From sequence record PV730300.1: DNA of 64,000 nucleotides; one strand, given 5' to 3'. Source of the stretch: a phage. Position numbers and translations under genes: made by a program. How positions within the stretch are numbered: position 1 is the stretch's first letter; every line of letters starts with the position of its first letter. The notes below the pieces were generated by a model. The model ran no database searches, was not told where the DNA came from, and saw only the letters and a list, made by a program, of their open reading frames with translations. Shown here in pieces: positions 1-64,000 of the stretch.

Positions 1-31
1 AGATTTAAGTTCAGAGAAACTTTGGTTTAAA

Positions 32-1651
32 ATGGAAATTAGTCAAAACATGCCAGGTTTTAAAGAAGAACCTTTGGTGCCGACTTTGACTGTAACCCTC
101 CTGGATAAAAGTGTTCATTATGTCAGTTTAGGATTCTATGCTTCAGATATTTCAGAAGATGGTAAAACAGCCACAATCAAGCTAGATTTTGGTAATATCT
201 TTTCTGGCCCTAATAATGATATTCCTTTGGATATGAGTGCCGTAGACAATATTTTCTTCTCTTTGATTACAGCAAGGTATGAAAAAATAGAGGAGATTGT
301 ACCTATTGACAGTCAAGAGGCTTGGTTTACTTTCACTCTTCTTGAACCTACTTCTGGTTATAGTATGATGAAAGTCAGCAACCTTGTCCAGCCTGAACAT
401 GATATTCGCATGTGCACATCTTATGATGATATGTATAACCTGACTCCAGAGAGAGTTATTTATAATACATATGCACTAGGTTATCGTGGAATGATTAACC
501 ATTACAACGGAATGTCTCACTATTATGAGTTCTCATGGAACGGAACATCTTGGGCTTTAAATAGATCTGTTTTCCTGAATCCGGCTACAGAAGCTTGGCT
601 TAACAGTTTCCATTCTATAGCTAATGAAAATGGCTACACAATAATGAACTCTTTGAGTTTTGAGTTGATGAGCACAGTTTGTCCTGTTGAATGGGTCCAG
701 CATGATTGGAACGATGCTCTTGCAGCAACAGGGTATAAGCCTCCTAGTTACGTGTTGTCTCCAACTATTGACGAAGGCATGGAATATTTGCAAAATGTTA
801 TTAACAAAATAGCATCTATTTCTCAAGCTAATAACATTCCAGTCGTCATTCAAATTGGTGAACCTTGGTGGTGGTATAATACAGCAAGTAAAATGCCTTG
901 CATATACGATTACACTACCAAACTGGCATTCAACACAGAAACTGGCTTATTTGCACAAGATGCAGGAACAATAGATAATTATAAAACAGGAACGCCGTTT
1001 GACGAATACTATGCGTTTTTGTCTCGTAAACTAGGATTAAGAGTTACAAAGTTTGCAACAGACACTAGAGCAACTTATCCAGGAGCTAAAGTAACATTGC
1101 TGCCATTCTTACCATCAATTATCGGCAATGGTTTAATGGAGAAAGTTAACTTTCCGTCTGATTACTACATTCCTGAAGCTTTTGATTTTTATTGTTCAGA
1201 GTGTTACGACTGGCTTCTGGAAGGTAAAATGATGAAAGCATTTGATGCAATTACCATACCACATGAAAAATTAGGTTTTGAATATTCTGATATTCACTAT
1301 CTTGCAGGTTTTGTTCCAGATGCTACTCTTGCCCCTTTGTATGGCTTTGATCCTGAATCAAACTACCGCACGTATCTTTGGAAAATGATTATAGGTAACA
1401 TAGTGTTGAACGCCAATAAGTTTGACGGACTTACACAATATATATGGGCCTATCCTCAAATAATGCACGATTCTATCACGGTAGTTAATTCTCAATCCCA
1501 AGTTTTCTATATGGGTAACGTGCCTTTGAACGCTTATTTACAGGATATCACTCTTAAGCAGGTAAATGTTGAGATTGCCACCCTAAGTGGAATTACATTA
1601 GCCACTAAATCTGGAGAAGATTTAGTAACAACACAAAAATTTTATATATAG
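32..1651 (+). CDS. hypothetical protein, probably virion/tail-associated (539 aa)
   Basis: Long ORF opening a co-directional block of tail genes; next gene starts 9 nt after its stop; no catalytic motif recognised. Confidence 0.5.
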   Translation: MEISQNMPGFKEEPLVPTLTVTLLDKSVHYVSLGFYASDISEDGKTATIKLDFGNIFSGPNNDIPLDMSAVDNIFFSLITARYEKIEEIVPIDSQEAWFTFTLLEPTSGYSMMKVSNLVQPEHDIRMCTSYDDMYNLTPERVIYNTYALGYRGMINHYNGMSHYYEFSWNGTSWALNRSVFLNPATEAWLNSFHSIANENGYTIMNSLSFELMSTVCPVEWVQHDWNDALAATGYKPPSYVLSPTIDEGMEYLQNVINKIASISQANNIPVVIQIGEPWWWYNTASKMPCIYDYTTKLAFNTETGLFAQDAGTIDNYKTGTPFDEYYAFLSRKLGLRVTKFATDTRATYPGAKVTLLPFLPSIIGNGLMEKVNFPSDYYIPEAFDFYCSECYDWLLEGKMMKAFDAITIPHEKLGFEYSDIHYLAGFVPDATLAPLYGFDPESNYRTYLWKMIIGNIVLNANKFDGLTQYIWAYPQIMHDSITVVNSQSQVFYMGNVPLNAYLQDITLKQVNVEIATLSGITLATKSGEDLVTTQKFYI

Positions 1652-1659
1652 GAGTAAAA

Positions 1660-3300
1660 ATGTCAACTACAATTACTAATTTACCTGAAACATCAAAAGT
1701 TAATGGTTCTGATTACCTGGTTTTAGACCAACCTGATAAGACTGTTAAAAGCACAGTTTCCAACTTTCTTACTGACACTGGGGTGGTTTTAGCCACCCAG
1801 TTGAAAGATACAGATGGAGCAGGTTTAGTTAACACATCTAGCGGAGATTCAGTCCAAACCGTTATTGATTATCTGATAGATACTGACCTGGCTCATCTTA
1901 GTAATCTGGCTACTGCCAAAGCGTCTACCATTAAAGCCAACAACATTAATATTGCTTATAAATATGGTAATGTTTCTTATCTCTCTACCGGCACTACTGG
2001 TACGCCTTCAACTGGTAACGCACATACTTTTTATGATGCAACTGGTAAGGGGTTTAAGATAAATGCACCGCAACGGCAGAAAAACACTTCTGGTGTAATA
2101 GCATTCTCGGAAGTATGGACTAAGTTAGATTTAGACCCTACTCTATTCGAAAAAGCAATATCGCTAGGAATTGGTACATTCATGTTCTATACCTGGACAG
2201 CGCCAGTACAGACATATAAAGATTTCCTCGACCTTGCGAGTATTTACGGATTTGATGTTATTTTACAGGCAGTACCAAATAGTACGTATTCATCCGACCT
2301 GGACGCGGATTTCGCTAAACTGTCTCCTTTATTCGACCATGACGCTGTAGTAGGGTTATACCTATTCGACGAGCCGAACTTGTCTACATACCCTCTTACC
2401 CGCCAGGGTGAGATTATTGCTAAAGCGAAAACACTTAGTAACCTACCGCTGTACGCCGCTAGTAATGCAGAAGTTAACGGGGAATCTCTACCACTCCATA
2501 TGGATATTGATTACGTATTTACATCCCAGTACGCGCATTTCATAGGTGCAGTTGGTATCCGTCGATACGCTGCCTCTATGTGGTCGGCTATGGAGGAGGA
2601 GGGGATGAGGGCAGGACGTATCATCCCGTTACTAACAGCGTATTGGTATGAGAACGAGGCCCCAACTTTAAAATCCGCACAGATTACAGCGGTTAATAAC
2701 TTCATCTGTAAAAACTTTTCTAAGATTGGCATGTGGGCTTTCTATGCTAATAAAAATGGGCACTTTCTGGAAAACGATGACCAGATATATAATCTCGTGA
2801 AACAAAGTCTTGCCATCCGCAAGAGTAAAATAAAAGACTGTAAGTTGATACGTACACTATTCCGAAAGGCTAACGCCCTGCCCGCTAACTGCTATAAATA
2901 CCAGACAAAACCAACTGTCGTAGGGGATGTGTTCTGGCTAGATCCTGCATCAACCGCTACATGGAACGACCCCGCAGGAGTTATTCGAATTAAGACAGGG
3001 GAGCAATTCGCCATAAACTTTGGGCGACCAGTACGTCTGGAGGCGATTATAGCAGCTTTCACCGACAACAACGGTTCAAGTAACAGCGCCACCCTGTCCC
3101 TCACTTTCAACCCAACTATCGCATCTGGTAGGGTGTATGATACTACTGTCACAAAAGTAGGCGGCGGCGATTTTGAGTGGTTTTTTACGGATTTATCGAA
3201 CCCACCACATTTAGTTACTACAGTGGCTATAAAGGTTGTATCGTCTACTGGCTCTGACTATCTGATATTGGAGCGTATTGGTTTTGTAGTAACTGAGTAA
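1660..3300 (+). CDS. putative tail fiber/tailspike protein (546 aa)
   Basis: N-terminal LPETSKVNGSDYLVLDQ-type segment typical of fiber/spike anchor regions; sits in tail module; followed by terminator. Confidence 0.5.
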   Translation: MSTTITNLPETSKVNGSDYLVLDQPDKTVKSTVSNFLTDTGVVLATQLKDTDGAGLVNTSSGDSVQTVIDYLIDTDLAHLSNLATAKASTIKANNINIAYKYGNVSYLSTGTTGTPSTGNAHTFYDATGKGFKINAPQRQKNTSGVIAFSEVWTKLDLDPTLFEKAISLGIGTFMFYTWTAPVQTYKDFLDLASIYGFDVILQAVPNSTYSSDLDADFAKLSPLFDHDAVVGLYLFDEPNLSTYPLTRQGEIIAKAKTLSNLPLYAASNAEVNGESLPLHMDIDYVFTSQYAHFIGAVGIRRYAASMWSAMEEEGMRAGRIIPLLTAYWYENEAPTLKSAQITAVNNFICKNFSKIGMWAFYANKNGHFLENDDQIYNLVKQSLAIRKSKIKDCKLIRTLFRKANALPANCYKYQTKPTVVGDVFWLDPASTATWNDPAGVIRIKTGEQFAINFGRPVRLEAIIAAFTDNNGSSNSATLSLTFNPTIASGRVYDTTVTKVGGGDFEWFFTDLSNPPHLVTTVAIKVVSSTGSDYLILERIGFVVTE

Positions 3301-3309
3301 TAATACATT

Positions 3310-3335
3310 CCCCTCTTAGGAGGGGTCTTTTTCTT
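3310..3335 (+). terminator. rho-independent terminator
   Basis: CCCCTC-ttag-GAGGGG hairpin followed by a T-run, directly after the stop of 1660-3300. Confidence 0.6.
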
Positions 3336-3355
3336 AGAAAAACAAAGAGGTACTT

Positions 3356-3508
3356 ATGAACGAATTATTCTCCCAAGGCGGTATTGCCCCAGGTATTACT
3401 GCCATTGGTCTTAGTGCTGCCGGAGTATTAGTTCACTCTGCTGGTAATGTGGACCTTGGGGAATTAGCTGCATATCGTGATTTAAAAAGTAATGAGAACG
3501 CACTATGA
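3356..3508 (+). CDS. small hydrophobic protein (50 aa), not in ORF track
   Basis: ATG preceded by AAAGAGG RBS; hydrophobic GIAPGITAIGLSAAGVLV stretch; stop overlaps next ATG (ATGA). Confidence 0.35.
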   Translation: MNELFSQGGIAPGITAIGLSAAGVLVHSAGNVDLGELAAYRDLKSNENAL

Positions 3509-3747
3509 GAAAATTTTTAATAGGTATGTTCTGTACATATCCTGATAATAAAGTCAGTTCTACGAAAGTCTGGAACGCTGTAGGCATGTCGGTTATGACA
3601 GGCATGTTTATCTTTTTAGGAATAGAAAAAGAAATTCCTGAATGGATGGGTTGGGCTTTTGTTTTCATGATAACTCCTTCTCGCCTCATGAAAAATCTTA
3701 TTGATTTACGCTGGGGCAGATCACAATCTACCAAAGAGGATGACTAA
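3505..3747 (+). CDS. small membrane protein (80 aa), holin-like candidate
   Basis: Two hydrophobic segments; translationally coupled to flanking genes; the antisense ORF 3411-3734 is judged spurious. Confidence 0.4.
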   Translation: MRKFLIGMFCTYPDNKVSSTKVWNAVGMSVMTGMFIFLGIEKEIPEWMGWAFVFMITPSRLMKNLIDLRWGRSQSTKEDD

Positions 3748-5234
3748 TGGACGAATATGGTTTGACAGATGCGGGATTTGTAATCCCGACTTTTGACGAT
3801 GTTTTAAACAACTACATGACAGCAGTAAAAAACACATTTGGTGCAGATGCAGCCACTTCGGAAGATACTGTGATCGGACAACTGTTTAGAATAATTGCAT
3901 ACACAGATTACACATTGTGGGAAGGTATGCAAGGTGTTTATAATACTCAAACACTGGATGGTGCAGAAGGTATTTATCTTGATGAAATCTTTTCTAAACG
4001 CGGTTTCTATCGAGCAGGTGCAGCAGCAAGTACAGGTTATGCATATGTTAAGAGTAATAACAAAGCAGCTTGGACTTATGAGCTAGGCACGGATATTTAC
4101 TTCAACTCTGATAGTGATATGAACTACTATGTTAGCACACCAACCATGTTGAATGCTAAGATTGCAGCTTATCAAATCTCTCGTGCTAATGCAACTGCTA
4201 CAGGTGTTCCAAATATTACTTTTTATGCACAAAGTGCGGTCGATGGAGGACTAAACAGCAAAACACTTGCACCTGGTTCTTCTACATTTATAACCGATCT
4301 TGAAACTTTTATCAAGGCAAATTTAACAGAAGCTGATCGTAGTCTTGTATTTTCTGATTCAGGTAACTTATCAATTGGTTTTACTTCTTTAACCAGTGAT
4401 ACTCCAGTGGGGCTGGTAACTCCTATTAAATTTTATGCTAGTGTTCCGGTTGGAACCAAGTGGAGTGAGATTCCGGTAGTTGCAGCAGAGAAAGGATACA
4501 ATCCTGTTGGTGTGGAGTCTATTACAGGGATATCTTCTACCTTTACAGGTTATCTTGACAGTGGTAACTTCTATTCATTTTCTCCTGGTCGAGATGTTGA
4601 GACAGACGCAGAATTCCGCTCTCGTTTCAATGACAACGTTGATGAAGCTAACGCAGGGACACGAGCAGCTATTGTGAAAGCTCTGTTGCTTACAGATGGT
4701 GTTACTAAGGTGAAGATTTATGATAACCCTACGTTACATGATCAAGAACACGCTCCAGCTATGACTTTCCAGACTATAGTTTATGGTGGCAGTGCAGAAG
4801 AAATTGCAAATGTTATCTATAAAACCAAACCAATCAACACTTTGACACACGGAACAACTAACATAACAGTTACAACAGAAGATGGAGGACAAGAAATTAT
4901 TCGCTTCTCCCCTGGTGCTTCTGCTACGTATTCTGTAAAACTTGTTTATCAAACTGTCAACGGAACAACTTTAAGTGGAACAGAAAAACAAAACATCGTA
5001 GAAGCTTTACAAAACCTGCAAGCTTACTTTGAGTTAGGTTCTTCAGTAACGAACGATCAAATCAAAGGTGTTATTTATGCAGCACTTGCTTTTGGACGCT
5101 TGACTTCTCTTCGTGTTTATGTTAAACTTAATACTGAGGATGACAGTAAATATACAGAGAATAATATAGTTCCTGCTTATAATGTTGTCCCTTCTTTTGA
5201 CCTTGATAACATTTCTTACGAGTATGGAGTGTAA
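3747..5234 (+). CDS. baseplate J-like protein (495 aa)
   Basis: N-terminal segment resembles baseplate-J family N-termini; followed by the small protein / fiber / fiber-assembly gene order seen in P2-like tail modules. Confidence 0.5.
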   Translation: MDEYGLTDAGFVIPTFDDVLNNYMTAVKNTFGADAATSEDTVIGQLFRIIAYTDYTLWEGMQGVYNTQTLDGAEGIYLDEIFSKRGFYRAGAAASTGYAYVKSNNKAAWTYELGTDIYFNSDSDMNYYVSTPTMLNAKIAAYQISRANATATGVPNITFYAQSAVDGGLNSKTLAPGSSTFITDLETFIKANLTEADRSLVFSDSGNLSIGFTSLTSDTPVGLVTPIKFYASVPVGTKWSEIPVVAAEKGYNPVGVESITGISSTFTGYLDSGNFYSFSPGRDVETDAEFRSRFNDNVDEANAGTRAAIVKALLLTDGVTKVKIYDNPTLHDQEHAPAMTFQTIVYGGSAEEIANVIYKTKPINTLTHGTTNITVTTEDGGQEIIRFSPGASATYSVKLVYQTVNGTTLSGTEKQNIVEALQNLQAYFELGSSVTNDQIKGVIYAALAFGRLTSLRVYVKLNTEDDSKYTENNIVPAYNVVPSFDLDNISYEYGV

Positions 5235-5236
5235 AA

Positions 5237-5866
5237 ATGGCAGTGAGTGTTGACCATGTAACAACTTGGGCCAGTATCAACGAAGATGTTAAAAACCTTC
5301 TGATTGAAGATTTTAAATCTTCTCCTAACATTGTCAAGCTCCTCTACATCGTATCCAGTGAAAAGCAAAAGATAGATCAGGCAATGATCTATCTTGCTAA
5401 ACACCGCTTGATCTCTACAGCCACAGGCAAATACCTAGATATTCTAGGGGAAGAAATGGGGATCGAACGTAATGGCTCTGATGATGAAGAGTATAGAACA
5501 ATATTAAAAATCAGGGCTTACCGCGTAGCCTCATCGGGGACTCGTGGTGACATAATTGATATCTTCGCCCGTTTCACAGGAACAGAGCGTGAAACGCTTA
5601 ATACTTACGTAGGTTTGAATAAAACCTTTGATGTGTTTTTCTACAACCTGTGTCTTCAATCTGATCAAGCTTTAGAGCAGTTGCTAAGTGTTTTCCCTAT
5701 TATTAGTAGCTACCGTCTTGGAGCAAAAGCAGGATCAGCTTTTGGTTTTAGTTCTTATTATGCTACCAAACCGCCTCATGGTATTGGTGGTTTAGGTTCC
5801 CTGTACATGGAATCTACTGGGGATGAAACAGGACGCATGTGTACGCTTCTCAAGCAAATAGATTAA
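5237..5866 (+). CDS. tail/baseplate protein (209 aa), gpI-like position
   Basis: Position between J-like protein and tail fiber; GGAGTG RBS; function from context only. Confidence 0.4.
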   Translation: MAVSVDHVTTWASINEDVKNLLIEDFKSSPNIVKLLYIVSSEKQKIDQAMIYLAKHRLISTATGKYLDILGEEMGIERNGSDDEEYRTILKIRAYRVASSGTRGDIIDIFARFTGTERETLNTYVGLNKTFDVFFYNLCLQSDQALEQLLSVFPIISSYRLGAKAGSAFGFSSYYATKPPHGIGGLGSLYMESTGDETGRMCTLLKQID

Positions 5867-5875
5867 GGAGTTTAA

Positions 5876-6937
5876 ATGGCGAAGCCAATATATTATCCTG
5901 ACTGGGCTACACAAACTGTAACGCTCCCAGGAACTTTAAACACAAACAAAATTAGACCTAAAGAAACCATCCGCACAGTTGGTATGGATTATGGTCAAAT
6001 CATGACTTGCGAAGAAATGAACTGGATTCTTAATAATATCGGTTTATGGATTCGCTATTTGGTGGATGACTTTCTTCCAACTTTACCTAATACCTACTTG
6101 CCTTTAGTGGGAACTAAGATTACAATGGCAGGTGATGCTACTGGTGAGGCTACTTGGAACGGTAACAAAGAAGTTACTTTATCTATCCAAGTTCAAGATA
6201 ACAGTCATAATCACTTGTCGGCAAACATTACAGATGCCACTAGTTCAACAGTAACACCAAACGTGTTGGTAAAACGTGATGCGGGTGGTGCTATTTATGG
6301 TGGCGATGTTTATGTTAACGGTACTTCCACAACAGATCCTGCAACACTGTTCTTCAAAAACTTCGCAGGACAAACAAATGGTGAGATTTCTGCCGAGTAT
6401 CAAAGCGGAGGTCAGCTTTACATCTATCGTAGAAATCCTAGCACAGGTAATGTATCGGCAGGTGTTCGTTTATATGATGCAGGTTATGTTCTAATAGACA
6501 GTCCAAGATCAAACAGTGGGCAAGATACTTCTAACGGAAACGCTTTAGTTCGCTTAGATTATCTGAATTCTCGTTTGACTTCTCTTCAGAACACATTGCA
6601 GACGAATATTAACACTGTTCAAAACAACCTGAATAGTGTTAACAACAACCTCTCTTCTCGTATAAACAATGTAGAAAGTAATCATCAAAGTCAGATTACA
6701 AATAACTACAACTATGCTAACGGAACCTTTGTAAGAGATATTCGTTATACTAGCCAAGGTGTGTATTATCCCCCAGGGAACGAGGTTTCTTGGACTTATA
6801 TCTGTTCTTCTGGTTATGTTCTTTCTGGTATTATCGTACAGGAAACAGGACGTAGCTCTGCGGATAACATCGGTGGGGTTTACTTCAAACGCCTCCAGCG
6901 CAACGTTAACGGAAACTGGTACGATATTGGAGGCTAA
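5876..6937 (+). CDS. tail fiber protein (353 aa)
   Basis: Central N/Q/S/T-rich heptad-like segment (LQNTLQTNINTVQNNLNSVNNNL) typical of fiber shafts; immediately followed by a fiber-assembly chaperone gene. Confidence 0.6.
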   Translation: MAKPIYYPDWATQTVTLPGTLNTNKIRPKETIRTVGMDYGQIMTCEEMNWILNNIGLWIRYLVDDFLPTLPNTYLPLVGTKITMAGDATGEATWNGNKEVTLSIQVQDNSHNHLSANITDATSSTVTPNVLVKRDAGGAIYGGDVYVNGTSTTDPATLFFKNFAGQTNGEISAEYQSGGQLYIYRRNPSTGNVSAGVRLYDAGYVLIDSPRSNSGQDTSNGNALVRLDYLNSRLTSLQNTLQTNINTVQNNLNSVNNNLSSRINNVESNHQSQITNNYNYANGTFVRDIRYTSQGVYYPPGNEVSWTYICSSGYVLSGIIVQETGRSSADNIGGVYFKRLQRNVNGNWYDIGG

Positions 6938-7483
6938 ATGATATTTACAAACTTTAAAAAATATATTCCTGAAGACCCTGAACTAAAAGAATTGGTAGAA
7001 GCAGAGAACATTCTTTTTCTTCGTTGCGATCAAGGTTACGATTGGTATGATTTACGTAGCACAGAGTTCAATAACGATAAAATGAAAGTCGTTTTTGATG
7101 ATCAAAATCGTATTGTGTTTTGGAATACTGATCCTACACTACTTTGCCCTGAAGATCTTTCTATAGCACAAGTAGACTTTAATATAGATACTTTTGAGGA
7201 TATTAGGAACAAGGTTCTGGATTTAGAAACCTTAACTCTTAAGGATAAAGAGTATTCCCGTGAAGAGTTGATGACACAAGCTAGTGCAAAAATTCGCTCT
7301 TTACAAGAAACAGCGGTAGCACTTATAACACCTTTACAGTATGCTAAAGATTTAGAAATGGCTACTGAAGACGAATTAGCTTATCTTAAAAATCTTCAAG
7401 TTTATGTAGTTAAACTAAATCGTGTTCCGCTTCAAAAAGACTATCCTTACGCTATAGATTGGCCTACATTACCGACAGAATAA
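6938..7483 (+). CDS. tail fiber assembly chaperone (181 aa)
   Basis: C-terminal pattern ending KDYPYAIDWPTLP resembles Tfa-family C-termini; located directly after the fiber gene. Confidence 0.6.
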   Translation: MIFTNFKKYIPEDPELKELVEAENILFLRCDQGYDWYDLRSTEFNNDKMKVVFDDQNRIVFWNTDPTLLCPEDLSIAQVDFNIDTFEDIRNKVLDLETLTLKDKEYSREELMTQASAKIRSLQETAVALITPLQYAKDLEMATEDELAYLKNLQVYVVKLNRVPLQKDYPYAIDWPTLPTE

Positions 7484-7492
7484 GGGATCACT

Positions 7493-7828
7493 ATGGAATT
7501 TCAAGAAGCATGGGGACTTGCAAAGGATGCAATAATCCCTTTAATCGGAGTCATCTGGTTCTTTTTCAAACAAAAAATGGATAAATTCGGCTCTGATCTT
7601 GAGGAAATGGAGGAGAAAAGTCGAGAGCTAGAGAAGAAGTTGGTCTTTGTTGAATCAACTTATGCAACTAAAGCCGAACTTACCCAGATGCTAAATCAAA
7701 TTAACTCTACATTAATGGCAAATAATAACACCCTTGAGCAAAAAATTGAAAAGATTATGGACCTCAAGAATGCGACTATCCAAATGATGCTAGATGACAT
7801 AGTTAAACGTACACAGAATAAGGGGTAA
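7493..7828 (+). CDS. membrane-anchored coiled-coil protein (111 aa)
   Basis: One N-terminal hydrophobic helix (IIPLIGVIWFFF) then charged heptad-like region. Confidence 0.4.
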   Translation: MEFQEAWGLAKDAIIPLIGVIWFFFKQKMDKFGSDLEEMEEKSRELEKKLVFVESTYATKAELTQMLNQINSTLMANNNTLEQKIEKIMDLKNATIQMMLDDIVKRTQNKG

Positions 7829-7831
7829 TTA

Positions 7832-10800
7832 ATGGCAACATTCCCAACATATCCAGCAACGTCTCTCGAACAGGGCGTAGACCTGGTTATTTTCTCATCT
7901 AACCAACTCCATGATGTTATTAATGGAAGTGCTACAGAGAGTATTGAAACAGAATCAGGGTTGATACCAACCCTGAGAAAAGCCCTTGTTGACAACTTTT
8001 TCTTTAAAAGCCCATTGGATTGGGCGCAAGGCACAAACGAAACAGTTTTTAACCAACTTCGTTATTTCCAGAATGGAGTATTGAGCGGTTATTACTATGC
8101 CCCTAACGCTACATTGGTTAACCCAATCCCTATGCAAGGGACTCCAGTAGGAGATAACAACTGGGTATTGTGGGGACTGAAAACAGAACAACTAGCAACA
8201 GAAGTCACCCCGTGGGTATACTCTGGTGCAACGGGTTATGAAACAGTAATTAGTCCTCCTTACATCTTTGATAGTGCTATTGTTACGATCAATGGTGTTA
8301 TTCAGGTTCTGGGGGAAGCTTTCCGTATAGAAGATAGTAAGATCATCTTATCTGAACCTTTGGGACACGATCCTGCAACAGGACTGCCAAACAAGCTTTT
8401 TGCTTATATTGGTAAAATCGTAGCTTCAGCAGATACAGATCCTAACCTAGAGAATCGTCTTGTTAGTTTAGAAACAAAAACGGAAGAACTAACAGAAAGC
8501 ATGGATAAAGTCCCTCTGCAAACTATTGCTCGTAAATATGGTTTGTTAGATGATGAGGTGGCTTACGCAACAGCAGGTCAATCGTTAACAGGGATTAAAG
8601 CTCTGTATGATCCAGTAGCACAGTCTTCCTACACATTACCTCCTAACATCACAGGAACTTTAACATCCTTATCTGTTTCTGGAGTAATGACTTATTCTGG
8701 TGGGTCTGTAGATCTTTCTGCACTAGCTGTTGAACGTGGACAGTTTGTTCATTTGCCTACAAGCTTTGGTAATAACGTAACTCTGACAGCTAAAAATCAG
8801 ACGATTGGACGTGGTGCTGGTCGTTATCGTTGGGCTGGAAGTTTACCAAAAAGTATTTTGGCCTCCGATACATTGGAGACAAGCGGTGGATTAGGTCCAA
8901 ATGCATGGGTTCTGACCAATACAGAAGGACTGTTAACCCCTCGTGGTGGAACATACAACGACTTATTCGATGTTGTCTACTTGTCAGAATTTGCTAACAA
9001 CACAACAGCATATACCACACCAGAAGCAGCTTTCCAAGCAGCACTGTTAGCAGCAAAAGCTTCTAAAAGCAAGATTCTCGATGCTTACGGTTGTGATATG
9101 ACTTTCACGACAAGCTCTTTTGATATTCAAGGTATCACTTTGCGTGGGGGTGTGTTCCGTGGTCAACGCGACTATCGTGTGCAAAATGCTACAGTAGAAG
9201 GCACAACTTTCCGTAACTCTCGTGTTATGTATTGGGGTGGTGCTGTGCGCATGTTCGATTGTTTGTGGGACGGTGCTCCTCGCGCAGGTCAAGTTGGTAG
9301 CTTGGTATTCCAAGGCAACCCAATATCAGGTACTTTTGAAATTGATAACTGTACTTTTAAAAACGGGTTGTATGGCATCCTTCAACAAGGAACAGGGGAA
9401 CCAGTAACACGTGGTGTCTTCCGTAACCTTACCTTCATGGACATGCAAGGTGATGCAATAGAACTGAACGTCATCAATAAACATTATGACGATGGTTGTG
9501 TGATTGAGAATATTTACCTGTCTAATATCGATGGGACTAACGCTCCTATTCCTCTGTCCAACTGGGGTATCGGTATCGGTGTAGCTGGTAAAGGACCATA
9601 TGGTTACGGAATCCCTGATGATCAATATTGCAAGAATATTACAATTCGTAACGTTTTTGCAAAACGTTGTCGTCAGATTGTCCACGTAGAAGTTGGTCGT
9701 AATATCTCTATCGAAAACATTCATGGCGATCCAGACCAGACCGTATCTGTTGGGACAGGTTTGGCAACTGGCGCAGTTGTAATGTATGGAAGTAAAGATT
9801 TTACGATTGACGGTGTTTACGGAGAGCCTAAAACAGACGGTAGCACACTTGCAAGTAATATCCGTATGATTTATTTGGAGTGGGGAACTAACGCAGTTCT
9901 GGATGAAGAGGGTAATCCGGTAGTTCCGGCACAGGGCAGACCTTCAAATCCATGCTTTAACTATTCTGTTCGTAACATTCACACCAAAACTGGGCGTGTT
10001 TTTGCGGGAGTTTCCGCTGGACCAGGTTATGAAAACAGAGTTAGCTTTGAAAATATTCGTTGCGCTGCATTGCAGTTGTTCGGTATAGCTTCTTGGCTTT
10101 CAATGTCTAACATCACCTGTAATATCTTCGATTGTGTTGGTCAACCTGAATCTGGTCCAGGGACATTTTATGATGGATTCTTCCGTAGAGAAAAATCTGT
10201 TCTTGAAATGGTTAACGTAAACTGTTACCCAGATGGCAAGACGATGGTTACTGGTCGTCCACAGTGGAGCCGTTGCCGTTACTCTGATATTCATCGTGTC
10301 AACTGTAATGTTGAAGCTAATATGTATACCAATATCGCAGGTGGTATTGGAGCTATTGTAGGGACAACGGGCAAAGTTTATTACTTAGAGCCTAATCCTA
10401 GTCGAAACATTGATGGAATGCATTTCCCAACAGGGAAAGAGTTTGACAAAGGTGATATGATAGTCAAGGCGGATAATACGTTCTTCCTTGTAACAACAAG
10501 TGGGGCATATATTCCAGATATCCCAGCTTTCGGTATTCGAGCTACACAGGCAGGAGATACCTTCCTAACACAGAACTTGACTCCTAACGGGACAGCAACA
10601 AATGCTTCTTGGTTGTATCATTACCCTCTGTCAGCAGGGACACGTATCCGTATTCCTGGTGCTGGCGTAGGTGGAGCAGATTTGGACACAGTTATTACTC
10701 GTGCACCTTATCAAGATAATGATACGTGGACTAACCCAGTTAAAATAGACATTGCAGATCCAATTGTAACGCCTACAAGTGCTGGAGTTAGAATTAAAAC

Positions 10801-10885
10801 CATACCTAATGATTCCAGCAATGTTTCTGTAGGTAATACTGCGGTTATTCGCCCAACGCCAGTAGTAGATGTGCCAACAACCTAA
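7832..10885 (+). CDS. tailspike/tail fiber protein with predicted right-handed beta-helix (1017 aa)
   Basis: Largest ORF of the tail module; repeated N/G/T-rich rungs (NCTFKNGLYG, NISIENIHGD, NITIRNVF) as in pectate-lyase-fold depolymerases; terminator follows. Confidence 0.55.
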   Translation: MATFPTYPATSLEQGVDLVIFSSNQLHDVINGSATESIETESGLIPTLRKALVDNFFFKSPLDWAQGTNETVFNQLRYFQNGVLSGYYYAPNATLVNPIPMQGTPVGDNNWVLWGLKTEQLATEVTPWVYSGATGYETVISPPYIFDSAIVTINGVIQVLGEAFRIEDSKIILSEPLGHDPATGLPNKLFAYIGKIVASADTDPNLENRLVSLETKTEELTESMDKVPLQTIARKYGLLDDEVAYATAGQSLTGIKALYDPVAQSSYTLPPNITGTLTSLSVSGVMTYSGGSVDLSALAVERGQFVHLPTSFGNNVTLTAKNQTIGRGAGRYRWAGSLPKSILASDTLETSGGLGPNAWVLTNTEGLLTPRGGTYNDLFDVVYLSEFANNTTAYTTPEAAFQAALLAAKASKSKILDAYGCDMTFTTSSFDIQGITLRGGVFRGQRDYRVQNATVEGTTFRNSRVMYWGGAVRMFDCLWDGAPRAGQVGSLVFQGNPISGTFEIDNCTFKNGLYGILQQGTGEPVTRGVFRNLTFMDMQGDAIELNVINKHYDDGCVIENIYLSNIDGTNAPIPLSNWGIGIGVAGKGPYGYGIPDDQYCKNITIRNVFAKRCRQIVHVEVGRNISIENIHGDPDQTVSVGTGLATGAVVMYGSKDFTIDGVYGEPKTDGSTLASNIRMIYLEWGTNAVLDEEGNPVVPAQGRPSNPCFNYSVRNIHTKTGRVFAGVSAGPGYENRVSFENIRCAALQLFGIASWLSMSNITCNIFDCVGQPESGPGTFYDGFFRREKSVLEMVNVNCYPDGKTMVTGRPQWSRCRYSDIHRVNCNVEANMYTNIAGGIGAIVGTTGKVYYLEPNPSRNIDGMHFPTGKEFDKGDMIVKADNTFFLVTTSGAYIPDIPAFGIRATQAGDTFLTQNLTPNGTATNASWLYHYPLSAGTRIRIPGAGVGGADLDTVITRAPYQDNDTWTNPVKIDIADPIVTPTSAGVRIKTIPNDSSNVSVGNTAVIRPTPVVDVPTT

Positions 10886-10891
10886 TGGAAC

Positions 10892-10916
10892 AGAGGGGGA
10901 TTCCCCCTCTTCTTCC
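10892..10916 (+). terminator. rho-independent terminator (weak T tract)
   Basis: AGAGGGGG-att-CCCCCTCT hairpin then TCTTCC, just after the tailspike stop. Confidence 0.45.
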
Positions 10917-10946
10917 AATAGAATGGTCTAATGATAGGAGAGATAA

Positions 10947-12971
10947 ATGAATTTAACAAGACCTAATAGTGCGATAGCCGATCTGGTAGAAGCTACTTAT
11001 CGAAAACGTCGCAGCTTTGAGGCAGGTTTTACATTACGTAATTCCCGTGAAGTTTTGCTGTTAGCAGCAGAAGGGAATTATTACCAATGGAAAGGAACTT
11101 TTCCTAAAGTAGTTCCAGCAAACTCTACGCCAGCCACCACAGGTGGTATTTCTTCCCTTGCATGGCAAAGTGTTGGGACCGCTGATGATATAGCAATTAT
11201 CAATGCCAAGTTTACGGCAATGCAGCAACAGATTGATGATCTGTCGGAAACAATACCTGAAGCTGGTAAATCGGCTTATCAGATCGCACTTGATAATGGT
11301 TTTGTTGGAACAGAAGCACAATGGCTTGCTTCTTTGAAAGGGGATACTGGTGCTCAACTTAATATTAAAGGATCATTAGCAAGCACTAGTGAGCTACCAT
11401 CTACAGGTAACGTTGCAGGGGACGGTTATATCGTAGGCGATGTAATCTATGCTTGGGATGGTTCTGTTTGGAAGCTTATTTCTTCTCTTGGACCAGAAGG
11501 GAAATCAGCTTATGAGGTATGGTTGGCAGATGGTAATACAGGATCTGTTTATGATTTTCTTACCTCTATAAAAGGTGATAAAGGTGATGTTGGTCCTACA
11601 GGGCCACAGGGAGCACCTGGTGTTAACGCCAACGGTTTTGATTATCGTGGAGATTTGCCTTCTACAAGTAACTTACCACAACCTAACTCTGAAAACGTAA
11701 GCCAAGCTTATTCTATCAATGGTAATCTTTATGTCTCTAATGGGACAGCTTGGGTCAACATGGGTAATATTGTTGGTCCTCAAGGTCCACAAGGTGAGGC
11801 AGGTAAAGACGGTCTTGATGGAACAGATGGAGATGAAGGGAAATCTGCATATCAAAGTTGGCTGGATGCTGGTAATGAAGGGACAGAAGTAGATTTTATT
11901 GCCTCACTTAAAGGTCCAAAAGGAGACAAGGGTGATCAAGGAGAGCGAGGTCCACAAGGTGAACTAGGTCCACAAGGACCAGTGGGTGCAACAGGATCAG
12001 GCTTAGAGATTATCGGGGTTCTGAACAGTGAAGCTGAACTTCCTCCTACTGGAGAAGTAGGTGATGCATATAAAATTAATAATGATTTGTATGTTTGGAT
12101 TCAAGATGCTACGGAATGGATGAATGTTGGCAGTCTTGGAGGAACATCAATTACAGCTAAAGGTCATGTTCCGAACAGTGAAGCTCTCCCTGTTTATAAT
12201 AACTATGGTGATGCCTATTTAACTGAAGACACTAGTAATCTTTACATCTATACCTACGATCAAGACACCAATTCCGCATCTTTTGTTGACATGGGAAGTA
12301 TTAAAGGCGACAAAGGTGAAAAAGGGGATAAAGGAGATAAGGGTGATCCTGGAACAAACGGAACCAACGGTACTAATGGGACCAACGGTAAAGACGGCGC
12401 ACAGTGGTTTGTAGCAACAACTAATCCAGTCGCAGGTGATGGTGTTATCAATGATTACGCTTTCAACACTACCACTGGAGCAGTGTTTAAGAAAACAGAT
12501 TCTTCTACGTGGACACTTATAGGAACTCTTCCTAGTATACCAGAAGCACCTCAAGACGGCTTGACGTATGGTCGTTCTGATGGGAACTGGATCGAAATAT
12601 CAGGATCAGATCCTACAGAAGCTATAACACCAACTAAAGTTACAGCAGGTTTCATGGAACTTGAAACAACTACTGCCAACTCTGGAGCATCTTGGACTCC
12701 TTCTGGAACTTCCAATATGTATGTTGTTACAGTAACTGACGCTCTGACAGTTGGAGCATGGCCTGGTGTCACTGGCTCTACAAAGCCTAAAGCGTTTTCA
12801 GCAATGATTTATTTGATTCAAGATACAACGGGACACACGGTTACACTAGATGCGTCTTATGGAGCACTGAATGATACAGAAATAGCAACTACTGCTAACG
12901 CAGTAACAATTTTGCAATTAACGTATCCTGGTGTGGGTAATGTCGTGGACATGGTTGTTGTAACACGATAA
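10947..12971 (+). CDS. collagen-like repeat tail fiber protein (674 aa)
   Basis: Several Gly-X-Y blocks (GDKGDVGPTGPQGAPG; GPQGPQGEAGKDGLDGTDGDEG; GPKGDKGDQGERGPQGELGPQGPVGATG; GDKGEKGDKGDKGDPGTNGTNGTNGTNGKDG). Confidence 0.7.
   Translation: MNLTRPNSAIADLVEATYRKRRSFEAGFTLRNSREVLLLAAEGNYYQWKGTFPKVVPANSTPATTGGISSLAWQSVGTADDIAIINAKFTAMQQQIDDLSETIPEAGKSAYQIALDNGFVGTEAQWLASLKGDTGAQLNIKGSLASTSELPSTGNVAGDGYIVGDVIYAWDGSVWKLISSLGPEGKSAYEVWLADGNTGSVYDFLTSIKGDKGDVGPTGPQGAPGVNANGFDYRGDLPSTSNLPQPNSENVSQAYSINGNLYVSNGTAWVNMGNIVGPQGPQGEAGKDGLDGTDGDEGKSAYQSWLDAGNEGTEVDFIASLKGPKGDKGDQGERGPQGELGPQGPVGATGSGLEIIGVLNSEAELPPTGEVGDAYKINNDLYVWIQDATEWMNVGSLGGTSITAKGHVPNSEALPVYNNYGDAYLTEDTSNLYIYTYDQDTNSASFVDMGSIKGDKGEKGDKGDKGDPGTNGTNGTNGTNGKDGAQWFVATTNPVAGDGVINDYAFNTTTGAVFKKTDSSTWTLIGTLPSIPEAPQDGLTYGRSDGNWIEISGSDPTEAITPTKVTAGFMELETTTANSGASWTPSGTSNMYVVTVTDALTVGAWPGVTGSTKPKAFSAMIYLIQDTTGHTVTLDASYGALNDTEIATTANAVTILQLTYPGVGNVVDMVVVTR
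12304..12398 (+). repeat. tandem triplet-codon repeats (GXY block) inside the collagen-like fiber gene
   Basis: aaaggngan-type 9-nt units followed by four ggaaccaacgg-like units. Confidence 0.6.
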
Positions 12972-12975
12972 CAGA

Positions 12976-12999
12976 AGCCCCGAAAGGGGCTTTCTTTTT
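12976..12999 (+). terminator. rho-independent terminator
   Basis: AGCCCC-gaaa-GGGGCT hairpin followed by TTTCTTTTT. Confidence 0.65.
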
Positions 13000-13012
13000 A
13001 TGGAGGGTTTAA

Positions 13013-14773
13013 ATGTTTCCAATTCCAATATTTACTATTATGACTAGCACTGGTGTCGTTCCTCTGCCAGCAGGTATTGTTAAAAAAGTGATTACTTTAG
13101 ATTACCCAGATAACGCTGGTAATTCTAACAACAGTTTAGCAATTTTGCTTAATGATGGTAGATTGTTTACTCAAGGCGCAAACCTCTTTGGTGAGATTGC
13201 AGATGGAACTCGTAGTGCACGATTCAATAATTTCCACTTAGCTTCTACTGTAGTAGCGGACGTGTTTACCGCAGATCGTTGTTTTGTTATTAAAACTAAC
13301 AGTGGTGGATGGCAATATTCAGGATTGACAGCAGGGTTGGTAGGATCTATAGCAGCAGGTGGTACGGATGCATGTGTAACTACTTGGACCAGCTTTCCAT
13401 CTGTAATAACAGGGACTATTTCTTTAGCCAATCTTAAAGAGGTTAAAGGAGGGTATAACAATACTCTCTGGTTAATGAATAGTGGTGTTCTTTATGGATC
13501 GGGTCAAAACACAGTAGGTAGTTTAGGTGCAAGCACTACTAACGAAGTTTCTACTCCTCGTCAGATAACAAGCGCAGCAGTTGCTTTTGATGCAGGTTAC
13601 AACCAATGCTCTTATGTCAACAATGTGGGAACCTTGCGTGTTTGTGGAGCTAGTAAAGGTTTAGCAGGTAATAATAACACAACAACAGCTTTTGTCAATG
13701 CCAAGATATCCACTACTGAAACAGTGTATGTCAAAGATTACATCAATACAGTTTCCCAGACAATAGTTGTAGGAGATACCTCCGGTGGCACGGGTACAGT
13801 AAACTACTTATATGTTAGATCTAATACAGAAACAACCTACACTAAACTGGACACCTTTGCAGCAGGTTTTTCAACATGGAAATTTCCACCAAGCCGCCAC
13901 TCTTTTTTCGTTGGGATCAATAATTCCTTGTGGGCTATTGGTAAGAACTATACGGCAAACTTAGGTTTGGGATATGATTCTGCGAGCGGAGATCCACTCC
14001 AAGTGGGAAAACCAGTTAAACCTGAAGGAGTGGGTTCCTGGGATATAAACAAGCTCACAAGCGTTCATACGCTGAATATGGATATTACTAACCAATTAGG
14101 TTATCAAGGAACCTTTTTCGTTTATAACGGGAATATGTATTATTCCGGTATTTGGAAAGATGGGAAAGCCTCGTATCTGTTCAATAGTGGTCTAAACTAT
14201 AATAAATTCACACCAATAGCAAGCTCTGTGATTACAGGGGATGTGCTGGCGACTAGCTTAACTACAGATTCTTTAGGAATTTGTATTGTAGGTGGAACTA
14301 AACAGTTGACACATTCTGTTAGCCCAGAAGGAGGTAAACTTTTCAATATTAAATACACTTCTTCTGCCCCTGCAAACATGACAATATCATCTACTGGTTT
14401 AATGACTTTCCATGCAGAAGGTGGTTTTGATGCAGGTATGACAGCCTTAAACGCTGAAGGAACAATTTTATCAGATACCTCTGGAGGATATGCTTCAACA
14501 TTGAGTGTTTACACCCCTAGCTTATCTGCGATGGATGTAGGAACAACACAAACAATGGTAGCAGAAATAACGCCAACAGGGGCAGCAAGCTTACCTGGTA
14601 TGGTTGTTGAGTATACCACTACAGATCCTAGTGTTGCTACAGTAGATCCTACAACTGGTGTAATAACTGGTGTTGGTGACGGTGGTTGTAGGATTGGTTG
14701 CACAGCTACGTATCAAGGTGTTGTTACCGCTTCTGATAGTTCTTATTTAACGGTGAATGCTGTTGCGGGATAA
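13013..14773 (+). CDS. tail fiber / receptor-binding protein with C-terminal Ig-like (Big_2-type) domain (586 aa)
   Basis: C-terminus (...TTDPSVATVDPTTGVITGVGDGG...YQGVVTASDSSYLTVNAV) matches bacterial Ig-like group 2 pattern; last gene of tail block. Confidence 0.55.
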   Translation: MFPIPIFTIMTSTGVVPLPAGIVKKVITLDYPDNAGNSNNSLAILLNDGRLFTQGANLFGEIADGTRSARFNNFHLASTVVADVFTADRCFVIKTNSGGWQYSGLTAGLVGSIAAGGTDACVTTWTSFPSVITGTISLANLKEVKGGYNNTLWLMNSGVLYGSGQNTVGSLGASTTNEVSTPRQITSAAVAFDAGYNQCSYVNNVGTLRVCGASKGLAGNNNTTTAFVNAKISTTETVYVKDYINTVSQTIVVGDTSGGTGTVNYLYVRSNTETTYTKLDTFAAGFSTWKFPPSRHSFFVGINNSLWAIGKNYTANLGLGYDSASGDPLQVGKPVKPEGVGSWDINKLTSVHTLNMDITNQLGYQGTFFVYNGNMYYSGIWKDGKASYLFNSGLNYNKFTPIASSVITGDVLATSLTTDSLGICIVGGTKQLTHSVSPEGGKLFNIKYTSSAPANMTISSTGLMTFHAEGGFDAGMTALNAEGTILSDTSGGYASTLSVYTPSLSAMDVGTTQTMVAEITPTGAASLPGMVVEYTTTDPSVATVDPTTGVITGVGDGGCRIGCTATYQGVVTASDSSYLTVNAVAG

Positions 14774-14778
14774 GAAAA

Positions 14779-14804
14779 GGAGCCAAATGGCTCCTTTCTT
14801 TTAT
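14779..14804. terminator. bidirectional terminator between convergent gene blocks
   Basis: GGAGCC-aaat-GGCTCC hairpin flanked by A-run upstream and T-run downstream; lies between the plus-strand tail block and the minus-strand replication block. Confidence 0.6.
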
Positions 14805-15295
14805 TCAGCGTTCAACCCTTCCCCATGTTCTTGATGCCAAGCTTCATGGTGCAGAGGACACAGCCATAGAACATCTAACGGTTTATCATAATCACAATGA
14901 TGAGCATGAACATCAACAGACCCACACACTTGGCAAGGTTGTTTTATTAACTTTCCATCTCGGAGTGCGTTACCTACAGCTATATGAGCAGAACGTTTTT
15001 TCGGATTCTTTTCGATGTAACGTTTCTTAGCTTCATTAGCCTTATCTTTACCTTTCCCTTTTGCGTAAGCCTCTTTTAAAGCTTTGCGCTCTGGGGTCTG
15101 ATCTCTGTTTTTATCATACTCTTTGTAATATTCAGATTTATCTTTACGATTCTGTTTAACATCTTTCTTATTACATTCTTTGCATTTATTGACGTGACCG
15201 TCAGCCATAGCTTTATGTTTGTAAAATTCAGTGAGGGGCTTTAACACCCCACACTTGAAACAAACCTTAGAAGCAATGCAGGAAGTTTCGACCAT
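14801..15295 (-). CDS. HNH endonuclease (start uncertain; ATG at 15295 chosen)
   Basis: C-terminal CQVCGSVDVHAHHCDYDKPLDVLWLCPLHHEAWH is an HNH motif with zinc-ligand cysteines; the longest ORF (to 15493) overlaps the upstream gene and is probably over-extended. Confidence 0.6.
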   Translation of the reverse strand: MVETSCIASKVCFKCGVLKPLTEFYKHKAMADGHVNKCKECNKKDVKQNRKDKSEYYKEYDKNRDQTPERKALKEAYAKGKGKDKANEAKKRYIEKNPKKRSAHIAVGNALRDGKLIKQPCQVCGSVDVHAHHCDYDKPLDVLWLCPLHHEAWHQEHGEGLNAE

Positions 15296-16196
15296 ATTGC
15301 AGTCCAATAGGGGCAAAAGGAATATCTTCATCGAAGTCCATTGGAGGTTCTTCTTGATTACTTGGAGTTGGTTCTGGTTGTGGTTCAGGTTTCTTAACTT
15401 CTTTCTTCTCTTCTTTCTTAGGTTGTTCTGCGGAACCACGGATGGCAGCAGCAACTTTATCAGACAGAGCCAGAACTTTACGAGCAGAGTCAATCAGATC
15501 TTCTACAGATACAGTCTTAATGGTATGGTCTTTACAAGCATTGAGGATAGCGTGACCAACAGATGCCCCAAGATCATAATCATTAATATCAACGCCACGA
15601 GATTCAGCAATTTCCGATTTCAGTGTGACAGTTGCAGATTGAACAACCCCAGCGATATCGAAAGCATCGCCTTTAACACCATTACGAATCAGTTCCAGTG
15701 CACCATTTACTGCGTGACCAGTTTCCAGACCTACAGTATCACGTTTTTTATAGGATTGCTTAGGAGCATCGTTGGAACCTTTATTGCCAGAAGATTTGTT
15801 AGACTTCTGAACACCATCGGTAGACAATACTGTAATACGAGATTTTTTAGTATTGTAGTAAGTCTTACCGCCTTTATTATCAACGCGATCAATATCAATA
15901 CTTACTTCTACACCTTTTTCAATAGTGATCCAATTATCACCTTCTTTGACTTGCAGGTTTTCATAACCTTCTTTCAGTTCAATGTCACCAAGAGAAATCC
16001 AAACACCTTTCTCATCTGGTTTAGCACCTTTCTCTTTCAGAACAAGAGAAGCTCGGTGAGTTGAAACAATCGTTTTTCCTTCCCAATGAAAAGTTTTAGG
16101 TTCAGCGAATTTATCCAGTTTAACGTAGTCTACGATACCAGTTGCATAAGTTACGGTTTTGCCTTTACGATCAGTTTCAGTATTAATTACGGACAT
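15267..16196 (-). CDS. putative single-stranded DNA-binding protein (309 aa)
   Basis: Basic/Gly-rich linker then acidic DFDEDIPF motif resembling the bacterial SSB C-terminal tip; strong AGAGGAGA RBS; in replication module. Confidence 0.5.
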   Translation of the reverse strand: MSVINTETDRKGKTVTYATGIVDYVKLDKFAEPKTFHWEGKTIVSTHRASLVLKEKGAKPDEKGVWISLGDIELKEGYENLQVKEGDNWITIEKGVEVSIDIDRVDNKGGKTYYNTKKSRITVLSTDGVQKSNKSSGNKGSNDAPKQSYKKRDTVGLETGHAVNGALELIRNGVKGDAFDIAGVVQSATVTLKSEIAESRGVDINDYDLGASVGHAILNACKDHTIKTVSVEDLIDSARKVLALSDKVAAAIRGSAEQPKKEEKKEVKKPEPQPEPTPSNQEEPPMDFDEDIPFAPIGLQYGRNFLHCF

Positions 16197-16212
16197 TATT
16201 ATCTCCTCTATA

Positions 16213-16605
16213 TTACATTAATTTTGCACAGAAAGAGCGGAGTCTTTCCATATCATCTTGCTCTAACAGGTATTTACCTTTACCTATTCCAACTCCAATT
16301 TCACCATTAGGAAAATGAACTATTTGCACTGGGAAACCTCCGAGTTTAATTGTGGCAGCTTTGCCTTCTTCGTCTATAACGTTTCGGATTGTATCTTGCA
16401 GTGAAATGAATTCTTTGTTTGTAACAGTGGTTTCAATTATTTCAGATGTTTCAACACGAGCAGTTAGCTTCTTGTTTCCACCTTGAATAACCAAAATTTG
16501 AAAATAAAAAGAGTTGTCAAGACCTACAACATTTTTCTCAACTAGTGTCAAACTGGTATAGTTTCCATAAACAGTTTCAACAGCTATCTTAGAACGTTCA
16601 GTCAT
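16213..16605 (-). CDS. hypothetical protein (130 aa)
   Basis: ORF in co-directional block; no motif recognised. Confidence 0.45.
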   Translation of the reverse strand: MTERSKIAVETVYGNYTSLTLVEKNVVGLDNSFYFQILVIQGGNKKLTARVETSEIIETTVTNKEFISLQDTIRNVIDEEGKAATIKLGGFPVQIVHFPNGEIGVGIGKGKYLLEQDDMERLRSFCAKLM

Positions 16606-16650
16606 TGAATGCTATCCTATCATAAAATGTTTAATATTGTCAAGCTTTAA

Positions 16651-17244
16651 TTACCAAGGAATATCATCTTCTTCCAATCTGGCATCTACTTGAGGTGGAC
16701 GTGGAACCTTAACCTCTTTCACAAAACGAAGATATGGGAAACGTGTAGCAATTTTAATAACATGTTTGGCATCTTCTCTAACATCTTTGTGCAAGAAGCA
16801 GATCCCTGTTTCCAAGGTTGTTTCAAAATCTTTAGAATAATAACAGTCCTTCCCATCAAATGCAGCCTGGCAGATGGACAGATCGAACTCATTTAGAAAG
16901 GTTGTCATTACGCTTGGTTCCATAATCATAAGGTTGCAAAGCTGACCATCACGTTCAAACTCAAAAACGTGTTTAAGACCAGTAACACCTTCATAATTGT
17001 CAGAAGCCTCTTTGTTTCCTAGTTTACGAATATTGGTTCCCATTAAAGCAGATGCAATTAATCCTTGTATTTGTTCTTCAGTCTGATGTGCAGGAAGGGA
17101 TGTATAGAAATCCAGATCACGTCCAGCAATATCAAGAATACGCCAATCACGAACAGCACCGCCAGCCAAGACAGAATTAGGATCAGCGATCTTTAATACG
17201 GTAAGAATCTCTTTGGCAATATTGATTTGTTTTGATTTAGTCAT
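16651..17244 (-). CDS. minimal nucleotidyltransferase-fold protein (197 aa), CCA-adding-enzyme-like head domain
   Basis: LAGGAVRD...DLD matches the GGxVRD / DxD signature of class II tRNA nucleotidyltransferase / poly(A) polymerase heads; C-terminus ends EEDDIPW. Confidence 0.45.
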   Translation of the reverse strand: MTKSKQINIAKEILTVLKIADPNSVLAGGAVRDWRILDIAGRDLDFYTSLPAHQTEEQIQGLIASALMGTNIRKLGNKEASDNYEGVTGLKHVFEFERDGQLCNLMIMEPSVMTTFLNEFDLSICQAAFDGKDCYYSKDFETTLETGICFLHKDVREDAKHVIKIATRFPYLRFVKEVKVPRPPQVDARLEEDDIPW

Positions 17245-17455
17245 TGATACGCTCCACAGTTACTTTTACAACATCGTCCATATTAATCTCATCCCCCAAG
17301 ACCTCAATAACACCTTCCTCATAAAGTCGAGCACATTCTTCCCACACTTCAGCTTCCGTCATTCCACCTGCAATCTTATTTGCAAGACCTTTAATAACAT
17401 CTTCATTTTGTTCATCAACAAGAATTGAAACATTAAAGCTCACTAATTTACGCAT
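17237..17455 (-). CDS. hypothetical protein (72 aa)
   Basis: AAGGAG RBS upstream of ATG; no motif recognised. Confidence 0.45.
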   Translation of the reverse strand: MRKLVSFNVSILVDEQNEDVIKGLANKIAGGMTEAEVWEECARLYEEGVIEVLGDEINMDDVVKVTVERIND

Positions 17456-17465
17456 TGTTTTCTCC

Positions 17466-17633
17466 TTATACTTCTAAACGGAAAGTTTCTTTAGATACAA
17501 AATCGTATCCACCTTTTTCAAGCCAGTTATTGTAAACCTCATCGGCTTGAGACTCTATCATAAAATACCGAGTGGTAACTTCGTCTCCGACAATACGCAC
17601 AATTTTATAGCAAATCATGATACCATTTCCCAT
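17466..17633 (-). CDS. small hypothetical protein (55 aa), not in ORF track
   Basis: ATG overlaps the stop of the upstream gene (TAATG); fills an otherwise empty 170-nt gap. Confidence 0.35.
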   Translation of the reverse strand: MGNGIMICYKIVRIVGDEVTTRYFMIESQADEVYNNWLEKGGYDFVSKETFRLEV

Positions 17634-17824
17634 TAATCTTCCTCCAGATCAATTTCATTGTAACAATGTATGCAGAAACCATCATTGTGCATATGTTGTT
17701 CATAAGACATATCTTTACCACAAGACCAACAACGGATATCCCCATCGTCCCATTCACGTTCTTCTTCACCTTCAAATTCATCTGGTAGGTAAGGCATACC
17801 AAGACAATCTAAATCGTAATGCAT
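17633..17824 (-). CDS. small zinc-ribbon protein (63 aa)
   Basis: CWSCG...CIHC cysteine pairs; GGAGGAG RBS. Confidence 0.45.
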   Translation of the reverse strand: MHYDLDCLGMPYLPDEFEGEEEREWDDGDIRCWSCGKDMSYEQHMHNDGFCIHCYNEIDLEED

Positions 17825-17837
17825 ATCTCCTCCTATA

Positions 17838-17855
17838 AAGGGGCAGAAGCCCCTT
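17838..17855 (-). other. stem-loop between DNA polymerase and downstream gene (possible attenuator or processing site)
   Basis: AAGGGGC-agaa-GCCCCTT hairpin; no clear U tract on either strand. Confidence 0.3.
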
Positions 17856-17872
17856 ATAAAACAATGAGTTAA

Positions 17873-20470
17873 CTAGTGACAGGACGCCCAGGAATTACCC
17901 ACATCATACCCAGCAGTAAGCTGAACATTAAGATTGTAAAATTCTCCAGCCTTAGTAACAGCTAAAGCAGCAAGTTCACCTGCCCGACTATAAGCTGTAA
18001 ACCATCCACCTTTGGGAGATTCATGAATGTTAGCCCAAATTTGCCCTGTCTCTTTTTCCTTATTATGCTTCCATTCTTCGACTTTAGCAAGGCATTCTTT
18101 ATCAATTTTCTTTTGTTCTTCAGGATCGTCTACTTTCTTCCAACCTAATGATTCAGGTGAAAACCATTTAAATTCTACAAGGTTACGAGAAACTTCAAGC
18201 TGGGCTTCATCGTGATATGCAATCATTTGTTGCACGAAATCTTTATTCTTCCAGTCATCTTTAAAGAAGTCAACACTTAATCCTTCTTCTTCGATCATGT
18301 CGTCATAAATAACCATTGCACGTTTAGCACAGATAACCCCACCACTTTGGAACAGAGAGTTAAGAATCGCGTGAGCAGAACGAGTAGGAACCTTACGACC
18401 GTCAATACCCAAAACATATTGTTTACCAGTCTTAACCCAGAAATCGTTTAAACGTTCTTTAAGACGCGCCAATGGGAATGCAGCTTCCCAGAAAGCATCG
18501 AACACCAATTGACCTGTAAACTTATCGCTACCAATTGTTTTAGCAACCTTGTCGGCTTGTGCACCATAGGTAATACCATACTTAACAGATTTAGCAGGAC
18601 TACGTTCAAATTTACGTCCAATAGTTTCAGTGATACGTTTTGCCATCATTGTGTGAACATCGTTAGGTTTCTCTAACAACAGAGCGTTACAATATTCGTG
18701 TGGCTCCGGCTCGTACCGCCAACAGTAGTGTGATTCAATTTTTGCTTCCAAAGAGTCGAAGTCGTAGCCGATCTGGAAGTATTTAGGAACCTCCACACCA
18801 AACAAGTTACGCATCTCCCATCCAAACAAAGATGTGACACGAGGAATATTAGCTACAGATCTATGCTTCATACGAGAGGTTGCAGCATCACATGTAGCGG
18901 CTGGGGTAGGAATACGACCATCCGCCCTTACTGCGGCTAAGAAACCTTTATCGTATTCTTGATCTTCCTCATCTTCTTCCCAATCAGCACCACCACCTAA
19001 AATAGAATTCCTACGATGCTTATACGTTAAGTATTCTACAATCTGTGTAGCATAAGGGAATTTCTCACCCAAAGCTTGCAGGTTAGGACAGATTTCTTTT
19101 TCCTGACCTTTGGTAAAGCATGGGTTAGTCAATACTTTAAGACCGCGACCTTTACCTTTTGCTATACGCTCTTGAATCTTCCTCTCCAAGGTTTCCGGTG
19201 TGCACTCCAGATGATCACAACGATCCTGACAAAAATTAGAAGATAGAGTTTGCTCAACGTAAGCTCGAATACCTTTCTGAAGTTCTTCCTCGCTCTTTTT
19301 AATCTTGGTGCCAGATTTAAGAGTCAAGTCTTTATCTTTATATTCAGACGGTACCCAACCTAATCCTACAAGCCAGTTTTTAATATGGGTAGTATCGTTC
19401 AATGTTGCAGGTATGTTAGGATCACACAAAGGCTCATCTGCTGCAACTGGCAGTTTCCACTCTTTCCCCAACATCACTAACCACCAATCTCCATCCCTCT
19501 CTTCCAAATGACCATCATGTTTCTTAGCAAAATTGATCATATGGTTAGTTGGCTCTAAGTTCTTTTTAATTTGCAACTTAGGTGGAATAAAAGCCTTAAG
19601 ATAACCTTTTGTTGCTGGTTTAGGTGGCAAAATAGGCTCAACGAGTAAACGAAGACGCTCCATTTCTGCATCCAAAAAAGCAAGGTTCTCTTCTGCTTGC
19701 TTCATGTTAAAAGCAAACCCACGGTGTTCCTGGCGTGTAATAATGTCTGCTACACGTTGTTCAAGTTCAAATGGACCTTCCCATTTATCATAATCGCCCC
19801 ATTCTTCCATAAGGTAATTATATACGCTCGTATTGGCTTTGTTGTCATAGATACAGTAATAAAGCATATCCGCAGCAAAAGTCTTAAATCGATCTTCTTC
19901 TGGAATCTCTTTACGGAAATCTATTTTTACATCACCACCTGCCTTTCGAGAAAGTGCTGCCAAACTATGTCCTGATTTGCCCTCAATCTTTCGATCTGGG
20001 TTTAACACTTTACTCAAAATCAAGGAGTCAATAAGTTTTACCTTATTTTTGCCCCACGTGTTATATTTAACACTGTAATCTAAGCCATAAAACAGTTTTG
20101 TAGCCAACCAGTCGTAGTTGATACCGTTGTGAGCCACAGCCATTTCAACCAGATATTCAGGCTTATCTTTAAAATAACCTTCATGATTAATAAAGTCTGG
20201 GAAATCTTTTAGTTGAAAATGTGTGTAATCTTGCGCCACATATTCTTTAAGAACATATGTGTATTTACCATCTGACTCTTCATAAGGACGCCCATCAAAG
20301 ATGTATTTAGGGCCATCGTGGAAAGCTACTATTTCTCCTGTTTCATGGTTCTCTAAGACAATACAGTGCATTTGAAATGTGTCTTTGAGACGATAAGGAC
20401 TAGCTAAATAATCGATAGTGTCATTATTCAACAATCCGTTTGCTTCAATATCCCATGTAAACTTACTCAC
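17873..20470 (-). CDS. family-A DNA polymerase with 3'-5' exonuclease domain (865 aa)
   Basis: N-terminal WDIEANGL exo motif; GIDGRKVPTRSAHAILNSLFQSGGVICAKRAM and the C-terminal ...NSWASCH tail align by eye with T7 gp5-type polymerases. Confidence 0.9.
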   Translation of the reverse strand: MSKFTWDIEANGLLNNDTIDYLASPYRLKDTFQMHCIVLENHETGEIVAFHDGPKYIFDGRPYEESDGKYTYVLKEYVAQDYTHFQLKDFPDFINHEGYFKDKPEYLVEMAVAHNGINYDWLATKLFYGLDYSVKYNTWGKNKVKLIDSLILSKVLNPDRKIEGKSGHSLAALSRKAGGDVKIDFRKEIPEEDRFKTFAADMLYYCIYDNKANTSVYNYLMEEWGDYDKWEGPFELEQRVADIITRQEHRGFAFNMKQAEENLAFLDAEMERLRLLVEPILPPKPATKGYLKAFIPPKLQIKKNLEPTNHMINFAKKHDGHLEERDGDWWLVMLGKEWKLPVAADEPLCDPNIPATLNDTTHIKNWLVGLGWVPSEYKDKDLTLKSGTKIKKSEEELQKGIRAYVEQTLSSNFCQDRCDHLECTPETLERKIQERIAKGKGRGLKVLTNPCFTKGQEKEICPNLQALGEKFPYATQIVEYLTYKHRRNSILGGGADWEEDEEDQEYDKGFLAAVRADGRIPTPAATCDAATSRMKHRSVANIPRVTSLFGWEMRNLFGVEVPKYFQIGYDFDSLEAKIESHYCWRYEPEPHEYCNALLLEKPNDVHTMMAKRITETIGRKFERSPAKSVKYGITYGAQADKVAKTIGSDKFTGQLVFDAFWEAAFPLARLKERLNDFWVKTGKQYVLGIDGRKVPTRSAHAILNSLFQSGGVICAKRAMVIYDDMIEEEGLSVDFFKDDWKNKDFVQQMIAYHDEAQLEVSRNLVEFKWFSPESLGWKKVDDPEEQKKIDKECLAKVEEWKHNKEKETGQIWANIHESPKGGWFTAYSRAGELAALAVTKAGEFYNLNVQLTAGYDVGNSWASCH

Positions 20471-21264
20471 TATTCCTCCTTTCTAATGTTCTCCAGAACC
20501 CACTGAAGTTCTTTTAAACTTAAACTTCTTACTCCCGCAGTTTTACTAGCTTCAGCTTTAAGTAACGGGTAAGCCTCAATGATACGCGTTTTAAGATCAG
20601 AAGTCAAGGCTTTTAAAAAATAGGTAGATGCTTCAGATAAAGAATCTTCTTCTGATAACACTTTACCTGCACTTGCTCCCGCTCTCCTAACAGCTATATC
20701 GTAGTCTTTACTGTTACCTAATACGAATAATCGATTCTCTCCTAAAACAACGGGAGAACGCTTCTCGTTGCGTTTAATCCATACCTGGAATACACAAGGA
20801 ACATCCCAAGGTTCTCCATGAAGAATAAAAGATCCTTTTGGACATTCTTCTTCGTAAAGAAGATGCATATGGGGATTTAGTTTGTGTGCAAAAAAGATTT
20901 TTTGAAATGTGCGAGGCAAGATAAAACAAATACCACCTTCGTTATCCAGCATTTCAGCACAATGGTTAAAGAATTTAATGGCAAGACTAGCATTTTTTCC
21001 AAAAGGAGGATTACCGACAAAAGCAGTTACACTACCAACAGACTCAACAGATTGAGCTAAAAAATCTGCCTCAATACAATCTTCAAACTTAGGGTCAATA
21101 TCAAAAGAAGTTATGTTTTTAAAACAAGAAGAGAAAGCTCCTTCTCCCGCAGATGGTTCTACGTAGTTAGCTTCCTCTCCAAAAATTTCTTTGATCTTAT
21201 CACATAAGAACCCCGCATAAGCGGGGTTAGTGTAATATTGATCAAGTGTGTTCAACTTGCTCAA
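20470..21264 (-). CDS. DNA methyltransferase (N6-adenine or N4-cytosine class), no adjacent restriction enzyme recognised
   Basis: SAM-binding EPSAGEGAF and catalytic NPPFG motifs; its stop overlaps the polymerase start. Confidence 0.7.
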   Translation of the reverse strand: MSKLNTLDQYYTNPAYAGFLCDKIKEIFGEEANYVEPSAGEGAFSSCFKNITSFDIDPKFEDCIEADFLAQSVESVGSVTAFVGNPPFGKNASLAIKFFNHCAEMLDNEGGICFILPRTFQKIFFAHKLNPHMHLLYEEECPKGSFILHGEPWDVPCVFQVWIKRNEKRSPVVLGENRLFVLGNSKDYDIAVRRAGASAGKVLSEEDSLSEASTYFLKALTSDLKTRIIEAYPLLKAEASKTAGVRSLSLKELQWVLENIRKEE

Positions 21265-21273
21265 TAGTCCTCC

Positions 21274-21705
21274 TTAGTTGTTAGCGAACTCAATAGTGAG
21301 GTCAACTTTACCATCATCAGAAATAACCATGTTTTTAGTATTTTTAAAGATGATATCTACTTTACCTTCACTTACACGACAGAAGGCAACACCATCTGCA
21401 ACTTTATCGATATAATATTTGTAAGAAAGAATACCCACTTTACTACGACCAGCACCTTTTGTGAAAGAAGGGCTTACATCGAAACGGAAACCTTTGGAAG
21501 AAACAACACGGTAAGAACGTCCAGTTGGGATATGTTCAATAACAGAAACATTGTTCTCAACAACTTTTACAGCAAACTCTTCAGGATGATCCTCAACAAT
21601 CATATGTGGGATGGCAAATGCCAACGCTTGTTTGTGTTTAATAACACCAGCACCCAGAGCACCAGCAGCTTTAACTTTTGCATTCAGATCGATTGTCATA
21701 CGCAT
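21274..21705 (-). CDS. hypothetical protein (143 aa)
   Basis: ORF with its own promoter-like element upstream; no motif recognised. Confidence 0.45.
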   Translation of the reverse strand: MRMTIDLNAKVKAAGALGAGVIKHKQALAFAIPHMIVEDHPEEFAVKVVENNVSVIEHIPTGRSYRVVSSKGFRFDVSPSFTKGAGRSKVGILSYKYYIDKVADGVAFCRVSEGKVDIIFKNTKNMVISDDGKVDLTIEFANN

Positions 21706-21739
21706 TTTTACTTCTCCTCTTGTTTGGTTGATGAGACAA

Positions 21740-21767
21740 GTATAAGTCCCTTCCGCAAAGTTGTCAA
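21740..21767 (-). promoter_or_regulatory. sigma70-like promoter for 21274-21705
   Basis: On minus strand: TTGACA, 16-nt spacer, TTATAC. Confidence 0.4.
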
Positions 21768-21769
21768 CA

Positions 21770-21799
21770 GGTATTTTTAATAAAAGGGCCGAAGCCCTT
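21770..21799 (-). terminator. rho-independent terminator after primase-helicase gene
   Basis: AAGGGC-ttcg-GCCCTT hairpin followed on the minus strand by TTTATTAAAAA. Confidence 0.5.
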
Positions 21800-23576
21800 A
21801 ATAGTTGCTATCCGTAGGCAAATTAGCAGGATTGTTGAAATACTGCTCTTTGTCATGCAGAGTTGCAGTTCTAATGTCATAGTAAAACTGCCCTGCCGGA
21901 CCAGTTTCCGAGAACTCACGGTTTTTTAGGATAAAGCAATGAGTCGTATTTCGTTCTACAGGGTCTTCAGCGGCTTTATCTCGTTCCAAAGCCAAGGTAA
22001 TACCAGCGCCTTTAGCCAAGAAACTACTACCCATTGCATCGTCCTCTGTTAAGTGTTCATTGCCACCATTAGCCGATTTCTTAACGTGTGAGATGACGAT
22101 AATAGTTATAGCATACTCTTTCATGATGCGCTTCAACCATGTTGCTAACTCTTCCTGGGCTTGAACATCCATACCAGAAAGCAAATCAGAATAAGGGTCG
22201 ATAACAAGAATTGTTACTCCAAAATAGATGATCATCTCCAAAACTTTTTCTTTGATAGACTCCACATCTGCTCCACGATCATCACACACATAAAAACGTG
22301 GTGATCCATCTTCTCTTTCGTAAAAATCTAGGATTTTTTCTTTATTCTCTTCCAGGATTTGAAATTTCTCTTCCGGTGTTTTCCTATGTAGAGGAATATG
22401 CAGGAACGAGGACAACAGGTTACGAGAATATTTCTTATAAGTTGCTTCCAATGACAGAATACCAAGAGTATGTTCTGGGTGTGCAACGATAATATGTTTG
22501 GTGATCTCATTCACCATCAAAGTTTTACCGATACTGGTCTTTGCCAGAATGACTGTAATCTCTTCCTCTACTAAACCACCACCCAGCATATTTGCAGCAA
22601 CACGCATAAAAGGAGGCAAGGTAATCATCTTGGATTCCAAGCATTCTAATGCAGCTTCATACAAGACATTAGAAGCATAAACACCTGCTGGGGTGTATAG
22701 ACGAGCACTCCAAAAAGCTTTTACGAAATCCTTTGCACGACCTTCTTCCAGATACTGATTGGCATCCTTAAGATCCATCTGCATACGGTAGACTTTGTTA
22801 CGAGGCAACACCTTAACAATATTTTCAAATGCCTCATTACCCGCTTTGTCATTATCCATGCAAACAATAATCTTCTTAAATTTTTCAAAGAAAGGATATT
22901 GTGCCTGAACTTGTTTATACATACTGGTTTCACCAGTTGTGCCACTAACTACTGCTGGAAGTTCATATTTGTTGTCCAAGTTTTCAGACAGCATTTGATA
23001 AGCTGCCAGAGCATCGTGTTCACCACCTGTAATTACCACAGTATGAGAACGGTCTGCAAAACGAATTTGTCCAAAAAGATCTACATCTTTACCTACTTGA
23101 CCAATAGGTTTACTGAAATCTTTAGGATGGATACGACGCTTAAAACCAACCAATTCTTTACCGATGGTAGTTGGATATAAACAACTTTCTACTACCATCT
23201 GATCCCCTTCCTGACGGTATTCATAACGAACACCATAGAAAGATGAAACTTTTTCTTTAATGCCTCGATAACCACGTGGGTTGGTTGATGTTTCTTGAAC
23301 AATTTTACGATGAATCTGTTTATTAAATTCCGAACCCACAATCTCCTCCTCTTCTTCTAAAACTTCACCATTTTCTCGTAACCATTCTACGCTAGGAATA
23401 GTGTATTCACACGCAAAGCACTTAGCACCTTTATGCTCTCCATTAGAATCTAATCCATAAACCATCAAGTTATTACGAGAGCGATCCTTGCCATTTTTCA
23501 TGCAGCGCGGACAACCTGTATGCCCTTCCTTGCTAAGATCAACATCAAATCCATATTTAGTTATAATGTGCGACAC
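21798..23576 (-). CDS. bifunctional primase-helicase, T7 gp4-like (592 aa)
   Basis: N-terminal zinc finger (CPRC...CFAC), TOPRIM-like DNDKAGNEA, DnaB-family Walker A (GKT) region. Confidence 0.85.
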   Translation of the reverse strand: MSHIITKYGFDVDLSKEGHTGCPRCMKNGKDRSRNNLMVYGLDSNGEHKGAKCFACEYTIPSVEWLRENGEVLEEEEEIVGSEFNKQIHRKIVQETSTNPRGYRGIKEKVSSFYGVRYEYRQEGDQMVVESCLYPTTIGKELVGFKRRIHPKDFSKPIGQVGKDVDLFGQIRFADRSHTVVITGGEHDALAAYQMLSENLDNKYELPAVVSGTTGETSMYKQVQAQYPFFEKFKKIIVCMDNDKAGNEAFENIVKVLPRNKVYRMQMDLKDANQYLEEGRAKDFVKAFWSARLYTPAGVYASNVLYEAALECLESKMITLPPFMRVAANMLGGGLVEEEITVILAKTSIGKTLMVNEITKHIIVAHPEHTLGILSLEATYKKYSRNLLSSFLHIPLHRKTPEEKFQILEENKEKILDFYEREDGSPRFYVCDDRGADVESIKEKVLEMIIYFGVTILVIDPYSDLLSGMDVQAQEELATWLKRIMKEYAITIIVISHVKKSANGGNEHLTEDDAMGSSFLAKGAGITLALERDKAAEDPVERNTTHCFILKNREFSETGPAGQFYYDIRTATLHDKEQYFNNPANLPTDSNY

Positions 23577-23588
23577 TTTGTTCTCCTG

Positions 23589-23867
23589 TTAAAATGGTTC
23601 GTTAGTCTCCATCATATATTCTGCTTCTAGTTCTTCCATGTGCTTTCTAAATTGGAAAGCAATTTCTGCTACAGTTACATTTAAATCTTTTTCAAAAACT
23701 TCTGTAGAGCCTTCGTAAAAACGAATACCGTCAATTAAAAGCCCTCCGTGGTAATCCCAATCACTTTCACGAGAAAGCGGGTTAGGCTCTTCATAATAGT
23801 AATCCACCTCCACGACTAAAGCTTTCCCGTTACGAGTGGTGTATTCAAAATCAAAAGTGTTAATCAT
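23589..23867 (-). CDS. hypothetical protein (92 aa)
   Basis: ORF translationally coupled to neighbours. Confidence 0.45.
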   Translation of the reverse strand: MINTFDFEYTTRNGKALVVEVDYYYEEPNPLSRESDWDYHGGLLIDGIRFYEGSTEVFEKDLNVTVAEIAFQFRKHMEELEAEYMMETNEPF

Positions 23868-24811
23868 TATAGCTCCTCAAATAAAAGTCTACGACGCTCA
23901 TTCAACACATCAATGTGATAATGAGTCCTGACATACTTAGCTAATGCTAATCCTTTCTCCATGCAAACATCGGGAGCACTTAATAAGTATTCCGTAATAT
24001 CTTTCCACTCGGAAGGTGTTTCAGCAAAGAATAACAGATCTTTAAACTCTTGTGTATGATAATTCTCACGAGGAGAACAGATCAAAGGTAAACCCTTAGC
24101 ACCTGCCTCAAGAATTTTAAGATTGCTTTTTGCATTATTAAACACGTTATCAATCAATGGCGCAAGACTGATTTGATGACCATCGTAAGATTCCATGTAG
24201 TTGGCATATGGTCTTACACCTTCATAAACACAAGTTGGTGCTACATTTTCCCTGATTACAGACCATTCACGACTACTTAAAACTTCAGAATCCCTACGAA
24301 AACCACATATTGTAAGATCTTTACCAAAATCGGGCAAGATAGCCAAATCTTGTTTATGTGTTTCACTTCCAGCCCAGACTAATGGAGTTTTGGAGTAGCG
24401 ATCACGGGTCAACACAAATTGACCTTCATCGTAAGGAAGTCCATTAGGGATTATGTGCACATTATCATTGTATTGTGAAAGTTCAACTTGCAAGGCAGGT
24501 GTCGTAGTTGTAACAAGGTCACTGTGCTCTAAAAACCATTTTAAATGTTCACGAATACCTGATTCAAAAATACCTTCTAACATGTGTCCTTTTGGAATAA
24601 CTAAAGAGTCATCCAAATCCATAACCATTTTAAAGCCTAGGTTTTTAAGGGCTAAAAAGCCCTCTTTACCTTTTGTTGGCACTCCGTTAAAAACGAAAAC
24701 GTTGTGTTTAGGTTGTGAAGAGAACTGCCTTGAGTAAGGCAGCACTACCCTATGGAAATCGCAGACACTATAATTGATTCCGTTACGATTGTCAAGAATT
24801 ATTTGTCCCAT
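23867..24811 (-). CDS. glycosyltransferase-like protein, paralog 1 (314 aa)
   Basis: Alignable by eye over its length with the adjacent gene (shared CD-HR-V-P, VWAG, SNLKILEAGAKG-P segments); C-terminal E/G-rich segment resembles GT-B donor-binding region. Confidence 0.4.
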   Translation of the reverse strand: MGQIILDNRNGINYSVCDFHRVVLPYSRQFSSQPKHNVFVFNGVPTKGKEGFLALKNLGFKMVMDLDDSLVIPKGHMLEGIFESGIREHLKWFLEHSDLVTTTTPALQVELSQYNDNVHIIPNGLPYDEGQFVLTRDRYSKTPLVWAGSETHKQDLAILPDFGKDLTICGFRRDSEVLSSREWSVIRENVAPTCVYEGVRPYANYMESYDGHQISLAPLIDNVFNNAKSNLKILEAGAKGLPLICSPRENYHTQEFKDLLFFAETPSEWKDITEYLLSAPDVCMEKGLALAKYVRTHYHIDVLNERRRLLFEEL

Positions 24812-24818
24812 ACTTCAC

Positions 24819-25766
24819 CTACAAACTTTCAATAACCTGGCGTCGCAATTCGTTTGCATCTGCCAGATTGTAGTGTGTTCGAACATGTTCCGCTAAGAAC
24901 AAGCCACGATCTTCCCGATAGTTTGGATTGCGAAGAAGCTTAACAATTTCGTAATGCCATTCTGCTTTATTCTCTGCGTAAGCAACAGCACGAGCATCTA
25001 CAGGGTTAAAATAAGGTAACACCTTAGAACAAACAATCGGAATACCTTTTGCCCCAGCTTCCAGGATTTTGAGATTACTTTTGCAATTATTAAAATCATT
25101 ATCTACCAAAGGAGCTATAGCAATAGCATGACTTTCGTAAACACTCATGTAATTATCTAAATCTTTTACAGCAGCTTTATATTTGGCATTTGGTAAATTT
25201 CTGCGAATCTTAATCCACTCTTGTCCCGTGATGCTCTGCGATGCTTCATATCCCGCAATAGTAAGAAGTTCATCATCGAAAGTATTAGAGACTAGTCGTA
25301 AATCGGGTTCGTGACTAGCACCGCCAGCCCATACAACAGGGGTACCGGATGAACGATCATTTGACAAAGTGAATTGTCCACTATCAAAAGGAAGTGCATT
25401 TCGGATCACAACAACATTCCTATTTAAGTGACGGATCTTATATGCCAAGTATTCCGTAGTCACAATAACCACATCAGCAAGTTTAACCATAGCCACAATA
25501 GCATGAGTGTTTGACTCGTATAGACTTGCTAAATAATGTTCTGGATTAAGTTGGTAGAAATCATCTAAATCTACAACAATCTTAACACCTTGACGTTTCA
25601 AAGATAAAACGTATTCTGCACCTTTAGAGTGGATACGGTTAAACACAACAACATCTTTCTTAGGTTGAAGATTATGGTTGTTAAATGGCATAACAATACG
25701 ATGATAGTCACAACCGCTGTGAGGTTTTGCATCAATTTTTAGTTTAGACCATTTTTTATTTGACAT
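24819..25766 (-). CDS. glycosyltransferase-like protein, paralog 2 (315 aa)
   Basis: Tandem paralog of 23867-24811. Confidence 0.4.
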   Translation of the reverse strand: MSNKKWSKLKIDAKPHSGCDYHRIVMPFNNHNLQPKKDVVVFNRIHSKGAEYVLSLKRQGVKIVVDLDDFYQLNPEHYLASLYESNTHAIVAMVKLADVVIVTTEYLAYKIRHLNRNVVVIRNALPFDSGQFTLSNDRSSGTPVVWAGGASHEPDLRLVSNTFDDELLTIAGYEASQSITGQEWIKIRRNLPNAKYKAAVKDLDNYMSVYESHAIAIAPLVDNDFNNCKSNLKILEAGAKGIPIVCSKVLPYFNPVDARAVAYAENKAEWHYEIVKLLRNPNYREDRGLFLAEHVRTHYNLADANELRRQVIESL

Positions 25767-26439
25767 GTGCTAGTGCCTCCTCATAGGAAATTCGGATTTT
25801 CCCATTTTTAATATCCTCTAAAGATGCTTTATATTCTTCCCAGTTAATCCCGATAGCAGCTTCTTTCTCTTCTTTTGTCAGATTAGCAAAAGGCATAGGA
25901 TTGTTTCCAAAAACATCGTCTGGGTGGATATAAGCCATGATACGAAGTGGACAAGGTGTTGCCTGAATACCATGATTCAAACCAGCAGCTTTCAAACGGT
26001 GTCCCCATTCGGCATCTTCAAAACCATAACCGTGAGTGTAAGGGCGGAAATAACCCATCTTCTCAACAACGGCACGAGAATACATTGCAAATTGACACAT
26101 TGCAAGTTCCCAGAGAATAACTTCTCCTTTGCTTCCAACAACTTTATCTTTGAAGTACTCCGGCATACCAAAGAAATCCCATCCTCCAGAAACAGCCTGA
26201 TCTACAAAATATGTTTCCCATCCTTCCATGACTGGGTAGCAATCATCGTCAAAAATAAACCAATAATCATAACCTTCTTCATAGAACTGGTGCATAAGTT
26301 CATTCCTGGCATAAGCTACACCTTTACGATCTGGATCGTTGAATACTCGAAAATCTGCACGTGGATCTGTTACAAGGTAGTCTTTAAGTGGACGGACACC
26401 TACAGTGATAACACCCACTCCGATTTTAATATTTTCCAT
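25756..26439 (-). CDS. glycosyltransferase-like protein with DxD-type motif (227 aa)
   Basis: WFIFDDDCYP resembles the GT-A DxD metal/donor-binding motif. Confidence 0.35.
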   Translation of the reverse strand: MENIKIGVGVITVGVRPLKDYLVTDPRADFRVFNDPDRKGVAYARNELMHQFYEEGYDYWFIFDDDCYPVMEGWETYFVDQAVSGGWDFFGMPEYFKDKVVGSKGEVILWELAMCQFAMYSRAVVEKMGYFRPYTHGYGFEDAEWGHRLKAAGLNHGIQATPCPLRIMAYIHPDDVFGNNPMPFANLTKEEKEAAIGINWEEYKASLEDIKNGKIRISYEEALAHVK

Positions 26440-26447
26440 TTTCTCTC

Positions 26448-27011
26448 CTAAATAGTTTTACTGTGATCATGACAGTGTAATAAATGATGTATAGACCGTT
26501 GAGGATTTGTTTGACCTAATCTGTAAATGTGAAACAGATACATTCCCCGCATCAATCCTAACCTCTTTCCTTTTTCATGTAAAGTGCGAGAGAAAATTAA
26601 GTCAAATTGGATAGATTTTTCTTCGAAAGGAATTTCATTCCACAGTGATTTCCTAAAAAGCAAAAAGAAACCAGCTAAAGGTGTTCCAAAAGGAACTTCT
26701 TCAACGTTTGTTTTATGATATTCCCGTGCAATTTTAGCATATTCTATGTGATTTAGAATGTCTGGGTCATCATTAATTTGGTTAGAGAAAAGCTGATAAC
26801 CACTACCCAGCCTATTACAAGTTGCACCTATTACATCAAAAGGTGGGTTTGACATAATAAGCTCTTCAAGCATAGATGGTTGATCAGGTAGGAGGAACAT
26901 TGTATCGGTATCTCTTAAACACACCCAACTATCATCTGGAAGAACGGCAATAGCTTCATTAATAGCCTTGCCGATATTTCCTGTCAGATAGGGAGTAATA
27001 TAATAAATCAT
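26448..27011 (-). CDS. glycosyltransferase-like protein (187 aa)
   Basis: CLRDTDTMF DxD-like motif; same operon as the other three GT-like genes. Confidence 0.3.
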   Translation of the reverse strand: MIYYITPYLTGNIGKAINEAIAVLPDDSWVCLRDTDTMFLLPDQPSMLEELIMSNPPFDVIGATCNRLGSGYQLFSNQINDDPDILNHIEYAKIAREYHKTNVEEVPFGTPLAGFFLLFRKSLWNEIPFEEKSIQFDLIFSRTLHEKGKRLGLMRGMYLFHIYRLGQTNPQRSIHHLLHCHDHSKTI

Positions 27012-27027
27012 TCTCCCCTCCGTTATA

Positions 27028-27219
27028 TTAACTGTCAGCTACAATCCCACGTTTAATCATTTCTTGTTGGATTTGGATCACACGATCTCGTGCTTCCATA
27101 TATTCTTTAAAAGATTCTTGAAGATGGTCACGAGCTACGTCTCGTAGCTTAATCAGTTTGTCGTTTGTCACTTCTTGAAGAGAGATTTCGCCAGTTTCAT
27201 TGGTCCCAAGCGTTTTCAT
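27028..27219 (-). CDS. hypothetical protein (63 aa)
   Basis: Small ORF in co-directional block. Confidence 0.4.
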   Translation of the reverse strand: MKTLGTNETGEISLQEVTNDKLIKLRDVARDHLQESFKEYMEARDRVIQIQQEMIKRGIVADS

Positions 27220-27475
27220 TTACAACCTCCTTAATAGCTACTGCACAGTTCTTACAAATACATTGACCTTTGTTCTTAGAAATTTCAATGTAAGGTTCAT
27301 TTTCGTTTTCTCCGCGTCGTGAGTCGTATATTACTGTATTGAAGCAGACAACGCAAATGTTTTTAATAACGACATATTTTTGCACTTTCTGTTTAGTGCG
27401 AAAATTGACTTCAATGACTTCTCCCATCAGTGAATCTCCCCTAAAATGTTGTTTTGAGACATTACTGCGGAGCAT
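27197..27475 (-). CDS. small cysteine-rich protein, possible zinc ribbon (start uncertain)
   Basis: CVVCF...CICKNC cysteine pairs; N-terminus may start at the internal MGEV. Confidence 0.35.
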   Translation of the reverse strand: MLRSNVSKQHFRGDSLMGEVIEVNFRTKQKVQKYVVIKNICVVCFNTVIYDSRRGENENEPYIEISKNKGQCICKNCAVAIKEVVNENAWDQ

Positions 27476-27774
27476 TCTACAGCATCATGAGTCCTTGCAA
27501 AACGCTCCCACAACACAGCATCTACTTTAAGAACCATACAAGGATAAATACTGTCGTTGATCATATCAATGCTATATTTATCTACATCCTTTTCATCTTC
27601 CATAAACAAAGTAGCGTATGCTTCTAAATGCTTACGGGTGTAGTATACATCCTCTTCGGTAAGACCGACAACCAGGTAACTTGCTACAACAACAGTATTA
27701 TCTTCTTGCATTTTAACTCCCCTTTGGTAGATAGAAACCATGCACTTTATCTCGATAAACAAGACGCATATCAC
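27427..27774 (-). CDS. hypothetical protein (start uncertain)
   Basis: ORF overlapping its neighbours at both ends; real start probably internal. Confidence 0.3.
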   Translation of the reverse strand: MICVLFIEIKCMVSIYQRGVKMQEDNTVVVASYLVVGLTEEDVYYTRKHLEAYATLFMEDEKDVDKYSIDMINDSIYPCMVLKVDAVLWERFARTHDAVECSAVMSQNNILGEIH

Positions 27775-28234
27775 GTTCCCAGTGTGTCCTTATATTCCGT
27801 TTCTTGAAGTATAGAGCACCTTTAGTAACATCTAAAACAGACCGCAATTCAGGAAAATGTTTCTCTAAATAAAGTAAACGCTCCGCTATTGCTTTTGCTT
27901 CCTGCCACTTATCTTTCTCTGTTACGTTAAAAGTTTTCGCATATGAGAATTGTCCTTTCTGGAACAAGACTCCTCTGACTGTGTTAGGGAAGTAGGTATC
28001 ATTTCTTCTGTTGATTACCACATTCCCAACGGCATTCATTCCTTTTTTACCCAGACCGCGACCTTCTGCGTAAATTGCACAAGCTAATAGAATTTTATCA
28101 TTATATTGCTTTGTACATTTGTGAACTACTTTAGCGGTTTTTACGTTTGCAGCTTCGGCTTTCGCCACAACAGGTGTAAATGTAAAAGCAGTTAAGGATA
28201 GTAACGCAACTGTTACAAAGTTTTTTATCAGCAA
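27713..28234 (-). CDS. secreted SleB/CwlJ-like cell-wall hydrolase (endolysin candidate), TTG start
   Basis: N-terminal signal-like hydrophobic segment ending AKA; YAEGRGLG...NAVGNVVINRRND...FPNTVRGVLFQKGQFSYA matches cell-wall hydrolase family 2 pattern; AGGAGG RBS 7 nt before TTG. Confidence 0.6.
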   Translation of the reverse strand: MLIKNFVTVALLSLTAFTFTPVVAKAEAANVKTAKVVHKCTKQYNDKILLACAIYAEGRGLGKKGMNAVGNVVINRRNDTYFPNTVRGVLFQKGQFSYAKTFNVTEKDKWQEAKAIAERLLYLEKHFPELRSVLDVTKGALYFKKRNIRTHWERDMRLVYRDKVHGFYLPKGS

Positions 28235-28334
28235 ATTTTGCCTCCTTTTTAAGTTAACGAATTTCTAGTATAACACGATAGAGGCTTTATTGCAAGAGGG
28301 GGGATTTCTCCCCCTCAAAATCATTTGTTAATTA

Positions 28335-28937
28335 TTATGGACATTCATACCATTCTTTTTTACCACCGAAGGCCATCACCACATCACAAATATCCAGACC
28401 AGCTTTACCTACACCATATGCTTTCAGCTTCCATTCCCCATCTTCACGAACCAAGGAAGCCACGTGGCAGATTGTGTTGCCAGCTACTTCAGGAGCCAGG
28501 AAGTCAAAATCCAGAATTTCCACATTGCGCTCGGAGTCGAAGATTTTAAGCATACCTTCAGAAGCATGACCAAAACGTTTCAGACCTGTATCATCATCAA
28601 TGGTCAGGACAAAGGCAATCTCTTGTGCATCAGGAGAGATTTTAGCCAGAGTAATATCAATCTGCTCCATGCTGCCAGTTCCATCACGAACATCGTCACC
28701 AGCGAAGGTAGAACGTTCAGGATCAAACTTGTTAGCATAGCAAACCAGGTGACGTGCAGACAGCATTTCAGGATTGCCAGCGGCATTGTGACGACAAACC
28801 AGTGCACTTACATCCAGATCCAGTTTAGAATCAGATTTCCAAGAGAATTCCAGGCGCAGTTCTTTCAGAGCCGGAGCAACTTTCTTCAGGGAAATTTTTT
28901 CGCTAGAGCCTTTTTTCAGGGAAATTTTATCAGTCAT
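28335..28937 (-). CDS. TerD-family protein (200 aa)
   Basis: N-terminal ISLKK repeats and GDDVRDGTGSMEQIDI...LTIDDD Ca-binding-like acidic motifs typical of TerD domains. Confidence 0.65.
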   Translation of the reverse strand: MTDKISLKKGSSEKISLKKVAPALKELRLEFSWKSDSKLDLDVSALVCRHNAAGNPEMLSARHLVCYANKFDPERSTFAGDDVRDGTGSMEQIDITLAKISPDAQEIAFVLTIDDDTGLKRFGHASEGMLKIFDSERNVEILDFDFLAPEVAGNTICHVASLVREDGEWKLKAYGVGKAGLDICDVVMAFGGKKEWYECP

Positions 28938-28952
28938 CTTTTGTCTCCTCTA

Positions 28953-29222
28953 TTATTTAAGTGTAATACCAGTTACAGTCAATTCTACTTCCAAAAGCTT
29001 AGATGTGTTTTGGATTGATACTAATTGTGCATGATGGTTTAGTTCTACAGCAGAACAATCATTTTCCCCATCATCTACTTTTAAATAAACAATGATTTCA
29101 CTAAGGTCTAAACCATTTTCGTCAAATGCATTTTCATAGACGAAAGTATCTCCTACATCCAAATCTTTAATGGTAAGGCATCGTTTATTTACTTTTTGCT
29201 CATCAATTTCGAAGTTTAACAC
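28953..29222 (-). CDS. hypothetical protein, paralog of 30244-30522 (89 aa)
   Basis: Shares KDLDVGDTF...LEVELTVTGITLK pattern with 30244-30522. Confidence 0.45.
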   Translation of the reverse strand: MLNFEIDEQKVNKRCLTIKDLDVGDTFVYENAFDENGLDLSEIIVYLKVDDGENDCSAVELNHHAQLVSIQNTSKLLEVELTVTGITLK

Positions 29223-29451
29223 TTCTTCCTCCTAATGTTATCTCCGGTTTGTATATACGAAGAATTATAGCATTTTCATTTTCTTTGTCAACCCATTCTT
29301 CATAATCGGGCCATACATGAATCTCTACTCTACTTACAATATCTTCCATTCGCACAGTCCCAATGAAATACTCTTTGAGACTGCGTATAATGAAAGCTTC
29401 TCTCTCGCGCCAATAATTTTCTATGACTTGAGAGGCAAGCTCGTCGATCAT
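29203..29451 (-). CDS. hypothetical protein (82 aa)
   Basis: ORF coupled to neighbours. Confidence 0.4.
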   Translation of the reverse strand: MIDELASQVIENYWREREAFIIRSLKEYFIGTVRMEDIVSRVEIHVWPDYEEWVDKENENAIILRIYKPEITLGGRSVKLRN

Positions 29452-30242
29452 TTTTTAGCACCTACTTTAACAACCCACTCTCCGAACTCTTCAGATAAGA
29501 GTTTGTCATAAAGCTCTGAATCTGTCAAGTCTAAATCTTTAATGCCAATAAAACCAACATTATCATAAGCATTTGCCAGTTCTTTCAGGAAGCCAAACTT
29601 CTCATTACCAACGCCAACCATGAACCAATAGATAGGCTTATTCTTATTTTCTTCAATAAGACGACGAACAGCACTAGGATCACCATTCTCACCATCCGTC
29701 TGGAAGAATACAACACCAGGGGTAACGTCAGCACCTGGTTCAGATACAGCTACAACTTTTTCACGCTCTACAGACACTGTTTCAGTTTTACCAAGCAGAC
29801 GATTAAAGAAGCCTTTCTTTGGAGCCTCCTCTTGTACCACTTGTTTAGTGGTAATATATTTAGTAACAGTGCCAAAATACTCATCGTAGATATCCGCCAT
29901 TACAGGGGCGTAATTTGTTCCACCTCCGATACGAACATTACGCATACATTTACCAACATAGTCATCGTAAACATCTGCTGTTGCTGGAGTAAGCTCTTGG
30001 GAACTCGTATTGAAGGCCCACATATCAATTTGTTGATTATCGTCGAACAGCATACCAAAAGGAAGCAGTTTACCTACAAAATCACTCACTACCCCACTAG
30101 AATATAGACCATGCATACTACCAGAAATATCTAGAGCACATGCTACACGAAGAACAATCTTACCTTCATTCAGGTTCTTATTCTTTTTCAGAGAGAAAGC
30201 AAGGTTTTCTTGACGTTTTTTCAGGCTGATTTTCTCGGACAT
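29448..30242 (-). CDS. vWA-domain protein (TerY/TerF-like) with TerD-like N-terminus (264 aa)
   Basis: MIDAS-type DISGSM motif; N-terminal EKISLKK as in TerD family. Confidence 0.55.
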   Translation of the reverse strand: MSEKISLKKRQENLAFSLKKNKNLNEGKIVLRVACALDISGSMHGLYSSGVVSDFVGKLLPFGMLFDDNQQIDMWAFNTSSQELTPATADVYDDYVGKCMRNVRIGGGTNYAPVMADIYDEYFGTVTKYITTKQVVQEEAPKKGFFNRLLGKTETVSVEREKVVAVSEPGADVTPGVVFFQTDGENGDPSAVRRLIEENKNKPIYWFMVGVGNEKFGFLKELANAYDNVGFIGIKDLDLTDSELYDKLLSEEFGEWVVKVGAKK

Positions 30243-30243
30243 A

Positions 30244-30522
30244 TTATTTCTCCTTCTTAAGTGTAATATTGGTAACTTCTAAATCTACTTCCACCATATT
30301 TGTATCTGGTGGGATGCAATGAGTATAGCCTCGTTGTGCTAGTGATCCATTAATACAAATCGCACTGTTTGTGGAATTTTTAATGAACACCAAGTTACGG
30401 TAGGTATCCAACCCTGCGTCTTCATAGGCATCATAATACATGAATGTGGCCCCTACGTCAAGATCTTCGAAAGCAATAGGTAAATCCTGACACTTTTCTT
30501 CTTGAATATTGAATCTAAACAC
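30244..30522 (-). CDS. hypothetical protein, paralog of 28953-29222 (GTG start)
   Basis: GGAGG then GTG start gives an N-terminus aligned with its paralog; longer track ORF would overlap the upstream gene by about 70 nt. Confidence 0.45.
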   Translation of the reverse strand: MFRFNIQEEKCQDLPIAFEDLDVGATFMYYDAYEDAGLDTYRNLVFIKNSTNSAICINGSLAQRGYTHCIPPDTNMVEVDLEVTNITLKKEK

Positions 30523-31078
30523 GCATACCTCCTCTACCAATTTTGAAGCCCAAATCGTAAGCTTCCTTAGTGATCTTTTGTAACTCACTTATAGGAAGTG
30601 TTACAAGAGGATCATCTTCTTCAATTTCCATCTTGTCATCTTCTGTTTCAATGAGAGTATTATGCACTTTGTGATAAGGGTTGTCAACACGTTTAAACTT
30701 ATTCTTTTCTGTGCTGAAAAAACAATCTGGATCTTCTTCACCATCACCCCAACCTTGATTAGGATCTCCGTCAGATTGTTCTGTAGGGATTTCACCTGTA
30801 AAGTACTCTTCCAGCACCATAGCGATACCGTCCCTTGGATTTGAGGAATGCATTAAATCACAAACCTTACCCCAATCCATAGCCCATTCGAACCGTTCAC
30901 GAACGCCATTTTCATCCTCCTTTCCAGAGAAAACACAACCATAACTATCATAGTTGCCATACATCTCTTCAATAACAGCACCGTCCTTCAAAAGAAAGAG
31001 ATAACAAGGTGATCCGTCGAAAGAAGTAGAAAGGGCAGCTTTGCCCGATTCCTTACACAAAAAACTAAAACAACCCAT
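30515..31078 (-). CDS. hypothetical acidic protein (187 aa)
   Basis: ORF; Asp/Glu-rich C-terminal half. Confidence 0.45.
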   Translation of the reverse strand: MGCFSFLCKESGKAALSTSFDGSPCYLFLLKDGAVIEEMYGNYDSYGCVFSGKEDENGVRERFEWAMDWGKVCDLMHSSNPRDGIAMVLEEYFTGEIPTEQSDGDPNQGWGDGEEDPDCFFSTEKNKFKRVDNPYHKVHNTLIETEDDKMEIEEDDPLVTLPISELQKITKEAYDLGFKIGRGGMRV

Positions 31079-31281
31079 TACAAACCCTCCTTCAGATTAT
31101 CAAGAGCTACAGTGGTTTCACAAAAGTCTCCATACGTTTTATGATGTTCCAGAAAAGCTTCGGGTCCACCCCAATCATTGTCTTGTGTATTCCAGCCATC
31201 AATAAAAGCATCTTCAATGATTGTGATCAGTTCTTGTCGGGTTAACTGGATAATATTAGGGTCGTTATCGTAGTTAAACAT
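31078..31281 (-). CDS. hypothetical protein (67 aa)
   Basis: ORF coupled to neighbours. Confidence 0.4.
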   Translation of the reverse strand: MFNYDNDPNIIQLTRQELITIIEDAFIDGWNTQDNDWGGPEAFLEHHKTYGDFCETTVALDNLKEGL

Positions 31282-31447
31282 CCTCTTCCTCCTCTAAAAT
31301 ATGGAACCCGTAATTACAATAGTCCTGAAAGGTTTCGTGCGCAAGATCTTCTATATCCTCTTGAGACATATCATCTTCAATTTCGATATCCACAACCTCA
31401 TTGCATCCACACCAAGCAGTTTCAATACTCACTCGTAATATTTTCAT
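31274..31447 (-). CDS. small acidic protein (57 aa), not in ORF track
   Basis: ATG overlaps the upstream stop (TAATG); ends overlapping the next start. Confidence 0.3.
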   Translation of the reverse strand: MKILRVSIETAWCGCNEVVDIEIEDDMSQEDIEDLAHETFQDYCNYGFHILEEEEDV

Positions 31448-31641
31448 TACTCCTCCTCATTGAAGTCAATATCTGCAAGGAGTTGGAATTTACGGAAGTT
31501 ACGACAACCTTCATAAATATAACAATCACGACAAACTGCTAGAACACTTGGGGGATATATGCCTCCCATCGGTGCGAATCGTTTTTCGTCATCATAACGG
31601 ACACCAATGTCTTCATCAATTATATAGATACGGATTCTCAT
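31447..31641 (-). CDS. hypothetical protein (64 aa)
   Basis: ORF coupled to neighbours. Confidence 0.4.
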   Translation of the reverse strand: MRIRIYIIDEDIGVRYDDEKRFAPMGGIYPPSVLAVCRDCYIYEGCRNFRKFQLLADIDFNEEE

Positions 31642-32750
31642 TTACCAAGCCCTCGTTTCACAGCAGCTACCATCCCGTCTTCCAGAGATTGAACTTCATT
31701 AATATAATCAACACGAGCAGCACGGGCTTCCGTATTGATGCGGTTAGTTTCTTCCAACATCTTAACCAAGTTTTCCTGATCGTGACGCAGAGTTTCAATA
31801 TCCAACACTTGACGGTTAGCCAGTGCTGCTGCTTCGATTTGATTCTGTGTGGCAAGATCGCTACCCAGTTTAATTGCCAGGTTAAATTCATCAAGAACGT
31901 TATTCTGCGTCTCTGCTGCTTTCATTTGACGTAAGCTTTCGATATACATTGAGAAGTTAGCAGAGTAAGCAGGAATAACATTATTTACTATGTTACGCGC
32001 AGATCGCATTAAGCTTGCAGAAACTTTTTGCATACCTTGTACACGCGGTCCCATTTGGACACACAGTAGGCGCAATGCTTTTAAATCTGCAATACGAATC
32101 TCCAGAAGATCCAAAGTATCTCGGATCACTTGTCGCTGTTCTACTGCATCTTCTGGAAGAGCAGCCAAAACTTGTTCTTCTTTTTCATAGGTTGCTGTTA
32201 GAAGCTGCATATCTCGGTTCAAACTTGCAGCATATTGTCCAATAGCTTGATGTAGCTTTTCAAGATATACCAAGGAATCTTCTTCTTTGCGAATATCCAT
32301 TTGAAGGTTCTTTACCAACTCTTCAATACGGTTATTAACATTATCAAACTCCCCGAACAGGTCTTCTTTCATACCCATAACTTTTTTAATGAGTTTAGTA
32401 ATACCTTTGCTTTGTTTAATAGAGTTTGGATCAAGTTGTTTTGCCTGTTTAATCAAAGCTGTGAGTCGTTCACTCATCTGATCGCCTTGATTACTACGTT
32501 GATGTTTTAATACCTCGGCATTCAAGGAACGCAAGGTTGTTCCTGCCTCTGCCCCAATCTCTTCGATCTCTTGTCGGGTCATAGAAGGCAAAACTGGAAC
32601 TTCTTGCGGTGCTGCTGGTGCGTAAACAGGACTGGCATCTAACACGCTTGGAGCGAATACAGATTTACTTGCATCTGTTGTTGCAGCGAATACACTCATT
32701 TCAGACTTCTTCTGACCACCAGTAGCTGCTTTTAAAAATGGACTTGTCAT
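31638..32750 (-). CDS. TelA-like (toxic anion resistance family) protein (370 aa)
   Basis: Size and extended coiled-coil character typical of TelA/KlaA proteins; sits with TerD, vWA and TerC genes. Confidence 0.5.
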   Translation of the reverse strand: MTSPFLKAATGGQKKSEMSVFAATTDASKSVFAPSVLDASPVYAPAAPQEVPVLPSMTRQEIEEIGAEAGTTLRSLNAEVLKHQRSNQGDQMSERLTALIKQAKQLDPNSIKQSKGITKLIKKVMGMKEDLFGEFDNVNNRIEELVKNLQMDIRKEEDSLVYLEKLHQAIGQYAASLNRDMQLLTATYEKEEQVLAALPEDAVEQRQVIRDTLDLLEIRIADLKALRLLCVQMGPRVQGMQKVSASLMRSARNIVNNVIPAYSANFSMYIESLRQMKAAETQNNVLDEFNLAIKLGSDLATQNQIEAAALANRQVLDIETLRHDQENLVKMLEETNRINTEARAARVDYINEVQSLEDGMVAAVKRGLGK

Positions 32751-33337
32751 TCTTCATTCTCCTCTTCTGCATCTCTTATATATGGTGAAACACCGTACTC
32801 TTTAGCTACTTTAACCCAATCATCCCATTTATACAACCATAATTTTCCTTCAGTTCCTTCTTTATCTGATTTCAACCACATATTAGGTTGCTTGCCTGGA
32901 TACATGCGATTAGGTTTACGATTATAACCTCTGACACATCTTGTCGCAAACCTATCTACCAGAACAAGAACATACTTATATTCGTGGTTCAACGGTTCTT
33001 TGGAAGTGGCTTTAGGATTAGCCCCTAATTCTGCTGCCAGTTTTTGCCAATGAGCACCGTGTCTACTAAATTTACCCATACAACCATCAATAGCATGAGC
33101 AATTTCGTGCTTCATTGTATCCACGATCATATCTCTTGTAGAGTTCTTATGCAAGTGCCAATTTACAACAACAATTTTATCTCGGTAGTTGCACCAACCG
33201 AAAGAGTTATTCACTTTGTTTCTAACACAAGCTTTATATCCTGCTTCACGTAACATGTTGTAGTAAACAGGAAAATCTTCTTTTATTTCCTGCATCACTT
33301 CCCACCACAAGAGTTGCAAGTCTCTCTCGGTATGCAT
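32747..33337 (-). CDS. SprT-like zinc metallopeptidase (196 aa)
   Basis: HEIAH (HExxH) motif in a SprT-like setting; overlaps the TelA-like gene stop. Confidence 0.5.
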   Translation of the reverse strand: MHTERDLQLLWWEVMQEIKEDFPVYYNMLREAGYKACVRNKVNNSFGWCNYRDKIVVVNWHLHKNSTRDMIVDTMKHEIAHAIDGCMGKFSRHGAHWQKLAAELGANPKATSKEPLNHEYKYVLVLVDRFATRCVRGYNRKPNRMYPGKQPNMWLKSDKEGTEGKLWLYKWDDWVKVAKEYGVSPYIRDAEEENEE

Positions 33338-33340
33338 AAC

Positions 33341-33934
33341 TTACACCTTAAAAGCGAAATACGTGGTCGTGGCTTCAAAATCAGGGCCAGATAAACTTGC
33401 ACTGAAATCTGAAATATTTGTAATTAAAAAGCTTTTATGCATACCTAACACAGCCACGCTTTCAATATCTTCTACTAACATTTCAATCATGTTAGAAACA
33501 TGGCTGAACGTAGAGTTTTGTTTTTTGATGGTGTAGAAAGAAAGATTCCCACCTGCTGTATAAGATACCTCTTCAAAATCTTTAATCGTATATTGTGTGC
33601 CATCAGTAAAGAAAATGGTAGCTTTATTAGTAGCACGTTTCTTGTTTTTTGGTCCTTTTTTACGTTTACTGCGAGTAGGCAAACCGTTTGGAAATACCGT
33701 AGCTACAAATTCTTCAGGAGAAACCTCCTTACCGAAATCATAACCGTAAGAAACAGCGTCTATAAACTCGTCGTCTTCATTTTTAAAATAATGAAAATAG
33801 GGCCAATTTGAGAGATTATCGAGCATCTTATGCTCATCCACAGCAGAGAACGTATCCCTCAAAGCACGTGTGATTTGTAAAGCATTAGGCAAACTTTTAA
33901 CACCTGTAATGGAAGTACGAATAGAAATTGTCAT
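33341..33934 (-). CDS. hypothetical protein (197 aa)
   Basis: ORF; basic KRKKGPKNKKR patch. Confidence 0.45.
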   Translation of the reverse strand: MTISIRTSITGVKSLPNALQITRALRDTFSAVDEHKMLDNLSNWPYFHYFKNEDDEFIDAVSYGYDFGKEVSPEEFVATVFPNGLPTRSKRKKGPKNKKRATNKATIFFTDGTQYTIKDFEEVSYTAGGNLSFYTIKKQNSTFSHVSNMIEMLVEDIESVAVLGMHKSFLITNISDFSASLSGPDFEATTTYFAFKV

Positions 33935-33948
33935 TGTTTTTCTCCTTA

Positions 33949-34386
33949 TTAACGTCGCTTGCTACGAGATGAACTCTTTTTACTTAAAGGGCTATTGTAA
34001 GATTTACGAGTTGTATAGCTACTATTTGTTTTAAAAGTTTGTCTCGGCTTTTCATAAGTTTTTATCTCTTGCTTAGGCTTACCATAAAAATTAGTTTTCG
34101 GTTTAGGTGTATTATAATGCTTATTAATAATCGTTCTGTTATCGTTATAATCCCCACTGTTACGATTACCACCACCACTCATCATATGCCCTAACAACAT
34201 ACCTGTAGCAAACTCACCAACACCGCTACTACTAGAACCGCCACCATTGTTGATAATAGTTGTATCTCCGTCAGATCCTTGTTGAGCGTATTGTTGAGGA
34301 GGTTGTTGGTATTGTGCAGGATTTGTTTCATCCTCGCAAGCTGTTAAAAAGATACAACCAATTAAAATCAGTGCTAGTTTTTTCAT
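33949..34386 (-). CDS. lipoprotein, Gly/Ser-rich (start at internal ATG)
   Basis: MKKLALILIGCIFLTAC signal peptide with lipobox cysteine; GAGGAAAG RBS before this ATG. Confidence 0.5.
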   Translation of the reverse strand: MKKLALILIGCIFLTACEDETNPAQYQQPPQQYAQQGSDGDTTIINNGGGSSSSGVGEFATGMLLGHMMSGGGNRNSGDYNDNRTIINKHYNTPKPKTNFYGKPKQEIKTYEKPRQTFKTNSSYTTRKSYNSPLSKKSSSRSKRR

Positions 34387-34573
34387 ATTTGCTTTCCTCA
34401 TTTTGACTATTAATACACCTGTGTTTGAAATCTCCAGAGAAGCAATAAAGTTGCTCTCCATCTCGGTATAAACTCACTTTACTGCCGTTGATTACGCTTG
34501 TCAATACAAAAATTACAACAAACAACCCTATTGCAAAACAAATATTTTCAAACACAACCAACAAGTATTTCAT
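34328..34573 (-). CDS. small membrane protein (81 aa)
   Basis: One hydrophobic helix; overlaps the lipoprotein gene start. Confidence 0.3.
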   Translation of the reverse strand: MKYLLVVFENICFAIGLFVVIFVLTSVINGSKVSLYRDGEQLYCFSGDFKHRCINSQNEESKYEKTSTDFNWLYLFNSLRG

Positions 34574-34920
34574 TTTAAAAATACCTCATCATCAGTTTCA
34601 TTATCCCAGAAGAACAAATCCCAACCATTCGGATCATTCCATTTGGCTGCTGGAGAAGTCCATATTTGTTCGATATCAATATTCAAAACTTCACCGTTTC
34701 GTTTTGAAACAGCTTTAGTTAATTCCCAACGAGATACAGGCTCTACTTCTCCTGAACCACTTCCACAACAAGCTACAACATTAGGAGGCAAATTAATTGG
34801 ATCTTTGGTCACAATCATAACGCTTACCCCAGGGTAAACTTTTGAAAGATAATCTAAAACGTAATCCACATCACCAGATAAATCCCAAATAAGTTCTTGA
34901 ATTTCATCAAAATTATTCAT
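34570..34920 (-). CDS. hypothetical protein (116 aa)
   Basis: ORF following the TerC gene. Confidence 0.45.
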   Translation of the reverse strand: MNNFDEIQELIWDLSGDVDYVLDYLSKVYPGVSVMIVTKDPINLPPNVVACCGSGSGEVEPVSRWELTKAVSKRNGEVLNIDIEQIWTSPAAKWNDPNGWDLFFWDNETDDEVFLK

Positions 34921-34962
34921 AAGTCTCTCCTATAAAATAGCCTCCCGAAGGAGGCTCATCTA

Positions 34963-35937
34963 TTAAACAGCAGCTTCTTCTTTTTCAGGGAAGATAAAGC
35001 TTGCAATAACACCCAGAGCTAATGTGCCTAGAACAATCATCAGACTTACGTTAGGGGAAATATCATGCGGGAGGAATGACCACTTGGCATGAAGTGTTTC
35101 ACCGAACGGGTGATACATAAGTTTAGCACCAACAAACACCAGAACCACAGCAACAGCTTTCTCTAAGTGAACCAGATATTTCACAGCTACACTCAACACA
35201 AAGAAAAGTGCACGTAAACCAAGAACAGCCATCAGCATTGCAGAATAAACTAGCAGAGGTTCTTGTGTCACACCGATCACAGCCGGAACTGAATCAAAAG
35301 AGAAGACAATATCTGTAAGCTCAATAACAAACACACAAAGAAGAGCAGGAGTTGCATATTTAATACCATTCTTAATGGTGATGAACTTTTCACCATCCAG
35401 CGCATTGTGCACAGGCAGAACTTTACCTACTAAACGAACAGCCCAATGCTTAGAGTAATCAATATCCTCTTCTTCGTCACCACCTTTGATGATAGCCACG
35501 GCAGACCAAGCTACAATCAAACCGAACAACACTTGGACCGACCAATGAAGGTTAAACAAAGCGGTCCCTGCTGCAACAAAAATACCTCGGAAGACAATGG
35601 CTCCTGCAATCCCCCAAAGTAAAATCTTATGTTGGAGATGTGTACTCTTAATTCCAAAGCTTGCAAAAATTGCCATGAACACCATCAGGTTATCTACAGA
35701 AAGACTCTTTTCCAACACATAGCCACTTAAGAAAAGCGCGGCAAACTCTTTACCATGTTCTACCCAAATGAATGCGTAATATCCTAAAGCTAAAGCAATC
35801 CAAAAAACAGACCAAAGCAAAGCAGATTTAATTCCAATTTCTTTATTCTCTTTATGACCAAAGAAATCGATACCAATAGACAATGCCAAAATACCAACTA
35901 AAACAACTACATCAATAATTGGGAAACCGAGTTGCAT
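34963..35937 (-). CDS. TerC-family integral membrane protein (324 aa)
   Basis: Multiple transmembrane segments and the TerC-type EKSLSVDNLMVF motif; preceded by an early-type promoter-hairpin cassette. Confidence 0.75.
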   Translation of the reverse strand: MQLGFPIIDVVVLVGILALSIGIDFFGHKENKEIGIKSALLWSVFWIALALGYYAFIWVEHGKEFAALFLSGYVLEKSLSVDNLMVFMAIFASFGIKSTHLQHKILLWGIAGAIVFRGIFVAAGTALFNLHWSVQVLFGLIVAWSAVAIIKGGDEEEDIDYSKHWAVRLVGKVLPVHNALDGEKFITIKNGIKYATPALLCVFVIELTDIVFSFDSVPAVIGVTQEPLLVYSAMLMAVLGLRALFFVLSVAVKYLVHLEKAVAVVLVFVGAKLMYHPFGETLHAKWSFLPHDISPNVSLMIVLGTLALGVIASFIFPEKEEAAV

Positions 35938-36013
35938 TCTTTTCTCCTCTCTTTGCGGGGAACTATTCCCCGCTTCATGTGATATATCTTACTCTTTTTA
36001 AGAACTGTGTCAA
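35938..36013 (-). promoter_or_regulatory. early-type promoter-hairpin-RBS cassette driving the TerC gene
   Basis: On minus strand: TTGACA, 16-nt spacer, TAAGAT, ATATCACAT, GCGGGGAA-tag-TTCCCCGC hairpin, AAAGAGAGGAGAAAAGA, ATG; same layout as the 57.6-64 kb cassettes. Confidence 0.6.
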
Positions 36014-36016
36014 CAC

Positions 36017-36238
36017 TTATTTTGTTGAATGAGAGGAAAAGATTCCTCGTAATACCGCCAGAATAAACGAAACACAAACCACGGTCCAGAAGGTTACTGG
36101 GACAGTGATATCTGCATGACCCATAACTTCAGCAACATAGTTGTAAGCCAGCAACAGTAACCAAGCTGGAATCAAACTAAGCATAAAAGCAATAACAAAA
36201 AAGCTTACCACTGCAACAATACCTGCAAAAACACCCAT
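36017..36238 (-). CDS. small membrane protein (73 aa)
   Basis: Two hydrophobic helices. Confidence 0.4.
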   Translation of the reverse strand: MGVFAGIVAVVSFFVIAFMLSLIPAWLLLLAYNYVAEVMGHADITVPVTFWTVVCVSFILAVLRGIFSSHSTK

Positions 36239-36250
36239 ACTAATCTCCTC

Positions 36251-36724
36251 TTAAAGTTTATAAATAGTTACATCGTGACCTGTTTTTACTAAAGTTTCTT
36301 CAATCATCACTTGGATGATAGCCCAATTACCTCCAGCATATCCAGCGCCAATCATAGGTAAGCCGATCTTACATTTTTGGTCACGGAGAAGCAAATCATT
36401 AGCCATAGCTATTAGTGCATCGTAAAGTGCATCATAGTCCAACTGACGACCTTTAGCATTGTATCCGTAACGGTATTGCCCGTATAGATTATATACCAAA
36501 GGGTCTGATTGTTCGTCTGGCACCCCTAAACTAAAAGAACCTAACTTACTTTGATCACCAGCCATTGTGTCTAAATCTGCCGCATATGCATAAGGGAATG
36601 CTCGTTTAATTTGCGGAGCAATTCCTGCTCCCATGTTACACATACAATTGCAACAATGAGCAATAACAGTTACTTCACCTGCTTTAGCGGCATCAATAAG
36701 ATTACCTGTTTTCGTTTTAAGCAT
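36251..36724 (-). CDS. macrodomain protein, TARG1/OARD1-like (157 aa)
   Basis: IAHCCNCMCNMGAGIA and C-terminal IGLPMIGAGYAGGNW...DVTIYKL align by eye with TARG1 (LAHCISEDCRMGAGIA ... LSMPRIGCGLDRLQW...DIKITVYTL). Confidence 0.6.
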   Translation of the reverse strand: MLKTKTGNLIDAAKAGEVTVIAHCCNCMCNMGAGIAPQIKRAFPYAYAADLDTMAGDQSKLGSFSLGVPDEQSDPLVYNLYGQYRYGYNAKGRQLDYDALYDALIAMANDLLLRDQKCKIGLPMIGAGYAGGNWAIIQVMIEETLVKTGHDVTIYKL

Positions 36725-36736
36725 TTTAGCTCCTTA

Positions 36737-37564
36737 TTACAGAATGTGTTGTTTTGTGTAACGATCCAAGAATTCAAAGTTTTCAGCATACTTTGAAATT
36801 CGGTTGTAACCTTCTCCCAAGCATCCAAAGAAAAGTTGCTCTACATAGTAGTGTGGCAATTGACTAAGAATGATTTTGAAGTCTTCATGATTTTGGCCCA
36901 TAAGATATTTAATAGGACGAACAAGACACTGTGCATCACGTTCTTCATTAATCATTTTAACAAATGCTTCTGGTGTATTAATGTAGTTAAAATTCAGTTT
37001 AGCTTCGGTATCTGCTTGATTACCTTCATATTTTGCAAAATACAGGAAGTAAACATCATTTTTAACTTGATTTTCATCAAGAATCTCAATCAGTTTGTCT
37101 TCATGCGTTCCAGTGATATTTACATCATCAATGAATACAAGCTTCTTATCACCCCAGAATTCTTTGTTGCAGTAGAATGTATCCCCATCAATAAGTTTCT
37201 TACGACTAGCTTTATCCAAGAAACCATAATCGTTGATATAGCTAACTTTACGATGAATAATGTCCAGTTCTGCTGAACGACCTTGATCATATTGTGATTG
37301 CAACATGTTAAAGTAATTAATAAAATGATCTGTCATCATTGTTGCAGCATTATGCACATGGTTGTAAGGAGAAGGAATGATAACAAATTGTTCCCCAATA
37401 TGTTTCATTGCCACTTGAGCAAAAAACTGAAGTGCCAATTCTTTACCCATACGACGCGCGGCTTGGTTACTACCAAATTTCAATTTTGAATAATCTTGGA
37501 TATCAAAAGTAGCAGTTTCCAGGTCATCAAATTTATTTGCAAAAATTTGAGTTTGATTACGCAT
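36737..37564 (-). CDS. phosphoribosyltransferase-domain protein (275 aa)
   Basis: KLVFIDDVNITGTHED resembles the PRPP-binding motif of type I PRTases. Confidence 0.55.
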   Translation of the reverse strand: MRNQTQIFANKFDDLETATFDIQDYSKLKFGSNQAARRMGKELALQFFAQVAMKHIGEQFVIIPSPYNHVHNAATMMTDHFINYFNMLQSQYDQGRSAELDIIHRKVSYINDYGFLDKASRKKLIDGDTFYCNKEFWGDKKLVFIDDVNITGTHEDKLIEILDENQVKNDVYFLYFAKYEGNQADTEAKLNFNYINTPEAFVKMINEERDAQCLVRPIKYLMGQNHEDFKIILSQLPHYYVEQLFFGCLGEGYNRISKYAENFEFLDRYTKQHIL

Positions 37565-38213
37565 TTACAATTTCTCCTCTTTTAAGTTTCTCTAGTAAGT
37601 CGTTAGGGTTCTTAATATGACAGAAGTTAAATCCTAAGTCAACACATTTTCCATCATATTCTTCACTATCGCCTACGTGCAATACTTCGTGCCCTAACAG
37701 AGGGATCGGAGAATACGTGAGCGTGCGAGCAAAGAATCGCGGATCTGGTTTACAAAGTAAAGCTTCATCCGAGAAATGGGTGAACTCAAAACAATTCCAA
37801 CTATCAAACTTACAAGCACGACGCAGGATATCCCCTGATATAAAGTTGGTATTGCTCTTAATACTCAAATCATAACGTCCCGAAAGATACAGCAAGTACA
37901 TCGGCAGATCCACGGCTACGTGTGGTGGAAACTTAAGGAACCACTGTTCACACTCAAAACGAAGCTTTGCAGACTTCCAAGGCGTTATCCCAAGTTCAGA
38001 ACCAAGTCTTTCCCAGGCGTATGCTGCACACTCGGCTTTGCCTTGAAGTGCTGCATTATCCAGTTCCTTTTTGATCTTCTTATAAGCTGCTCTTGCTTCC
38101 ACTTCTGTAATATCTCCATATTTTGCGATAGTCCAGGCTCGCATATCTGCGTAATTGGAGTTTGCTGTGATCAGTGTGTTCCATACATCAAAAGAGATAT
38201 GTTTAATAGTCAT
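37557..38213 (-). CDS. HAD-superfamily hydrolase-like protein (218 aa)
   Basis: N-terminal FDVWNTL (haloacid-dehalogenase-type motif I variant) and distal HVGDS motif. Confidence 0.5.
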   Translation of the reverse strand: MTIKHISFDVWNTLITANSNYADMRAWTIAKYGDITEVEARAAYKKIKKELDNAALQGKAECAAYAWERLGSELGITPWKSAKLRFECEQWFLKFPPHVAVDLPMYLLYLSGRYDLSIKSNTNFISGDILRRACKFDSWNCFEFTHFSDEALLCKPDPRFFARTLTYSPIPLLGHEVLHVGDSEEYDGKCVDLGFNFCHIKNPNDLLEKLKRGEIVNA

Positions 38214-38214
38214 A

Positions 38215-38820
38215 TTAAGCCCACCATGCGTCTAAGTTAAGATTACTGTCCACTACCACTTGTTCTATGTGGTAGCCTTTTATCTGTATCCCACTGTTCA
38301 AGAGCATATCATACGCTTCATTGAAACGCAACTTATCTTCTGCGGAATATAAGCGAGCATTATAAAATCGGTAATCAATTTCTTCAGCATTAGAAGAAAT
38401 ACGGAAGAAGTTTGTTTCTACTTCGGGGTCACTTGCTGAAGTCTTAATGTGAACTTCTCCGTAATTTTCTTTACTTAGATCCATGAAAAGAACACAGGCA
38501 ACATGTTTAAACATTCGTTCCAGTTTGTAACGAACAACATTGAAACCTGCATTCTCAAGTTTTTCTACACACTGCAACATTAAAGTAGTGTCGAGATCGC
38601 TTTGATACTTTGTTAACATACGATCACGTTGAGACTTTGTATCCCGATGTAAATCAATTGTTGTGCATTTGGCACCAATAATCTTAGCTGCTTTCATCAA
38701 CTCTTCAGAACTAACGTTAGATAAAGTAAGATGAAAATGGGCTTTCCACACTTTTTTAGCAGGGACACCAAAAGATTTATCCCCACTATTCGGCATGTTG
38801 ACTACTACACTATGTTGCAT
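38215..38820 (-). CDS. hypothetical protein (201 aa)
   Basis: ORF between the HAD-like gene and nrdG operon; no motif recognised. Confidence 0.45.
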   Translation of the reverse strand: MQHSVVVNMPNSGDKSFGVPAKKVWKAHFHLTLSNVSSEELMKAAKIIGAKCTTIDLHRDTKSQRDRMLTKYQSDLDTTLMLQCVEKLENAGFNVVRYKLERMFKHVACVLFMDLSKENYGEVHIKTSASDPEVETNFFRISSNAEEIDYRFYNARLYSAEDKLRFNEAYDMLLNSGIQIKGYHIEQVVVDSNLNLDAWWA

Positions 38821-38835
38821 TACTTATCTCCTCAC

Positions 38836-39027
38836 TTAAAATGGAAGTCTTTGAAGTTCATCTCCTCCGATATCAAGTAATTTAGCAACATCTTGATCAG
38901 AAAGCAACTCTTTTCTTTGTAAAATATCTACAAGGGTTGCAAGAATGTCCTTAACGTCCCGATCACTGTTCTTCAAAAGTTCTCCTGCCGTCCCTACTCT
39001 ATCTCCTACAGCAAAATATGTAACCAT
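38836..39027 (-). CDS. small hypothetical protein (63 aa, start at internal ATG)
   Basis: AGGAGG RBS before internal ATG; longer form would overlap nrdG. Confidence 0.35.
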   Translation of the reverse strand: MVTYFAVGDRVGTAGELLKNSDRDVKDILATLVDILQRKELLSDQDVAKLLDIGGDELQRLPF

Positions 39028-39040
39028 GAAACCTCCTAAG

Positions 39041-39511
39041 TTAATCTGATTGCCAACCACTTGCCGTTTTGGTCCATAATCTTTGATTATCTGACCCTCT
39101 GAAAGGTTTTGTAGTTGGATTGTTTATTTCATACTTTCCGTCTACAATAATGTCAACAAGATTTTTAATATACAAAGGCACTTCCTCAAAAGTATATCCT
39201 GTATACACCATTATATCTTTGCTTGACCCATAAACATCTCTAACCTTTTCTATAAGGTTTTTAACATTGTAAATATTCTGCGGATCTAATGGCTCTCCTC
39301 CTAAAATTGTTAAACCTTTTACAAACGGTCTTGACAAATCTTTTAAAACTTGCTCTACATTTTCGTGAGTAAACGGTTTCCCATAAGAATAAGACCAGGC
39401 TTTTTGGTTAAAACAGCCACGACAACCGTGGCTACAACCACTAACCCAGAGGGAGCACCTAACTCCCTCACCATTAATAAGATCTACAGGTTCGTATCCT
39501 GCAAAATTCAA
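39041..39511 (-). CDS. nrdG: anaerobic ribonucleotide reductase activating protein (radical SAM)
   Basis: CSLWVSGCSHGCRGC (CxxxCxxC-type cluster) near N-terminus; size and position next to nrdD. Confidence 0.85.
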   Translation of the reverse strand: MNFAGYEPVDLINGEGVRCSLWVSGCSHGCRGCFNQKAWSYSYGKPFTHENVEQVLKDLSRPFVKGLTILGGEPLDPQNIYNVKNLIEKVRDVYGSSKDIMVYTGYTFEEVPLYIKNLVDIIVDGKYEINNPTTKPFRGSDNQRLWTKTASGWQSD

Positions 39512-41334
39512 AAATGTTTCTCCCTTTGCAAAACTTCCTGCATTTTACCTTTGTTATAAGGCCGTGAATTAGGGGCAGAAAGATACCCTGATACACGTCT
39601 AACTACAGAAATAGTTTCTTCTTCATGGTTGCCACAATCAGGACACTCAAACCCTTTAGCCGTTGCCTTAAATTCCCCATGAAAACCACACTTAAAGCAT
39701 TGATCCACGGGCTGATTAATACCAAAATAGTGAATATGTTCATAAGCGTAGTCTACTAAAGTCTCCAAAGCTTCTAAGTTATTCTTTAAGTTTGGTGTTT
39801 CGACATAACTTATGTTACCACCATTACTAATCTGTGCAAAACCTGCTTCATAATCCCATTTTTCAAAAGGATTTGTTACCAACCATACAGGTTGATGAAA
39901 AGAGTTAGTAAGATAGTCTCTTTCTACCAAACCTGGGTATTTTTCATTTAAAGCTGTTGCAAACTTATAGCACAAAGATTCTGCTGGAGTTCCATAGAGA
40001 CTAAACGCCAAATTAGATCGTTCTTTAAACACAGCACACACATCTTTCATATGTTGCAGAATGTTTTTACCAAGTTCCTTTTTATCTTTTTCTTCTGGAT
40101 AAAGGATTTCCAAAGCTTCGGCAAGACCTACATAACCAATACTAATAGAAGCATAACCACCTTCAAACAAAACACCAATTTCATCGTTGGCATTTAAACG
40201 CGCTAAAGCCCCTTCCATGAAAAGAATAGGGTTTTCAGATGCTTTGGTATGTCTGATACGGTTTACACGTAGCATGTGAGCATCGTAGGCTATCTCCATA
40301 TGTTTATTAAGAAGATCGGTGAAAGATTCTCCTTTACTTCTCGCTTCCGCAGCGATCAGAGGTAAGTTGATAGAAACTACTCCAAGGTTGAATCGTCCAT
40401 CGTATTTTTCTCCTTGTTCGGTGGCATAGTGAGAAAGGAAGCTTCTGCAACCCATGCTTGTAACCTTGCCATCTGAAGATCCTGTGACTTCCATGTTCAG
40501 TGGAACAGAGATGAAATCAGGGTAAATCCTTTCTGCACAACATTCCATTGCCAGTTGCTTGAGATCGTAATTCGGGTCACCCGGTTTCATATTCACCCCG
40601 TCTTTCAGGAAGAACACGACTTTCGGGAATACTGGGGTCACGCGATCCTTCCCAAGACCTCCTGTATGAACCTTTAAATAGTTCTTAGTGATCATTCGTC
40701 CAAAAACAGAGGTGTCCAAGCCGAGGCTGATAGTGATGAATGGTGATTGACCATTCACACTCATCAAGGTATTAACTTGATACAGAAGTGTTTGCATTGC
40801 GTCATAAACAAGACTGTCCACCACTTCCATCGCCCTTTTCTCTAAGTCCTCTGTATTAGGACCACGATAATTTTTGCTGAGATTATTAAAGATTTTGTTG
40901 TAGCTTTTTTCTACGTATTGTTTTAATCCCTCGTCAATATGCGCACAAGTCTGTCCACCATACTGGCTCGATGCTACAGCTTGGATGATTTGAGTTAGCA
41001 CTGTGGTAGCTACTCCAATAGATTTTGGTTTTTCTATCTGTGCAGCACCGATCTTAAAACCATTTTCTAACATATCTTGGTAATTAACAAGACAACAGTT
41101 TGTAAGAGGAGAGAGCAGATAATCCAAGTCGTGAATATGTCCAAAACCTTCTGTATGCCATTCTGACAAGTTTTTTGGCAGTATCTGTGTCATTGCCATA
41201 TGTTTGCTTAAAATCCCCGCCAAGAGATCCCTGTGTGTGTTAACGAGGTGGGAAGGTTTGTTTGCATTCTCTCTAGTGTATGTTTCTGAAGTGCGATCTA
41301 AAAAAGAAAAAACATCTTGGTACAAATCTTTCAT
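39508..41334 (-). CDS. nrdD: anaerobic ribonucleoside-triphosphate reductase (class III)
   Basis: C-terminal zinc ribbon (CFKCGFHGEF...CPDCGNHEEE) followed by the glycyl-radical motif RRVSGYL. Confidence 0.85.
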   Translation of the reverse strand: MKDLYQDVFSFLDRTSETYTRENANKPSHLVNTHRDLLAGILSKHMAMTQILPKNLSEWHTEGFGHIHDLDYLLSPLTNCCLVNYQDMLENGFKIGAAQIEKPKSIGVATTVLTQIIQAVASSQYGGQTCAHIDEGLKQYVEKSYNKIFNNLSKNYRGPNTEDLEKRAMEVVDSLVYDAMQTLLYQVNTLMSVNGQSPFITISLGLDTSVFGRMITKNYLKVHTGGLGKDRVTPVFPKVVFFLKDGVNMKPGDPNYDLKQLAMECCAERIYPDFISVPLNMEVTGSSDGKVTSMGCRSFLSHYATEQGEKYDGRFNLGVVSINLPLIAAEARSKGESFTDLLNKHMEIAYDAHMLRVNRIRHTKASENPILFMEGALARLNANDEIGVLFEGGYASISIGYVGLAEALEILYPEEKDKKELGKNILQHMKDVCAVFKERSNLAFSLYGTPAESLCYKFATALNEKYPGLVERDYLTNSFHQPVWLVTNPFEKWDYEAGFAQISNGGNISYVETPNLKNNLEALETLVDYAYEHIHYFGINQPVDQCFKCGFHGEFKATAKGFECPDCGNHEEETISVVRRVSGYLSAPNSRPYNKGKMQEVLQREKHF

Positions 41335-41434
41335 TATTAATCCTTATTTTGTGAGTAGAACTATTATTCTACCTCTTCCAACCGAAAAAAGCTTTGAGGA
41401 AAATCAAAAAAGGCGCAAAGTGCGCCTTTAAGTT

Positions 41435-42784
41435 TTATCGTTTGGAGAGGAATTGTCTTCCCATGATCTTACCGTTCTTTACAGCGGTCCCATCGTGTCC
41501 ATTATAATCCCAAGTTCCATCAATGTTACGCAAGAAGCTATCACGAACAGTGTAGGCTTTACCGTTCTCTACTTTACTTTCTTCAACAATGATTGCCATA
41601 ACAAGCTTATTTTCAATTTCGGTAGTAACCGATTCTTTAATACCCTCTGTAACTTCACGATCATATTGGATATAAACTCGCTCCTCGGTCACTTGCACGT
41701 CTACCACATTTTTAAATGTGTATGTCTGCTGTGTAGTGTAAAGGACACGAACAACACTCTTCTTACCTACTGGCGGCTTCTTACGAGGCTTACGGTAACG
41801 TGGAGACGGGTTAAGTTTAATATAGCCTACAATGTCTGATCCATCTCCAGAGTGGCTCCAATAAAGTGTCTCTGCCAACAAACCTTTTCCTTGGTCCCCA
41901 TTTCGAAAAAGAACATCAACAGGACCATCACAAGGGCGTTTACCTCCGATGTGGGCTTGGTATTTTGCTGTTCTTGGGAGAACAAAATATTCTTCAATCT
42001 GCCATTCACTATCGTATTTCTCCCATTCAAAGTGGTTGGCTTTGCATACTTCTAAAACACCATTTTTGTAACGGACTTGAACAAAGTCCTCACAAGGTTG
42101 AATACCTGTATTAGGAATATAGGTAGGCTCTGTGTCTTCTGGTTCAAAAGTCTTTTTTTGTTGTTCCACATCTTCCACTTTTCTTACATGCTTAGTATAA
42201 AACATATCTTTAAACTCCTGTGCTTCAACCTCAACTGCAAATTCATGTTCTCTGACCGCCGGAGGCACAAGACTTCCACACTCAAGATGTAGAGCATCCA
42301 GACCTGCCATTTTATCGTAAAAGATAACTTTTCGATACTTCTTACCGTCTTCTGGAATAGCAGGGTCTACTCGTTTAAGACGGGAAGCATCGCTTTTAGT
42401 CCAAAAACTCTTCCCTGTTGTATTATTGAAAGTAGTAATCATTTCTCCAATTTCTTCTTCAGAAAGGTTACTAGTGTCTGTGTAAACATCTTCAATTTTT
42501 AGCATTTTAGTTTTCTTAAAAATTAAATCTAGCATTGCATCTCCTGTAAAACGTAGTTCATTATCTCCTACTGTCGGCTCTCCATTAAATTCATCGGTCC
42601 CGACTGTGTGACAGATGTATGGAAAATTTGTGCAACCGTGTAAAAGAGCATATTGTCCTGTAAGTTTAGGATCTGTCTCTTTAGTCCAACCATATGCAAT
42701 CTCAATAGCTTTGCAAAGCCTATCGAACAAGCCCCGATTGTTTGCCGCTGTTACCAAATCTTGCTTATGTGCATATACATTCAT
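41435..42784 (-). CDS. hypothetical protein (449 aa)
   Basis: Large ORF; no motif recognised by eye. Confidence 0.5.
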   Translation of the reverse strand: MNVYAHKQDLVTAANNRGLFDRLCKAIEIAYGWTKETDPKLTGQYALLHGCTNFPYICHTVGTDEFNGEPTVGDNELRFTGDAMLDLIFKKTKMLKIEDVYTDTSNLSEEEIGEMITTFNNTTGKSFWTKSDASRLKRVDPAIPEDGKKYRKVIFYDKMAGLDALHLECGSLVPPAVREHEFAVEVEAQEFKDMFYTKHVRKVEDVEQQKKTFEPEDTEPTYIPNTGIQPCEDFVQVRYKNGVLEVCKANHFEWEKYDSEWQIEEYFVLPRTAKYQAHIGGKRPCDGPVDVLFRNGDQGKGLLAETLYWSHSGDGSDIVGYIKLNPSPRYRKPRKKPPVGKKSVVRVLYTTQQTYTFKNVVDVQVTEERVYIQYDREVTEGIKESVTTEIENKLVMAIIVEESKVENGKAYTVRDSFLRNIDGTWDYNGHDGTAVKNGKIMGRQFLSKR

Positions 42785-43335
42785 AATAACCCTCCTCGTT
42801 TTATTGCAATAGATGCCCTAGGCTCTGCGATACCAGTGGCGTATAAATATGGATGACCTTGTGGAGAAGTTCTCATCCCAAACGAACCTAATTCTAACCC
42901 ATACATATCTTCCACGTCAAGACCAATATCTGTCTCTATGATTTGAGTTTGAACTTTGTAATACGTCCAAAAGAAATAGCGCATAGTTTCGGCATATTCT
43001 TTGACGGACGCTCCTGGATAAAACTCAATAATTTCCAACTTTAAGAAAATGTTAAAATGAGCATCATCCAATTCTTCTTCTGTTCGGTAGCAAGGTGTTA
43101 GAGCCATATAAGGATGATCTGTTGAAAATTCAAACCCATCTTTCTCCATCTGGAGGAAAGACTGCTCTGCACTGGCTACGTAGAACTTACCATTAGGATG
43201 CCCCAAGGGGCGATCCTCTTTACCTTCTGGTAATGTATATGCAAGGATATCCGCATCTACAAGATAAGGGACTTCCAACATCTCCGCAAATCGCCCGTAG
43301 TAATCAATAGCTTGAGCAATAACAGCTACGTTCAT
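42781..43335 (-). CDS. hypothetical protein (184 aa)
   Basis: ORF coupled to neighbours. Confidence 0.45.
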   Translation of the reverse strand: MNVAVIAQAIDYYGRFAEMLEVPYLVDADILAYTLPEGKEDRPLGHPNGKFYVASAEQSFLQMEKDGFEFSTDHPYMALTPCYRTEEELDDAHFNIFLKLEIIEFYPGASVKEYAETMRYFFWTYYKVQTQIIETDIGLDVEDMYGLELGSFGMRTSPQGHPYLYATGIAEPRASIAIKRGGLL

Positions 43336-43583
43336 GATCTTCCTCCTGTGCGGAAAGCGCGTTTAGTAATGTTGGACATAATGATTAAATCTTGTAAAGT
43401 CATATCTGGGAACTGTTGTTCTAAAACTCCCTCAACAGCACCTATAATATCTGACAATTCAACAAGTTGCATTATTTTGCAATCCTGCGCAACAGCATCA
43501 AAAAGTTCTTCTACTTCCTCTTTAATCTTTTCTATGCTGCCGTAAGGTTGTTTCTTAATGTCTGTTATGTGATACCCTGCCAT
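43332..43583 (-). CDS. MazG-like nucleotide pyrophosphohydrolase candidate (83 aa)
   Basis: Small helical protein with clustered acidic residues (EKIKEEVEEL...ELSDIIGAVEGVLE) as in MazG-type dimeric NTP-PPases. Confidence 0.35.
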   Translation of the reverse strand: MAGYHITDIKKQPYGSIEKIKEEVEELFDAVAQDCKIMQLVELSDIIGAVEGVLEQQFPDMTLQDLIIMSNITKRAFRTGGRS

Positions 43584-45176
43584 TTAACGATCCTCTCTGA
43601 TTTGATTAATCTTACGAGCAAGGGCAGCTATAAGCTTATCTTCTTCAGATACAGGAGCCGTGCTCTTACCTAAACGATGCATGTCTAAAATCTCTTGAAC
43701 AGTCCGGTTCCATTGCAGACATTTAATACAACGTGTATGTGCAACATACAGAAGATTTCGTTCTGATTCTTCAAGACCTACCCACTCACCCTTCTTATCA
43801 TAATTAGAAGGGAAGTCATTTGCAACAATAACCTGATCCCATTCCAAACCTTTTGATTTGTGGGCTGTAGTTAAAGTAACTTTAGCCGTTGGAGAGTTAC
43901 GGTGCATACGTAAAGTGTATGCAATATTATTAGCTTTACCAGAAACAACAATGTTTAAAAGTCGTTTTGCATCAGGATCTGATTCTGCACACTCTACAAA
44001 TTCTTCCCAAGAAGTGTAAGGGAGAACTGTCTCATGCTTAACTTTGTCCAAATCACCTCTACGTAAAGCATTAACACTATCAACCATAGAAATGAAATCT
44101 TTGGTATCTACGTTAATAATAATCTCTTCTCCGTTAGCGATTCGGTCCATAGCTTCGAGCAACAGAGTCAAATTCTTACGGAAAATAATGGTGTAAGGTT
44201 TACTATAATCTACCACATCAGAATGAAAACTTCCAGTGACAGTATCATAACCTTTGCCTACCAGCGGATGCTTCAGAGGTGAGCGATCAGAAAGGATCGC
44301 ATTAGCAATGTCCGCAACTTTAGGACCAAAGCGAAAACAAGCTGTCAGAGGCAACTCAACCCCATATGTAGCCGTTTGCTTCATCATGTTCTGGCTTCCA
44401 CGGAACTGATAAATACTCTGAAACTCATCACCCACAACAACAATACGTTTAGCCGATTTAGCATTGCGAAGGATAGACAGGAATGCAGGGTTAACATCCT
44501 GGAATTCATCTCCAAAAATAATATCGTATCCTAAATCTTCTTTACTCAATTCAAAGAGTTTCACATAGGTGTCATGAGTCATAATGGTTTCTGATTTAGG
44601 ATCAATACGCTCCCGCCAAAGTTGCTTCGCATATTTAACAACTTCGTTAATAAGTTTTTGTTCGTTGATGTTCTTACGTTTAAGATCTGACATATGCACT
44701 TTAGGAAAATGTTTATGTCCAATATGTTCATCGTCAGAAAACTCGTATTTAGCTAAAGTTTGTTTTACCATTAACCCGATCATTGCACGAGTCAGTAGCA
44801 CTTTACCATTCTTATCGATCAAGTTCTGAATCTTGAATTTTTTAGCAATCTCACTACCAGTTCCAGCTACGTTAACATATTGACCTTCTGGACGAGACAA
44901 TTTGTGTCGAAGGTTTTGTGGAAGACGCTGGTAGCAGATAGAATGTAGCGTTCGGCACATAACATTAGGCGGCATTTTACGTCGAGCTTCCTCTGCCATA
45001 CTTTTGTTAAACGCCAAGTATAGAATACTATCATTTGTGCCATTAGCCAACATATACAGTGTTGACGTTTTACCTGATCCAGATTTAGCTTGAATTGTAA
45101 CGAAACGATTTTCTTTATACCCGCTTTCAATAGCGTATTGTTCCTCGGTAGGTGTAAAACTCAATTGTGTAGACAC
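43584..45176 (-). CDS. superfamily-1 DNA helicase, UvrD/Dda-like (530 aa)
   Basis: Walker A AKSGSGKTS; GDEFQD; VVVGDEFQSIY; C-terminal TTAHKSKGLEWDQV and YVAHTRC motifs. Confidence 0.8.
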   Translation of the reverse strand: MSTQLSFTPTEEQYAIESGYKENRFVTIQAKSGSGKTSTLYMLANGTNDSILYLAFNKSMAEEARRKMPPNVMCRTLHSICYQRLPQNLRHKLSRPEGQYVNVAGTGSEIAKKFKIQNLIDKNGKVLLTRAMIGLMVKQTLAKYEFSDDEHIGHKHFPKVHMSDLKRKNINEQKLINEVVKYAKQLWRERIDPKSETIMTHDTYVKLFELSKEDLGYDIIFGDEFQDVNPAFLSILRNAKSAKRIVVVGDEFQSIYQFRGSQNMMKQTATYGVELPLTACFRFGPKVADIANAILSDRSPLKHPLVGKGYDTVTGSFHSDVVDYSKPYTIIFRKNLTLLLEAMDRIANGEEIIINVDTKDFISMVDSVNALRRGDLDKVKHETVLPYTSWEEFVECAESDPDAKRLLNIVVSGKANNIAYTLRMHRNSPTAKVTLTTAHKSKGLEWDQVIVANDFPSNYDKKGEWVGLEESERNLLYVAHTRCIKCLQWNRTVQEILDMHRLGKSTAPVSEEDKLIAALARKINQIREDR

Positions 45177-45190
45177 GTATTTCTCCTCTC

Positions 45191-45706
45191 TTAATAAAAA
45201 CTCTTGACAATCCTCATCATTTCCTTAGCTCTGTTGGCATAAGGTTCTTTTAGATTAGGTGGCAAATGTGCATTAATGTACCCCATTTGTTTTTCCCATG
45301 TCCACTTATCTTTAAATCTTGGCATGGTGTCTCCTGCTAAACTGTTTTCTTTTCGTGTTTGAATAATCCAATTACATGGAAAATGCACACCACCTTTACG
45401 GAAGGGAATATAATGTCCCAATGTGAATGCCTTATTGTTCTTTAAACGTCCAGCTAAATTAAGATTAACAATAAGACTACGAAACACGTAGTATTGATAA
45501 AGATTGTCAACAGTATATACAGAGTAGTATGCTCTAAGTGCATTATCTCGACTAAGATTACCAACATCCAAACTGCACCAGTTTAAATTACTTGGATCGT
45601 AGTTGTGATTATCAATCCATTCTTCTCTTTCCTCAAATTCTGCATTAACAGCGGATTGCCCTGCCGTAGATACAAAAAGAGAATTTGCATCAAAGAACAT
45701 ACTCAC
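45191..45706 (-). CDS. hypothetical protein (171 aa)
   Basis: ORF in block. Confidence 0.45.
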   Translation of the reverse strand: MSMFFDANSLFVSTAGQSAVNAEFEEREEWIDNHNYDPSNLNWCSLDVGNLSRDNALRAYYSVYTVDNLYQYYVFRSLIVNLNLAGRLKNNKAFTLGHYIPFRKGGVHFPCNWIIQTRKENSLAGDTMPRFKDKWTWEKQMGYINAHLPPNLKEPYANRAKEMMRIVKSFY

Positions 45707-45714
45707 TCCCCCTT

Positions 45715-46068
45715 TTAGTTTACATCGTTTAGAGCATTACCAATTTTTAAGATAATAACATCGTTAAGAGCTTCTTCTCCATTAAGGCCAGAGAAAGCAG
45801 GAGTAACGAAAGTTACCATATAATAATGGTCTTCTTGTAGGATTGCGATAACGCCGTCTAGTTTAACATCTCCTGTGAAACGAAAAACTTTCAACTTTTG
45901 TTCTAAAGGAAGATCTCCTTCAACATTTAAAACCATATCTCCGACACCAAACTTTTCTGCCCCGATGTAGATGTAAGCTTGGTCCTCTTTTTTATGGTAA
46001 TACAATGTTGCTTGTTTGTCTTGTAGTGTTGTGATACCAAACACATCTACATCAATAATATTTTTCAA
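45715..46068 (-). CDS. hypothetical protein (TTG start chosen)
   Basis: GGAGGAGAA then TTG overlapping the upstream stop; longer track ORF would overlap the upstream gene by 60 nt. Confidence 0.4.
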   Translation of the reverse strand: MKNIIDVDVFGITTLQDKQATLYYHKKEDQAYIYIGAEKFGVGDMVLNVEGDLPLEQKLKVFRFTGDVKLDGVIAILQEDHYYMVTFVTPAFSGLNGEEALNDVIILKIGNALNDVN

Positions 46069-46433
46069 AAATTCTCCTCCCAAATCCAATAATTGTCTAC
46101 ATAAGTAGGATGCCTTTTGTCCCACTCTTTTCTAGCCCAGGCCACGGCTGCTACCAATACATCTCCATGACAAGGTTGAGGTGAGCAGTAGCAAACTAAA
46201 TCTTTCCCTTCTAACTCTAATAAATCTTCAAGAGTGATCTTACCACAACGAATTTGCTCCCACAACCACTCTTTATACCTTTGTATGGTTGATCCTCGTG
46301 GTTCATCATCTTTTAACTTAAAAGGATTTGCAAACTTAGAGGCTTTTAGTCCCATATGTGGCATTGCTCTACCAATATAAACAGCACCCTCTGGGATTGT
46401 TTTGCCTAAATGGTAAAAGTTTAATACCTTCAT
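46065..46433 (-). CDS. conserved-looking hypothetical protein with cysteine/histidine cluster (122 aa)
   Basis: GRAMPHMGLKASKFANPF...LVCYCSPQPCHGDVL motif block; family not identified. Confidence 0.45.
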   Translation of the reverse strand: MKVLNFYHLGKTIPEGAVYIGRAMPHMGLKASKFANPFKLKDDEPRGSTIQRYKEWLWEQIRCGKITLEDLLELEGKDLVCYCSPQPCHGDVLVAAVAWARKEWDKRHPTYVDNYWIWEENF

Positions 46434-46434
46434 A

Positions 46435-46797
46435 TTAACCTAAACACATACGTGCGATCAGACCTTGGATGAGTTTATCTGCTTCTTCACGATCATAGTC
46501 GGTATCTTCTATACCACCATCTTCGTCACGATAAACTTTACCTTCCAGGTACCCAGCATCGATCAAACCAATAATCAAATCAAACTGCCAGCAAGAGTTA
46601 CCGAAAGGGCGTTTTCCACTGAAACTGTCTTCTTCTTCCCAAAGTGTAGAGAGCAGTCGTCTGAAATATTCACGCACAGTAACAGTGCCAAGATCATCGT
46701 CTTCAAAAACAACATCTAAAGCATCTGGTTCAGCTTTCTCTACAACAGGCACATAACGTTGACCATTAATAACAACATCTACGATTGTTTCTCTCAT
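46435..46797 (-). CDS. hypothetical protein (120 aa)
   Basis: ORF in block. Confidence 0.45.
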   Translation of the reverse strand: MRETIVDVVINGQRYVPVVEKAEPDALDVVFEDDDLGTVTVREYFRRLLSTLWEEEDSFSGKRPFGNSCWQFDLIIGLIDAGYLEGKVYRDEDGGIEDTDYDREEADKLIQGLIARMCLG

Positions 46798-47156
46798 TTT
46801 TCCTCCTTTTTGTATTCAATGAACATATCTGCATAGTAAGCTTTACGTTCTTCAAATTTAGCAGGGTTTACCACAATGAACAACACCTTTCTGTTGTCTT
46901 GTGGTTCTTTGACTGTAATATATAAATCTTTTGTGCAATAGAAACCTGTGGCTTTGTAAGCGTCACCCCAATTATCCACTCCACGATCTATACGATCAAA
47001 CTTACAGTTATACTTTTTATCATCCACCTGGTAGACAGCTTCACCACCATACCAAGTGAAGAATTGGCTACCTTCCACCCCAATCTTGAAACCATCACGG
47101 GCGGCTGTAGCATTGGTGGCAATCATCAACATCAGGACACAAAGTAGCCTTTTCAT
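46794..47156 (-). CDS. secreted protein (120 aa)
   Basis: N-terminal signal peptide MKRLLCVLMLMIATNATAA. Confidence 0.5.
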   Translation of the reverse strand: MKRLLCVLMLMIATNATAARDGFKIGVEGSQFFTWYGGEAVYQVDDKKYNCKFDRIDRGVDNWGDAYKATGFYCTKDLYITVKEPQDNRKVLFIVVNPAKFEERKAYYADMFIEYKKEEK

Positions 47157-47462
47157 TTAGAATTCCTCTTCAGTCTTCTGTCGGTTTTTGAAGAATACTA
47201 CGTCATATACCTCTCCGTAACCATCATTTACACAAAACATAATAAAACGATCATCTTCTGCTGTTGGTGCACGATGTTCAAGTTCAAAACTTTCAATAAA
47301 ACCGCGTGAATTTACGTAGTAGATTTCATCCTCACCAGAGAACATCCAATCCCTGTCTATCAGATAGAAAGCTAAACTCACAGGCGACAACTCATCCTTC
47401 ACAGAATCATTGTACAGCATGTGGGCTGCAACTGCCAAGCTTAAAGTCGGATTATACAACAT
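47157..47462 (-). CDS. hypothetical protein, tandem paralog A (101 aa)
   Basis: Alignable with 47462-47770 (shared DEIY...FIM-FCVN-G-GE...VVF-K pattern). Confidence 0.5.
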   Translation of the reverse strand: MLYNPTLSLAVAAHMLYNDSVKDELSPVSLAFYLIDRDWMFSGEDEIYYVNSRGFIESFELEHRAPTAEDDRFIMFCVNDGYGEVYDVVFFKNRQKTEEEF

Positions 47463-47770
47463 TACACCTCCTCGTCAGACTCATCTGCTTTAGAGAATAC
47501 AACATTAAACGTTTCACCGCAACCATTATTTACGAAATACATGATAAAGTTTTCATCTTCGTCTACAGGGCCACGGTATTCCAGTTCGTAGCTATACAGA
47601 GAACTATCGCTTGTGGCTCCCTGCGGATACCAGAAATAGATCTCATCGAAAGATTTAACCCACTTCAAACCTGTACGATCCTCAAACACTAATGAGGAAG
47701 GATTGTCAGCATCTTTGACAGCTTCTTCATAATCCTGGTGGAACTTGACTGCTGTTGATAATGTGCTCAT
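47462..47770 (-). CDS. hypothetical protein, tandem paralog B (start at internal ATG)
   Basis: GGAGG RBS before internal ATG gives 102 aa matching its paralog; track start is a GTG 13 codons upstream. Confidence 0.5.
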   Translation of the reverse strand: MSTLSTAVKFHQDYEEAVKDADNPSSLVFEDRTGLKWVKSFDEIYFWYPQGATSDSSLYSYELEYRGPVDEDENFIMYFVNNGCGETFNVVFSKADESDEEV

Positions 47771-47943
47771 TATGCCTCCTCGTAATGTTTGCAAACAACG
47801 TGTCTCCACGTCTTCTTATAATGTTCTCGCTTCGTCATAGCTTCTTGATAAGAGGGAATACGCTGTAACAGAAGTCTCCATTCGCAGTCTACGCCCATAC
47901 GTCCGTACAAAGCATAACGAACATTGTTTTTCTTGTCTTGCAT
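47770..47943 (-). CDS. small basic protein (57 aa), not in ORF track
   Basis: GGAGGG RBS; stop overlaps the next ATG (TAATG). Confidence 0.35.
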   Translation of the reverse strand: MQDKKNNVRYALYGRMGVDCEWRLLLQRIPSYQEAMTKREHYKKTWRHVVCKHYEEA

Positions 47944-47962
47944 ACTCCCTCCGATCAGTTAA

Positions 47963-48160
47963 TTAAACTTTTTCCCAAGTACCAAAAGCACAGGAAGGGT
48001 AGATTCCAACTTGAGGGTTTCCGTTATCATCTTTGAAAGTAAAACTGTTGTTGTCTTTATCAAGAACTGTAGAATAAATCTTACCAACAGTAACGCAGTT
48101 GGAAGCTTGACCCAGTTCAGTGAGAGTAAGACATTTCATTTTCTGTTTCTTTGTAGCCAT
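47963..48160 (-). CDS. hypothetical protein (65 aa)
   Basis: AAGGAG RBS; own promoter upstream. Confidence 0.45.
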   Translation of the reverse strand: MATKKQKMKCLTLTELGQASNCVTVGKIYSTVLDKDNNSFTFKDDNGNPQVGIYPSCAFGTWEKV

Positions 48161-48190
48161 TTATAAAATCTCCTTAGTAAGTGAATCTTT

Positions 48191-48220
48191 ATTCTACACA
48201 AAGAGCTTTGCACATGTCAA
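48191..48220 (-). promoter_or_regulatory. sigma70-like promoter for 47963-48160, flanked by an 8-bp inverted repeat
   Basis: On minus strand: TTGACA, 18-nt spacer, TAGAAT; ACAAAGAG / CTCTTTGT inverted repeat brackets the -35. Confidence 0.4.
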
Positions 48221-48242
48221 GTAACTCTTTGTCAGATTAGTC

Positions 48243-48512
48243 TTAATGATTAGTGATGTTGATGACAATCTTAGTTTCAACCTTAGCCCAACAGTAGTCT
48301 GCTTCATTAAAACGACTAGTCACAATGTATTCTCCTGCACGAGAACCTGTTAAGCACACTGCACCTGTATCTGTAGCTAAGTAGTAGTCCCGTTCTTGTT
48401 CACTTACTTCTGAATCGTAGTAGTAGAAAACAGACATAGGTTCAATTTCATCTAAACGATATAATTTTGGAACAGGGGATTTCTCGATAAACTCGATAGA
48501 AGTCTTACTCAT
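48243..48512 (-). CDS. hypothetical protein (89 aa)
   Basis: ORF coupled to downstream gene. Confidence 0.45.
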   Translation of the reverse strand: MSKTSIEFIEKSPVPKLYRLDEIEPMSVFYYYDSEVSEQERDYYLATDTGAVCLTGSRAGEYIVTSRFNEADYCWAKVETKIVINITNH

Positions 48513-48706
48513 TTGTTTTCTCCTAGATCTAAACTAATTAAGAAGTCACGAAGGATGATCATTTGTTCTGTAGATAATGATAATACACCTTCTCCATAAA
48601 TATCACCAGACCATTCAGCAGTTAGATCTAGTGTACCAGTACCAGGAAACCAATCAATAGTGATCTGATTACCATTAGAGTCAGGTAGTATTTCACTGAC
48701 TAACAT
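48509..48706 (-). CDS. hypothetical protein (start at internal ATG, 65 aa)
   Basis: AGGAGAG RBS before internal ATG. Confidence 0.4.
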   Translation of the reverse strand: MLVSEILPDSNGNQITIDWFPGTGTLDLTAEWSGDIYGEGVLSLSTEQMIILRDFLISLDLGENK

Positions 48707-48875
48707 AACACACTCTCCTATTATTGTTCTTGATCTTACGATCATCTACCGATAAGAACAAGTACTTAAATCTCTGTTCTTCGAACATCTAACGATAGAG
48801 ATTAATCTATTACATAATCTATACTCGCTATCGCTCGACCCTTCGGGGTTAGGGTAGCATATTTTTTGAAAAAAG

Positions 48876-49199
48876 TCAACACTTATTTTTGGTAAGTAGA
48901 TAAATCAATTGTTCACCTGCCTCTGGTGCATATAGTGCTTTAGTATCGAAGTCAAAGAAGTGAGTGACTCCTGTTACTTTGGATGCATGAATAGATAATC
49001 GTGCAAGCTTAAGCAGATTATCCATTTCCGCAATCTTTGCACGAAATACTGCACGTGTAGCGTCAAAAGCTGCATGTGGCATGTATTTACGATTTAGACT
49101 ACTACGTTTAAATTTACGATAATCTGCAATGATCTTGTTACGTTCTTTGTTCAAGTGCTTTACCAGTGCAGTATATACATGTGGTTCTTTGTTAGCCAT
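48876..49199 (-). CDS. hypothetical protein (start at internal ATG, 107 aa)
   Basis: GAGGAG RBS before MANKEPHV. Confidence 0.4.
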   Translation of the reverse strand: MANKEPHVYTALVKHLNKERNKIIADYRKFKRSSLNRKYMPHAAFDATRAVFRAKIAEMDNLLKLARLSIHASKVTGVTHFFDFDTKALYAPEAGEQLIYLLTKNKC

Positions 49200-49404
49200 T
49201 GTTAATCTCCTCTTCATATGTTGGTAGTGCATGGTATGCGATCACAGGTGCCAAGTCAAAATAAAAATGACCATTGATAACAGCTATCGTGCCATTGCGT
49301 GTTTTGTTAACTTCACAGAATCCCTTCTTGCCGTTTGCCATGATTACAAGCCACTCTCCGATAGGAACATCCTCAGTACCAGATACTTTAATCCATCCAC
49401 TCAC
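49192..49404 (-). CDS. hypothetical protein (70 aa)
   Basis: ORF coupled to neighbours. Confidence 0.4.
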   Translation of the reverse strand: MSGWIKVSGTEDVPIGEWLVIMANGKKGFCEVNKTRNGTIAVINGHFYFDLAPVIAYHALPTYEEEINNG

Positions 49405-49724
49405 TTTACTTCCCCTTTGTAATCGGACACTATACCAGGTCTTACTTTTGCCTTAAGATGTTTCAACTCTGCCATAGGAGTTGCCACTTGTATAAGGTTA
49501 ATAATTTCAACCTCGTAGATAGTATACTCATAACCCGCATACTTCCCAATGGAATGCAGGTATTTGATAGCATGTTCAGGTGAATCTGCTTCAACATACC
49601 CCAAATCTTTTGTAGTGCGGCCTTCACAGTCGCCTTCTGTAGTTACGTGATAAAGTGTCATAAAACCTCCTCGTAGTAAGGCAAAGCTTTGATTAACTGT
49701 TCTGAAGTGCCATTCTCTGTCCAT
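49401..49724 (-). CDS. hypothetical protein (start uncertain)
   Basis: ORF; possible internal start at MTLYHV. Confidence 0.4.
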   Translation of the reverse strand: MDREWHFRTVNQSFALLRGGFMTLYHVTTEGDCEGRTTKDLGYVEADSPEHAIKYLHSIGKYAGYEYTIYEVEIINLIQVATPMAELKHLKAKVRPGIVSDYKGEVK

Positions 49725-49803
49725 GTAACCCCGTTGTCAAGAGAAACAAACCCTTTCTTATCGATAAATTTACGGAGACAACCAGTGAACTTGTTTTTGT
49801 AGA

Positions 49804-50247
49804 TCATTTCTTCTTTCCTTTCTTTAATTTGTTGTGACCTTTACCCTTATAAAGCTTGTGATTACGAGCAGAGGGGTTATTTTGGTTCTCCAGTCGGCTA
49901 ACAGGTGTATTCCAAAGATTTCCTGCTACAAAAGATGCTGCCACAAGTTCTTCCAGGTATACAAAATCCAAAACAGGTATCTTTGTTTCCCTCATCTTGC
50001 GTTCTACATTAGACAACACGCCTTCTTCCTGACTGTCTTCTTTTTCAATTACAGACCAACCCTCTTCCTGCCAAGCTTCCCCTCTGAACCAAGTTTCCAT
50101 GTTATAACCTTGTTCGTCGAGAATAACACCATCTCGCATCTCAAACCATTCGCCACCACAAAAATGGCGGTGCTCAACACGTCTACCTTCCTTCATTGCT
50201 TCTTTAGCTTCGGGCCAAGTCAGTTTGATGTTTTGGATGTTTTGCAT
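49804..50247 (-). CDS. hypothetical protein with basic C-terminal tail (147 aa)
   Basis: First gene after the divergent promoter; Trp-rich N-terminal half, KGKGHNKLKKGKKK tail. Confidence 0.5.
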   Translation of the reverse strand: MQNIQNIKLTWPEAKEAMKEGRRVEHRHFCGGEWFEMRDGVILDEQGYNMETWFRGEAWQEEGWSVIEKEDSQEEGVLSNVERKMRETKIPVLDFVYLEELVAASFVAGNLWNTPVSRLENQNNPSARNHKLYKGKGHNKLKKGKKK

Positions 50248-50277
50248 TTGTTTTCTCCTTTTGTTTGGTAGGAGTTG

Positions 50278-50336
50278 ATCTTAACAAGATTAAAAAGTAT
50301 GTCAATACTTGATCTGAAATTATTTTCAGGTATCAT
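50278..50336. promoter_or_regulatory. divergent back-to-back sigma70-like promoters
   Basis: Minus strand: TTGACA-16-TAAGAT (same type as the early cassettes); plus strand: TTGATC-16-TATCAT; the two -35 boxes are a few bp apart. Confidence 0.5.
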
Positions 50337-50361
50337 GTATGAACATTAACAAGAGAGGTAG

Positions 50362-50655
50362 ATGATGAACATTACTTTAGCAACTAAGAATATTTCTGAA
50401 ACAATTAACGGTTTTGGTGTGATTGTAGCCTTGCACGGTAACAATGAGAAATGGTTGGCTTCTTTTGAAGAGGATCGTCAACACAACATTATTTTAGATG
50501 CCCCTATAAAAGTTATGCATATCGTTGGTGAAAGCAAAGTGCTCACTTCCTCCCGTTCAAAAGAACAAATTACAAATGAATTAGTAAAACTGCTTGACAA
50601 TGTTCTTAACATGTTTGATAATGCACCCATCGATACAAAACGTGTCTTAATGTGA
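50362..50655 (+). CDS. hypothetical protein (97 aa)
   Basis: AGAGAGG RBS; first gene of plus-strand block. Confidence 0.5.
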   Translation: MMNITLATKNISETINGFGVIVALHGNNEKWLASFEEDRQHNIILDAPIKVMHIVGESKVLTSSRSKEQITNELVKLLDNVLNMFDNAPIDTKRVLM

Positions 50656-50667
50656 GAGGAGAACAAA

Positions 50668-50955
50668 ATGTACTATTCACAAGACGAAGTAGCAAACATT
50701 AAACTGGCAGTGGGAGATCTTATTGTGTCACCTAACTACTATTGGGATAACACAGATTTGGTTGAAGTAGTAACCCATGTTGGAGTTGAAGGTATTGTGC
50801 TCTACACACTAGGTGGAGGTGTTGTTGGGGAAATGGAACGTTATACGACAACGAAGAAACTGGTAAGCTCTTATCACATGTTTTTACACCAAGGTTCGGA
50901 AGAGTATACAGCTTTCTTGTTGAAATTAGATGCAGATCGGGAGAAGGCACGATGA
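50668..50955 (+). CDS. hypothetical protein (95 aa)
   Basis: ORF with GAGGAG RBS. Confidence 0.45.
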   Translation: MYYSQDEVANIKLAVGDLIVSPNYYWDNTDLVEVVTHVGVEGIVLYTLGGGVVGEMERYTTTKKLVSSYHMFLHQGSEEYTAFLLKLDADREKAR

Positions 50956-51308
50956 AAATTGTACACGATGAAATTCAAATAGAAGAAAGTGACCTGATGG
51001 ATTTGGATGCAGTTTTGGGAAAGGTAATCTATGCAGGAATTAAAGCCTTCCGTGAGAAGGCAAACAATAGCACGTTTGTCATGATCCCCACTAAACTGAT
51101 GCGTGTTTTGTATCCAAATAGAAGTGCGCCGTATACAGATGAAGAAGAGGAGACAGGTAGAAGAGAGTGGTTAAATATTTTAGAAAAGATGGAGAATGCT
51201 TTTATTGATAGTGGTAATCCAGAAATCGTGTATGCTGAAGATCAAAGGAAGGCACGATTAGAGGGCCGTCTTTTATTCGCTAGTTATTTTGATAATCTTT
51301 GGAGCTAA
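50952..51308 (+). CDS. hypothetical protein (118 aa)
   Basis: Translationally coupled (ATGA overlap). Confidence 0.45.
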   Translation: MKIVHDEIQIEESDLMDLDAVLGKVIYAGIKAFREKANNSTFVMIPTKLMRVLYPNRSAPYTDEEEETGRREWLNILEKMENAFIDSGNPEIVYAEDQRKARLEGRLLFASYFDNLWS

Positions 51309-51487
51309 ATATGTCTGAATTCTTCACAATGGCTTTCTTAGGGATCTATCTGATTATTAGTGCTGTTGGCTTAATCATGTCTCTAATAGAGGGAATGGGA
51401 ATTAAGTGGAATTGTGCATTCGGTATAGCTCTTATGCTCACTCCGGTTTGGATCTACATCTGCAAAGCAGTTGAACTCATTGGTTAA
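51299..51487 (+). CDS. small membrane protein (62 aa)
   Basis: Two hydrophobic helices. Confidence 0.4.
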   Translation: MELNMSEFFTMAFLGIYLIISAVGLIMSLIEGMGIKWNCAFGIALMLTPVWIYICKAVELIG

Positions 51488-51836
51488 TGGAGGTAATATG
51501 TTTAGTAAAGAAATGAGAGAGGTGATCGCTACTCTGGTAGTAGATCATGGTGTTGAAGTTGAGCGTCACGTTTGGAAAGATGAGCCTCCTTTCTTTGATT
51601 TGGCATCACGGGCTAAAAGTCACATGTATCTCCTTGAAGATGATAAGGATTTTATTCTGCGTATGCGTTATGATCGAGAGTTTAGAATTCCTCTTGACAC
51701 AGATCCTGATGATGTAGTATTGTGGTTGGCAGAGCATTTCGCATTTAACGCTCTACATGGAAGAAGTTTTGGTAATGAACGTTGGGATACCATTTGTCGT
51801 AAACATAATATTGAACCAGAATACGGGAGTATGTAA
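51471..51836 (+). CDS. hypothetical protein (121 aa)
   Basis: ORF in block. Confidence 0.45.
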   Translation: MNSLVNGGNMFSKEMREVIATLVVDHGVEVERHVWKDEPPFFDLASRAKSHMYLLEDDKDFILRMRYDREFRIPLDTDPDDVVLWLAEHFAFNALHGRSFGNERWDTICRKHNIEPEYGSM

Positions 51837-52087
51837 TGTTAAGCGTTAAGCCTAAGATGATCAGTGAAGACCAGAAAGATTTCATTTACAAGTGTGGACG
51901 AATCTGGAGAGAGTATACCAAGGGTAACGAGGTCGTGGTGGTTACTGAACACCAGATTGAAATCTCTGATCTTTTCGGTGATTATTTGCAAGTGATCAAA
52001 TTAGGCATTGACAGAGGTTTGGTGCAGGTGTTAACATTATCCCAAGTTGAAGCAGAACACTTAGACAAAATCATTGTCGAGTTCTAA
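51836..52087 (+). CDS. hypothetical protein (83 aa)
   Basis: ORF coupled to neighbours. Confidence 0.45.
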   Translation: MLSVKPKMISEDQKDFIYKCGRIWREYTKGNEVVVVTEHQIEISDLFGDYLQVIKLGIDRGLVQVLTLSQVEAEHLDKIIVEF

Positions 52088-52100
52088 GAGGAGAAAGAAT

Positions 52101-52265
52101 ATGATCTCTTTAGAATCAATAGCTTTTAAGAAAGGGTATACCGCAGGGTTCAAGTTTGGTATGTTTAATAAAGTAAATCCATACTGTCCAATGACACACA
52201 AAAAGGAATTCGAAGAATGGGAAGATGGATTTTCTAAAGGCTACCAGGCAAAGGGTTGGTTGTAA
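52101..52265 (+). CDS. hypothetical protein (54 aa, start at internal ATG)
   Basis: AGAGGAGAAAG RBS before ATG at 52101. Confidence 0.4.
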   Translation: MISLESIAFKKGYTAGFKFGMFNKVNPYCPMTHKKEFEEWEDGFSKGYQAKGWL

Positions 52266-52274
52266 GGAGAGAAT

Positions 52275-52439
52275 ATGATTTTAAACTTCATCATCAACTT
52301 GTGTTTGACATTGGGACTACTCTGTGCAATAGTATCCCCTCTGGTTGGTGAATATTATTCTGAACTGGCGATGTTTATAGTTCTTGGTGCGGCTATTGCT
52401 AATATGTTTGTCGCTGCGATTTGTATGTTGTGGGAATAG
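52275..52439 (+). CDS. small membrane protein (54 aa), not in ORF track
   Basis: AAGGAGAG RBS; two hydrophobic segments. Confidence 0.35.
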   Translation: MILNFIINLCLTLGLLCAIVSPLVGEYYSELAMFIVLGAAIANMFVAAICMLWE

Positions 52440-52450
52440 GAGGGAAGTTT

Positions 52451-52807
52451 ATGAAAAAATTAATCTTAGCCACATTGCTGGCTACCGTAAGCTTCACCAC
52501 TTACGCTCAAAAATTTGTAGCAGTTAAAACGGATATTGGTAAAGATGTTGTGATCACAGGCAACAAATTTTACTATACACCTGGAAATGGTGTTCTAGAA
52601 GAGTGCCAAGATGTTGAGGCATATACAGGAAAAGAAGATAACACGGAACGTCCTTTTTATTCTATTATAGCTACTTGCAAAAATGAAATAGTAGCTATTA
52701 AACAATACAAAGATGCCCCTGGAGGAGAGTACTTATTAATCAAGAATATTAAGAGTGAAAAAACTGCAAAGTTTACAGTAATTATTTTAAAAGGAGAAAC
52801 GTTCTAA
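52451..52807 (+). CDS. secreted protein (start at internal ATG)
   Basis: Signal peptide MKKLILATLLATVSFTTYA; AGGAGGG RBS. Confidence 0.5.
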   Translation: MKKLILATLLATVSFTTYAQKFVAVKTDIGKDVVITGNKFYYTPGNGVLEECQDVEAYTGKEDNTERPFYSIIATCKNEIVAIKQYKDAPGGEYLLIKNIKSEKTAKFTVIILKGETF

Positions 52808-53946
52808 TGAAATACACTATTTTTGGAGATGTGGCTGTTGTAAATAAGGAATATGGTGTTGAAGCTAATAAACTTCCTGCTGGAGTTTGGGTTGTCAACT
52901 GCGATCCGCACGGTAACTACTCTTTAGTGCGTGGCGAAAGTTTCTCTCTTCCGAACACTCTTTATGGGGAAACTAAAGACCGCGCCGCACATGTTATTAA
53001 AACATTTGCTCGTCGTAGTAAAGAAGGTAAAAATACTGGGGTGTTACTGACAGGGACAAAGGGCAGTGGTAAGACGATGTTAGCTAAACTGATTAGCATG
53101 TCCCTAATGTCCACAGAAGGTTTAGGTATTCCAACCATTTTGGTTACACAGCCTTACACAGATGCTGGCTTCTTAGAATTTATGAGTAAAATTACAGATC
53201 GTGCTGTTGTTTTATTTGACGAATTTGATAAAGTGTACGCTAAGAAAGAAGATCAGGAAGCACTGTTGACCTTGTTGGATGGAACAGGAAGTGGGAATAA
53301 ACTTTACATCCTAACTAAAAATAGTGGTTATATCTCGGAATATTTTGTAAACCGTCCTAGTCGTATCTATTATAGTTTCAATTACGATAAACTGTCTAGT
53401 GAAACTATGTTAGATTACTTGGATAAGAACTTGGTAAATAAAAAACACGTAGATAACTTCCAACGTTTATGGGATGTTAGTACAGAGTTGTCTTTTGATG
53501 TTATTCAAGGTATTGTAGAAGAATTGAATTTCTATCCAAAAATGACTTTTAAAGAATGTCTGGAAATGATGGGTATTTCTTTAGGCAACGATGCTAAATG
53601 GAATGTGGCTTCTATCGTAGCTAATGGCAAAACGCTGAAGGTGAATTGGATCAATAACTGGCACGACTTCACCCCTACTAAGTTTTTGTCGGGTGCTTGT
53701 TCCTTGAACATCTATCTACAAAGCTTGAAAGATGATGAAGTGGAAGCAATGGAAACCAATAGTTATGTTATCCTAGACGAAGATGGCGACCCACATATTG
53801 ATCTATGTGCAACTGCTGATGGTCTAACTTGTGATCTGATTGAAGGTGGTAAGATCCTGGTGATGAGCACTACACCAGGAAACACTCTGCGAGTGGTGCT
53901 GGAGCCTGTAACGCAGCGATCTACCACACTGGGTAGCGTATTCTGA
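52807..53946 (+). CDS. AAA+ / P-loop ATPase (379 aa)
   Basis: Walker A GTKGSGKT and Walker B VVLFDEFD. Confidence 0.65.
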   Translation: MKYTIFGDVAVVNKEYGVEANKLPAGVWVVNCDPHGNYSLVRGESFSLPNTLYGETKDRAAHVIKTFARRSKEGKNTGVLLTGTKGSGKTMLAKLISMSLMSTEGLGIPTILVTQPYTDAGFLEFMSKITDRAVVLFDEFDKVYAKKEDQEALLTLLDGTGSGNKLYILTKNSGYISEYFVNRPSRIYYSFNYDKLSSETMLDYLDKNLVNKKHVDNFQRLWDVSTELSFDVIQGIVEELNFYPKMTFKECLEMMGISLGNDAKWNVASIVANGKTLKVNWINNWHDFTPTKFLSGACSLNIYLQSLKDDEVEAMETNSYVILDEDGDPHIDLCATADGLTCDLIEGGKILVMSTTPGNTLRVVLEPVTQRSTTLGSVF

Positions 53947-53962
53947 TACAGCACAAATAGCT

Positions 53963-53988
53963 AAACCCGCTTCGGCGGGTTTTGTTAT
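53963..53988 (+). terminator. rho-independent terminator
   Basis: AAACCCGC-ttcg-GCGGGTTT hairpin followed by TGTTATATT. Confidence 0.6.
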
Positions 53989-54015
53989 ATTGATTTCAGT
54001 TTAATAGGAAGAGAA

Positions 54016-55023
54016 TTGTTAGATATGCCAGTAAAGAAGAGTATTGAAACATATATGGAAGAATGTAAGCCGATAGCTGAGGCTAAAGGGATTACCATTC
54101 TCGGCACGTATGGAGAAGATAAAGGTGTGCATACGAAGATGATCAATCGTTGTGAGCATGGTCATGAATGGAATACTACAACGTTTCACAGTTTTAAAGA
54201 TGGTCGAGGTTGTCCTAAGTGCGCCTACAGAGAACGTTCGAAAAAGAGAAGCAAAGCTATCACTATTCCAGACCAGCAACACATACAAGATTTTATGAAG
54301 GTAGGTAAATTTAAGGAAGGCACTATTTTCACCAATACAGGGGAACGTAAAGGGTGTGATATAGTATGGATGGTTGAATGTCCTGTTTGCTCTCATGATG
54401 AATATGTGGAAGCTGGGGTGTGTGATGGTAAATTCTATGCTACCGGAAGTCATCTTAAACGTGGGTGTCTCCCTTGCCGCTGTTCTACGAGTTACAAATA
54501 CACAGAGGATCAGACCACCTATAGAACAAGAAAGGAAGTAGAAAGGAGAGGATATATATGGGTAGGATGGATCGGTAAACCTTCAACAATGGGTAAGTTT
54601 AAATATGGATGTAAGGAGCACGGGGAACAGATAGGGCGTGCAGATGGTTTGCTACATAAGGGGAGTGGGTGTCCGCAGTGCGGGGGCCAAAACCAACAAC
54701 AATGTTACATTAATCATATTTATGATGAAGATGGTATTCTTTGTGCACTGAAGTTTGGTATTGCCAATAGTAGTGATCGCCGTATCAAAGAACAGAATAG
54801 CCGCAATGTGTTTACTATGAGACAAGTTCAAGTGTGGCAGTTCCCCACTGTGAAGCAGTGCAAAAATTCAGAAAAGTATTGCAAAAAGGTGTTAGACACA
54901 GAAGCAGTGAGCAAATATGCTATGCCAGACGGCTACACAGAAACAGTGGAGCTATCTTGTTTGGCCTCAATACAAAACATTTATAAACTTTATGGTGGAA
55001 CATTACAGGAGGAAACATGTTAG
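54016..55023 (+). CDS. cysteine-rich multi-zinc-finger protein (335 aa)
   Basis: Several CxxC pairs (GCPKCAY, CPVCSHDE, CLPCRC, GCPQCGG, CKEHG). Confidence 0.45.
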   Translation: MLDMPVKKSIETYMEECKPIAEAKGITILGTYGEDKGVHTKMINRCEHGHEWNTTTFHSFKDGRGCPKCAYRERSKKRSKAITIPDQQHIQDFMKVGKFKEGTIFTNTGERKGCDIVWMVECPVCSHDEYVEAGVCDGKFYATGSHLKRGCLPCRCSTSYKYTEDQTTYRTRKEVERRGYIWVGWIGKPSTMGKFKYGCKEHGEQIGRADGLLHKGSGCPQCGGQNQQQCYINHIYDEDGILCALKFGIANSSDRRIKEQNSRNVFTMRQVQVWQFPTVKQCKNSEKYCKKVLDTEAVSKYAMPDGYTETVELSCLASIQNIYKLYGGTLQEETC

Positions 55024-55382
55024 TTGACGTTCAAATTATGCGCAACGAAAGAATGGACTTCTTTGAAGCAGTAGAGAAACATCTGATCAGATGGGACTAT
55101 GAATTTGTTCCTGCTGGATGTGGACCAGTAGAGCATTTAGCGGAAGACGACGATGTATACATGATCATTCGTCAAGTGTACCAGACAGACCAGTGTGAAG
55201 AAACTCCCGAACTGATTTTGTTTGAGTGTAAAGATCTTGCAAAATATTTTGACTATGGCGGAAAAGAGGGTCATAATCTCTCCAGATACAATAAACGTCT
55301 ACTTATCTTAGACTACATGCGGAACAACAAACACAAACTCATCGACGCAGACGCAGTTTATGGCTACTGGTGGATGGACTAA
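55017..55382 (+). CDS. hypothetical protein (121 aa)
   Basis: ORF coupled to upstream gene. Confidence 0.45.
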   Translation: MLVDVQIMRNERMDFFEAVEKHLIRWDYEFVPAGCGPVEHLAEDDDVYMIIRQVYQTDQCEETPELILFECKDLAKYFDYGGKEGHNLSRYNKRLLILDYMRNNKHKLIDADAVYGYWWMD

Positions 55383-55395
55383 CAAAGGAGAAACT

Positions 55396-55584
55396 ATGGC
55401 ACGTTTAGCAGATAACCCTGTATTCTACCCCGTTCTTGATCTTTATGATGAATTGACATATGTTGTGGAGCGGTATAACTACAATGAAGATCTTTTGGAG
55501 ACAAACCTTAAAGTGGTCCTGATGAAAGCCTATCAGAAAGGGCAACGTGAAATTTTGGAGAGTATGAAAAATGCGAATAACTGA
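55396..55584 (+). CDS. hypothetical protein (62 aa, start at internal ATG)
   Basis: AAGGAGAAA RBS before ATG at 55396. Confidence 0.4.
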   Translation: MARLADNPVFYPVLDLYDELTYVVERYNYNEDLLETNLKVVLMKAYQKGQREILESMKNANN

Positions 55585-56113
55585 TGATTATGTATTCTTC
55601 TTTTCACATAAAGATGTGTTTAGTAATTGGTATATTGCACCCTTTACAGAAACCGAACCAGGTTACAATCAAACATTTAATTGTGTCGAACAATATATGA
55701 TGTGGCGTAAAGCTTTGCTTTTTAATGACCACAACACTGCACAGGCTATTCTGACTCATAGCTTGATACGGAAAGATGAGAAGATCCAAGCTTATTACAA
55801 ACGTATGGGTAGGGCAGTGTCGGATTTTGATAACAACGTATGGGAAGAGAACCGTGAGCGTATTGTTATGCGAGGTTTATGCTTGAAATATGTACAGAAT
55901 CCAGATTTGTATGCAGACTTACACCTTTACCAATATAAAACGTTTGTTGAAGCAAGCCCCTACGATAAGGTTTACGGAATTGGAATGGGGATGTATGAAC
56001 CAGGGGTGCTAAACCCTGCCACCTGGAAAGGGCAGAATCTTTTAGGCAAATATCATAATAAACTGATCGAAATACTTTTCCCAGACAAAATACCGCAAAG
56101 ACGATATTTGTGA
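55571..56113 (+). CDS. NADAR (YbiA-like) domain protein (180 aa)
   Basis: FFFSHKDVFSNWY, CVEQYMMWRKA, NVWEE and FVEASPYDKVYGIGMG match the conserved NADAR blocks. Confidence 0.6.
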   Translation: MRITDDYVFFFSHKDVFSNWYIAPFTETEPGYNQTFNCVEQYMMWRKALLFNDHNTAQAILTHSLIRKDEKIQAYYKRMGRAVSDFDNNVWEENRERIVMRGLCLKYVQNPDLYADLHLYQYKTFVEASPYDKVYGIGMGMYEPGVLNPATWKGQNLLGKYHNKLIEILFPDKIPQRRYL

Positions 56114-56167
56114 TATTTTAACTTTTTTCATTTTTAGAACAAAGGTGTCACTTTGTAGCACAGAAAT

Positions 56168-56207
56168 AAGGCTCCTACAGCACCGTAGAGAGCCTGTTAT
56201 TTTGTCT
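56168..56207 (+). terminator. rho-independent terminator closing the plus-strand block
   Basis: AGGCTC...GAGCCT extended hairpin with internal CTAC/GTAG pairing, followed by GTTATTTTGTCTT. Confidence 0.5.
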
Positions 56208-56355
56208 TATACAAACACTTATCTTTTTCAGTTTGCATCACTAGAATTAGATCTAGGTGGGTTCCTGAAGGTTTACCAATAAGATTAAAGGTTATCTCAA
56301 ATTACCACTACCTGTTATCTCAAAAAATCCCTCAAATTATTTAAACTTTTTAAGA

Positions 56356-56543
56356 ATTTACAAAAGTGAAAGTTGAAAACCAAAATTTAAAGTTTAGGAA
56401 AATTATCTTAAAATGTCAGATACAAAACAAAACTCAAAAGTCAAGGAAAATTTTAAAAATTTTGCGCGCCCACAGTATTTAAAGTTTTTTTGCTTTTACA
56501 AAAATGAAAGTACAAAAGCAAAATTTAAAGTTTACAAAAATTT
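56356..56543. repeat. two copies of a ~45-bp AT-rich direct repeat (about 56356-56405 and 56493-56543)
   Basis: acaaaagtgaaagttgaaaaccaaaatttaaagtttaggaaaatta vs acaaaaatgaaagtacaaaagcaaaatttaaagtttacaaaaattta. Confidence 0.6.
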
Positions 56544-56554
56544 ATGCAGATGGG

Positions 56555-56664
56555 AATGAGAAGAGTTCTCATATGGAAATGCAAATGATAATGATTCGCA
56601 TTTAGGTTTATAAATGAGATTGATTCTTATTTGATAAGGTAAATGATAAGCATTCTCATTTAGA
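56555..56664. repeat. four iteron-like imperfect palindromes, about 27-bp periodicity
   Basis: gaatgagaagagttctcatatgg / aaatgataatgattcgcatttagg / aaatgagattgattcttatttga / aaatgataagcattctcatttaga. Confidence 0.6.
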
Positions 56665-56895
56665 GAATGACGCGCAGGGGTGGTGTTTGTCTCGCGCTCC
56701 CGTGTCCCCTCGCCATGTAATAAGAATAACAGATCCAGCCAGGAAAGCAAGCGATTATTTTTATCTTTACATTTCTTTACAAATATATAGCGCCCAGCCT
56801 CCCGGCGATCGACCTTCCAACCGGTGCCCCTGGTATGTTAGCCCCGCCTTTACGCCGTGGGGGTGGCGCTTCCTCTTCTGTATGTAAAACAGTAT

Positions 56896-56935
56896 AAGCC
56901 CGATCCCTGGGCTTGTCAAGATTATTTTTTGTTTT
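56896..56935. terminator. bidirectional hairpin terminator in GC-rich block
   Basis: AAGCCC-gatccctg-GGGCTT hairpin; T-run downstream on plus strand, TGTTTT downstream on minus strand after the stop of 56922-57188. Confidence 0.4.
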
Positions 56936-57188
56936 CTTGCCAGGATAAGACACCTAACCAAAAATGCATATCGCCCCGCGCCCCTGGTGGGATCTTGCTT
57001 TCCCCGCCGCCACTGCAAGCCCATAAATAACCATCAGCGAACGGATCAAAGTTTTCTATCTCTTCCACCTTATGATCGCCCAGGTTGAGAACGGTTTCAA
57101 CCTTTAAGCCCGTTGCGCTTGCTACCTGGTGCACCGTGCCGCCTTGCCAGCCCAATGAGTGCATAAGGTGTAATGTAGTATTTGTCAT
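56922..57188 (-). CDS. small hypothetical protein (88 aa), divergent from the early array
   Basis: Coherent GC-rich codon usage; upstream TTGCTG-17-TATCAT, then GCGCC...GGCGC hairpin and AAAGGG RBS, a diverged version of the early cassette. Confidence 0.4.
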   Translation of the reverse strand: MTNTTLHLMHSLGWQGGTVHQVASATGLKVETVLNLGDHKVEEIENFDPFADGYLWACSGGGESKIPPGARGDMHFWLGVLSWQENKK

Positions 57189-57296
57189 GGTATCGCCCTT
57201 TCTTTGTTGTGCGCCCTGGTTGGCGCGGTAGAAAGATGATAGCCGTTTCCTTTATATACAGCAAGCAAAAAAGAAAATAAAAAAGATTAAAAAATG

Positions 57297-57325
57297 GTTG
57301 ACGTTCCCCAGGGGGTAGCGTATTA
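57297..57325 (+). promoter_or_regulatory. sigma70-like promoter with about 135-nt leader for first early-array gene
   Basis: TTGACG, 17-nt spacer containing CCCCAGGGGG, TATTAT. Confidence 0.4.
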
Positions 57326-57461
57326 TTCATCTTGTCGAGGGGGGCGAGGCACAACGACAATAAACAAAAGGCGGGCGCGATGCAGGACGGGCAAAGGTGA
57401 GGATCTCCATAATCCACCGTCCACCAACAAAAAACATCATTCATAACCTGGAATTAAGATC

Positions 57462-57659
57462 ATGGCAACATTGCACATAGTAGCGAAAGCAGGACAAATC
57501 AGCGTAATTGTAAACGGTTTTACTGAATTCAGTCATCCCCAGGATGATCATGAAACGGTTTTATCTTTTATTGATTCCTTGTTAGAAATGGGAGTCATTA
57601 CAGAAGATCAGCACGCTACAAAATGCAAGCGCGTTAATCAAATTGCAGAAATAGAATAA
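57462..57659 (+). CDS. early small protein (65 aa)
   Basis: ORF ends 6 nt before the next cassette -35. Confidence 0.5.
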   Translation: MATLHIVAKAGQISVIVNGFTEFSHPQDDHETVLSFIDSLLEMGVITEDQHATKCKRVNQIAEIE

Positions 57660-57665
57660 AAAGTA

Positions 57666-57746
57666 TTGACAACGTTTTTTAATCTGATAAGATGTATCAC
57701 ATAGGGCGGGAAATGGTTTCCCGCCCACAATAGAAGAGAAATCATC
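57666..57746 (+). promoter_or_regulatory. early promoter-hairpin-RBS cassette 1
   Basis: TTGACA-16-TAAGAT, GTATCACAT, GGGCGGGAAA-tgg-TTTCCCGCCC hairpin, AGAAGAGAAATC, ATG. Confidence 0.65.
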
Positions 57747-57899
57747 ATGGCATCATATAGCGCAACAATGATCGTAGCTGGCATCACTGGTAAACCTATG
57801 AGCGGTGGCGGATCTTTCGCTAATATCAATATCGACGGACGTTTATCCCTGGACGCAGCGATCGCCATTGCACGGGATACATTCAAAAAAAGAATGTAA
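57747..57899 (+). CDS. early small protein (50 aa as written; probably continues to 58020 in the +1 frame)
   Basis: ATG defined by cassette 1; ends just after an A7 run (57885-57891); +1 frame stays open to 58020, immediately before the next cassette. Confidence 0.45.
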   Translation: MASYSATMIVAGITGKPMSGGGSFANINIDGRLSLDAAIAIARDTFKKRM

Positions 57900-58023
57900 A
57901 TTCAACAAACAAAATTATCTCGGTTTTGCTATTGAAAAAACCGCGCGTTTTGTGGATTATAAAAGCCCGAAAATGGTTGATACTACACTAAAAGCGCAAG
58001 ATGTAGCGTTTTTGCTTTAAGGC

Positions 58024-58096
58024 TTGACGCTAACGAATAATTTGTTAATATGTTACATAACGCGGGAATAGTTCCCGCTGTTTGTAAGGTGATACA
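58024..58096 (+). promoter_or_regulatory. early promoter-hairpin-RBS cassette 2 (diverged)
   Basis: TTGACG-16-TAATAT, GTTACATAA, GCGGGAA-tag-TTCCCGC hairpin, ATG. Confidence 0.55.
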
Positions 58097-58354
58097 ATGT
58101 TTTACATCAAATTAAAAGGTCACGTTATCGCGTTCAAGGATAAAGCTTTTTACCGGTTAGCTAAATATGCTTTGATCCATCCTCATTATGTTTACATAAG
58201 GGGGCGCGATGAGATAAATATCTTTGATCAAACAACATGCGAAAACATCGAGATCCGCAAGGTTGGCGTACGTGATTATCGTACATCTTTCTACCCTTGC
58301 AAGGATTCCGCAAGTCTTTTTAAGGTGTGCCGATTATTGAAAAAAGGTGGGTAA
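58097..58354 (+). CDS. early small protein (85 aa)
   Basis: ORF defined by cassette 2. Confidence 0.5.
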   Translation: MFYIKLKGHVIAFKDKAFYRLAKYALIHPHYVYIRGRDEINIFDQTTCENIEIRKVGVRDYRTSFYPCKDSASLFKVCRLLKKGG

Positions 58355-58355
58355 T

Positions 58356-58925
58356 ATGGGCCGCGAATATGTGATCCAAACCTGGGTAAAACATGAAGCA
58401 GATGATCCGCGCATCATTCCCGATCATCTTGTCGATGAATCCACGGGCTATAGCGGGGAGCAAATAGGCAACAGATTAGCACGCAGTAACGGCAACGTAA
58501 AAGCGCGCTATGTGCGCCCTGGTTGGCTGGCGAATGGTACCGCTGATTTATCCAGTGCGGAAGATACGAGCGACGGCGCGAAAGATAATCCCTTGTACAA
58601 AATTGATCCGGCTTTTCGTGTCCTGGATGAATATCCCAGCAAGATAGCGGCGCTCGATCAGGCCCTGGAAAGTAAGCGCATCACCTGGACCGCTTACAAC
58701 ATGGCAAAAAACGTACTTGATGGTAAGCTGATCCAGGCTGAAAGGAAATTAGCCAAAATTGCAGCCATAGCCCAGGAGGAAGACGAGGAAACAACGGAAG
58801 AGGAAGAGTACGAAGAGATCCCGCCGTTGTTGTGTGTTGATGCTTTTCCTGATTATCAACCGACAGAGGAAGAAAAAAGGATCGCCCTAGAAAACTTTGA
58901 AAATATTATTGACAACATTTTTTAA
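58356..58925 (+). CDS. early protein (189 aa), acidic C-terminal region
   Basis: ATG 2 nt after upstream stop with GGTGGG RBS; C-terminal codons (IIDNIF) are the -35 and spacer of the next cassette. Confidence 0.5.
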   Translation: MGREYVIQTWVKHEADDPRIIPDHLVDESTGYSGEQIGNRLARSNGNVKARYVRPGWLANGTADLSSAEDTSDGAKDNPLYKIDPAFRVLDEYPSKIAALDQALESKRITWTAYNMAKNVLDGKLIQAERKLAKIAAIAQEEDEETTEEEEYEEIPPLLCVDAFPDYQPTEEEKRIALENFENIIDNIF

Positions 58926-58991
58926 TCTGATAAGATGTATCACATAGGGCGGCGGAATGGTCCACCGCTCAAAACAGAAGAGAGAAAAATC
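58909..58991 (+). promoter_or_regulatory. early promoter-hairpin-RBS cassette 3
   Basis: TTGACA-16-TAAGAT, GTATCACAT, GGCGG...CCGC hairpin with AATGG loop, AACAGAAGAGAGAAAAATC, ATG. Confidence 0.65.
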
Positions 58992-59237
58992 ATGAAACAC
59001 TTATCATCTATCACCAACCACAATGAAATTTTCGTTAATGAAAAAGGTTTCGCCTGGATTCAGTTAAAAGAGATGAAAAATAACCGTCATGTAACGGTTG
59101 TTCGTAAAATTAAAAGCAAGCCTTTTAGTAACTTCTCGATTGATACCGTGCGGATCAAGAATGAAGAATACTTGATCGATAGTCAAATCACTTGGAGCTT
59201 AACGGCATCAGCCGCCGCGCCATATTTCGCAAACTAA
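58992..59237 (+). CDS. early small protein (81 aa)
   Basis: ATG set by cassette; track ORF starts upstream inside the promoter and is over-extended. Confidence 0.5.
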   Translation: MKHLSSITNHNEIFVNEKGFAWIQLKEMKNNRHVTVVRKIKSKPFSNFSIDTVRIKNEEYLIDSQITWSLTASAAAPYFAN

Positions 59238-59247
59238 GAAAAAACGT

Positions 59248-59327
59248 TTGACACTGTTTAAAGTTCTGTTATAGTTTATCACGTAGGGCGGCAATGGTGC
59301 CGCCAACAATGAAAAAAGGTTATCATC
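59248..59327 (+). promoter_or_regulatory. early promoter-hairpin-RBS cassette 4
   Basis: TTGACA-16-TATAGT, TTATCACGT, GGCGGCA-atgg-TGCCGCC hairpin, AAAAAAGG, ATG. Confidence 0.6.
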
Positions 59328-59693
59328 ATGGCTATTAATATCAATGTTTCCTCTTATGCTACCCTGGCTGACACGGCTAAAATCGAATTATCTAGCATTG
59401 AGGCGGTGCATATTAGCGCCCGCCGCTGGTTTCAAAAGTCTTATGGTAATACTTATTTCTCTTTGATGGTTGACGTTGAGATCGGCGGTAAACTGATCGA
59501 GGTGGTTAACGTTCCGTTTCAATATGGCTATGGTGATCATTTTGATACCGTTGCCCTGGAAGAGTTTAGCAAGGTTGTTAATATGGAAGGTAAAGAGTTT
59601 TCGCGCGGCGCGTATCTTTCCCGTTTTTGCCGTGACAATGGGATCACTGTATACAGTCATGCAAGCGATGTTAAACGTAAAAAAGATCTATAA
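59328..59693 (+). CDS. early protein (121 aa)
   Basis: ORF defined by cassette 4. Confidence 0.5.
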   Translation: MAININVSSYATLADTAKIELSSIEAVHISARRWFQKSYGNTYFSLMVDVEIGGKLIEVVNVPFQYGYGDHFDTVALEEFSKVVNMEGKEFSRGAYLSRFCRDNGITVYSHASDVKRKKDL

Positions 59694-59699
59694 AAAGCA

Positions 59700-59781
59700 T
59701 TGACAGCACGAATAAAAAGAGTAAACTGTATTACATCAAGGCGGCGGAATGGTCCACCGCCTAACAAAGAGAGAAATAAAA
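59700..59781 (+). promoter_or_regulatory. early promoter-hairpin-RBS cassette 5
   Basis: TTGACA-16-TAAACT, GTATTACAT, GGCGG...CCGCC hairpin with AATGG loop, AACAAAGAGAGAAATAAAA, ATG. Confidence 0.6.
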
Positions 59782-59964
59782 ATGGCTAAATGCACTATCT
59801 GCAAAAAAGAAATAGTATTAGTTCCAAGTGCAAGTGAACGCGCCGCGCGTTTCGGTGGGAAAGCGTCAGACTACACGAAAATGTTTACTACTCATGCAGA
59901 TTGCCAGGTGGCAAAACGTTCACAAGAAAGCATAGAATTAATGCGTAAACTTTCCAAAAAATAA
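59782..59964 (+). CDS. early small cysteine-containing protein (60 aa)
   Basis: CTIC...HADC; ATG set by cassette. Confidence 0.5.
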   Translation: MAKCTICKKEIVLVPSASERAARFGGKASDYTKMFTTHADCQVAKRSQESIELMRKLSKK

Positions 59965-59966
59965 TA

Positions 59967-60049
59967 TTGACAAAGTATCTTATTACTATATAATGTTTTA
60001 CATAGGGCGCGGGAATAGTTCCCGCCCCACTGAAAAAGAGAGAAAAATC
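59967..60049 (+). promoter_or_regulatory. early promoter-hairpin-RBS cassette 6
   Basis: TTGACA-16-TATAAT, GTTTTACAT, GCGGGAA-tag-TTCCCGC hairpin, AAAAAGAGAGAAAAATC, ATG. Confidence 0.65.
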
Positions 60050-60289
60050 ATGGCTAAATCTAAAATGTACAACGGTCACAAAAACAAAACTCATTGGAAT
60101 GTAAGCCTTTGGATTAATAACGATCCAGGTTTTTATAATATGGCAAAAGAATTTATAGCCGTGAACAACAATAAAGATAACGCCGCGCGTGAAATGATGT
60201 CACTACTTAACGAAATGGGCCAAAATACTACGCCAGATGGCTATAAATTCAGCAAAACCAGTATCCGCGCCGCTATGGTAGGAATGTAA
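60050..60289 (+). CDS. early small protein (79 aa)
   Basis: ATG set by cassette. Confidence 0.5.
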   Translation: MAKSKMYNGHKNKTHWNVSLWINNDPGFYNMAKEFIAVNNNKDNAAREMMSLLNEMGQNTTPDGYKFSKTSIRAAMVGM

Positions 60290-60298
60290 TAAAAGCAG

Positions 60299-60380
60299 TT
60301 GACAACGTTTTTTAATCTGGTAAAGTGTATCACATAGGGCGGGAAATGGTTTCCCGCCAAATGAAAGAAAGGTTATCATT
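60299..60380 (+). promoter_or_regulatory. early promoter-hairpin-RBS cassette 7
   Basis: TTGACA-16-TAAAGT, GTATCACAT, GGCGGGAAA-tgg-TTTCCCGCC hairpin, ATG. Confidence 0.65.
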
Positions 60381-60608
60381 ATGGCTATCGTTATTGTTCG
60401 CGTATCCGGCACGGTTGGAATCTCCCAGGTAGTAGCAGTTATCACCGAGAAGAAAGGGGATGATCTTCACTCCTCCTTGAATAGCTGGGCGGTCGCTAAC
60501 TTTGGGCAATGGTCGAGCGTTGAGTACATCGAATCCTACCAGGTGCCAACGATTAGCCTGACCGATCTCAACGTTGATCGTCTGTTATGCCTGGATGAAT
60601 TAATCTGA
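60381..60608 (+). CDS. early small protein (75 aa)
   Basis: ORF defined by cassette 7. Confidence 0.5.
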   Translation: MAIVIVRVSGTVGISQVVAVITEKKGDDLHSSLNSWAVANFGQWSSVEYIESYQVPTISLTDLNVDRLLCLDELI

Positions 60609-60617
60609 AAAAGATTG

Positions 60618-60698
60618 TTGACACGGGAAAGAAAAAGAGTAAACTGTATTACGTAGGGCGGCAATAGTGCCGCTCATAACAGAAGAGAGATTATCACG
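60618..60698 (+). promoter_or_regulatory. early promoter-hairpin-RBS cassette 8
   Basis: TTGACA-16-TAAACT, GTATTACGT, GGCGGCA-atag-TGCCGC hairpin, AACAGAAGAGAGA, ATG. Confidence 0.6.
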
Positions 60699-60914
60699 AT
60701 GGCTAATATCCGCACACTGTTAAAAAATGCAAAGCAAGTTTTATTTTCAGATGACGAATATTTCAATAAAGACATTACGGGCGTAAAAAATCTTAAAGAT
60801 GTGAAAGATGTGATAGGTATTCGCGGATCTTTACGTAAAGGTGACACATGCGGTAACAAGGTGCAATATAAATTAGATCAGTTTTATGATTTTACTTTGA
60901 CAATTATTTCATAA
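60699..60914 (+). CDS. early small protein (71 aa)
   Basis: ORF defined by cassette 8. Confidence 0.5.
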   Translation: MANIRTLLKNAKQVLFSDDEYFNKDITGVKNLKDVKDVIGIRGSLRKGDTCGNKVQYKLDQFYDFTLTIIS

Positions 60915-60920
60915 AACTAC

Positions 60921-61005
60921 TTGCAAACCTGGTAAAATAAAGTAAACTATATTCATCAAGGCGGTGGAATAGCCCACCGCCTAACAAAGAGAAGAGGAAA
61001 ATATC
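60921..61005 (+). promoter_or_regulatory. early promoter-hairpin-RBS cassette 9
   Basis: TTGCAA-16-TAAACT, TATATTCAT, GGCGGTGG...CCACCGCC hairpin, AACAAAGAGAAGAGGAAAA, ATG. Confidence 0.6.
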
Positions 61006-61176
61006 ATGATCACTTTCGCTACCCGTGAAGCCGCTCGCAACGTTGCACGTAAAGTTAACGCCGCCAACCTGGGCGCTACGCTTAAAGCACCGGTGAAAGA
61101 TGAATCAGGAAAATGGATCTTTCCTGGTCTGCATCACGCTGATAAGCTGGGAACATTAACGCTAAAAAATAAATAA
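61006..61176 (+). CDS. early small protein (56 aa), not in ORF track
   Basis: ATG set by cassette 9; ends 8 nt before the next -35. Confidence 0.45.
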   Translation: MITFATREAARNVARKVNAANLGATLKAPVKDESGKWIFPGLHHADKLGTLTLKNK

Positions 61177-61183
61177 TATCCGC

Positions 61184-61260
61184 TTGACAGTAGCATCATT
61201 TATAAGTAAAGTAACAACAACGGCGGGAAATGGTTTCCCGCTCAAAAAGAGAGAAAAACC
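61184..61260 (+). promoter_or_regulatory. early promoter-hairpin-RBS cassette 10
   Basis: TTGACA-17-TAAAGT, GGCGGGAAA-tgg-TTTCCCGC hairpin, AAAAAGAGAGAAAAACC, ATG. Confidence 0.6.
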
Positions 61261-61614
61261 ATGAAAGCACAAAATGCAATTAAAGAGTACATCCTTGCCG
61301 CTATTGATTATAGCGAGTATGGCATCACGGAAGAGAAAGAGAAGATCGCGGAATTGATGCGCTGTTTTAATTCCGAATACTGGTACCCTGATAATCAAAA
61401 ACGGTACGATCATAGTATTATTAAAGCAATAGCATCATGGTTACAAGGTTTGCCATCAAATATTAATATCGCTTTCGAGTATTGGGAAGTAGATCGGTTG
61501 TTAACATCCTGGGGATACATTACAGAGAATAGCAGAGACGATAAAATCCAACGAGAAAGGGAAAATTATTGGCTTTATATTGCAGGCGTGATCCTTGCTT
61601 GCTCTTATGAATGA
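61261..61614 (+). CDS. early protein (117 aa)
   Basis: ORF defined by cassette 10. Confidence 0.5.
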   Translation: MKAQNAIKEYILAAIDYSEYGITEEKEKIAELMRCFNSEYWYPDNQKRYDHSIIKAIASWLQGLPSNINIAFEYWEVDRLLTSWGYITENSRDDKIQRERENYWLYIAGVILACSYE

Positions 61615-61620
61615 TAAACC

Positions 61621-61693
61621 TTGACAATTTTACAAAACAGTTTAAATTAATAATATAGCGGCAATGGTGCCGCTCATATAAAGAGGAAACAAA
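61621..61693 (+). promoter_or_regulatory. early promoter-hairpin-RBS cassette 11
   Basis: TTGACA, AT-rich -10 region, GCGGCA-atgg-TGCCGC hairpin, AAAGAGGAAAC, ATG. Confidence 0.5.
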
Positions 61694-61840
61694 ATGAATA
61701 CATCTAATCGCGCAGAAAAAATCCAATCTTCCAAGATCCGCAAGGCCTGGAACGAGGAAGTGATCCGCAAAGGCGACAAGCGCAATAAAACAAAGCGCGG
61801 GAAGAGTGACAAATATAATTGGATGGATTTAGAGGATTAA
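61694..61840 (+). CDS. early small basic protein (48 aa), not in ORF track
   Basis: ATG set by cassette 11; followed by a terminator. Confidence 0.45.
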   Translation: MNTSNRAEKIQSSKIRKAWNEEVIRKGDKRNKTKRGKSDKYNWMDLED

Positions 61841-61847
61841 CATAACA

Positions 61848-61874
61848 AGGGCGCAAATAGCGCCCTTTCTTTTT
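61848..61874 (+). terminator. rho-independent terminator inside the early array
   Basis: AGGGCGC-aaata-GCGCCCT hairpin followed by TTCTTTTT. Confidence 0.65.
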
Positions 61875-61895
61875 ACATGCAGAGGATAAACAAAG

Positions 61896-62081
61896 ATGAC
61901 TTTAAACGAGCTTAAAACAGCCTACAACGCAACATTAAAAATAGCCGTGCATTACCGTGATGAATATGGTTTTATCACGCAGGGCGTGATCCTGGGCTTT
62001 TCTGACGATGGTTTGATCTATGTTGATGCACATTATAACAAGGTAAAACCTGAAAACGTCATTAGCATAAAATATCTTTAA
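61896..62081 (+). CDS. early small protein (61 aa)
   Basis: GAGGA RBS; the only array gene with a terminator rather than a cassette upstream. Confidence 0.45.
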   Translation: MTLNELKTAYNATLKIAVHYRDEYGFITQGVILGFSDDGLIYVDAHYNKVKPENVISIKYL

Positions 62082-62087
62082 AAGTGG

Positions 62088-62166
62088 TTGACACCATAAC
62101 CGGACCTGTTAAACTGTATTACATCAGGCGGGGAATAGTTCCCCACCATACAAAAAGGTAAATATT
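62088..62166 (+). promoter_or_regulatory. early promoter-hairpin-RBS cassette 12
   Basis: TTGACA-16-TAAACT, GTATTACAT, GGGGAA-tag-TTCCCC hairpin, AAAAAGG, ATG. Confidence 0.6.
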
Positions 62167-62373
62167 ATGATCACCGCAAAACAAGAGAAAATCATTATCG
62201 ACGTTGCAGCCGTTGCCGCTATTGCTATTATTGGATCTTATTATGATACCCGTTTCCCGTCGGCTATGCATGAGATCGCCGCCGTTGCATCAGTTGGCGT
62301 ACTGTTTTACGTTGGTAAACGCTATTTATCACCAATGATTAACAAGCTGACACCGTGGAAAAATAAAGGTTGA
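62167..62373 (+). CDS. early small membrane protein (68 aa)
   Basis: Hydrophobic helices (IIIDVAAVAAIAIIG, AAVASVGVLFYVG). Confidence 0.5.
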   Translation: MITAKQEKIIIDVAAVAAIAIIGSYYDTRFPSAMHEIAAVASVGVLFYVGKRYLSPMINKLTPWKNKG

Positions 62374-62445
62374 TCCTGTTTTATATTGTGTTATAGTTAT
62401 CGTGTAGGGCGGCAATGGTGCCGCGCCCCCTTTGAGGATGCAATC
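62370..62445 (+). promoter_or_regulatory. early promoter-hairpin-RBS cassette 13 (diverged -35)
   Basis: TTGATC-16-TATAGT, TATCGTGT, GGCGGCA-atgg-TGCCGC hairpin, ATG. Confidence 0.5.
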
Positions 62446-62730
62446 ATGAGTAAAGCTAACACCGTGCTAATGTTTTCCCTGATTAATGATCCCGCTTACT
62501 TGTCCAACATGACGCAGGAGGGTAACACATTAACGGCAACATTCACCAATAAGCTTGACCGAGTGATCATCATCTCACTGAAAACAGTTGGTAAAGGCTT
62601 TTACTCGTTAGCTTATCATTGGATCACTGATACCGATGAGACAAGCCAGGACTATAGCGCCCCATTCCCTGAATCAATGGCGCGGGAGATCATCGCCGCC
62701 GTTGTAAATGATGGTTTGTTTACTGCATAA
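62446..62730 (+). CDS. early protein (94 aa)
   Basis: ATG set by cassette; track ORF over-extended into the promoter. Confidence 0.5.
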   Translation: MSKANTVLMFSLINDPAYLSNMTQEGNTLTATFTNKLDRVIIISLKTVGKGFYSLAYHWITDTDETSQDYSAPFPESMAREIIAAVVNDGLFTA

Positions 62731-62745
62731 AAATTTAGAAAAGGC

Positions 62746-62825
62746 TTGCAATAATTTTGAGATAGTGTATATTTAATTCATAGGGCGGCGGGAATAGTTC
62801 CCAAAGCAAACGAGAGGATTACACG
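62746..62825 (+). promoter_or_regulatory. early promoter-hairpin-RBS cassette 14
   Basis: TTGCAA-16-TATATT, GGGAA-tag-TTCCC hairpin, AACGAGAGGATTACACG, ATG. Confidence 0.5.
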
Positions 62826-62945
62826 ATGAGCAAGTACACAGTAGAATACACGGTAGAAAATCCGGCAGTATCCGAAGGTAAAAAGATGACATTTGCCATC
62901 AGTATAATCGCTTTCGTTGTCACTATCTTATCAATCATCTTATAA
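62826..62945 (+). CDS. early small membrane protein (39 aa), not in ORF track
   Basis: ATG set by cassette 14; C-terminal hydrophobic helix FAISIIAFVVTILSIIL. Confidence 0.4.
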   Translation: MSKYTVEYTVENPAVSEGKKMTFAISIIAFVVTILSIIL

Positions 62946-62955
62946 GGTGCACACC

Positions 62956-63117
62956 ATGAAAACAACAAATATTATCAAAGAGATCGCCCTTGCCGCTGGC
63001 GTTGAGATCGAGGAAGTGATCGCGCTCAATCTTACAGAAAACGATCTGCGCAACTATGAAACGGAAAGCGTGAAAGCGAGCGGCGCGGTCCTGGCATATA
63101 ATCCGGCTAACAAGTAA
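62956..63117 (+). CDS. early small protein (53 aa, start at internal ATG)
   Basis: AAGGTG RBS before ATG at 62956. Confidence 0.4.
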   Translation: MKTTNIIKEIALAAGVEIEEVIALNLTENDLRNYETESVKASGAVLAYNPANK

Positions 63118-63126
63118 GGGCGCAAC

Positions 63127-63333
63127 ATGTTAAGCAATGCAGACAAGAAAAAGATCCAGGCACTGGTAAAGCGTCAACGGTTGGCAAAAAAGGCGGTAAA
63201 AGTTAGTTTGCAACGTGTAATAGACGGAATCATCACAGCAAGCGAACAAGCCGACAACATGCAATATAACAGCAAGCCGCTTAACCTGGTTTGCAGTAGT
63301 CCGGCAAGTAATATTATTTACGCGACACGTTAA
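63127..63333 (+). CDS. early small protein (68 aa)
   Basis: ORF coupled to upstream gene; ends 6 nt before the next -35. Confidence 0.45.
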   Translation: MLSNADKKKIQALVKRQRLAKKAVKVSLQRVIDGIITASEQADNMQYNSKPLNLVCSSPASNIIYATR

Positions 63334-63339
63334 AAAGTA

Positions 63340-63415
63340 TTGACAAGCTGAATCAACCTAATAAGATGTATCACATAGGGGCGACAAGCGCCCCGCCTAA
63401 CAGAGAGATAGAATC
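63340..63415 (+). promoter_or_regulatory. early promoter-hairpin-RBS cassette 15
   Basis: TTGACA-16-TAAGAT, GTATCACAT, GGGGCG-acaa-GCGCCCC hairpin, AACAGAGAGATAGAATC, ATG. Confidence 0.6.
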
Positions 63416-63694
63416 ATGACCATCGCCAAATTATCCGCCGAAGAAATCGAACAAGTGTTAACTACTAACCTGGAACAATGGAAACGTGAGGCAGATATAC
63501 AATCAGCACAACGGCTTAACGAGAAGTTAACACCGGATGATCTGAGTAAGATTATAGATCCTCAATTCTATGAAGATATTCACGACACCGTTTTAAGCGT
63601 CGAGGATGTACTTGATAAGCATTACATTGCTACTGATTTGCAGGTTTACGGGCGTAAAAACTTTATCACTATTCACGACATTTACAATAATTAA
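63416..63694 (+). CDS. early protein (92 aa)
   Basis: ORF defined by cassette 15. Confidence 0.5.
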   Translation: MTIAKLSAEEIEQVLTTNLEQWKREADIQSAQRLNEKLTPDDLSKIIDPQFYEDIHDTVLSVEDVLDKHYIATDLQVYGRKNFITIHDIYNN

Positions 63695-63704
63695 AGGCGC
63701 TAAC

Positions 63705-63815
63705 ATGAATCCGAAAGACATGCAAGCCTGGAAAGGGTATGATGATCTAAGCGCCTTGCGCAATAAGTCCAGCCGTAACCTTAGACGATTGAAAGCAAAG
63801 AAAAAGAAAAAATAG
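63705..63815 (+). CDS. early small basic protein (36 aa, start at internal ATG)
   Basis: ATG after AAAGG; Lys-rich C-terminus; ends 1 nt before the next -35. Confidence 0.35.
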   Translation: MNPKDMQAWKGYDDLSALRNKSSRNLRRLKAKKKKK

Positions 63816-63816
63816 T

Positions 63817-63893
63817 TTGACAAGTCCGCTTAATCTGGTAATATGTATCTTGTAGGGCGGCAATGGTGCCGCTCACAAGAAGAGAGAAAAATC
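63817..63893 (+). promoter_or_regulatory. early promoter-hairpin-RBS cassette 16
   Basis: TTGACA-16-TAATAT, GTATCTTGT, GGCGGCA-atgg-TGCCGC hairpin, AAGAAGAGAGAAAAATC, ATG. Confidence 0.6.
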
Positions 63894-64000
63894 ATGAAAA
63901 TCACAAAAAGCCTAACTAATTATGCAGCACGTCGCGGATTATGTTTAACCGTTGAAAACTTAGGGAAAGAAGACTTTTTGTGTTTTTGGGAGCTTGAAAA
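63894..64000 (+). CDS. early small protein, 3'-truncated by window end
   Basis: ATG set by cassette 16; ORF open to the last base of the window. Confidence 0.45.
   Translation, partial: MKITKSLTNYAARRGLCLTVENLGKEDFLCFWELE

What the first reader, a model, noticed from the sequence alone, without database searches (positions are those of the whole stretch)
27713..28234. Only recognisable lysin is a signal-peptide SleB-like hydrolase placed among replication genes
No lysozyme- or amidase-type endolysin was recognised near the tail genes. The only peptidoglycan-hydrolase-like ORF is this SleB/CwlJ-type protein with an N-terminal signal-like sequence and a TTG start, suggesting secretion-dependent lysis. 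A lipoprotein overlapping a small membrane protein at 33949-34573 could be a spanin-like pair, but both are atypical in size.
Basis: inference. Interest (0 to 1): 0.4.

Follow-up and report, generated by a model that had tools for sequence, protein, structure and literature searches.

The report
Secreted SleB-like phage wall hydrolase
This gene of a phAPEC8-like E. coli phage encodes a real, exported SleB/CwlJ-type cell-wall hydrolase. It is already annotated in public genomes, and it is not the phage's only lysin: near-identical relatives carry a T4-type lysozyme and the true spanins just outside this window.

Summary
The window is about 64 kb of a Phapecoctavirus (phAPEC8-like myophage), 96-99% identical to Shigella phage SF1-1 over most of its length.

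**What holds up.** The ORF at 27713-28234 (-) is real:
- It has a TTG start six bases after an AAAGGAGG ribosome-binding site.
- It has an N-terminal Sec-type signal with a conserved A-x-A site.
- It matches Pfam Hydrolase_2 (E 1.9e-17) and keeps the catalytic Glu (E57).
- Its predicted fold (pLDDT 92) matches only Bacillus SleB in the PDB.
- Within the window it is the only recognisable peptidoglycan hydrolase.

**What does not hold up.**
- The rest of the genome in all close relatives encodes a signal-less T4 gpe-type lysozyme (PF00959).
- The curated overlapped i-/o-spanin pair lies directly upstream of the large terminase gene.
- The membrane-protein/lipoprotein pair at 33949-34573 is therefore not the spanin pair.
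- No holin was recognised by profile searches.

**Wider pattern.** T5, rV5-like and PaP1/PAK_P1-like phages also carry an exported SleB-like gene plus a separate main endolysin.

**Most likely reading.** This is a low-dose, Sec-exported accessory muralytic enzyme, not the sole lysin. The gene is already annotated ("endolysin / cell wall hydrolase SleB"), and the two-lysin set-up is published. Its true role is untested.

The parts
27713..28234 (-). CDS of the SleB/CwlJ-like exported cell-wall hydrolase (173 aa, TTG start, stop codon included)
   Evidence: It is 99% identical to annotated 'endolysin / putative cell wall hydrolase SleB' genes of Phapecoctavirus.
28151..28234 (-). Predicted Sec signal peptide, residues 1-28: n-region MLIK, h-region F6-V23 with P21, c-region A-K-A-E-A. 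The likely signal peptidase I (SPase I) cut is after A28 (or after A26).
   Evidence: Alignment A1: positions -1 and -3 stay small (A/S/G) in all 15 homologues, while position -2 varies (E, K, V, L). 129 of the 150 nearest family representatives have an N-terminal hydrophobic segment. Cleavage itself is inferred, not shown.
27725..28105 (-). Hydrolase_2 (SleB catalytic-domain fold) region, residues ~44-170
   Evidence: The Pfam hit covers residues 62-168. phmmer against SleB 4f55/4fet covers residues 44-98. AF2 model pLDDT 92.1. Foldseek finds only SleB: probability 1.0, TM 0.69-0.77.
28064..28066 (-). Codon of the predicted catalytic glutamate E57, in the motif Y-A-E-G-R-G
   Evidence: It aligns with the Glu of SleB Y-G-E-S-R-G. 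It is invariant in the 92-sequence alignment A3, together with R76. Its catalytic role in SleB is taken from my own knowledge of the SleB structure papers.
28241..28248 (-). Shine-Dalgarno sequence AAAGGAGG, 6 nt before the TTG
   Evidence: Read from the sequence. AGGAGGC and the TTG are invariant in four lineages.
28267..28295 (-). Gene-specific sigma-70-type promoter: TTGCAA, 17-nt spacer, TG-n-TATACT (extended -10)
   Evidence: The -35, the 17-nt spacer, the TG and TAnAnT are kept in BME3, L012 and L014, while neighbouring bases vary. The motif occurs once in the window. Function is inferred.
28296..28316 (-). G+C-rich hairpin (GAGGGGG / CCCCCTC) between the TerD-like gene and the promoter; probably a terminator or insulator
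   Evidence: Read from the sequence. It is conserved in position in relatives and annotated as a terminator in Klebsiella phage FBKp34. The strict terminator scan did not call it.
34328..34573 (-). 81-aa protein with an N-terminal transmembrane segment.
   Evidence: PHROG 17591, unknown function; no Pfam hit. The true i-spanin is absent from the window.
33949..34386 (-). 145-aa lipoprotein (MKKLALILIGCIFLTA|C) overlapping the previous gene by 59 nt. It is judged not to be the o-spanin.
   Evidence: (PHROGs 21570 and 32479, unknown function). The curated o-spanin phAPEC8_00146 is not in the window.
3505..3747 (+). 80-aa protein with two weak transmembrane segments and a charged C-tail, inside the baseplate/tail-fibre genes. 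It is a speculative holin candidate only.
   Evidence: (PHROG 1322 'membrane protein'). It has no holin family hit.

Best explanation
The gene encodes a small single-domain peptidoglycan hydrolase of the SleB/CwlJ (Pfam Hydrolase_2) family, which has a lytic-transglycosylase-type fold.

**Proposed mechanism**
- The protein is made with a classical Sec signal peptide and exported to the periplasm of the infected E. coli cell.
- Signal peptidase I most likely cuts it after A-E-A (residue 28), releasing a soluble enzyme of about 16 kDa. Its active-site Glu57 cleaves the glycan strands.
- It is a second, accessory muralytic enzyme. The phage's canonical lysis set lies outside this window: a cytoplasmic T4 E-type lysozyme, an unidentified holin, and an overlapped Rz/Rz1-type spanin pair next to terL.
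- The gene has its own conserved promoter behind a hairpin, and an invariant weak TTG start. This fits a deliberately low dose of an enzyme that is dangerous once exported.
- It probably weakens or helps dismantle the sacculus, and becomes lethal only when wall synthesis and membrane energisation collapse at holin triggering.

**Shown here:** the ORF, the domain, the fold, the conserved Glu, the export-signal features, the conserved promoter and TTG, and the existence of the other lysin and the spanins in relatives.

**Inferred:** export, cleavage, enzymatic activity on E. coli murein, timing, and the accessory role.
For: **Identity**
- Pfam PF07486, 64 bits.
- The alignment to SleB places E57 on the SleB Glu.
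- E57 and R76 are invariant in 92 homologues.
- AF2 pLDDT 92.1, and Foldseek hits only SleB 4f55/4fet.

**Export**
- The n-h-c signal has a conserved -3/-1 pattern and a variable -2 position.
- More distant homologues have unrelated but equivalent signals: FBKp34 ...ALQNAAA|S, rV5-like ...LPVVA|AP, T5p081 ...FSSQA|SH.
- 129 of the 150 nearest cluster representatives have a signal-like N-terminus.
- PMC7344957 reports a signal peptide on the Certrevirus homologue CB7_83 and toxicity on expression in E. coli.

**Accessory status**
- The T4 E-like lysozyme (PF00959, no signal) is present in SF1-1 and in 133 related records.
- PMC10793346 lists both lytic proteins for a Phapecoctavirus.
- The spanins are curated elsewhere in the genome.
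- The same duality is seen in T5 (EndoT5 as the T5 endolysin), in rV5 (Gp89 lysozyme) and in PaP1 (g029 hydrolase plus verified endolysin g072).

**Dose control**
- The promoter, Shine-Dalgarno sequence and TTG are invariant across four lineages.
Against: - No experiment on this protein or on any Stephanstirmvirinae homologue was found.
- RefSeq and PHROG name it 'endolysin', and nothing here excludes that it is required for lysis.
- In Certrevirus CB7 a 2-TMD class II holin candidate overlaps the SleB-like gene. In that lineage it may therefore be part of a real lysis pair.
- No holin was identified for the T4-type lysozyme either.
- Timing is unknown. The same promoter type also precedes structural and spanin genes.
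- Cleavage was judged by rule and alignment, not by a trained predictor.
Confidence: 0.55

Rival explanations
1. One reading: this is the phage's principal endolysin. Lysis depends on secretion (Sec-delivered enzyme, triggered by membrane depolarisation), and the T4-like lysozyme has another or a redundant role.
For: - It is annotated 'endolysin' in RefSeq and PHROG 938.
- The CB7 homologue is toxic in E. coli and overlaps a candidate class II holin.
- No holin was found that would serve a cytoplasmic lysozyme.
- The gene is strictly conserved across Stephanstirmvirinae.
Against: - A complete, signal-less T4 gpe homologue with the E/D/T catalytic motif co-occurs one-to-one with it.
- In T5, rV5/PVP-SE1 and PaP1 relatives another enzyme is the recognised or biochemically verified endolysin.
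- No membrane-protein gene is adjacent here.
- The weak TTG start argues for low abundance.
Confidence: 0.15
2. It is a SAR (signal-anchor-release) endolysin. The N-terminal segment is not cleaved. It tethers an inactive enzyme to the inner membrane until depolarisation by a pinholin releases it.
For: - The hydrophobic segment is long (18 residues) and only weakly hydrophobic (best 19-mer Kyte-Doolittle score 1.67, against 2.57 for the i-spanin TMD).
- It is about 43% Ala/Ser/Thr.
- It is nearly invariant within the subfamily.
- The PAK_P1 homologue has an N-terminal TMD without an A-x-A site.
Against: - A -3/-1 small-residue pattern is conserved downstream of the segment, as expected for a functional SPase I site.
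- The segment contains no glycine, unlike the classical SAR domains (my own knowledge of P1 Lyz and R21).
- At larger distance the segment is replaced by unrelated ordinary signal peptides.
- A linker of about 15-20 residues separates it from the catalytic domain.
- No pinholin was found.
Confidence: 0.15
3. It has no role in terminal lysis. It is a periplasmic wall-remodelling enzyme used during infection, for example to loosen the sacculus or to alter the envelope together with the neighbouring Ter-like stress genes or against superinfection.
For: - It is encoded in early/middle-type blocks in four unrelated lineages, apart from the late or lysis genes.
- It has conserved synteny with TelA, vWA and TerD.
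- It sits next to rIIA/rIIB in rV5-like phages.
- Most of the 17,204 related clusters are small proteins with N-terminal signals, as judged from the 150 nearest representatives; their cellular or phage origin was not determined.
Against: - It is separated from the Ter genes by a hairpin and has its own promoter.
- No direct evidence supports any such role.
- Toxicity of the homologue suggests it can lyse.
Confidence: 0.2
4. The overlapping membrane-protein/lipoprotein pair at 33949-34573 is a second or atypical spanin.
For: The gene architecture mimics overlapped spanins: an N-terminal TMD protein is followed by an out-of-frame lipobox protein that overlaps it by 59 nt.
Against: - The curated spanins are other genes, next to terL. 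They hit PHROGs 4297 and 1267.
- This pair hits only unknown-function PHROGs and no Pfam family.
- The periplasmic part of the TM protein is about 50 aa with two Cys and no evident coiled coil.
- The lipoprotein is 128 aa when mature, of low complexity, with a very basic tail.
Confidence: 0.05

Closest known systems
phAPEC8 'putative cell wall hydrolase SleB' and its orthologues (nepoznato gp059 YP_009986072, SF1-1 gp226, iGC_PHA_EC001)
   Same: This is the same gene: 98-99% identical, in the same position between the TerD-like gene and the glycosyltransferases. PMC10793346 already lists it as one of two lytic proteins.
   Different: Nothing of substance differs. None of these genes has been characterised experimentally.
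Bacillus SleB catalytic domain (PDB 4F55, 4FET), a germination-specific lytic transglycosylase
   Same: It has the same fold (Foldseek probability 1.0, TM 0.69-0.77). It shares the Y-x-E-[SG]-R-G motif with the Glu, and the V-x-x-N-R motif.
   Different: It is only 25-26% identical. It has no N-terminal peptidoglycan-binding domain and no YpeB-type partner. Its substrate must be ordinary E. coli murein, not muramic-delta-lactam cortex (inference).
Vequintavirinae SleB-like proteins (Pectobacterium phage CB7_83, Cronobacter phage CR3_087, rV5-like bas53_0064)
   Same: They combine a signal peptide with a single Hydrolase_2 domain and are 35-40% identical. Their genomes also have a second peptidoglycan hydrolase, spanins beside terL and no lysis cassette.
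   Different: In CB7 a 65-aa 2-TMD holin candidate overlaps the gene. In rV5-like phages the gene sits upstream of rIIA/rIIB. Neither neighbour is present here.
T5p081 'cell wall hydrolase homolog' of phage T5
   Same: It has a cleavable-type signal peptide plus a Hydrolase_2 domain and is about 37% identical over the catalytic domain. It lies in the early region, and the phage has a separate endolysin, EndoT5 (EndoT5).
   Different: It has an ATG start, a different cysteine pattern, and sits in the tRNA region.
Signal-peptide endolysins such as Lys44 of Oenococcus phage fOg44 (own knowledge; cited in the reference list seen)
   Same: It would work like them: Sec export of a lysin during infection, with lethal action deferred until the membrane is de-energised.
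   Different: They have a different catalytic family and a Gram-positive host. In those phages the secreted enzyme is the endolysin, whereas here a cytoplasmic T4-type lysozyme coexists.
SAR endolysins (P1 Lyz, phage 21 R21; own knowledge, Xu et al. 2004 cited)
   Same: Export is independent of the holin, through an N-terminal hydrophobic segment.
   Different: The conserved A-x-A site, the absence of Gly-rich composition, the different fold and the missing pinholin all distinguish it. See the membership test.

Membership tests
Pfam Hydrolase_2 (PF07486, SleB/CwlJ cell-wall hydrolases) | Profile match above the curated gathering score | tested here: met
   64.1 bits against a cut-off of 27, E 1.9e-17, residues 62-168.
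Pfam Hydrolase_2 (PF07486, SleB/CwlJ cell-wall hydrolases) | Conserved catalytic glutamate in the Y-x-E-x-R-G motif | tested here: met
   E57 aligns with the SleB Glu and is invariant in 92 homologues.
Pfam Hydrolase_2 (PF07486, SleB/CwlJ cell-wall hydrolases) | SleB catalytic-domain fold | tested here: met
   AF2 pLDDT 92.1. Foldseek against the PDB gives 4f55/4fet at probability 1.0 and no other hit with E below 0.9.
Pfam Hydrolase_2 (PF07486, SleB/CwlJ cell-wall hydrolases) | Lytic transglycosylase activity on peptidoglycan | not testable with these tools
   This needs muropeptide analysis of digested sacculi.
SleB proper (orthologue of the Bacillus spore cortex-lytic enzyme) | N-terminal peptidoglycan-binding domain plus the catalytic domain | tested here: not met
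   Only the Hydrolase_2 domain was found. Residues 29-43 form a short linker. The architecture is CwlJ-like plus a signal peptide.
Phage endolysin (functional class) | Muralytic catalytic domain encoded by a phage | tested here: met
Phage endolysin (functional class) | Genetic linkage to holin and/or spanin genes (lysis cassette) | tested here: not met
   The neighbours are a TerD-like gene and a soluble 94-aa ORF. The spanins lie next to terL outside the window.
Phage endolysin (functional class) | Required for host lysis | not testable with these tools
   No genetics was found in the literature searches.
Sec signal-peptide (cleaved) secreted lysins | Tripartite n-h-c signal with small residues at -3 and -1 | tested here: met
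   K4; F6-V23 with P21; A26-E27-A28|A29. The -3/-1 positions are conserved while -2 varies in 15 homologues. Analogous signals occur in distant homologues. A trained predictor such as SignalP was not available.
Sec signal-peptide (cleaved) secreted lysins | Actual export and processing | not testable with these tools
   There is indirect support only: the CB7 homologue is toxic in E. coli.
SAR endolysins | Uncleaved, weakly hydrophobic N-terminal TMD rich in Gly/Ala/Ser | tested here: inconclusive
   The Kyte-Doolittle score of 1.67 is low and Ala/Ser/Thr make up about 43%. However, there is no Gly and a conserved A-x-A site follows.
SAR endolysins | Partner pinholin | tested here: not met
   No holin or pinholin family hit was found for any small membrane protein of the window or of the SF1-1 genome.
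Two-component spanins (for the pair at 33949-34573) | i-spanin: N-terminal TMD plus a long helical periplasmic domain. o-spanin: lipobox lipoprotein. Genes adjacent or overlapping. | tested here: inconclusive
   The TMD, the lipobox and the 59-nt overlap are present. The periplasmic parts are atypical. Coiled-coil content was not computed.
Two-component spanins (for the pair at 33949-34573) | Homology to known spanin families, or being the genome's curated spanin | tested here: not met
   The pair hits PHROGs 17591, 21570 and 32479, all of unknown function. The curated phAPEC8 spanins are different proteins outside the window.

The most novel reading that the evidence does not exclude
Exported SleB-like hydrolases form a conserved but functionally unrecognised class in at least four lineages of large virulent phages of Gram-negative hosts: Stephanstirmvirinae, Vequintavirinae, T5-like and PAK_P1-like.

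They are always encoded apart from the main endolysin and carry their own regulatory signals. They would act either as a Sec-dependent, holin-independent second lysis route or in a non-lytic periplasmic wall-remodelling step during infection.
Probability: 0.2. Interest if true: 0.5.

Novelty: already known. Interest (0 to 1): 0.15.

Why it matters
It matters little for discovery. The gene, its family assignment and the two-lysin content of these phages are already in public annotation and in print.

It has two practical uses:
- **Annotation.** A 64-kb slice can make an accessory hydrolase look like the sole lysin. An overlapped TM/lipoprotein pair can look like spanins when the real ones sit beside the terminase gene.
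- **An open question.** No one has tested why so many virulent phages keep a secreted SleB-like enzyme in addition to a classical endolysin. A simple deletion and E57A experiment in a phAPEC8-like or T5 phage would answer it.

Tried and rejected
1. **Structure from the shallow alignment.** AF2 on the 15-sequence alignment A1 gave an unusable model (pLDDT 54.6). It was replaced by the 92-sequence alignment A3.
2. **Holin search.** PHROG and Pfam scans of ten small membrane proteins from the window and the rest of the SF1-1 genome gave no holin or spanin family. The 80-aa protein at 3505-3747 is only a topological candidate. It is not the rV5 gp129 holin candidate, because its FV3 homologue is ORF029, among the tail-fibre genes.
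3. **Timing from the promoter.** I first read the sigma-70-type promoter as evidence of early expression. I rejected this because structural, portal and spanin-proximal genes carry the same TTGACA/TTGCAA-17-TGnTAnnnT type. The motif with its AGCCTCT spacer is unique in the window, so no co-regulated set could be defined.
4. **RNA structure in the 5' region.** None was found (z = +0.91).
5. **Rule-based SPase site finder.** My own finder was too permissive and placed the site inside the h-region. I used it only for the cysteine counts.
6. **Small ORFs near the spanins and the lysozyme.** The ORFs next to the spanins (SF1-1 gp20, gp21) and upstream of the lysozyme (gp68) were checked as holins. 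All are hydrophilic.
7. **Literature gaps.** The original phi92 genome paper (PMC3457257) is not held. The 2026 phi92 virion structure paper mentions no lysozyme or hydrolase.
8. **PAK_P3/PAK_P4 transcriptomics.** The paper concerns a different putative endolysin gene with downstream holin/spanin candidates, not the SleB-like gene.
Full report
**Origin of the window.**
- Megablast of 26000-30000 finds 65 phage records covering at least 80% of the query at 95% identity or more. All are phAPEC8-like Phapecoctavirus (Stephanstirmvirinae). The best is Shigella phage SF1-1, PQ571307, at 99.0%.
- The whole window aligns in reverse to SF1-1 record positions ~75,100-139,650.
- The layout is as follows:
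  - tail and baseplate genes on the + strand at ~1-14,770;
  - a long minus-strand block of replication, nucleotide-metabolism, glycosyltransferase and Ter-like genes at ~14.8-50 kb;
  - small early-type genes beyond that.

**The observation.**
- ORF 27713-28234 (-) is 173 aa.
- Its TTG start is preceded by AAAGGAGG with a 6-nt spacer. The next in-frame Met is M66, which lies beyond the catalytic motif, so the TTG is the only sensible start.
- TTG is the start codon in all five DNA sequences examined, including a Klebsiella phage homologue with only 40% identity. The rV5-like homologue uses GTG.
- The protein matches Pfam Hydrolase_2 (PF07486) at 64 bits against a cut-off of 27, and PHROG 938 'endolysin'.
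- phmmer against PDB sequences finds only Bacillus SleB (4f55, 4fet). It aligns AIYAEGRG with AVYGESRG, which places E57 on the SleB glutamate.
- In a 92-sequence alignment of homologues down to ~26% identity, only E57 and R76 are invariant.
- With that alignment AlphaFold2 gives pLDDT 92.1. Foldseek against the PDB returns only the SleB catalytic domains: probability 1.0, target-normalised TM 0.69-0.77, next hit E ~1.
- The hydrolase call is therefore solid.

**The export signal.**
- The N-terminus reads M-L-I-K (n-region), F6-V23 with P21 (h-region), then A-K-A-E-A|A-N-V.
- Among 15 homologues of 60-89% identity, positions -1 and -3 before 'ANVK' are always small (A, S or G). Position -2 varies (E, K, V, L). 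This is the signature of a functional signal peptidase I site.
- More distant homologues carry unrelated but equivalent signals:
  - FBKp34...ILALQNAAA|STS;
  - rV5-like...LSLPVVA|AP;
  - T5p081: MKAALLLVAALTFSFSSQA|SH.
- The PAK_P1 homologue has an N-terminal TMD without such a site.
- An HMM search of 1.84 billion cluster representatives finds 17,204 related clusters at E <= 0.001. Of the 150 nearest, 129 have a hydrophobic N-terminal segment.
- 'Signal plus single Hydrolase_2 domain' is therefore the normal design of this branch, not a special adaptation here.
- I rate a cleaved Sec signal as clearly more likely than a SAR anchor. No trained predictor was available, and the segment is long and only moderately hydrophobic (Kyte-Doolittle 1.67).

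**Regulatory signals.**
- Between the TerD-like gene (28335-28937, PF02342) and the ORF lie three elements:
  - a G+C hairpin at 28296-28316;
  - TTGCAA, a 17-nt spacer, then TG-T-TATACT at 28295-28267;
  - the Shine-Dalgarno sequence.
- All of these, and the TTG, are conserved in Justusliebigvirus BME3 and in two metagenomic relatives of 59-61% protein identity. Neighbouring bases vary. The -10 element reads TATACT, TACAAT, TAGAAT or TAAAAT.
- The full motif occurs once in the window.
- The gene therefore has its own promoter. I do not infer timing from it, because portal, head and spanin-proximal genes of SF1-1 carry the same promoter type.

**Is it the only lysin?**
- Within the window, yes. 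The eight large tail and baseplate ORFs have no peptidoglycan-hydrolase domain. The SF1-1 annotation (PHROG plus structure searches) names none in the corresponding region.
- In the genome, no.
  - SF1-1 gp69 (record 42606-43106) is a 166-aa T4 gpe homologue: MLRVDEGL...YQDHLGYWTVGIGHLL, PF00959, no signal.
  - It is absent from the window.
  - It is present at 60% identity or more in 133 phage records. The SleB-like protein is present in 132, and the i-spanin in 134.
- PMC10793346 states that Phapecoctavirus iGC_PHA_EC001, 98.5% identical to the window region, 'encodes two lytic proteins' with PF00959 and PF07486 domains.

**Spanins and holin.**
- Kongari et al. 2018 (PMC6139136, Table S1) curated phAPEC8 gp121 (i-spanin) and phAPEC8_00146 (o-spanin) as an overlapped pair at 62013-62641.
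- tblastn finds neither in the window.
- In SF1-1 they sit immediately upstream of the large terminase gene.
- The small ORFs beside them are hydrophilic.
It matches only PHROGs of unknown function and no Pfam family.
- No holin family was detected for any small membrane protein of the window or of the rest of the SF1-1 genome.
- One candidate by topology alone is an 80-aa protein with two weak TMDs and a charged tail at 3505-3747 (+), among the baseplate genes. It belongs to PHROG 1322 and occurs in 372 records of Stephanstirmvirinae and Vequintavirinae.

**Comparative pattern.** The same arrangement recurs in four lineages.
- **Vequintavirinae.**
  - A signal-bearing SleB-like protein is present (CB7_83, reported toxic in E. 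coli; CR3_087).
  - A second peptidoglycan hydrolase is also present.
  - The spanins lie beside terL, and there is no lysis cassette (PMC7344957).
  - rV5 Gp89 lysozyme is called the 'obvious lysin' (PMC3606486).
  - In a rV5-like phage the SleB-like gene lies just upstream of rIIA/rIIB.
- **T5.** T5p081 lies in the early/tRNA region. T5 has its own endolysin, EndoT5 (PDB 2MXZ, cited).
- **PaP1/PAK_P1-like.** g029 is a 'cell wall hydrolase', and g072 is an endolysin shown to digest peptidoglycan (PMC3652863).
- **Stephanstirmvirinae.** This is the present case. The synteny TelA, vWA-TerF, TerD, Hydrolase_2, (glycosyltransferases), primase-helicase is kept even in relatives of 59-61% identity.

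**Interpretation.**
- The best-supported reading is a Sec-exported, processed periplasmic SleB/CwlJ-family glycan-strand hydrolase. It is a second, accessory muralytic enzyme made at low dose from a weak TTG start and its own promoter.
- The canonical lysis machinery is a T4 E-type lysozyme, an unidentified holin, and Rz/Rz1-type spanins encoded elsewhere.
- How a periplasmic hydrolase is tolerated until the end of infection is not known. I infer that low dose, ongoing wall synthesis and membrane energisation hold it in check, as for the secreted Lys44-type and SAR endolysins (own knowledge).
- Three rivals cannot be excluded without experiments: that it is the main lysin, that it is a SAR enzyme, or that it has a non-lytic envelope role. 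I rate each at 0.15-0.2.

**Novelty.**
- The gene is 98-99% identical to genes annotated since phAPEC8 as 'putative cell wall hydrolase SleB' or 'endolysin'.
- The two-lysin content is published.
- The signal peptide and toxicity of the family are noted in print.
- The finding is therefore already known at the annotation level and ordinary.
- What remains open is the biological role of this conserved secreted enzyme, which no paper found here has tested.

Noticed in passing
window 28335-38820 (- strand): A phage-borne Ter-like stress cluster:
- TerD (28335-28937, PF02342);
- vWA-TerF-like (29448-30242, PF10138);
- a TelA-like 'tellurite resistance' gene (~31.6-32.7 kb by homology to SF1-1 gp216);
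- TerC (34963-35937, PF03741);
- PRTase-, phosphatase- and HAD-type genes (36.2-38.8 kb).

The order TelA, vWA, TerD, Hydrolase_2 is conserved in relatives of 59-61% identity (L012, L014).
   Followed up: partly
window 3505-3747 (+): An 80-aa protein with two weak transmembrane segments and a charged C-terminal tail lies between tail-spike and baseplate-wedge genes. It belongs to PHROG 1322 ('membrane protein') and is conserved in 372 phage records of Stephanstirmvirinae, Vequintavirinae and some Aeromonas phages. It is the only small membrane protein in the late structural block, which makes it a possible holin, but it hits no holin family.
   Followed up: partly
window 33949-34573 (-): An 81-aa N-terminal-TMD protein and a 145-aa low-complexity, very basic lipoprotein overlap by 59 nt out of frame. 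This copies spanin gene architecture, yet both are unrelated to the phage's curated spanins. Their function is unknown; superinfection exclusion is a guess.
   Followed up: partly
window 57666-57693, 58909-58936, 60299-60326 (+); similar at 50305-50278 (-) and 63817-63844 (+): Near-identical strong promoter-like units (TTGACAAC.TTTTTTAATCTG.TAAGAT) are repeated roughly every 1.2-1.4 kb in the region of small ORFs. This looks like a repeated early-promoter class.
   Followed up: no
window 28100-28234 (-), 5' part of the SleB-like gene: Synonymous sites are unusually conserved at the 5' end. Among identical residues, identical codons make up 0.70 in codons 2-28 and 0.61 in codons 29-45, against 0.44-0.46 in the rest of the gene (four lineages). 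The 5' mRNA is not more structured than shuffled controls (z = +0.9), so the cause is unexplained. Possible causes are selection for an open initiation region or recent recombination.
   Followed up: partly
window 36017-36238 (-), 51299-51487 (+), 52275-52439 (+): Three further small proteins (54-73 aa) each have two strong transmembrane segments. All belong to PHROGs of unknown function. The first lies between the phosphatase and TerC genes.
   Followed up: partly
L002 7640-8000 (SF1-1, outside the window): Ahead of the small ORF (gp20) that lies just upstream of the spanin genes and terL, there is a terminator hairpin followed by TTGCAA-17-TGATAAGAT. This is the same -35 variant and hairpin-plus-promoter layout as in front of the SleB-like gene. 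It hints at, but does not show, common regulation.
   Followed up: no
phage database records hit: Several records labelled 'Campylobacter phage' (for example B15, C7, A12a) or 'Acinetobacter phage vB_AbaM_ABPW7' are 98-100% identical to E. coli phAPEC8- or rV5-like phages. The host labels look doubtful.
   Followed up: no

Follow-up and report, generated by a model that had tools for sequence, protein, structure and literature searches.

Diverged small paralogs beside the vWA and TerD genes of a Phapecoctavirus, and a second, unrelated pair of duplicated small genes

Two small genes that bracket a von Willebrand-type (vWA) gene in an Escherichia coli phage, named A and B here, are old and strongly diverged paralogs of a phage-only protein family, and on balance we favour the explanation that this family is accessory to the vWA/TerD module beside which it is encoded. 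The two parts of this explanation are held with different firmness. We are quite confident of its anatomical and evolutionary part; the functional part, that the family provides an accessory subunit of vWA/TerD, is drawn from gene vicinity, and we put it forward only tentatively. The DNA analysed, a window of 64,000 nucleotides (record PV730300.1), belongs to a Phapecoctavirus, a phAPEC8-like E. coli myophage. A second pair of paralogs, C and D, lies elsewhere in the window and belongs to a different family.

Ter-like gene sets, with TerD, a TerF-type vWA protein, TelA and TerC, are common in bacteria and in large phages. Phage-borne modules of this kind were reportedly described by Anantharaman, Iyer and Aravind in 2012. 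The presence of Ter genes in phages has been described and a role against superinfecting phages proposed (PMC7824862; PMC8386662), and that role is guesswork to date (PMC7824862). Like the phage modules treated by Iyer et al. 2021 (PMC7824862), the window has TerD, a TerF-like vWA protein, TelA, TerC and a ComF-like PRTase in one run. On the minus strand it encodes a TerD-domain protein (28335..28937; Pfam PF02342, E 3.2e-28; N-terminus MTDKISLKKGSSEKISLKK), a vWA protein of the TerF C-terminal type (29448..30242; PF10138, E 1.6e-37), a TelA-like protein of the same module (31638..32750; PF05816, E 6.9e-33) and, as further context, the membrane protein TerC (34963..35937). The vWA protein begins MSEKISLKK...SLKK and its MIDAS residues are intact (D-I-S-G-S, the D-x-S-x-S motif). 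The gene run shared with TerC also includes an SprT-like protein (32747-33337), a Macro domain protein (36251-36724) and the PRTase_3 (ComF-like) protein (36737-37564). A and B lie within this run, adjoining vWA and TerD, and their family is not among the Ter components described for phages in the accessible part of PMC7824862.

That A (28953..29222, minus strand, 89 aa) and B (30244..30522, minus strand, 92 aa) share a sequence pattern and flank the vWA gene next to TerD was the starting claim of the original prediction; its coordinates are right and alignment proves the two to be true paralogs. They align without gaps over 89 residues with 31/89 identities (35%; 54.7 bits, E 2e-16), and the local score stands 21.9 standard deviations above 2000 shuffles. 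An all-against-all BLASTP of the 368 ORFs that reach 40 aa in the window gave only five pairs at E <= 1e-3, A/B and C/D among them. Both proteins match the PHROGs family phrog_11278, A with E 2.6e-45 (its residues 1-89 fall on positions 1-89 of the 92 in the profile) and B with E 1.3e-50 (1-92 of 92). We call this family of about 90-residue proteins S. Among the window ORFs only A and B match the family HMM; a supposed third member, 48243-48512, which looks alike by eye, was rejected (E 2.2). The apparent paralogs at 60203-60445 and 57582-57728 are a translated DNA repeat (promoter plus stem-loop) and not a protein family; such a repeated unit is found in the window at 57.6-64 kb. Nor are the two pairs akin to each other, given an hhalign probability of 1.7% and a shuffle z of about 0.

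Both genes start with GTG. The mechanical ORF for B extends to 30588, and we favour the GTG at 30522 as its start because the product then covers all 92 positions of the PHROG profile, GAGGAGG lies 5 nt upstream, and a 279-nt gene is annotated at this position in relatives (phAPEC8, WPEC4 and AV126). The ribosome-binding site of A, AGGAGG, also strong, lies 5 nt before its GTG. B is directly upstream of the vWA gene: its stop precedes the vWA ATG by 1 nt, and the ribosome-binding site of vWA sits inside the codons for the C-terminal KKEK of B (AAGAAGGAGAAA). A is directly upstream of TerD, ending 15 nt before its ATG. It is also downstream of vWA, with X82, an 82-aa ORF (29203..29451, minus strand, phrog_22387), in between, and its start overlaps the 3' end of X82 by 20 nt. 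Upstream of B there is, always in Phapecoctavirus and phi92, a gene for a 187-aa protein (30515..31078, minus strand, phrog_14928, function unassigned), whose stop overlaps the B start by 8 nt. Since each copy abuts or overlaps its neighbours, translation of A and B is probably coupled with theirs. DNA repeats at the A-TerD and B-vWA junctions (76-77% over 37-39 nt) were first taken as recombination scars, and are better explained by the conservation of protein ends and ribosome-binding sites.

A putative promoter precedes each copy. The sigma70 site before A (29264..29291, minus strand) has TTGACA, a 16-nt spacer, TATAAT and a TG extended -10, a 12/12 consensus match of which the window has only one other; it lies inside X82 and 42 nt ahead of the GTG of A. 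The match remains 12/12 in phAPEC8, 536P1, phiWec190 and contig L015, even though in the latter two X82 is only 55-58% identical. The site before B (30659..30687, minus strand; TTGACA, 17-nt spacer, CATAAT; 11/12) lies within the gene for the 187-aa protein and 137 nt ahead of the GTG of B, and is found at equal distance in these same four and in phi92. Both predicted promoters are consensus matches within coding sequence, that of B in a generally conserved stretch. Given a conserved sigma70-like site before each copy, the layout looks like two small units, B-vWA-X82 and A-TerD.

S appears to be a narrow family restricted to phages. Its profile, run against 1.84 billion representative proteins, returned 11 full-length members (87-93 aa) and two fragments, and every remaining match was a giant repeat protein (He_PIG, DUF11, ankyrin; E to 9e-27). 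We rejected these as relatives: their scores are summed from many mostly short stretches and amount to motif noise. Every member whose genomic context could be looked up has phage-like surroundings, and the same exhaustive profile search found no S homolog in bacterial ter operons. For P0032, a distant member, tblastn against the phage collection gave no match. The nearest named relatives carry no described function: phi92 gp174, a hypothetical protein of phrog_11278, is a direct ortholog of B and a B-type copy (63-66% identity), and the phAPEC8 hypothetical proteins gp062 and gp065 are orthologs of B and A, respectively.

In all of about 15 distinct contexts an S gene, in one to three copies, adjoins the TerF-like vWA gene or TerD. 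Six distant contigs from metagenomes, of which L009-L012 are four and L023 and L024, both partial, the others, have the order vWA, S, TerD. In phi92 and Klebsiella phage 05F01 it is S, vWA, TerD, in Phapecoctavirus S, vWA, X82, S, TerD, and in L015 S, S, vWA, X82, S, TerD. X82 is found only where A is present, and the two travel together: X82 has matches in 71 records, of which 65 reach >=95% identity, and A has matches at >=90% in 65 records. Because S is always encoded beside the vWA and TerD genes, we regard it as probably an accessory part of their module. The S proteins would then lack enzymatic activity and serve the vWA/TerD machinery as accessory or adaptor subunits, and after duplication B may have become dedicated to vWA and A to TerD.

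The module can do without S, however, since Citrobacter phage Tr1 and Klebsiella phage FBKp34 have vWA-TerD with no S match within 2.5-3 kb; in Tr1 vWA is 69% and TerD 81% identical. Phage records with the TerF-like vWA number 210 versus 127 with S, and S is missing from phage Ter modules outside Stephanstirmvirinae and relatives. Its conserved vicinity to vWA/TerD could largely be synteny inherited within one broad phage group. Another reading treats A and B as small moron-like genes that are independent of Ter in function, for example effectors of host takeover or anti-defence, each with a promoter of its own, and that stand where they do only owing to a tolerated insertion site or inherited synteny. 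We consider it unlikely, though it has to be taken seriously. A strong sigma70-like site of its own at each copy would suit such genes, as would the variable copy number, the lack of S in Tr1, FBKp34 and the bacterial ter operons searched, an evolution faster than that of the neighbours, and an allele that was swapped alone (described below). On the other hand, S stays with vWA or TerD across the roughly 15 contexts even when its position relative to vWA shifts, it tightly abuts the downstream vWA or TerD gene, to the point that B codons hold the vWA ribosome-binding site, its dN/dS is below 1, and no match to the defence-related profiles of PADLOC-DB was obtained for A, B, C, D or the neighbour genes.

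For the A/B family, structure prediction yields a small beta-barrel that also has one helix. AlphaFold2, with an 18-sequence diverse alignment, modelled B at pLDDT 84 and pTM 0.71 (82-84 in all five models); 8 close sequences gave a pLDDT of 41 only. The nearest solved structures are SH3-like barrels of weak similarity, the candidates being the ribosomal protein L2 barrel, FeoA, the DtxR/IdeR C-terminal domain, EF-P domain I/KOW and Tudor. In BFVD the model is matched best by K7QLS7, which is the ortholog of A in phAPEC8 (TM 0.73-0.75). Searches by sequence among solved structures found nothing significant for A-D. M1, F4, F27, G37, L38 and D39 are invariant in the 18 S sequences (23-91% identity). 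If S does serve vWA, its invariant Gly-Leu-Asp loop is a plausible contact, and the Asp could complete the MIDAS metal site.

One may go further and suppose that S supplies exchangeable subunits for specificity or as adaptors, the SH3-like barrel docking via the Gly-Leu-Asp loop either at the metal site of vWA or on TerD, and that swapping, stacking and duplication of S alleles retune recognition, for example of the competing phages or envelope states which the Ter module would answer. In our opinion this elaboration is rather improbable as a whole. For the accessory-subunit reading itself it is a counterpoint that an allele of B has been swapped with no change in vWA or TerD, which argues against a tightly co-evolving interface. 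We also considered, and rejected, binding of S to the KISLKK...SLKK N-terminal peptide common to vWA and TerD; co-occurrence lends this idea no support, because Tr1 has retained the motif although it has no S.

The original prediction took the local duplications to suggest recent diversification under selection, as seen for anti-defence or receptor-related genes. Local duplication stands, and both families vary in copy number and undergo allele replacement. Recency does not. Between A and B dS is about 1.5, near saturation, and dN is 0.74. Orthologs are much closer: A is conserved at 95% or more in 65 records, and B at 95% or more in 59 of about 65 Phapecoctavirus records, with rarer alleles at 80-95%. 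With orthologs so well conserved, the A/B split predates the radiation of the genus. In L015 the tandem upstream S copies are only 50% identical to each other, and one of the two matches the sole upstream copy in phiWec190 at 94% identity. We infer that A and B stem from a cassette-type duplication, or from divergent alleles that were stacked when related phages recombined, and not from a recent duplication in place.

As to selection, B has dN/dS of 0.17-0.51 on branches with enough substitutions, compared with 0.00-0.18 for TerD, vWA and TelA at comparable distances. Values below 1 indicate purifying, though relaxed, selection. A and X82 gave the only ratios near 0.7-0.8, from just 1-4 substitutions; close orthologs of A differ too little for this measure and distant ones are saturated. 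S is the fastest-evolving of the trio, being 25-36% identical to its counterparts in distant phages versus 51-62% for vWA and 41-45% for TerD. The one sharply divergent B allele, that of 536P1, is 80% identical, with dS 0.54 and dN also raised, between flanking genes of 99-100% identity and dS 0.05-0.08. Because dS is raised along with dN, this allele points to recombination and not to positive selection in place.

C (47157..47462, 101 aa) and D (47462..47770, 102 aa), both on the minus strand, were rightly recognized as a head-to-tail duplicate pair. They share 45/102 identities (44%; E 3e-20, shuffle z = 27.9), their stop and start overlap by 1 nt (TAATG), and both match phrog_7812 of PHROGs (C E 2e-16, D E 5.3e-35), a family with distant members in jumbo phages such as Yersinia phage fHe-Yen9-04. 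They lie in a small-ORF region upstream of a helicase gene. C is a precise one-gene cassette found in 36 phage records at >=95% identity, 95-100% wherever present, and missing from phAPEC8, nepoznato and other Phapecoctavirus records. D is in all Phapecoctavirus records examined, with alleles 100, 80, 78 and 59% identical to the window copy; this variation is in line with its surroundings, since phAPEC8 and the window are about 18% apart in DNA throughout the C/D region. All gene junctions in this region are built alike: the protein ends in an acidic tail, the codons of this tail (GAGGAGG) serve as ribosome-binding site for the next gene, and TAATG follows. This provides short repeats that could support unequal exchange. 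Such microhomology is what leads us to infer a mechanism for the exchange of the C cassette. Large lytic phages duplicate and shuffle gene cassettes in small-ORF regions, as with the promoter-early-stem-loop cassettes of T4-like phages. Similarly, C is inserted or deleted as exactly one gene, between junctions that are conserved (GAGGAGG, codon, TAATG), but unlike in T4-like cassettes no promoter-stem-loop repeat flanks C or D.

With both pairs described, the idea of recent duplicates diversifying by positive selection in an arms race can be judged, and we think it improbable. Copy number and presence do vary, the alleles of D (59-100%) and the rare ones of B (80-90%) differ within one genus, and B compared with WPEC4 has dN/dS 0.51 at low dS. 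Yet the paralogs are only 35% and 44% identical, with near-saturated dS for A/B; A and C are 95-100% conserved where present, and so is B in most Phapecoctavirus records; no comparison made gave dN/dS above 1; the divergent B allele, with its raised dS, points to recombination, and the variation of D matches that of its region. The likeness to anti-defence or receptor-related genes fares no better: A, B, C and D match nothing in Pfam, the PADLOC-DB result was given above, and both pairs stand outside the tail and receptor-binding modules. That one or more of the four is a non-functional, decaying duplicate, as the frameshifted B of the EF1-1 record and the absence of C from some Phapecoctavirus genomes might suggest, is very hard to believe, as all four are intact in the window with strong ribosome-binding sites, open frames persist in over 100 genomes and in relatives with 25-66% identity, dN/dS of B is below 1, and covariation in the family alignment yields a confidently predicted fold.

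EF1-1, the closest relative, has a +1 frameshift of B within a G run, which may be a sequencing error, and its record labels the A ortholog 'RNA ligase'; the record gives no support for this and Pfam finds no ligase domain. For that one GenBank record, the present analysis offers two annotation fixes, of the unsupported label and of a truncated gene call.

The interest of these genes depends on which reading is correct. If S is a lineage-specific, duplicated and fast-evolving partner of vWA/TerD, it would offer testable binding pairs, paralog-specific partners and allele-swap phenotypes, and if the adaptor reading is true, S would be a new, fast-evolving Ter component and a handle on what the Ter module does for phages. 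Otherwise the gain is a modest one in annotation, concerning two hypothetical-protein families of a genus that is well sampled and used in phage therapy.

Two pairs of small proteins in the window had been proposed to be paralogous, and formal alignment bears this out. Proteins A (28953-29222, 89 aa) and B (30244-30522, 92 aa, GTG start) align end to end without a gap at 35% identity (E 2e-16), with a score 21.9 standard deviations above shuffled controls; the identity of C (47157-47462, 101 aa) to D (47462-47770, 102 aa) is 44% (E 3e-20, shuffle z = 27.9). All four lie on the minus strand, as do all genes surrounding them. An all-against-all comparison of the 368 window ORFs of at least 40 aa gave five pairs at E <= 1e-3, these two included, and PHROGs places A and B in phrog_11278 (here the S family), C and D in phrog_7812. 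Kinship between the two families was rejected (hhalign probability 1.7%, cross-family shuffle z ~0), and the candidate ORF at 48243-48512 scores too poorly (E 2.2) to count as a third A/B member. The start of B in the original prediction is right, since the PHROG profile is matched over positions 1-92 of 92, GAGGAGG stands 5 nt upstream of the GTG, and the same 279-nt gene is annotated in several GenBank records. The window also holds a much stronger local duplication, the tandem ~315-aa paralogs at 23867-24811 and 24819-25766 (minus strand; 41% identity, E 1e-75), which are probably glycosyltransferases.

Local duplication thus stands, but the further suggestion of recent diversification under selection does not. 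A and B differ by dN 0.74 and dS ~1.5, near saturation, which argues against a recent event, and nothing in the dN/dS comparisons points to positive selection. Orthologs of B give 0.17-0.51, against 0.00-0.18 for TerD, the TerF-type vWA gene and TelA at comparable distances; orthologs of A offer no reliable ratio, because close ones differ by 1-4 substitutions and distant ones are saturated. The B allele of phage 536P1 is only 80% identical (dS 0.54) between flanking genes at 99-100% (dS 0.05-0.08), and judging by the sequences it was replaced by recombination. Overall, the A/B genes are constrained, evolve faster than their neighbours and are occasionally exchanged. We read both pairs as old paralogs under constraint that owe their present form to cassette duplication and recombination.

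In the C/D pair, D is found in all Phapecoctavirus records examined, its alleles matching the window copy at 100, 80, 78 and 59%, a spread that fits the ~18% DNA difference of this region between window and phAPEC8. C occurs at 95-100% identity in 36 records, paired with several different D alleles. Exactly this gene is lacking in phAPEC8 and nepoznato, so that D directly precedes the gene of a 120-aa protein; in the window the latter gene follows C, and its phi92 homolog is annotated with a signal peptide. Each junction of the region consists of acidic-tail codons with GAGGAGG, one more codon and TAATG or TGATG, a design that puts microhomology at each gene boundary. At ~35% identity the family extends to phi92 (gp205), Citrobacter phage Tr1 and jumbo phages. 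Among the motifs conserved in the family are H11, W37 and, close to the C-terminus, a (D/N)-G-C-G-(D/E) turn; here C has Tyr where all other aligned members, D included, have Cys. Family, structure and defence profiles gave no match. The phi92 gp205 itself (L007 2321-2803, against window 47462-47943) is annotated as a single protein of 160 aa; its first 60 residues correspond to what in the window is a 57-aa ORF of its own, upstream of D, and the remainder is D-like, so it is either a real fusion or carries an over-extended start. Downstream of C, at a distance of a few genes and among small ORFs, lies a DUF4326 protein (46065-46433, minus strand, E 1.3e-21).

A and B sit in a Ter-like module (28335-37564, minus strand) that exceeds TerD and vWA. 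In transcription order the genes around A and B are a ComF-like PRTase_3 (36737-37564), a Macro domain protein (36251-36724), TerC (34963-35937), several genes that match no Pfam family, an SprT-like metallopeptidase (32747-33337), TelA (31638-32750), three small ORFs, a 187-aa protein (30515-31078) directly upstream of B, then B, vWA (29448-30242), the 82-aa ORF X82 (29203-29451), A, TerD (28335-28937) and a SleB-type cell-wall hydrolase (27713-28234). The junctions are tight: the stop of the 187-aa gene lies inside B, with an overlap of 8 nt, 1 nt separates B's own stop from the vWA ATG, and the vWA ribosome-binding site lies within the final four codons of B (AAGAAGGAGAAA, KKEK). A and X82 overlap by 20 nt, and 15 nt lead from the end of A to the TerD ATG. 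The vWA metal-site motif D-x-S-x-S is intact. The N-termini of vWA and TerD (30216-30242 and 28881-28937) have in common a double motif, M-(S/T)-(D/E)-K-(I/V)-S-L-K-K and, some seven residues on, S-L-K-K, which gives rise to a DNA-level repeat between the two junctions. It recurs in nearly all phages examined (listed for loci L002-L004, L009-L011, L024 and L026), is degenerate in Klebsiella phage FBKp34, and is present in Tr1, a phage without S.

The segment 27000-33500 is 99.3% identical to Escherichia phage EF1-1 and at least 95% identical to 64 further phAPEC8-like records (genus Phapecoctavirus, subfamily Stephanstirmvirinae). In EF1-1 (L001, PQ571289, ~4413-4755; window ~30450) an extra G in the GGGG run splits B, which may be a sequencing error or real inactivation; the record annotates only a 65-aa remnant, and names the A ortholog 'RNA ligase' without citing evidence. 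By tblastn, B-type copies occur in 127 phage records, every one Stephanstirmvirinae-like, and A-type copies at 90% identity or more in 65; the phiWec179/188/190 group has A versions at 42%. Searching 1.84 billion representative proteins with the S profile yielded only 11 full-length proteins (87-93 aa) and two fragments; the remaining hits, He_PIG, DUF11 and ankyrin repeat giants aligned over numerous, mostly short stretches, we regard as noise.

In every recoverable context S adjoins vWA or TerD. Distant phages from metagenomes (L009-L012, with L023 and L024 as partial contigs) have the order vWA, S, TerD, at identities to the window copies of 51-62% in vWA, 41-45% in TerD and 25-36% in S; the order is S, vWA, TerD in phi92 and Klebsiella phage 05F01; and S, vWA, X82, S, TerD in Phapecoctavirus. 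L015, a 56-kb Logan contig (SRR12532581) of a metagenomic Phapecoctavirus-like phage, has three copies at 5728-7582, in the order S, S, vWA, X82, S, TerD. Its tandem upstream copies are only 50% identical to each other; phiWec190 has a single upstream copy, which matches one of the two at 94%. From these identities the tandem copies look like two alleles stacked via recombination. X82 is found in 71 records, the same phage set as carries A, so the two behave as a unit; its dN/dS is 0.24-0.74, the high values coming from very few substitutions. In a neighbour-joining tree of S, the A copies form one clade (bootstrap 64) and the B copies another (89), apart from a distant group (71); the tree is compatible with gain of X82 and A in Phapecoctavirus or loss elsewhere.

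The main rival reading is that A and B are independent, moron-like genes with their own promoters. TerF-type vWA occurs in 210 phage records overall, and neither Tr1 (vWA 69%, TerD 81% identical to the window) nor FBKp34 has an S match within 2.5-3 kb of vWA-TerD. Such absence favours the rival, as do the fast evolution of S, the independent swapping of its alleles and the lack of any bacterial homolog among the matches found; the constant adjacency to vWA or TerD speaks against it. Two genes upstream of vWA, FBKp34 does encode gp129 (L025 2391-2648, 85 aa), whose F-E-V-G-D-V-F recalls the L-D-V-G-D-T-F of S; the S family HMM does not detect it, and it could be a very distant relative or merely an analogous small barrel.

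Putative promoters, that is consensus matches, do precede both genes. Inside X82, 42 nt upstream of A, is a perfect sigma70 consensus (TTGACA, 16-nt spacer, TATAAT, with a TG extended -10). Just two sites in the 64 kb score 12/12, this one included. The site before A is still 12/12 in phAPEC8, 536P1, phiWec190 and L015, and forms a conservation island in the DNA alignment, X82 of the last two sharing just 55-58% identity with that of the window. B is preceded, at 137 nt, by an 11/12 site, found at equal distance in these four and phi92, in a stretch conserved in general; four distant phage contigs have a 10/12 site 49-58 nt upstream of S.

Elsewhere, 57600-64000 (plus strand) carries at least 10 copies of a unit that combines a sigma70-like promoter with a conserved GC-rich stem-loop (GGGCGGGAAATGGTTTCCCGCC and variants) and a ribosome-binding site. 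It is similar to promoter-early-stem-loop cassettes known from T4-like phages. An apparent 25-residue paralogy of the ORFs 60203-60445 and 57582-57728 is spurious, being due to this unit.

AlphaFold2 with 18 sequences (23-91% identical to B) gave five mutually consistent models (pLDDT 84, pTM 0.71), as against a pLDDT of only 41 with 8 close sequences. B is predicted to have five strands and one helix; M1, F4, F27 and G37-L38-D39, the last three in the loop after the helix, are invariant across the family. S is a phage-only family of predicted small barrel proteins that keeps company with the vWA/TerD pair, and is duplicated in Phapecoctavirus, with one copy directly before each of vWA and TerD. 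Of this evolutionary and anatomical reading of A and B as a whole we are quite confident. From gene neighbourhood and fold class we would further propose, as possible rather than probable, that the vWA/TerD machinery uses S as a non-enzymatic accessory or adaptor, B working with vWA and A with TerD, and that the invariant Asp is a candidate ligand at the vWA metal site.

A role against superinfecting phages or in the tolerance of stress has been proposed for phage Ter modules (PMC7824862; PMC8386662), and the Ter passages of these two articles do not mention the S family. The useful new point is, in our opinion, that the vWA and TerD genes of phages have a lineage-specific companion in the A/B family, with its predicted barrel fold of weak SH3-like similarity and its two-slot arrangement.

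What the first reader, a model, noticed from the sequence alone, without database searches (positions are those of the whole stretch)
35938..36013. Early promoter-hairpin cassette upstream of the TerC gene
The full TTGACA-16-TAAGAT / ATATCACAT / GC-hairpin with TAG loop / AAAGAGAGGAGAAAAGA-ATG unit lies on the minus strand immediately before the TerC gene, tens of kb from the main array. This places at least TerC and downstream genes under the early regulatory logic and supports the cassette behaving as a portable module.
Basis: seen in the sequence. Interest (0 to 1): 0.5.

Follow-up and report, generated by a model that had tools for sequence, protein, structure and literature searches.

The report
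Early promoter–hairpin cassette driving phage TerC
A 79-base gap in front of the TerC membrane-protein gene of a phAPEC8-type E. coli phage holds a full copy of the promoter-plus-hairpin unit that is repeated before the phage's presumed early genes; with a terminator-like hairpin after the gene it makes TerC a self-contained expression module, which is a useful example of a known kind of phage regulatory cassette and not a new mechanism.

Summary
On the minus strand, 36013..35938 reads TTGACA-16-TAAGAT-ATATCACATGAA-GCGGGGAA/TAG/TTCCCCGC-AAAGAGAGGAGAAAAGA, followed by the ATG of a TerC-family gene.

- **Homology to the array:** the site is a true copy of the ~16 units at 57.6-64 kb. A profile built from the array alone finds it at E=9e-12, and a covariance model built from TerC orthologues alone finds the array.
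- **Dispersal:** in the complete genome of the closest relative (EF1-1) it is the only high-scoring copy outside the array. One weak, divergent copy also exists.
- **Host phage:** the window is a Phapecoctavirus (Stephanstirmvirinae).
- **Conservation:** across the subfamily the TerC leader hairpin is kept by compensatory changes (5 of 8 pairs) and has an invariant U-N-G loop. A hairpin plus short U tract follows the TerC stop in every relative examined.
- **Module edges:** DNA homology with distant relatives, and gains or losses of neighbouring genes, stop at these two elements. In the array, all eight homology-block boundaries against EF1-1 fall in or at the edge of cassettes.

Best reading: an internal sigma-70 promoter with a 5' leader hairpin that makes TerC an autonomous, probably monocistronic unit. 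This resembles the PeSL cassettes of T4-like phages but has a fixed hairpin position after the -10. Transcription timing and the hairpin's role are inferred, not shown.

The parts
36014..36023 (-). A-rich tract AAAATAAGTG just upstream of the -35 (UP-element-like). It overlaps the TAA stop (36019-36017) of the upstream 73-aa ORF.
   Evidence: A-rich tracts precede the -35 in the array copies too.
36008..36013 (-). -35 hexamer TTGACA (6 of 6 matches to the sigma-70 consensus).
35986..35991 (-). -10 hexamer TAAGAT (4 of 6), 16 nt after the -35. The same hexamer and spacing occur in several array units.
   Evidence: Spacing is 16 in 12 of 13 array units listed.
35974..35985 (-). Start-site region ATATCACATGAA. 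The predicted transcription start is an A at 35980 or 35978 (6th or 8th base after the -10).
   Evidence: Sequence. The start site is inferred from usual sigma-70 spacing, not mapped. The motif (G)TATCACAT is shared with the array.
35955..35973 (-). Leader hairpin: GCGGGGAA (35973-35966), loop TAG (35965-35963), TTCCCCGC (35962-35955). It has 8 pairs and no U tract after it.
   Evidence: Covariation in orthologues: 95.8% of cells paired, 5 of 8 pairs with double changes, 0/500 shuffles reach the score. Loop U and G are invariant.
35938..35954 (-). Purine-rich, unstructured leader AAAGAGAGGAGAAAAGA with Shine-Dalgarno AGGAG (35948-35944), 6 nt before the ATG.
34963..35937 (-). TerC-family integral membrane protein gene (324 aa).
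   Evidence: Pfam PF03741 at 3e-40. 100% identical to EF1-1 gp212, and 71% to phi92 gp182.
34932..34956 (-). Terminator-like hairpin AGCCTCC-TTCG-GGAGGCT followed by ATTTTAT, 7 nt after the TerC stop.
   Evidence: z=-3.1. Present with changed stems in all ten relatives examined. It is the end point of the DNA homology blocks.
57666..63896 (+). Main array of about 16 homologous cassettes, each before a small ORF. It runs off the end of the window. Context for the finding.
50278..50305 (-). Early-type promoter TTGACA-16-TAAGAT without the GC hairpin, at the head of the long leftward gene cluster that contains TerC. Context for the finding.
   Evidence: (weak hits) and the sequence.

Best explanation
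The site is one copy of a repeated expression cassette of Stephanstirmvirinae phages. The cassette consists of an A-rich tract, a near-consensus sigma-70 promoter with 16-nt spacing, a short start-site region, a 7-10 bp GC-rich hairpin with a U-R-G loop, and an unstructured purine-rich Shine-Dalgarno leader.

Here it acts as an internal promoter inside a long leftward operon. Host RNA polymerase starts about 6-8 nt after TAAGAT, so the TerC mRNA would begin 5-7 nt before the hairpin. Together with the terminator-like hairpin just after TerC, this makes TerC an autonomous, mostly monocistronic unit expressed with the same logic as the array genes, which are presumed to be early.

The most likely role of the hairpin is at the RNA level. 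It would be a 5'-proximal stem-loop that protects the transcript from 5'-end-dependent decay (RppH/RNase E) and keeps the ribosome-binding site free, whatever lies upstream. The repeated cassettes also serve as homology patches at which gene modules are exchanged.

- **Shown:** homology to the array, conservation and covariation of the hairpin, the terminator-like element, and the module boundaries.
- **Inferred:** promoter activity, early timing, the start site, and the stabilising or insulating role.
For: **Identity.**
- A profile from the array finds the TerC copy at E=9e-12. A covariance model from TerC orthologues finds array copies in three genomes, down to E=6e-11.

**Promoter.**
- TTGACA-16-TAAGAT with an A-rich upstream tract.

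**Hairpin under selection.**
- In 9 orthologous TerC leaders, 95.8% of cells pair and 5 of 8 pairs show compensatory double changes. The covariation score is 0.569 against 0.257 in shuffles (0/500 reach it), and slid controls pair at 53-65%.
- Loop bases U and G are invariant. Among 39 cassettes, 35 loops contain U-R-G.

**Geometry suits a 5' leader element.**
- The -10 to stem distance is mostly 10-11 nt. There are 0-3 T in the 8 nt after the stem, so it is not an intrinsic terminator. The SD region is unpaired in nearly all folds.

**Autonomous unit.**
- A terminator-like hairpin follows TerC in all ten relatives examined.
- DNA homology with distant relatives runs from inside the cassette (36024/36001/35961) to that hairpin (34939/34926/34911).
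- phi92 and Klebsiella phage phi1_175008 carry an extra ORF just upstream of the cassette. The window carries an extra 116-aa ORF just after the terminator-like hairpin.

**Exchange at cassettes.**
- All 8 collinear block boundaries between the window and EF1-1 arrays fall in or at the edge of cassettes.

**Principle of 5' stem-loop stabilisation.**
- Review PMC3997798 and its references 92-95 (ompA, papA; Emory, Bouvet and Belasco 1992).
Against: - No transcript 5' ends or time-course data exist for this phage group in the searchable literature.
- The -10 matches only 4 of 6.
- With a start at 35980 or 35978, the TerC mRNA would have 5-7 unpaired 5' nucleotides. That is at or beyond the length usually compatible with protection. 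Array copies would have 2-5.
- Wobble statistics do not show on which strand the hairpin matters. Array stems have 8 G.U against 7 A.C, and fold energies are equal on both strands. Only the TerC orthologues lean to the sense strand (3 G.U, 0 A.C).
- The head-of-operon promoter at 50305 lacks the hairpin, so the hairpin is not obligatory for such promoters.
- Klebsiella phage KP13-16 keeps TerC without any cassette, so the cassette is dispensable there.
Confidence: 0.6

Rival explanations
1. The cassette matters mainly at the DNA level, as a PeSL-type element. The stem-loop would attenuate transcription arriving from upstream. The conserved 80-bp repeat would be the substrate for homologous or site-specific recombination that moves gene modules. 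Any effect on the TerC mRNA itself would be secondary.
For: - PeSLs of T4-like phages have the same parts (sigma-70 promoter, G-run/C-run stem-loop, SD). They delimit indels, and also occur in core regions next to accessory genes (PMC2839356; PMC4122927).
- Here, block boundaries fall in or at the edge of cassettes and at the edges of the TerC module.
- Strand of action is unresolved.
- One Klebsiella-phage unit also has a stem-loop between the -35 and -10.
Against: - No U tract follows the stem in any of 39 copies (0-3 T in 8 nt), so canonical termination is unlikely.
- The TerC copy has stayed in one syntenic place and diverged by compensatory changes. That points to selection on the structure itself, not on sequence identity for recombination.
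- In phi92 and the Klebsiella phage, the TerC hairpin no longer resembles the array hairpins of the same genome, so it is a poor recombination partner there.
Confidence: 0.2
2. The hairpin, through its U-R-G loop, is the binding site of a phage or host protein that co-regulates all cassette transcripts. Possible roles are shut-off of early messages, translational control, or nut-like modification of RNA polymerase that would allow read-through of the terminator after TerC.
For: - Loop U and G stay invariant while 5 of 8 stem pairs changed.
- 35 of 39 loops contain U-R-G.
- The position directly after the promoter is the same in every copy.
- The start-site motif GTATCACAT is conserved in the arrays of two genera.
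Against: - No candidate factor was found. ORFs near the array and the small ORF at 38836..39060 that I took for the phi92 gp189 (HTH) counterpart have no informative Pfam or PHROG match.
- No boxA-like sequence lies near the cassettes.
- No Rfam family matches.
- The start-site motif is not kept in the TerC orthologues of phi92 or the Klebsiella phages.
- Shared descent of the copies explains part of the loop conservation.
Confidence: 0.13
3. The inverted repeat and the TATCACAT motif form a double-stranded DNA operator for a repressor that turns the cassette promoters off.
For: - The motif overlaps the predicted start site and is conserved in the array.
- ATGT-ATC-ACAT is a small palindrome (read directly from the sequence).
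Against: - Stem arms vary in sequence and in length (6-11 pairs) and in spacing. That does not fit a fixed dimer site.
- TerC orthologues lose TATCACAT but keep the hairpin.
Confidence: 0.05
4. It is a chance match or a decayed, non-functional remnant of an array unit.
For: None beyond the general abundance of promoter-like hexamers. 33 were found in 30-42 kb against 32 expected.
Against: - E=9e-12 and 94 bits for the full cassette.
- Conserved across genera with covariation.
- It fills exactly the intergenic gap between a stop codon and the TerC ATG.
Confidence: 0.02

Closest known systems
PeSL (promoter-early stem-loop) cassettes of T4-like phages RB49/phi1, PST/T4 and nt-1/KVP40 (Arbiol et al. 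2010, PMC2839356; Comeau et al. 2014, PMC4122927)
   Same: - Intergenic ~80-bp repeats with an A/T-rich tract, a near-consensus sigma-70 promoter, a G-run/C-run stem-loop, an SD and a start codon.
- Clustered before small ORFs of unknown function.
- Occasional copies in core regions next to accessory genes.
- Indel and replacement boundaries between close relatives fall at the cassettes.
   Different: - The phage lineage is different (Stephanstirmvirinae). blastn with an array cassette gave hits only in genomes of this and the rV5 group among the rows shown.
- The hairpin always lies after the -10, in the transcribed leader. In PeSLs it is mostly between or overlapping the -35 and -10.
- There is no U tract, and terminator activity is untested.
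- The loop is conserved (U-R-G).
5'-terminal stabilising stem-loops of E. coli and phage mRNAs: ompA and papA leaders (review PMC3997798), and the phi10 leader of T7 late transcripts (from my own knowledge)
   Same: A stable hairpin within a few nucleotides of the mRNA 5' end, followed by an open ribosome-binding site.
   Different: - The start site here is only predicted.
- The TerC copy would leave 5-7 unpaired nucleotides.
- No half-life data exist.
- Here the element is repeated about 25 times per genome, together with its promoter.
Morons of lambdoid prophages: a gene with its own promoter and terminator inserted between genes of an operon (Hendrix and colleagues; from my own knowledge)
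   Same: Promoter, one accessory gene and a terminator-like hairpin embedded in a longer co-oriented gene cluster. The neighbours differ between relatives.
   Different: - The phage is virulent, so there is no expression from a prophage.
- The unit keeps one syntenic position across the subfamily.
- Its promoter belongs to a repeat family of the same genome.
Lambda nut sites (boxA plus the boxB hairpin just downstream of pL and pR; from my own knowledge)
   Same: A short promoter-proximal RNA hairpin with a conserved loop.
   Different: - No boxA-like sequence and no N-like protein identified.
- About 25 copies per genome instead of 2.
- The loop is not of the GNRA type.

Membership tests
Array cassette family of this phage (57.6-64 kb) | Full-length similarity to a profile built without the candidate | tested here: met
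   nhmmer E=9.2e-12, profile positions 3-83 of 86. The reciprocal covariance model from TerC orthologues finds array copies.
Array cassette family of this phage (57.6-64 kb) | Same order and spacing of parts (-35, 16 nt, -10, 8-12 nt, GC hairpin with U-R-G loop, purine-rich SD, ATG) | tested here: met
Sigma-70 promoter | -35 and -10 hexamers at 16-18 nt spacing | tested here: met
   TTGACA-16-TAAGAT, 10 of 12 matches.
Sigma-70 promoter | Transcription starts there in vivo or in vitro | not testable with these tools
   No transcript data found.
PeSL cassettes (T4-like phages) | Composite of a sigma-70 early promoter with an AT-rich upstream tract, a GC stem-loop and an SD, in an intergenic gap | tested here: met
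   Definition taken from PMC2839356.
PeSL cassettes (T4-like phages) | Cassettes mark insertion, deletion or replacement boundaries between close relatives | tested here: met
   8 of 8 block boundaries lie in or at the edge of cassettes. TerC module edges.
PeSL cassettes (T4-like phages) | The stem-loop acts as a terminator or attenuator of upstream transcription | tested here: inconclusive
   No U tract after any of 39 stems, which argues against canonical termination. Activity itself was not measured.
PeSL cassettes (T4-like phages) | Stem-loop position is variable, most often between or overlapping the -35 and -10 | tested here: not met
   Here it is always 8-12 nt after the -10. One Klebsiella-phage unit has an additional stem-loop between the hexamers.
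PeSL cassettes (T4-like phages) | Formation of mini-circles by recombination between cassettes | not testable with these tools
   Needs inverse PCR on infected cells or virions.
Intrinsic terminator (for the leader hairpin) | GC-rich stem followed by a run of U | tested here: not met
   The stem is followed by AAAGAGAG. There are 0-3 T in 8 nt across the family. Even so, phage Paula's record annotates such hairpins as terminators on the opposite strand.
Intrinsic terminator (for the hairpin after TerC) | GC-rich stem followed by a run of U | tested here: met
   A 7-bp stem, UUCG loop, then AUUUUAU. U tracts are shorter in some relatives, so efficiency is uncertain.
5'-terminal stabilising stem-loop | Hairpin within a few unpaired nucleotides of the mRNA 5' end | tested here: inconclusive
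   Depends on the unmapped start site. Predicted unpaired length is 5-7 nt for TerC and 2-5 nt for most array copies.
Lambda-type nut site | boxA-like sequence next to the hairpin | tested here: not met
   No GCTCTT(T)A near any cassette.
Rfam RNA families | Match to any curated covariance model | tested here: not met
   No hit at gathering score. Only chance-level hits at E up to 10.
TerC family (for the downstream gene) | Pfam PF03741 above the gathering score | tested here: met
   138.3 bits against 27.8.

The most novel reading that the evidence does not exclude
The leader hairpin with its invariant U-R-G loop may define a post-transcriptional regulon. In that case an unidentified phage or host RNA-binding factor recognises the 5' hairpin of some 25 early messages plus TerC. 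It would set their lifetime, their translation or their read-through, for example by switching them off at the early-to-middle transition or by shielding them from a phage-stimulated RNase.
Probability: 0.13. Interest if true: 0.7.

Novelty: new variant of a known kind. Interest (0 to 1): 0.38.

Why it matters
- **Wider occurrence.** Promoter/stem-loop cassettes of the PeSL kind would not be confined to T4-like phages. They also organise the hypervariable early region of phAPEC8/phi92-type phages, which are widely isolated as candidates for therapy.
- **A gene recruited from outside the array.** One such cassette has been recruited to a conserved accessory gene (TerC) in the replication and nucleotide-metabolism cluster.
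- **Annotation.** These hairpins are currently left unannotated or called terminators.
- **Engineering.** The cassette plus terminator is a compact, natural, insulated expression unit.
- **Biology of the Ter genes.** TerC appears to be needed on a schedule different from its neighbours.

The scientific surprise is moderate, because the parts and the evolutionary behaviour are already known from another phage group.

Tried and rejected
- **RNAalifold on the MAFFT alignment of the 16 window copies** gave no structure, because stem lengths differ by indels. I used orthologous TerC leaders of equal length instead.
- **Strand of action.** Sense and antisense fold energies and G.U against A.C counts do not discriminate.
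- **Rfam.** Nothing at gathering or permissive thresholds.
- **Candidate trans factors.** The 88-aa ORF beside the array, the small ORF at 38836..39060 that I took for the phi92 gp189 counterpart, and ORFs at the divergent promoter region have no informative Pfam or PHROG hits. No Srd-like protein was seen.
- **Leaderless upstream ORF** starting at the ATG in CACATGAAG. It is not conserved in phi92 or the Klebsiella phages, so I rejected it.
- **TerC carrying the cassette as a universal moron.** TerC genes of Grimontviridae, Ounavirinae and Schitoviridae phages have 0-48 nt upstream gaps and no cassette, so I rejected this.
- **Concerted evolution of the TerC hairpin with the array of the same genome.** It is not seen in phi92 or Klebsiella phage phi1_175008.
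- **TTGACA-17-TAAAGT at 34504..34476.** It lies inside coding sequence and has no hairpin, so it is not a cassette.
- **Literature.** Searches found no description of this cassette, and no transcriptome, for phAPEC8, phi92 or rV5-type phages.

Full report
**1. The observation.**
Read on the minus strand, window 36013..35935 is TTGACA / CAGTTCTTAAAAAGAG (16 nt) / TAAGAT / ATATCACAT GAA / GCGGGGAA TAG TTCCCCGC / AAAGAGAGGAGAAAAGA / ATG. The ATG opens a 324-codon ORF (35937..34963) that matches Pfam TerC at 3e-40. The cassette fills the gap between the TAA of a 73-aa ORF (36019-36017) and TerC.

It is not chance:
- A relaxed pattern for the promoter and start-site motif has 5 matches in the window against 0.01 expected.
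- A profile built from the 15 array copies alone hits this site over its full length at E=9.2e-12.

**2. What the window is.**
The region is 99.4% identical to Escherichia phage EF1-1 and 98% identical to many phAPEC8-type phages (Phapecoctavirus, subfamily Stephanstirmvirinae). TerC lies in a long leftward cluster of nucleotide-metabolism and replication genes. Its neighbours belong to a Ter-type set:
- a ComF-like PRTase and a Macro-domain protein (Pfam);
- a SprT-like protein (Pfam; EF1-1 annotation);
- TelA-like and TerD-like proteins and a VWA protein (EF1-1 annotation).

**3. The family and its distribution.**
The window holds about 16 cassettes on the plus strand between 57.6 and 64 kb, each before a small ORF.

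In the complete EF1-1 genome, every profile hit below E=1e-4 other than the TerC copy lies in one cluster spanning the record ends (146,057-147,884 and 1-4,243). A covariance model built only from TerC orthologues (R1) finds the array copies in the window, in EF1-1 and in phi92. It adds a single weak, divergent site in EF1-1 at 44364..44280, before gp105; this lies outside the window.

So the TerC copy is the only faithful dispersed copy. An early-type promoter with the same hexamers but no hairpin heads the leftward cluster at 50305..50278.

blastn with one array cassette finds 143 phage records, nearly all Stephanstirmvirinae plus a few rV5-type phages. Rfam has nothing.

**4. Conservation at the TerC locus.**
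I collected the TerC upstream region from four IMG/VR contigs and from phi92, Serratia phage KKP_3264, TSP7_1, phiWec181 and Klebsiella phages phi1_175008 and KP13-16.
- All except KP13-16 keep a TTGACa-16-TAnnnT promoter, a 7-8 bp hairpin 9-12 nt later, a purine-rich SD and the ATG.
- The stems differ between lineages: GCGGGGAA/TTCCCCGC, GCGGAGGA/TCCTCCGC, GGGAGAG/CTCTCCC, GAGGGAG/CTCCCTC and GAGGGGG/CTCCCTC.
- On the ungapped alignment A2, 95.8% of cells pair and 5 of 8 pairs show changes on both sides. The covariation score is 0.569 against 0.257 in shuffles (0/500 reach it), and slid controls pair at only 53-65%.
- The loop U and G are invariant.
- The start-site motif TATCACAT is kept only in phapecoctaviruses.
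- KP13-16 has a GTG start 28 nt after a different upstream ORF and no cassette. It is a natural loss, or a lineage that never gained it.
- TerC genes of unrelated phages (Grimontviridae, Ounavirinae, Schitoviridae) have no room for a cassette.

The cassette is therefore a subfamily-specific addition to TerC.

**5. A terminator-like element and module edges.**
Seven nucleotides after the TerC stop lies AGCCTCC-TTCG-GGAGGCT followed by ATTTTAT. An equivalent hairpin with altered stem and a short U tract follows TerC in all ten relatives.

DNA homology between the window and distant relatives starts inside the cassette (36024, 36001 or 35961). It ends at this hairpin (34939, 34926 or 34911).

At the protein level:
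- The 73-aa ORF is orthologous to phi92 gp184. However, phi92 and phi1_175008 carry an extra ORF between it and the cassette.
- The window carries a 116-aa ORF right after the hairpin. phi92 lacks it.
- In phi1_175008 the extra ORF has its own, degraded, cassette.

So promoter-hairpin-TerC-terminator is a conserved island whose two edges are junctions of gene gain and loss.

**6. Exchange at cassettes in the array.**
EF1-1 is almost identical to the window elsewhere, but its array has a different gene content. The collinear blocks are 52000-58995, 59240-59791, 59994-60370, 61222-62148 and 62405-62725. All eight internal boundaries lie in or at the edge of cassettes, several at the hairpin itself.

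Cassettes cover about a fifth of the array, so this would be very unlikely by chance. One caveat applies: similarity between paralogous cassettes lets alignments run into them, so breakpoints cannot be placed more finely than 'in or at the edge of a cassette'.

**7. How it most likely works.**
The hexamers, the 16-nt spacing and the A-rich upstream tract fit a strong host sigma-70 promoter. With the usual spacing, transcription would start at A 35980 or A 35978, so the hairpin would begin 5-7 nt into the TerC mRNA. In most array copies it would begin 2-5 nt in.

No copy has a U tract after the stem (0-3 T in 8 nt), so the hairpin is not a canonical terminator. The SD region stays unpaired in the folds.

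The best-supported reading is a 5'-proximal leader hairpin that stabilises and insulates the message. The principle is established for the ompA and papA leaders (review PMC3997798).

Three things weaken this reading:
- The start site is not mapped.
- The TerC copy would leave rather many unpaired 5' nucleotides.
- Wobble statistics do not show that the sense strand is the one under selection.

The conserved U-R-G loop (35 of 39 copies) leaves room for a specific binding factor. I could not identify one.

**8. Comparison with what is known.**
The closest described system is the PeSL (promoter-early stem-loop) cassette of T4-like phages (PMC2839356, PMC4122927). It has the same parts, the same clustering before small ORFs, the same occasional presence next to accessory genes in core regions, and the same role as exchange points.

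The differences are:
- the phage lineage;
- the fixed position of the hairpin after the -10, in the transcribed leader, where PeSL stem-loops sit mostly between or over the hexamers;
- the lack of a U tract;
- the conserved loop.

I found no paper describing the element in phAPEC8, phi92 or rV5-type phages. The rV5 paper lists 33 sigma-70 promoters only. One GenBank record (phage Paula) labels such hairpins as terminators on the opposite strand.

**9. Verdict.**
- **Observation:** confirmed.
- **Interpretation:** partly supported. The cassette is real, belongs to the array family and behaves as a module edge. It most likely serves TerC alone, it is ancient and fixed in place at this locus, and its 'early' timing is inferred.
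- **Novelty:** a new variant of a known kind.
- **Interest:** moderate.

Noticed in passing
window 50278-50305 (-): An early-type promoter TTGACA-16-TAAGAT with an array-like spacer but no GC hairpin, 30 nt before the ATG at 50247. It heads the long leftward cluster that contains TerC.
   Followed up: partly
window 48746-48889 (-): A 130-nt non-coding gap with AAAATAAGTGTTGACT (the same -35 context as the TerC cassette) and a small hairpin ACCC-CGAA-GGGT. It may be another promoter or a small RNA.
   Followed up: no
window 56333-56542 and 56660-57450: A 72-nt AT-rich direct repeat (two copies, 82% identical) lies in a 1.4-kb non-coding stretch just before the array. Next to it is a GC-rich patch with an 88-aa minus-strand ORF (56922..57188, phrog_19316, function unknown).
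   Followed up: partly
L002 (EF1-1) 44280-44364 (-): A divergent promoter + hairpin + SD unit (TTGACT-16-TATAAT, ACTGGGAGGA/TCCTCCCATT) before gp105, just after thymidylate synthase. Model R1 scores it 32.6 bits, E=8e-4. It is a second, weak dispersed copy outside the window.
   Followed up: partly
L010 (Klebsiella phage KP13-16) 1463-1492: TerC here starts with GTG 28 nt after an unrelated upstream ORF and has no promoter-hairpin cassette, although the hairpin after TerC is kept. This phage is a natural comparison for testing what the cassette does.
   Followed up: partly
L021 (Klebsiella phage phi1_175008) 8053-8135; L009 1040-1173: One array unit has an extra stem-loop GCGCCC/GGGCGC between the -35 and -10 (the classical PeSL geometry) as well as the downstream hairpin. 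The ORF inserted upstream of the TerC cassette is preceded by a terminator and a degraded cassette.
   Followed up: partly
L019 (phage Paula, LR865361) 1900-1924 and 2352-2371: The GenBank record annotates the cassette hairpins as 'terminator' on the strand opposite to the genes. No U tract supports this call.
   Followed up: partly
window 32747-38820 (-) and EF1-1 gp197-gp217: TerC sits among Ter-type genes: a ComF-like PRTase, a Macro-domain protein, hydrolases, a SprT-like protein, a TelA-like 'tellurite resistance' protein, a VWA protein and a TerD-like 'stress protein'. Together they suggest a phage-borne Ter-related pathway.
   Followed up: no
window 33949-34461 (-): The 170-aa ORF contains an internal start followed by MKKLALILIGCIFLTAC, a lipoprotein-type signal. 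The real gene probably starts there.
   Followed up: no
hit H120 (Enterococcus phage heks, 562-609): A 47-nt stretch 85% identical to the array cassette in an unrelated Enterococcus phage record. Unexplained; it may be chance or contamination.
   Followed up: no
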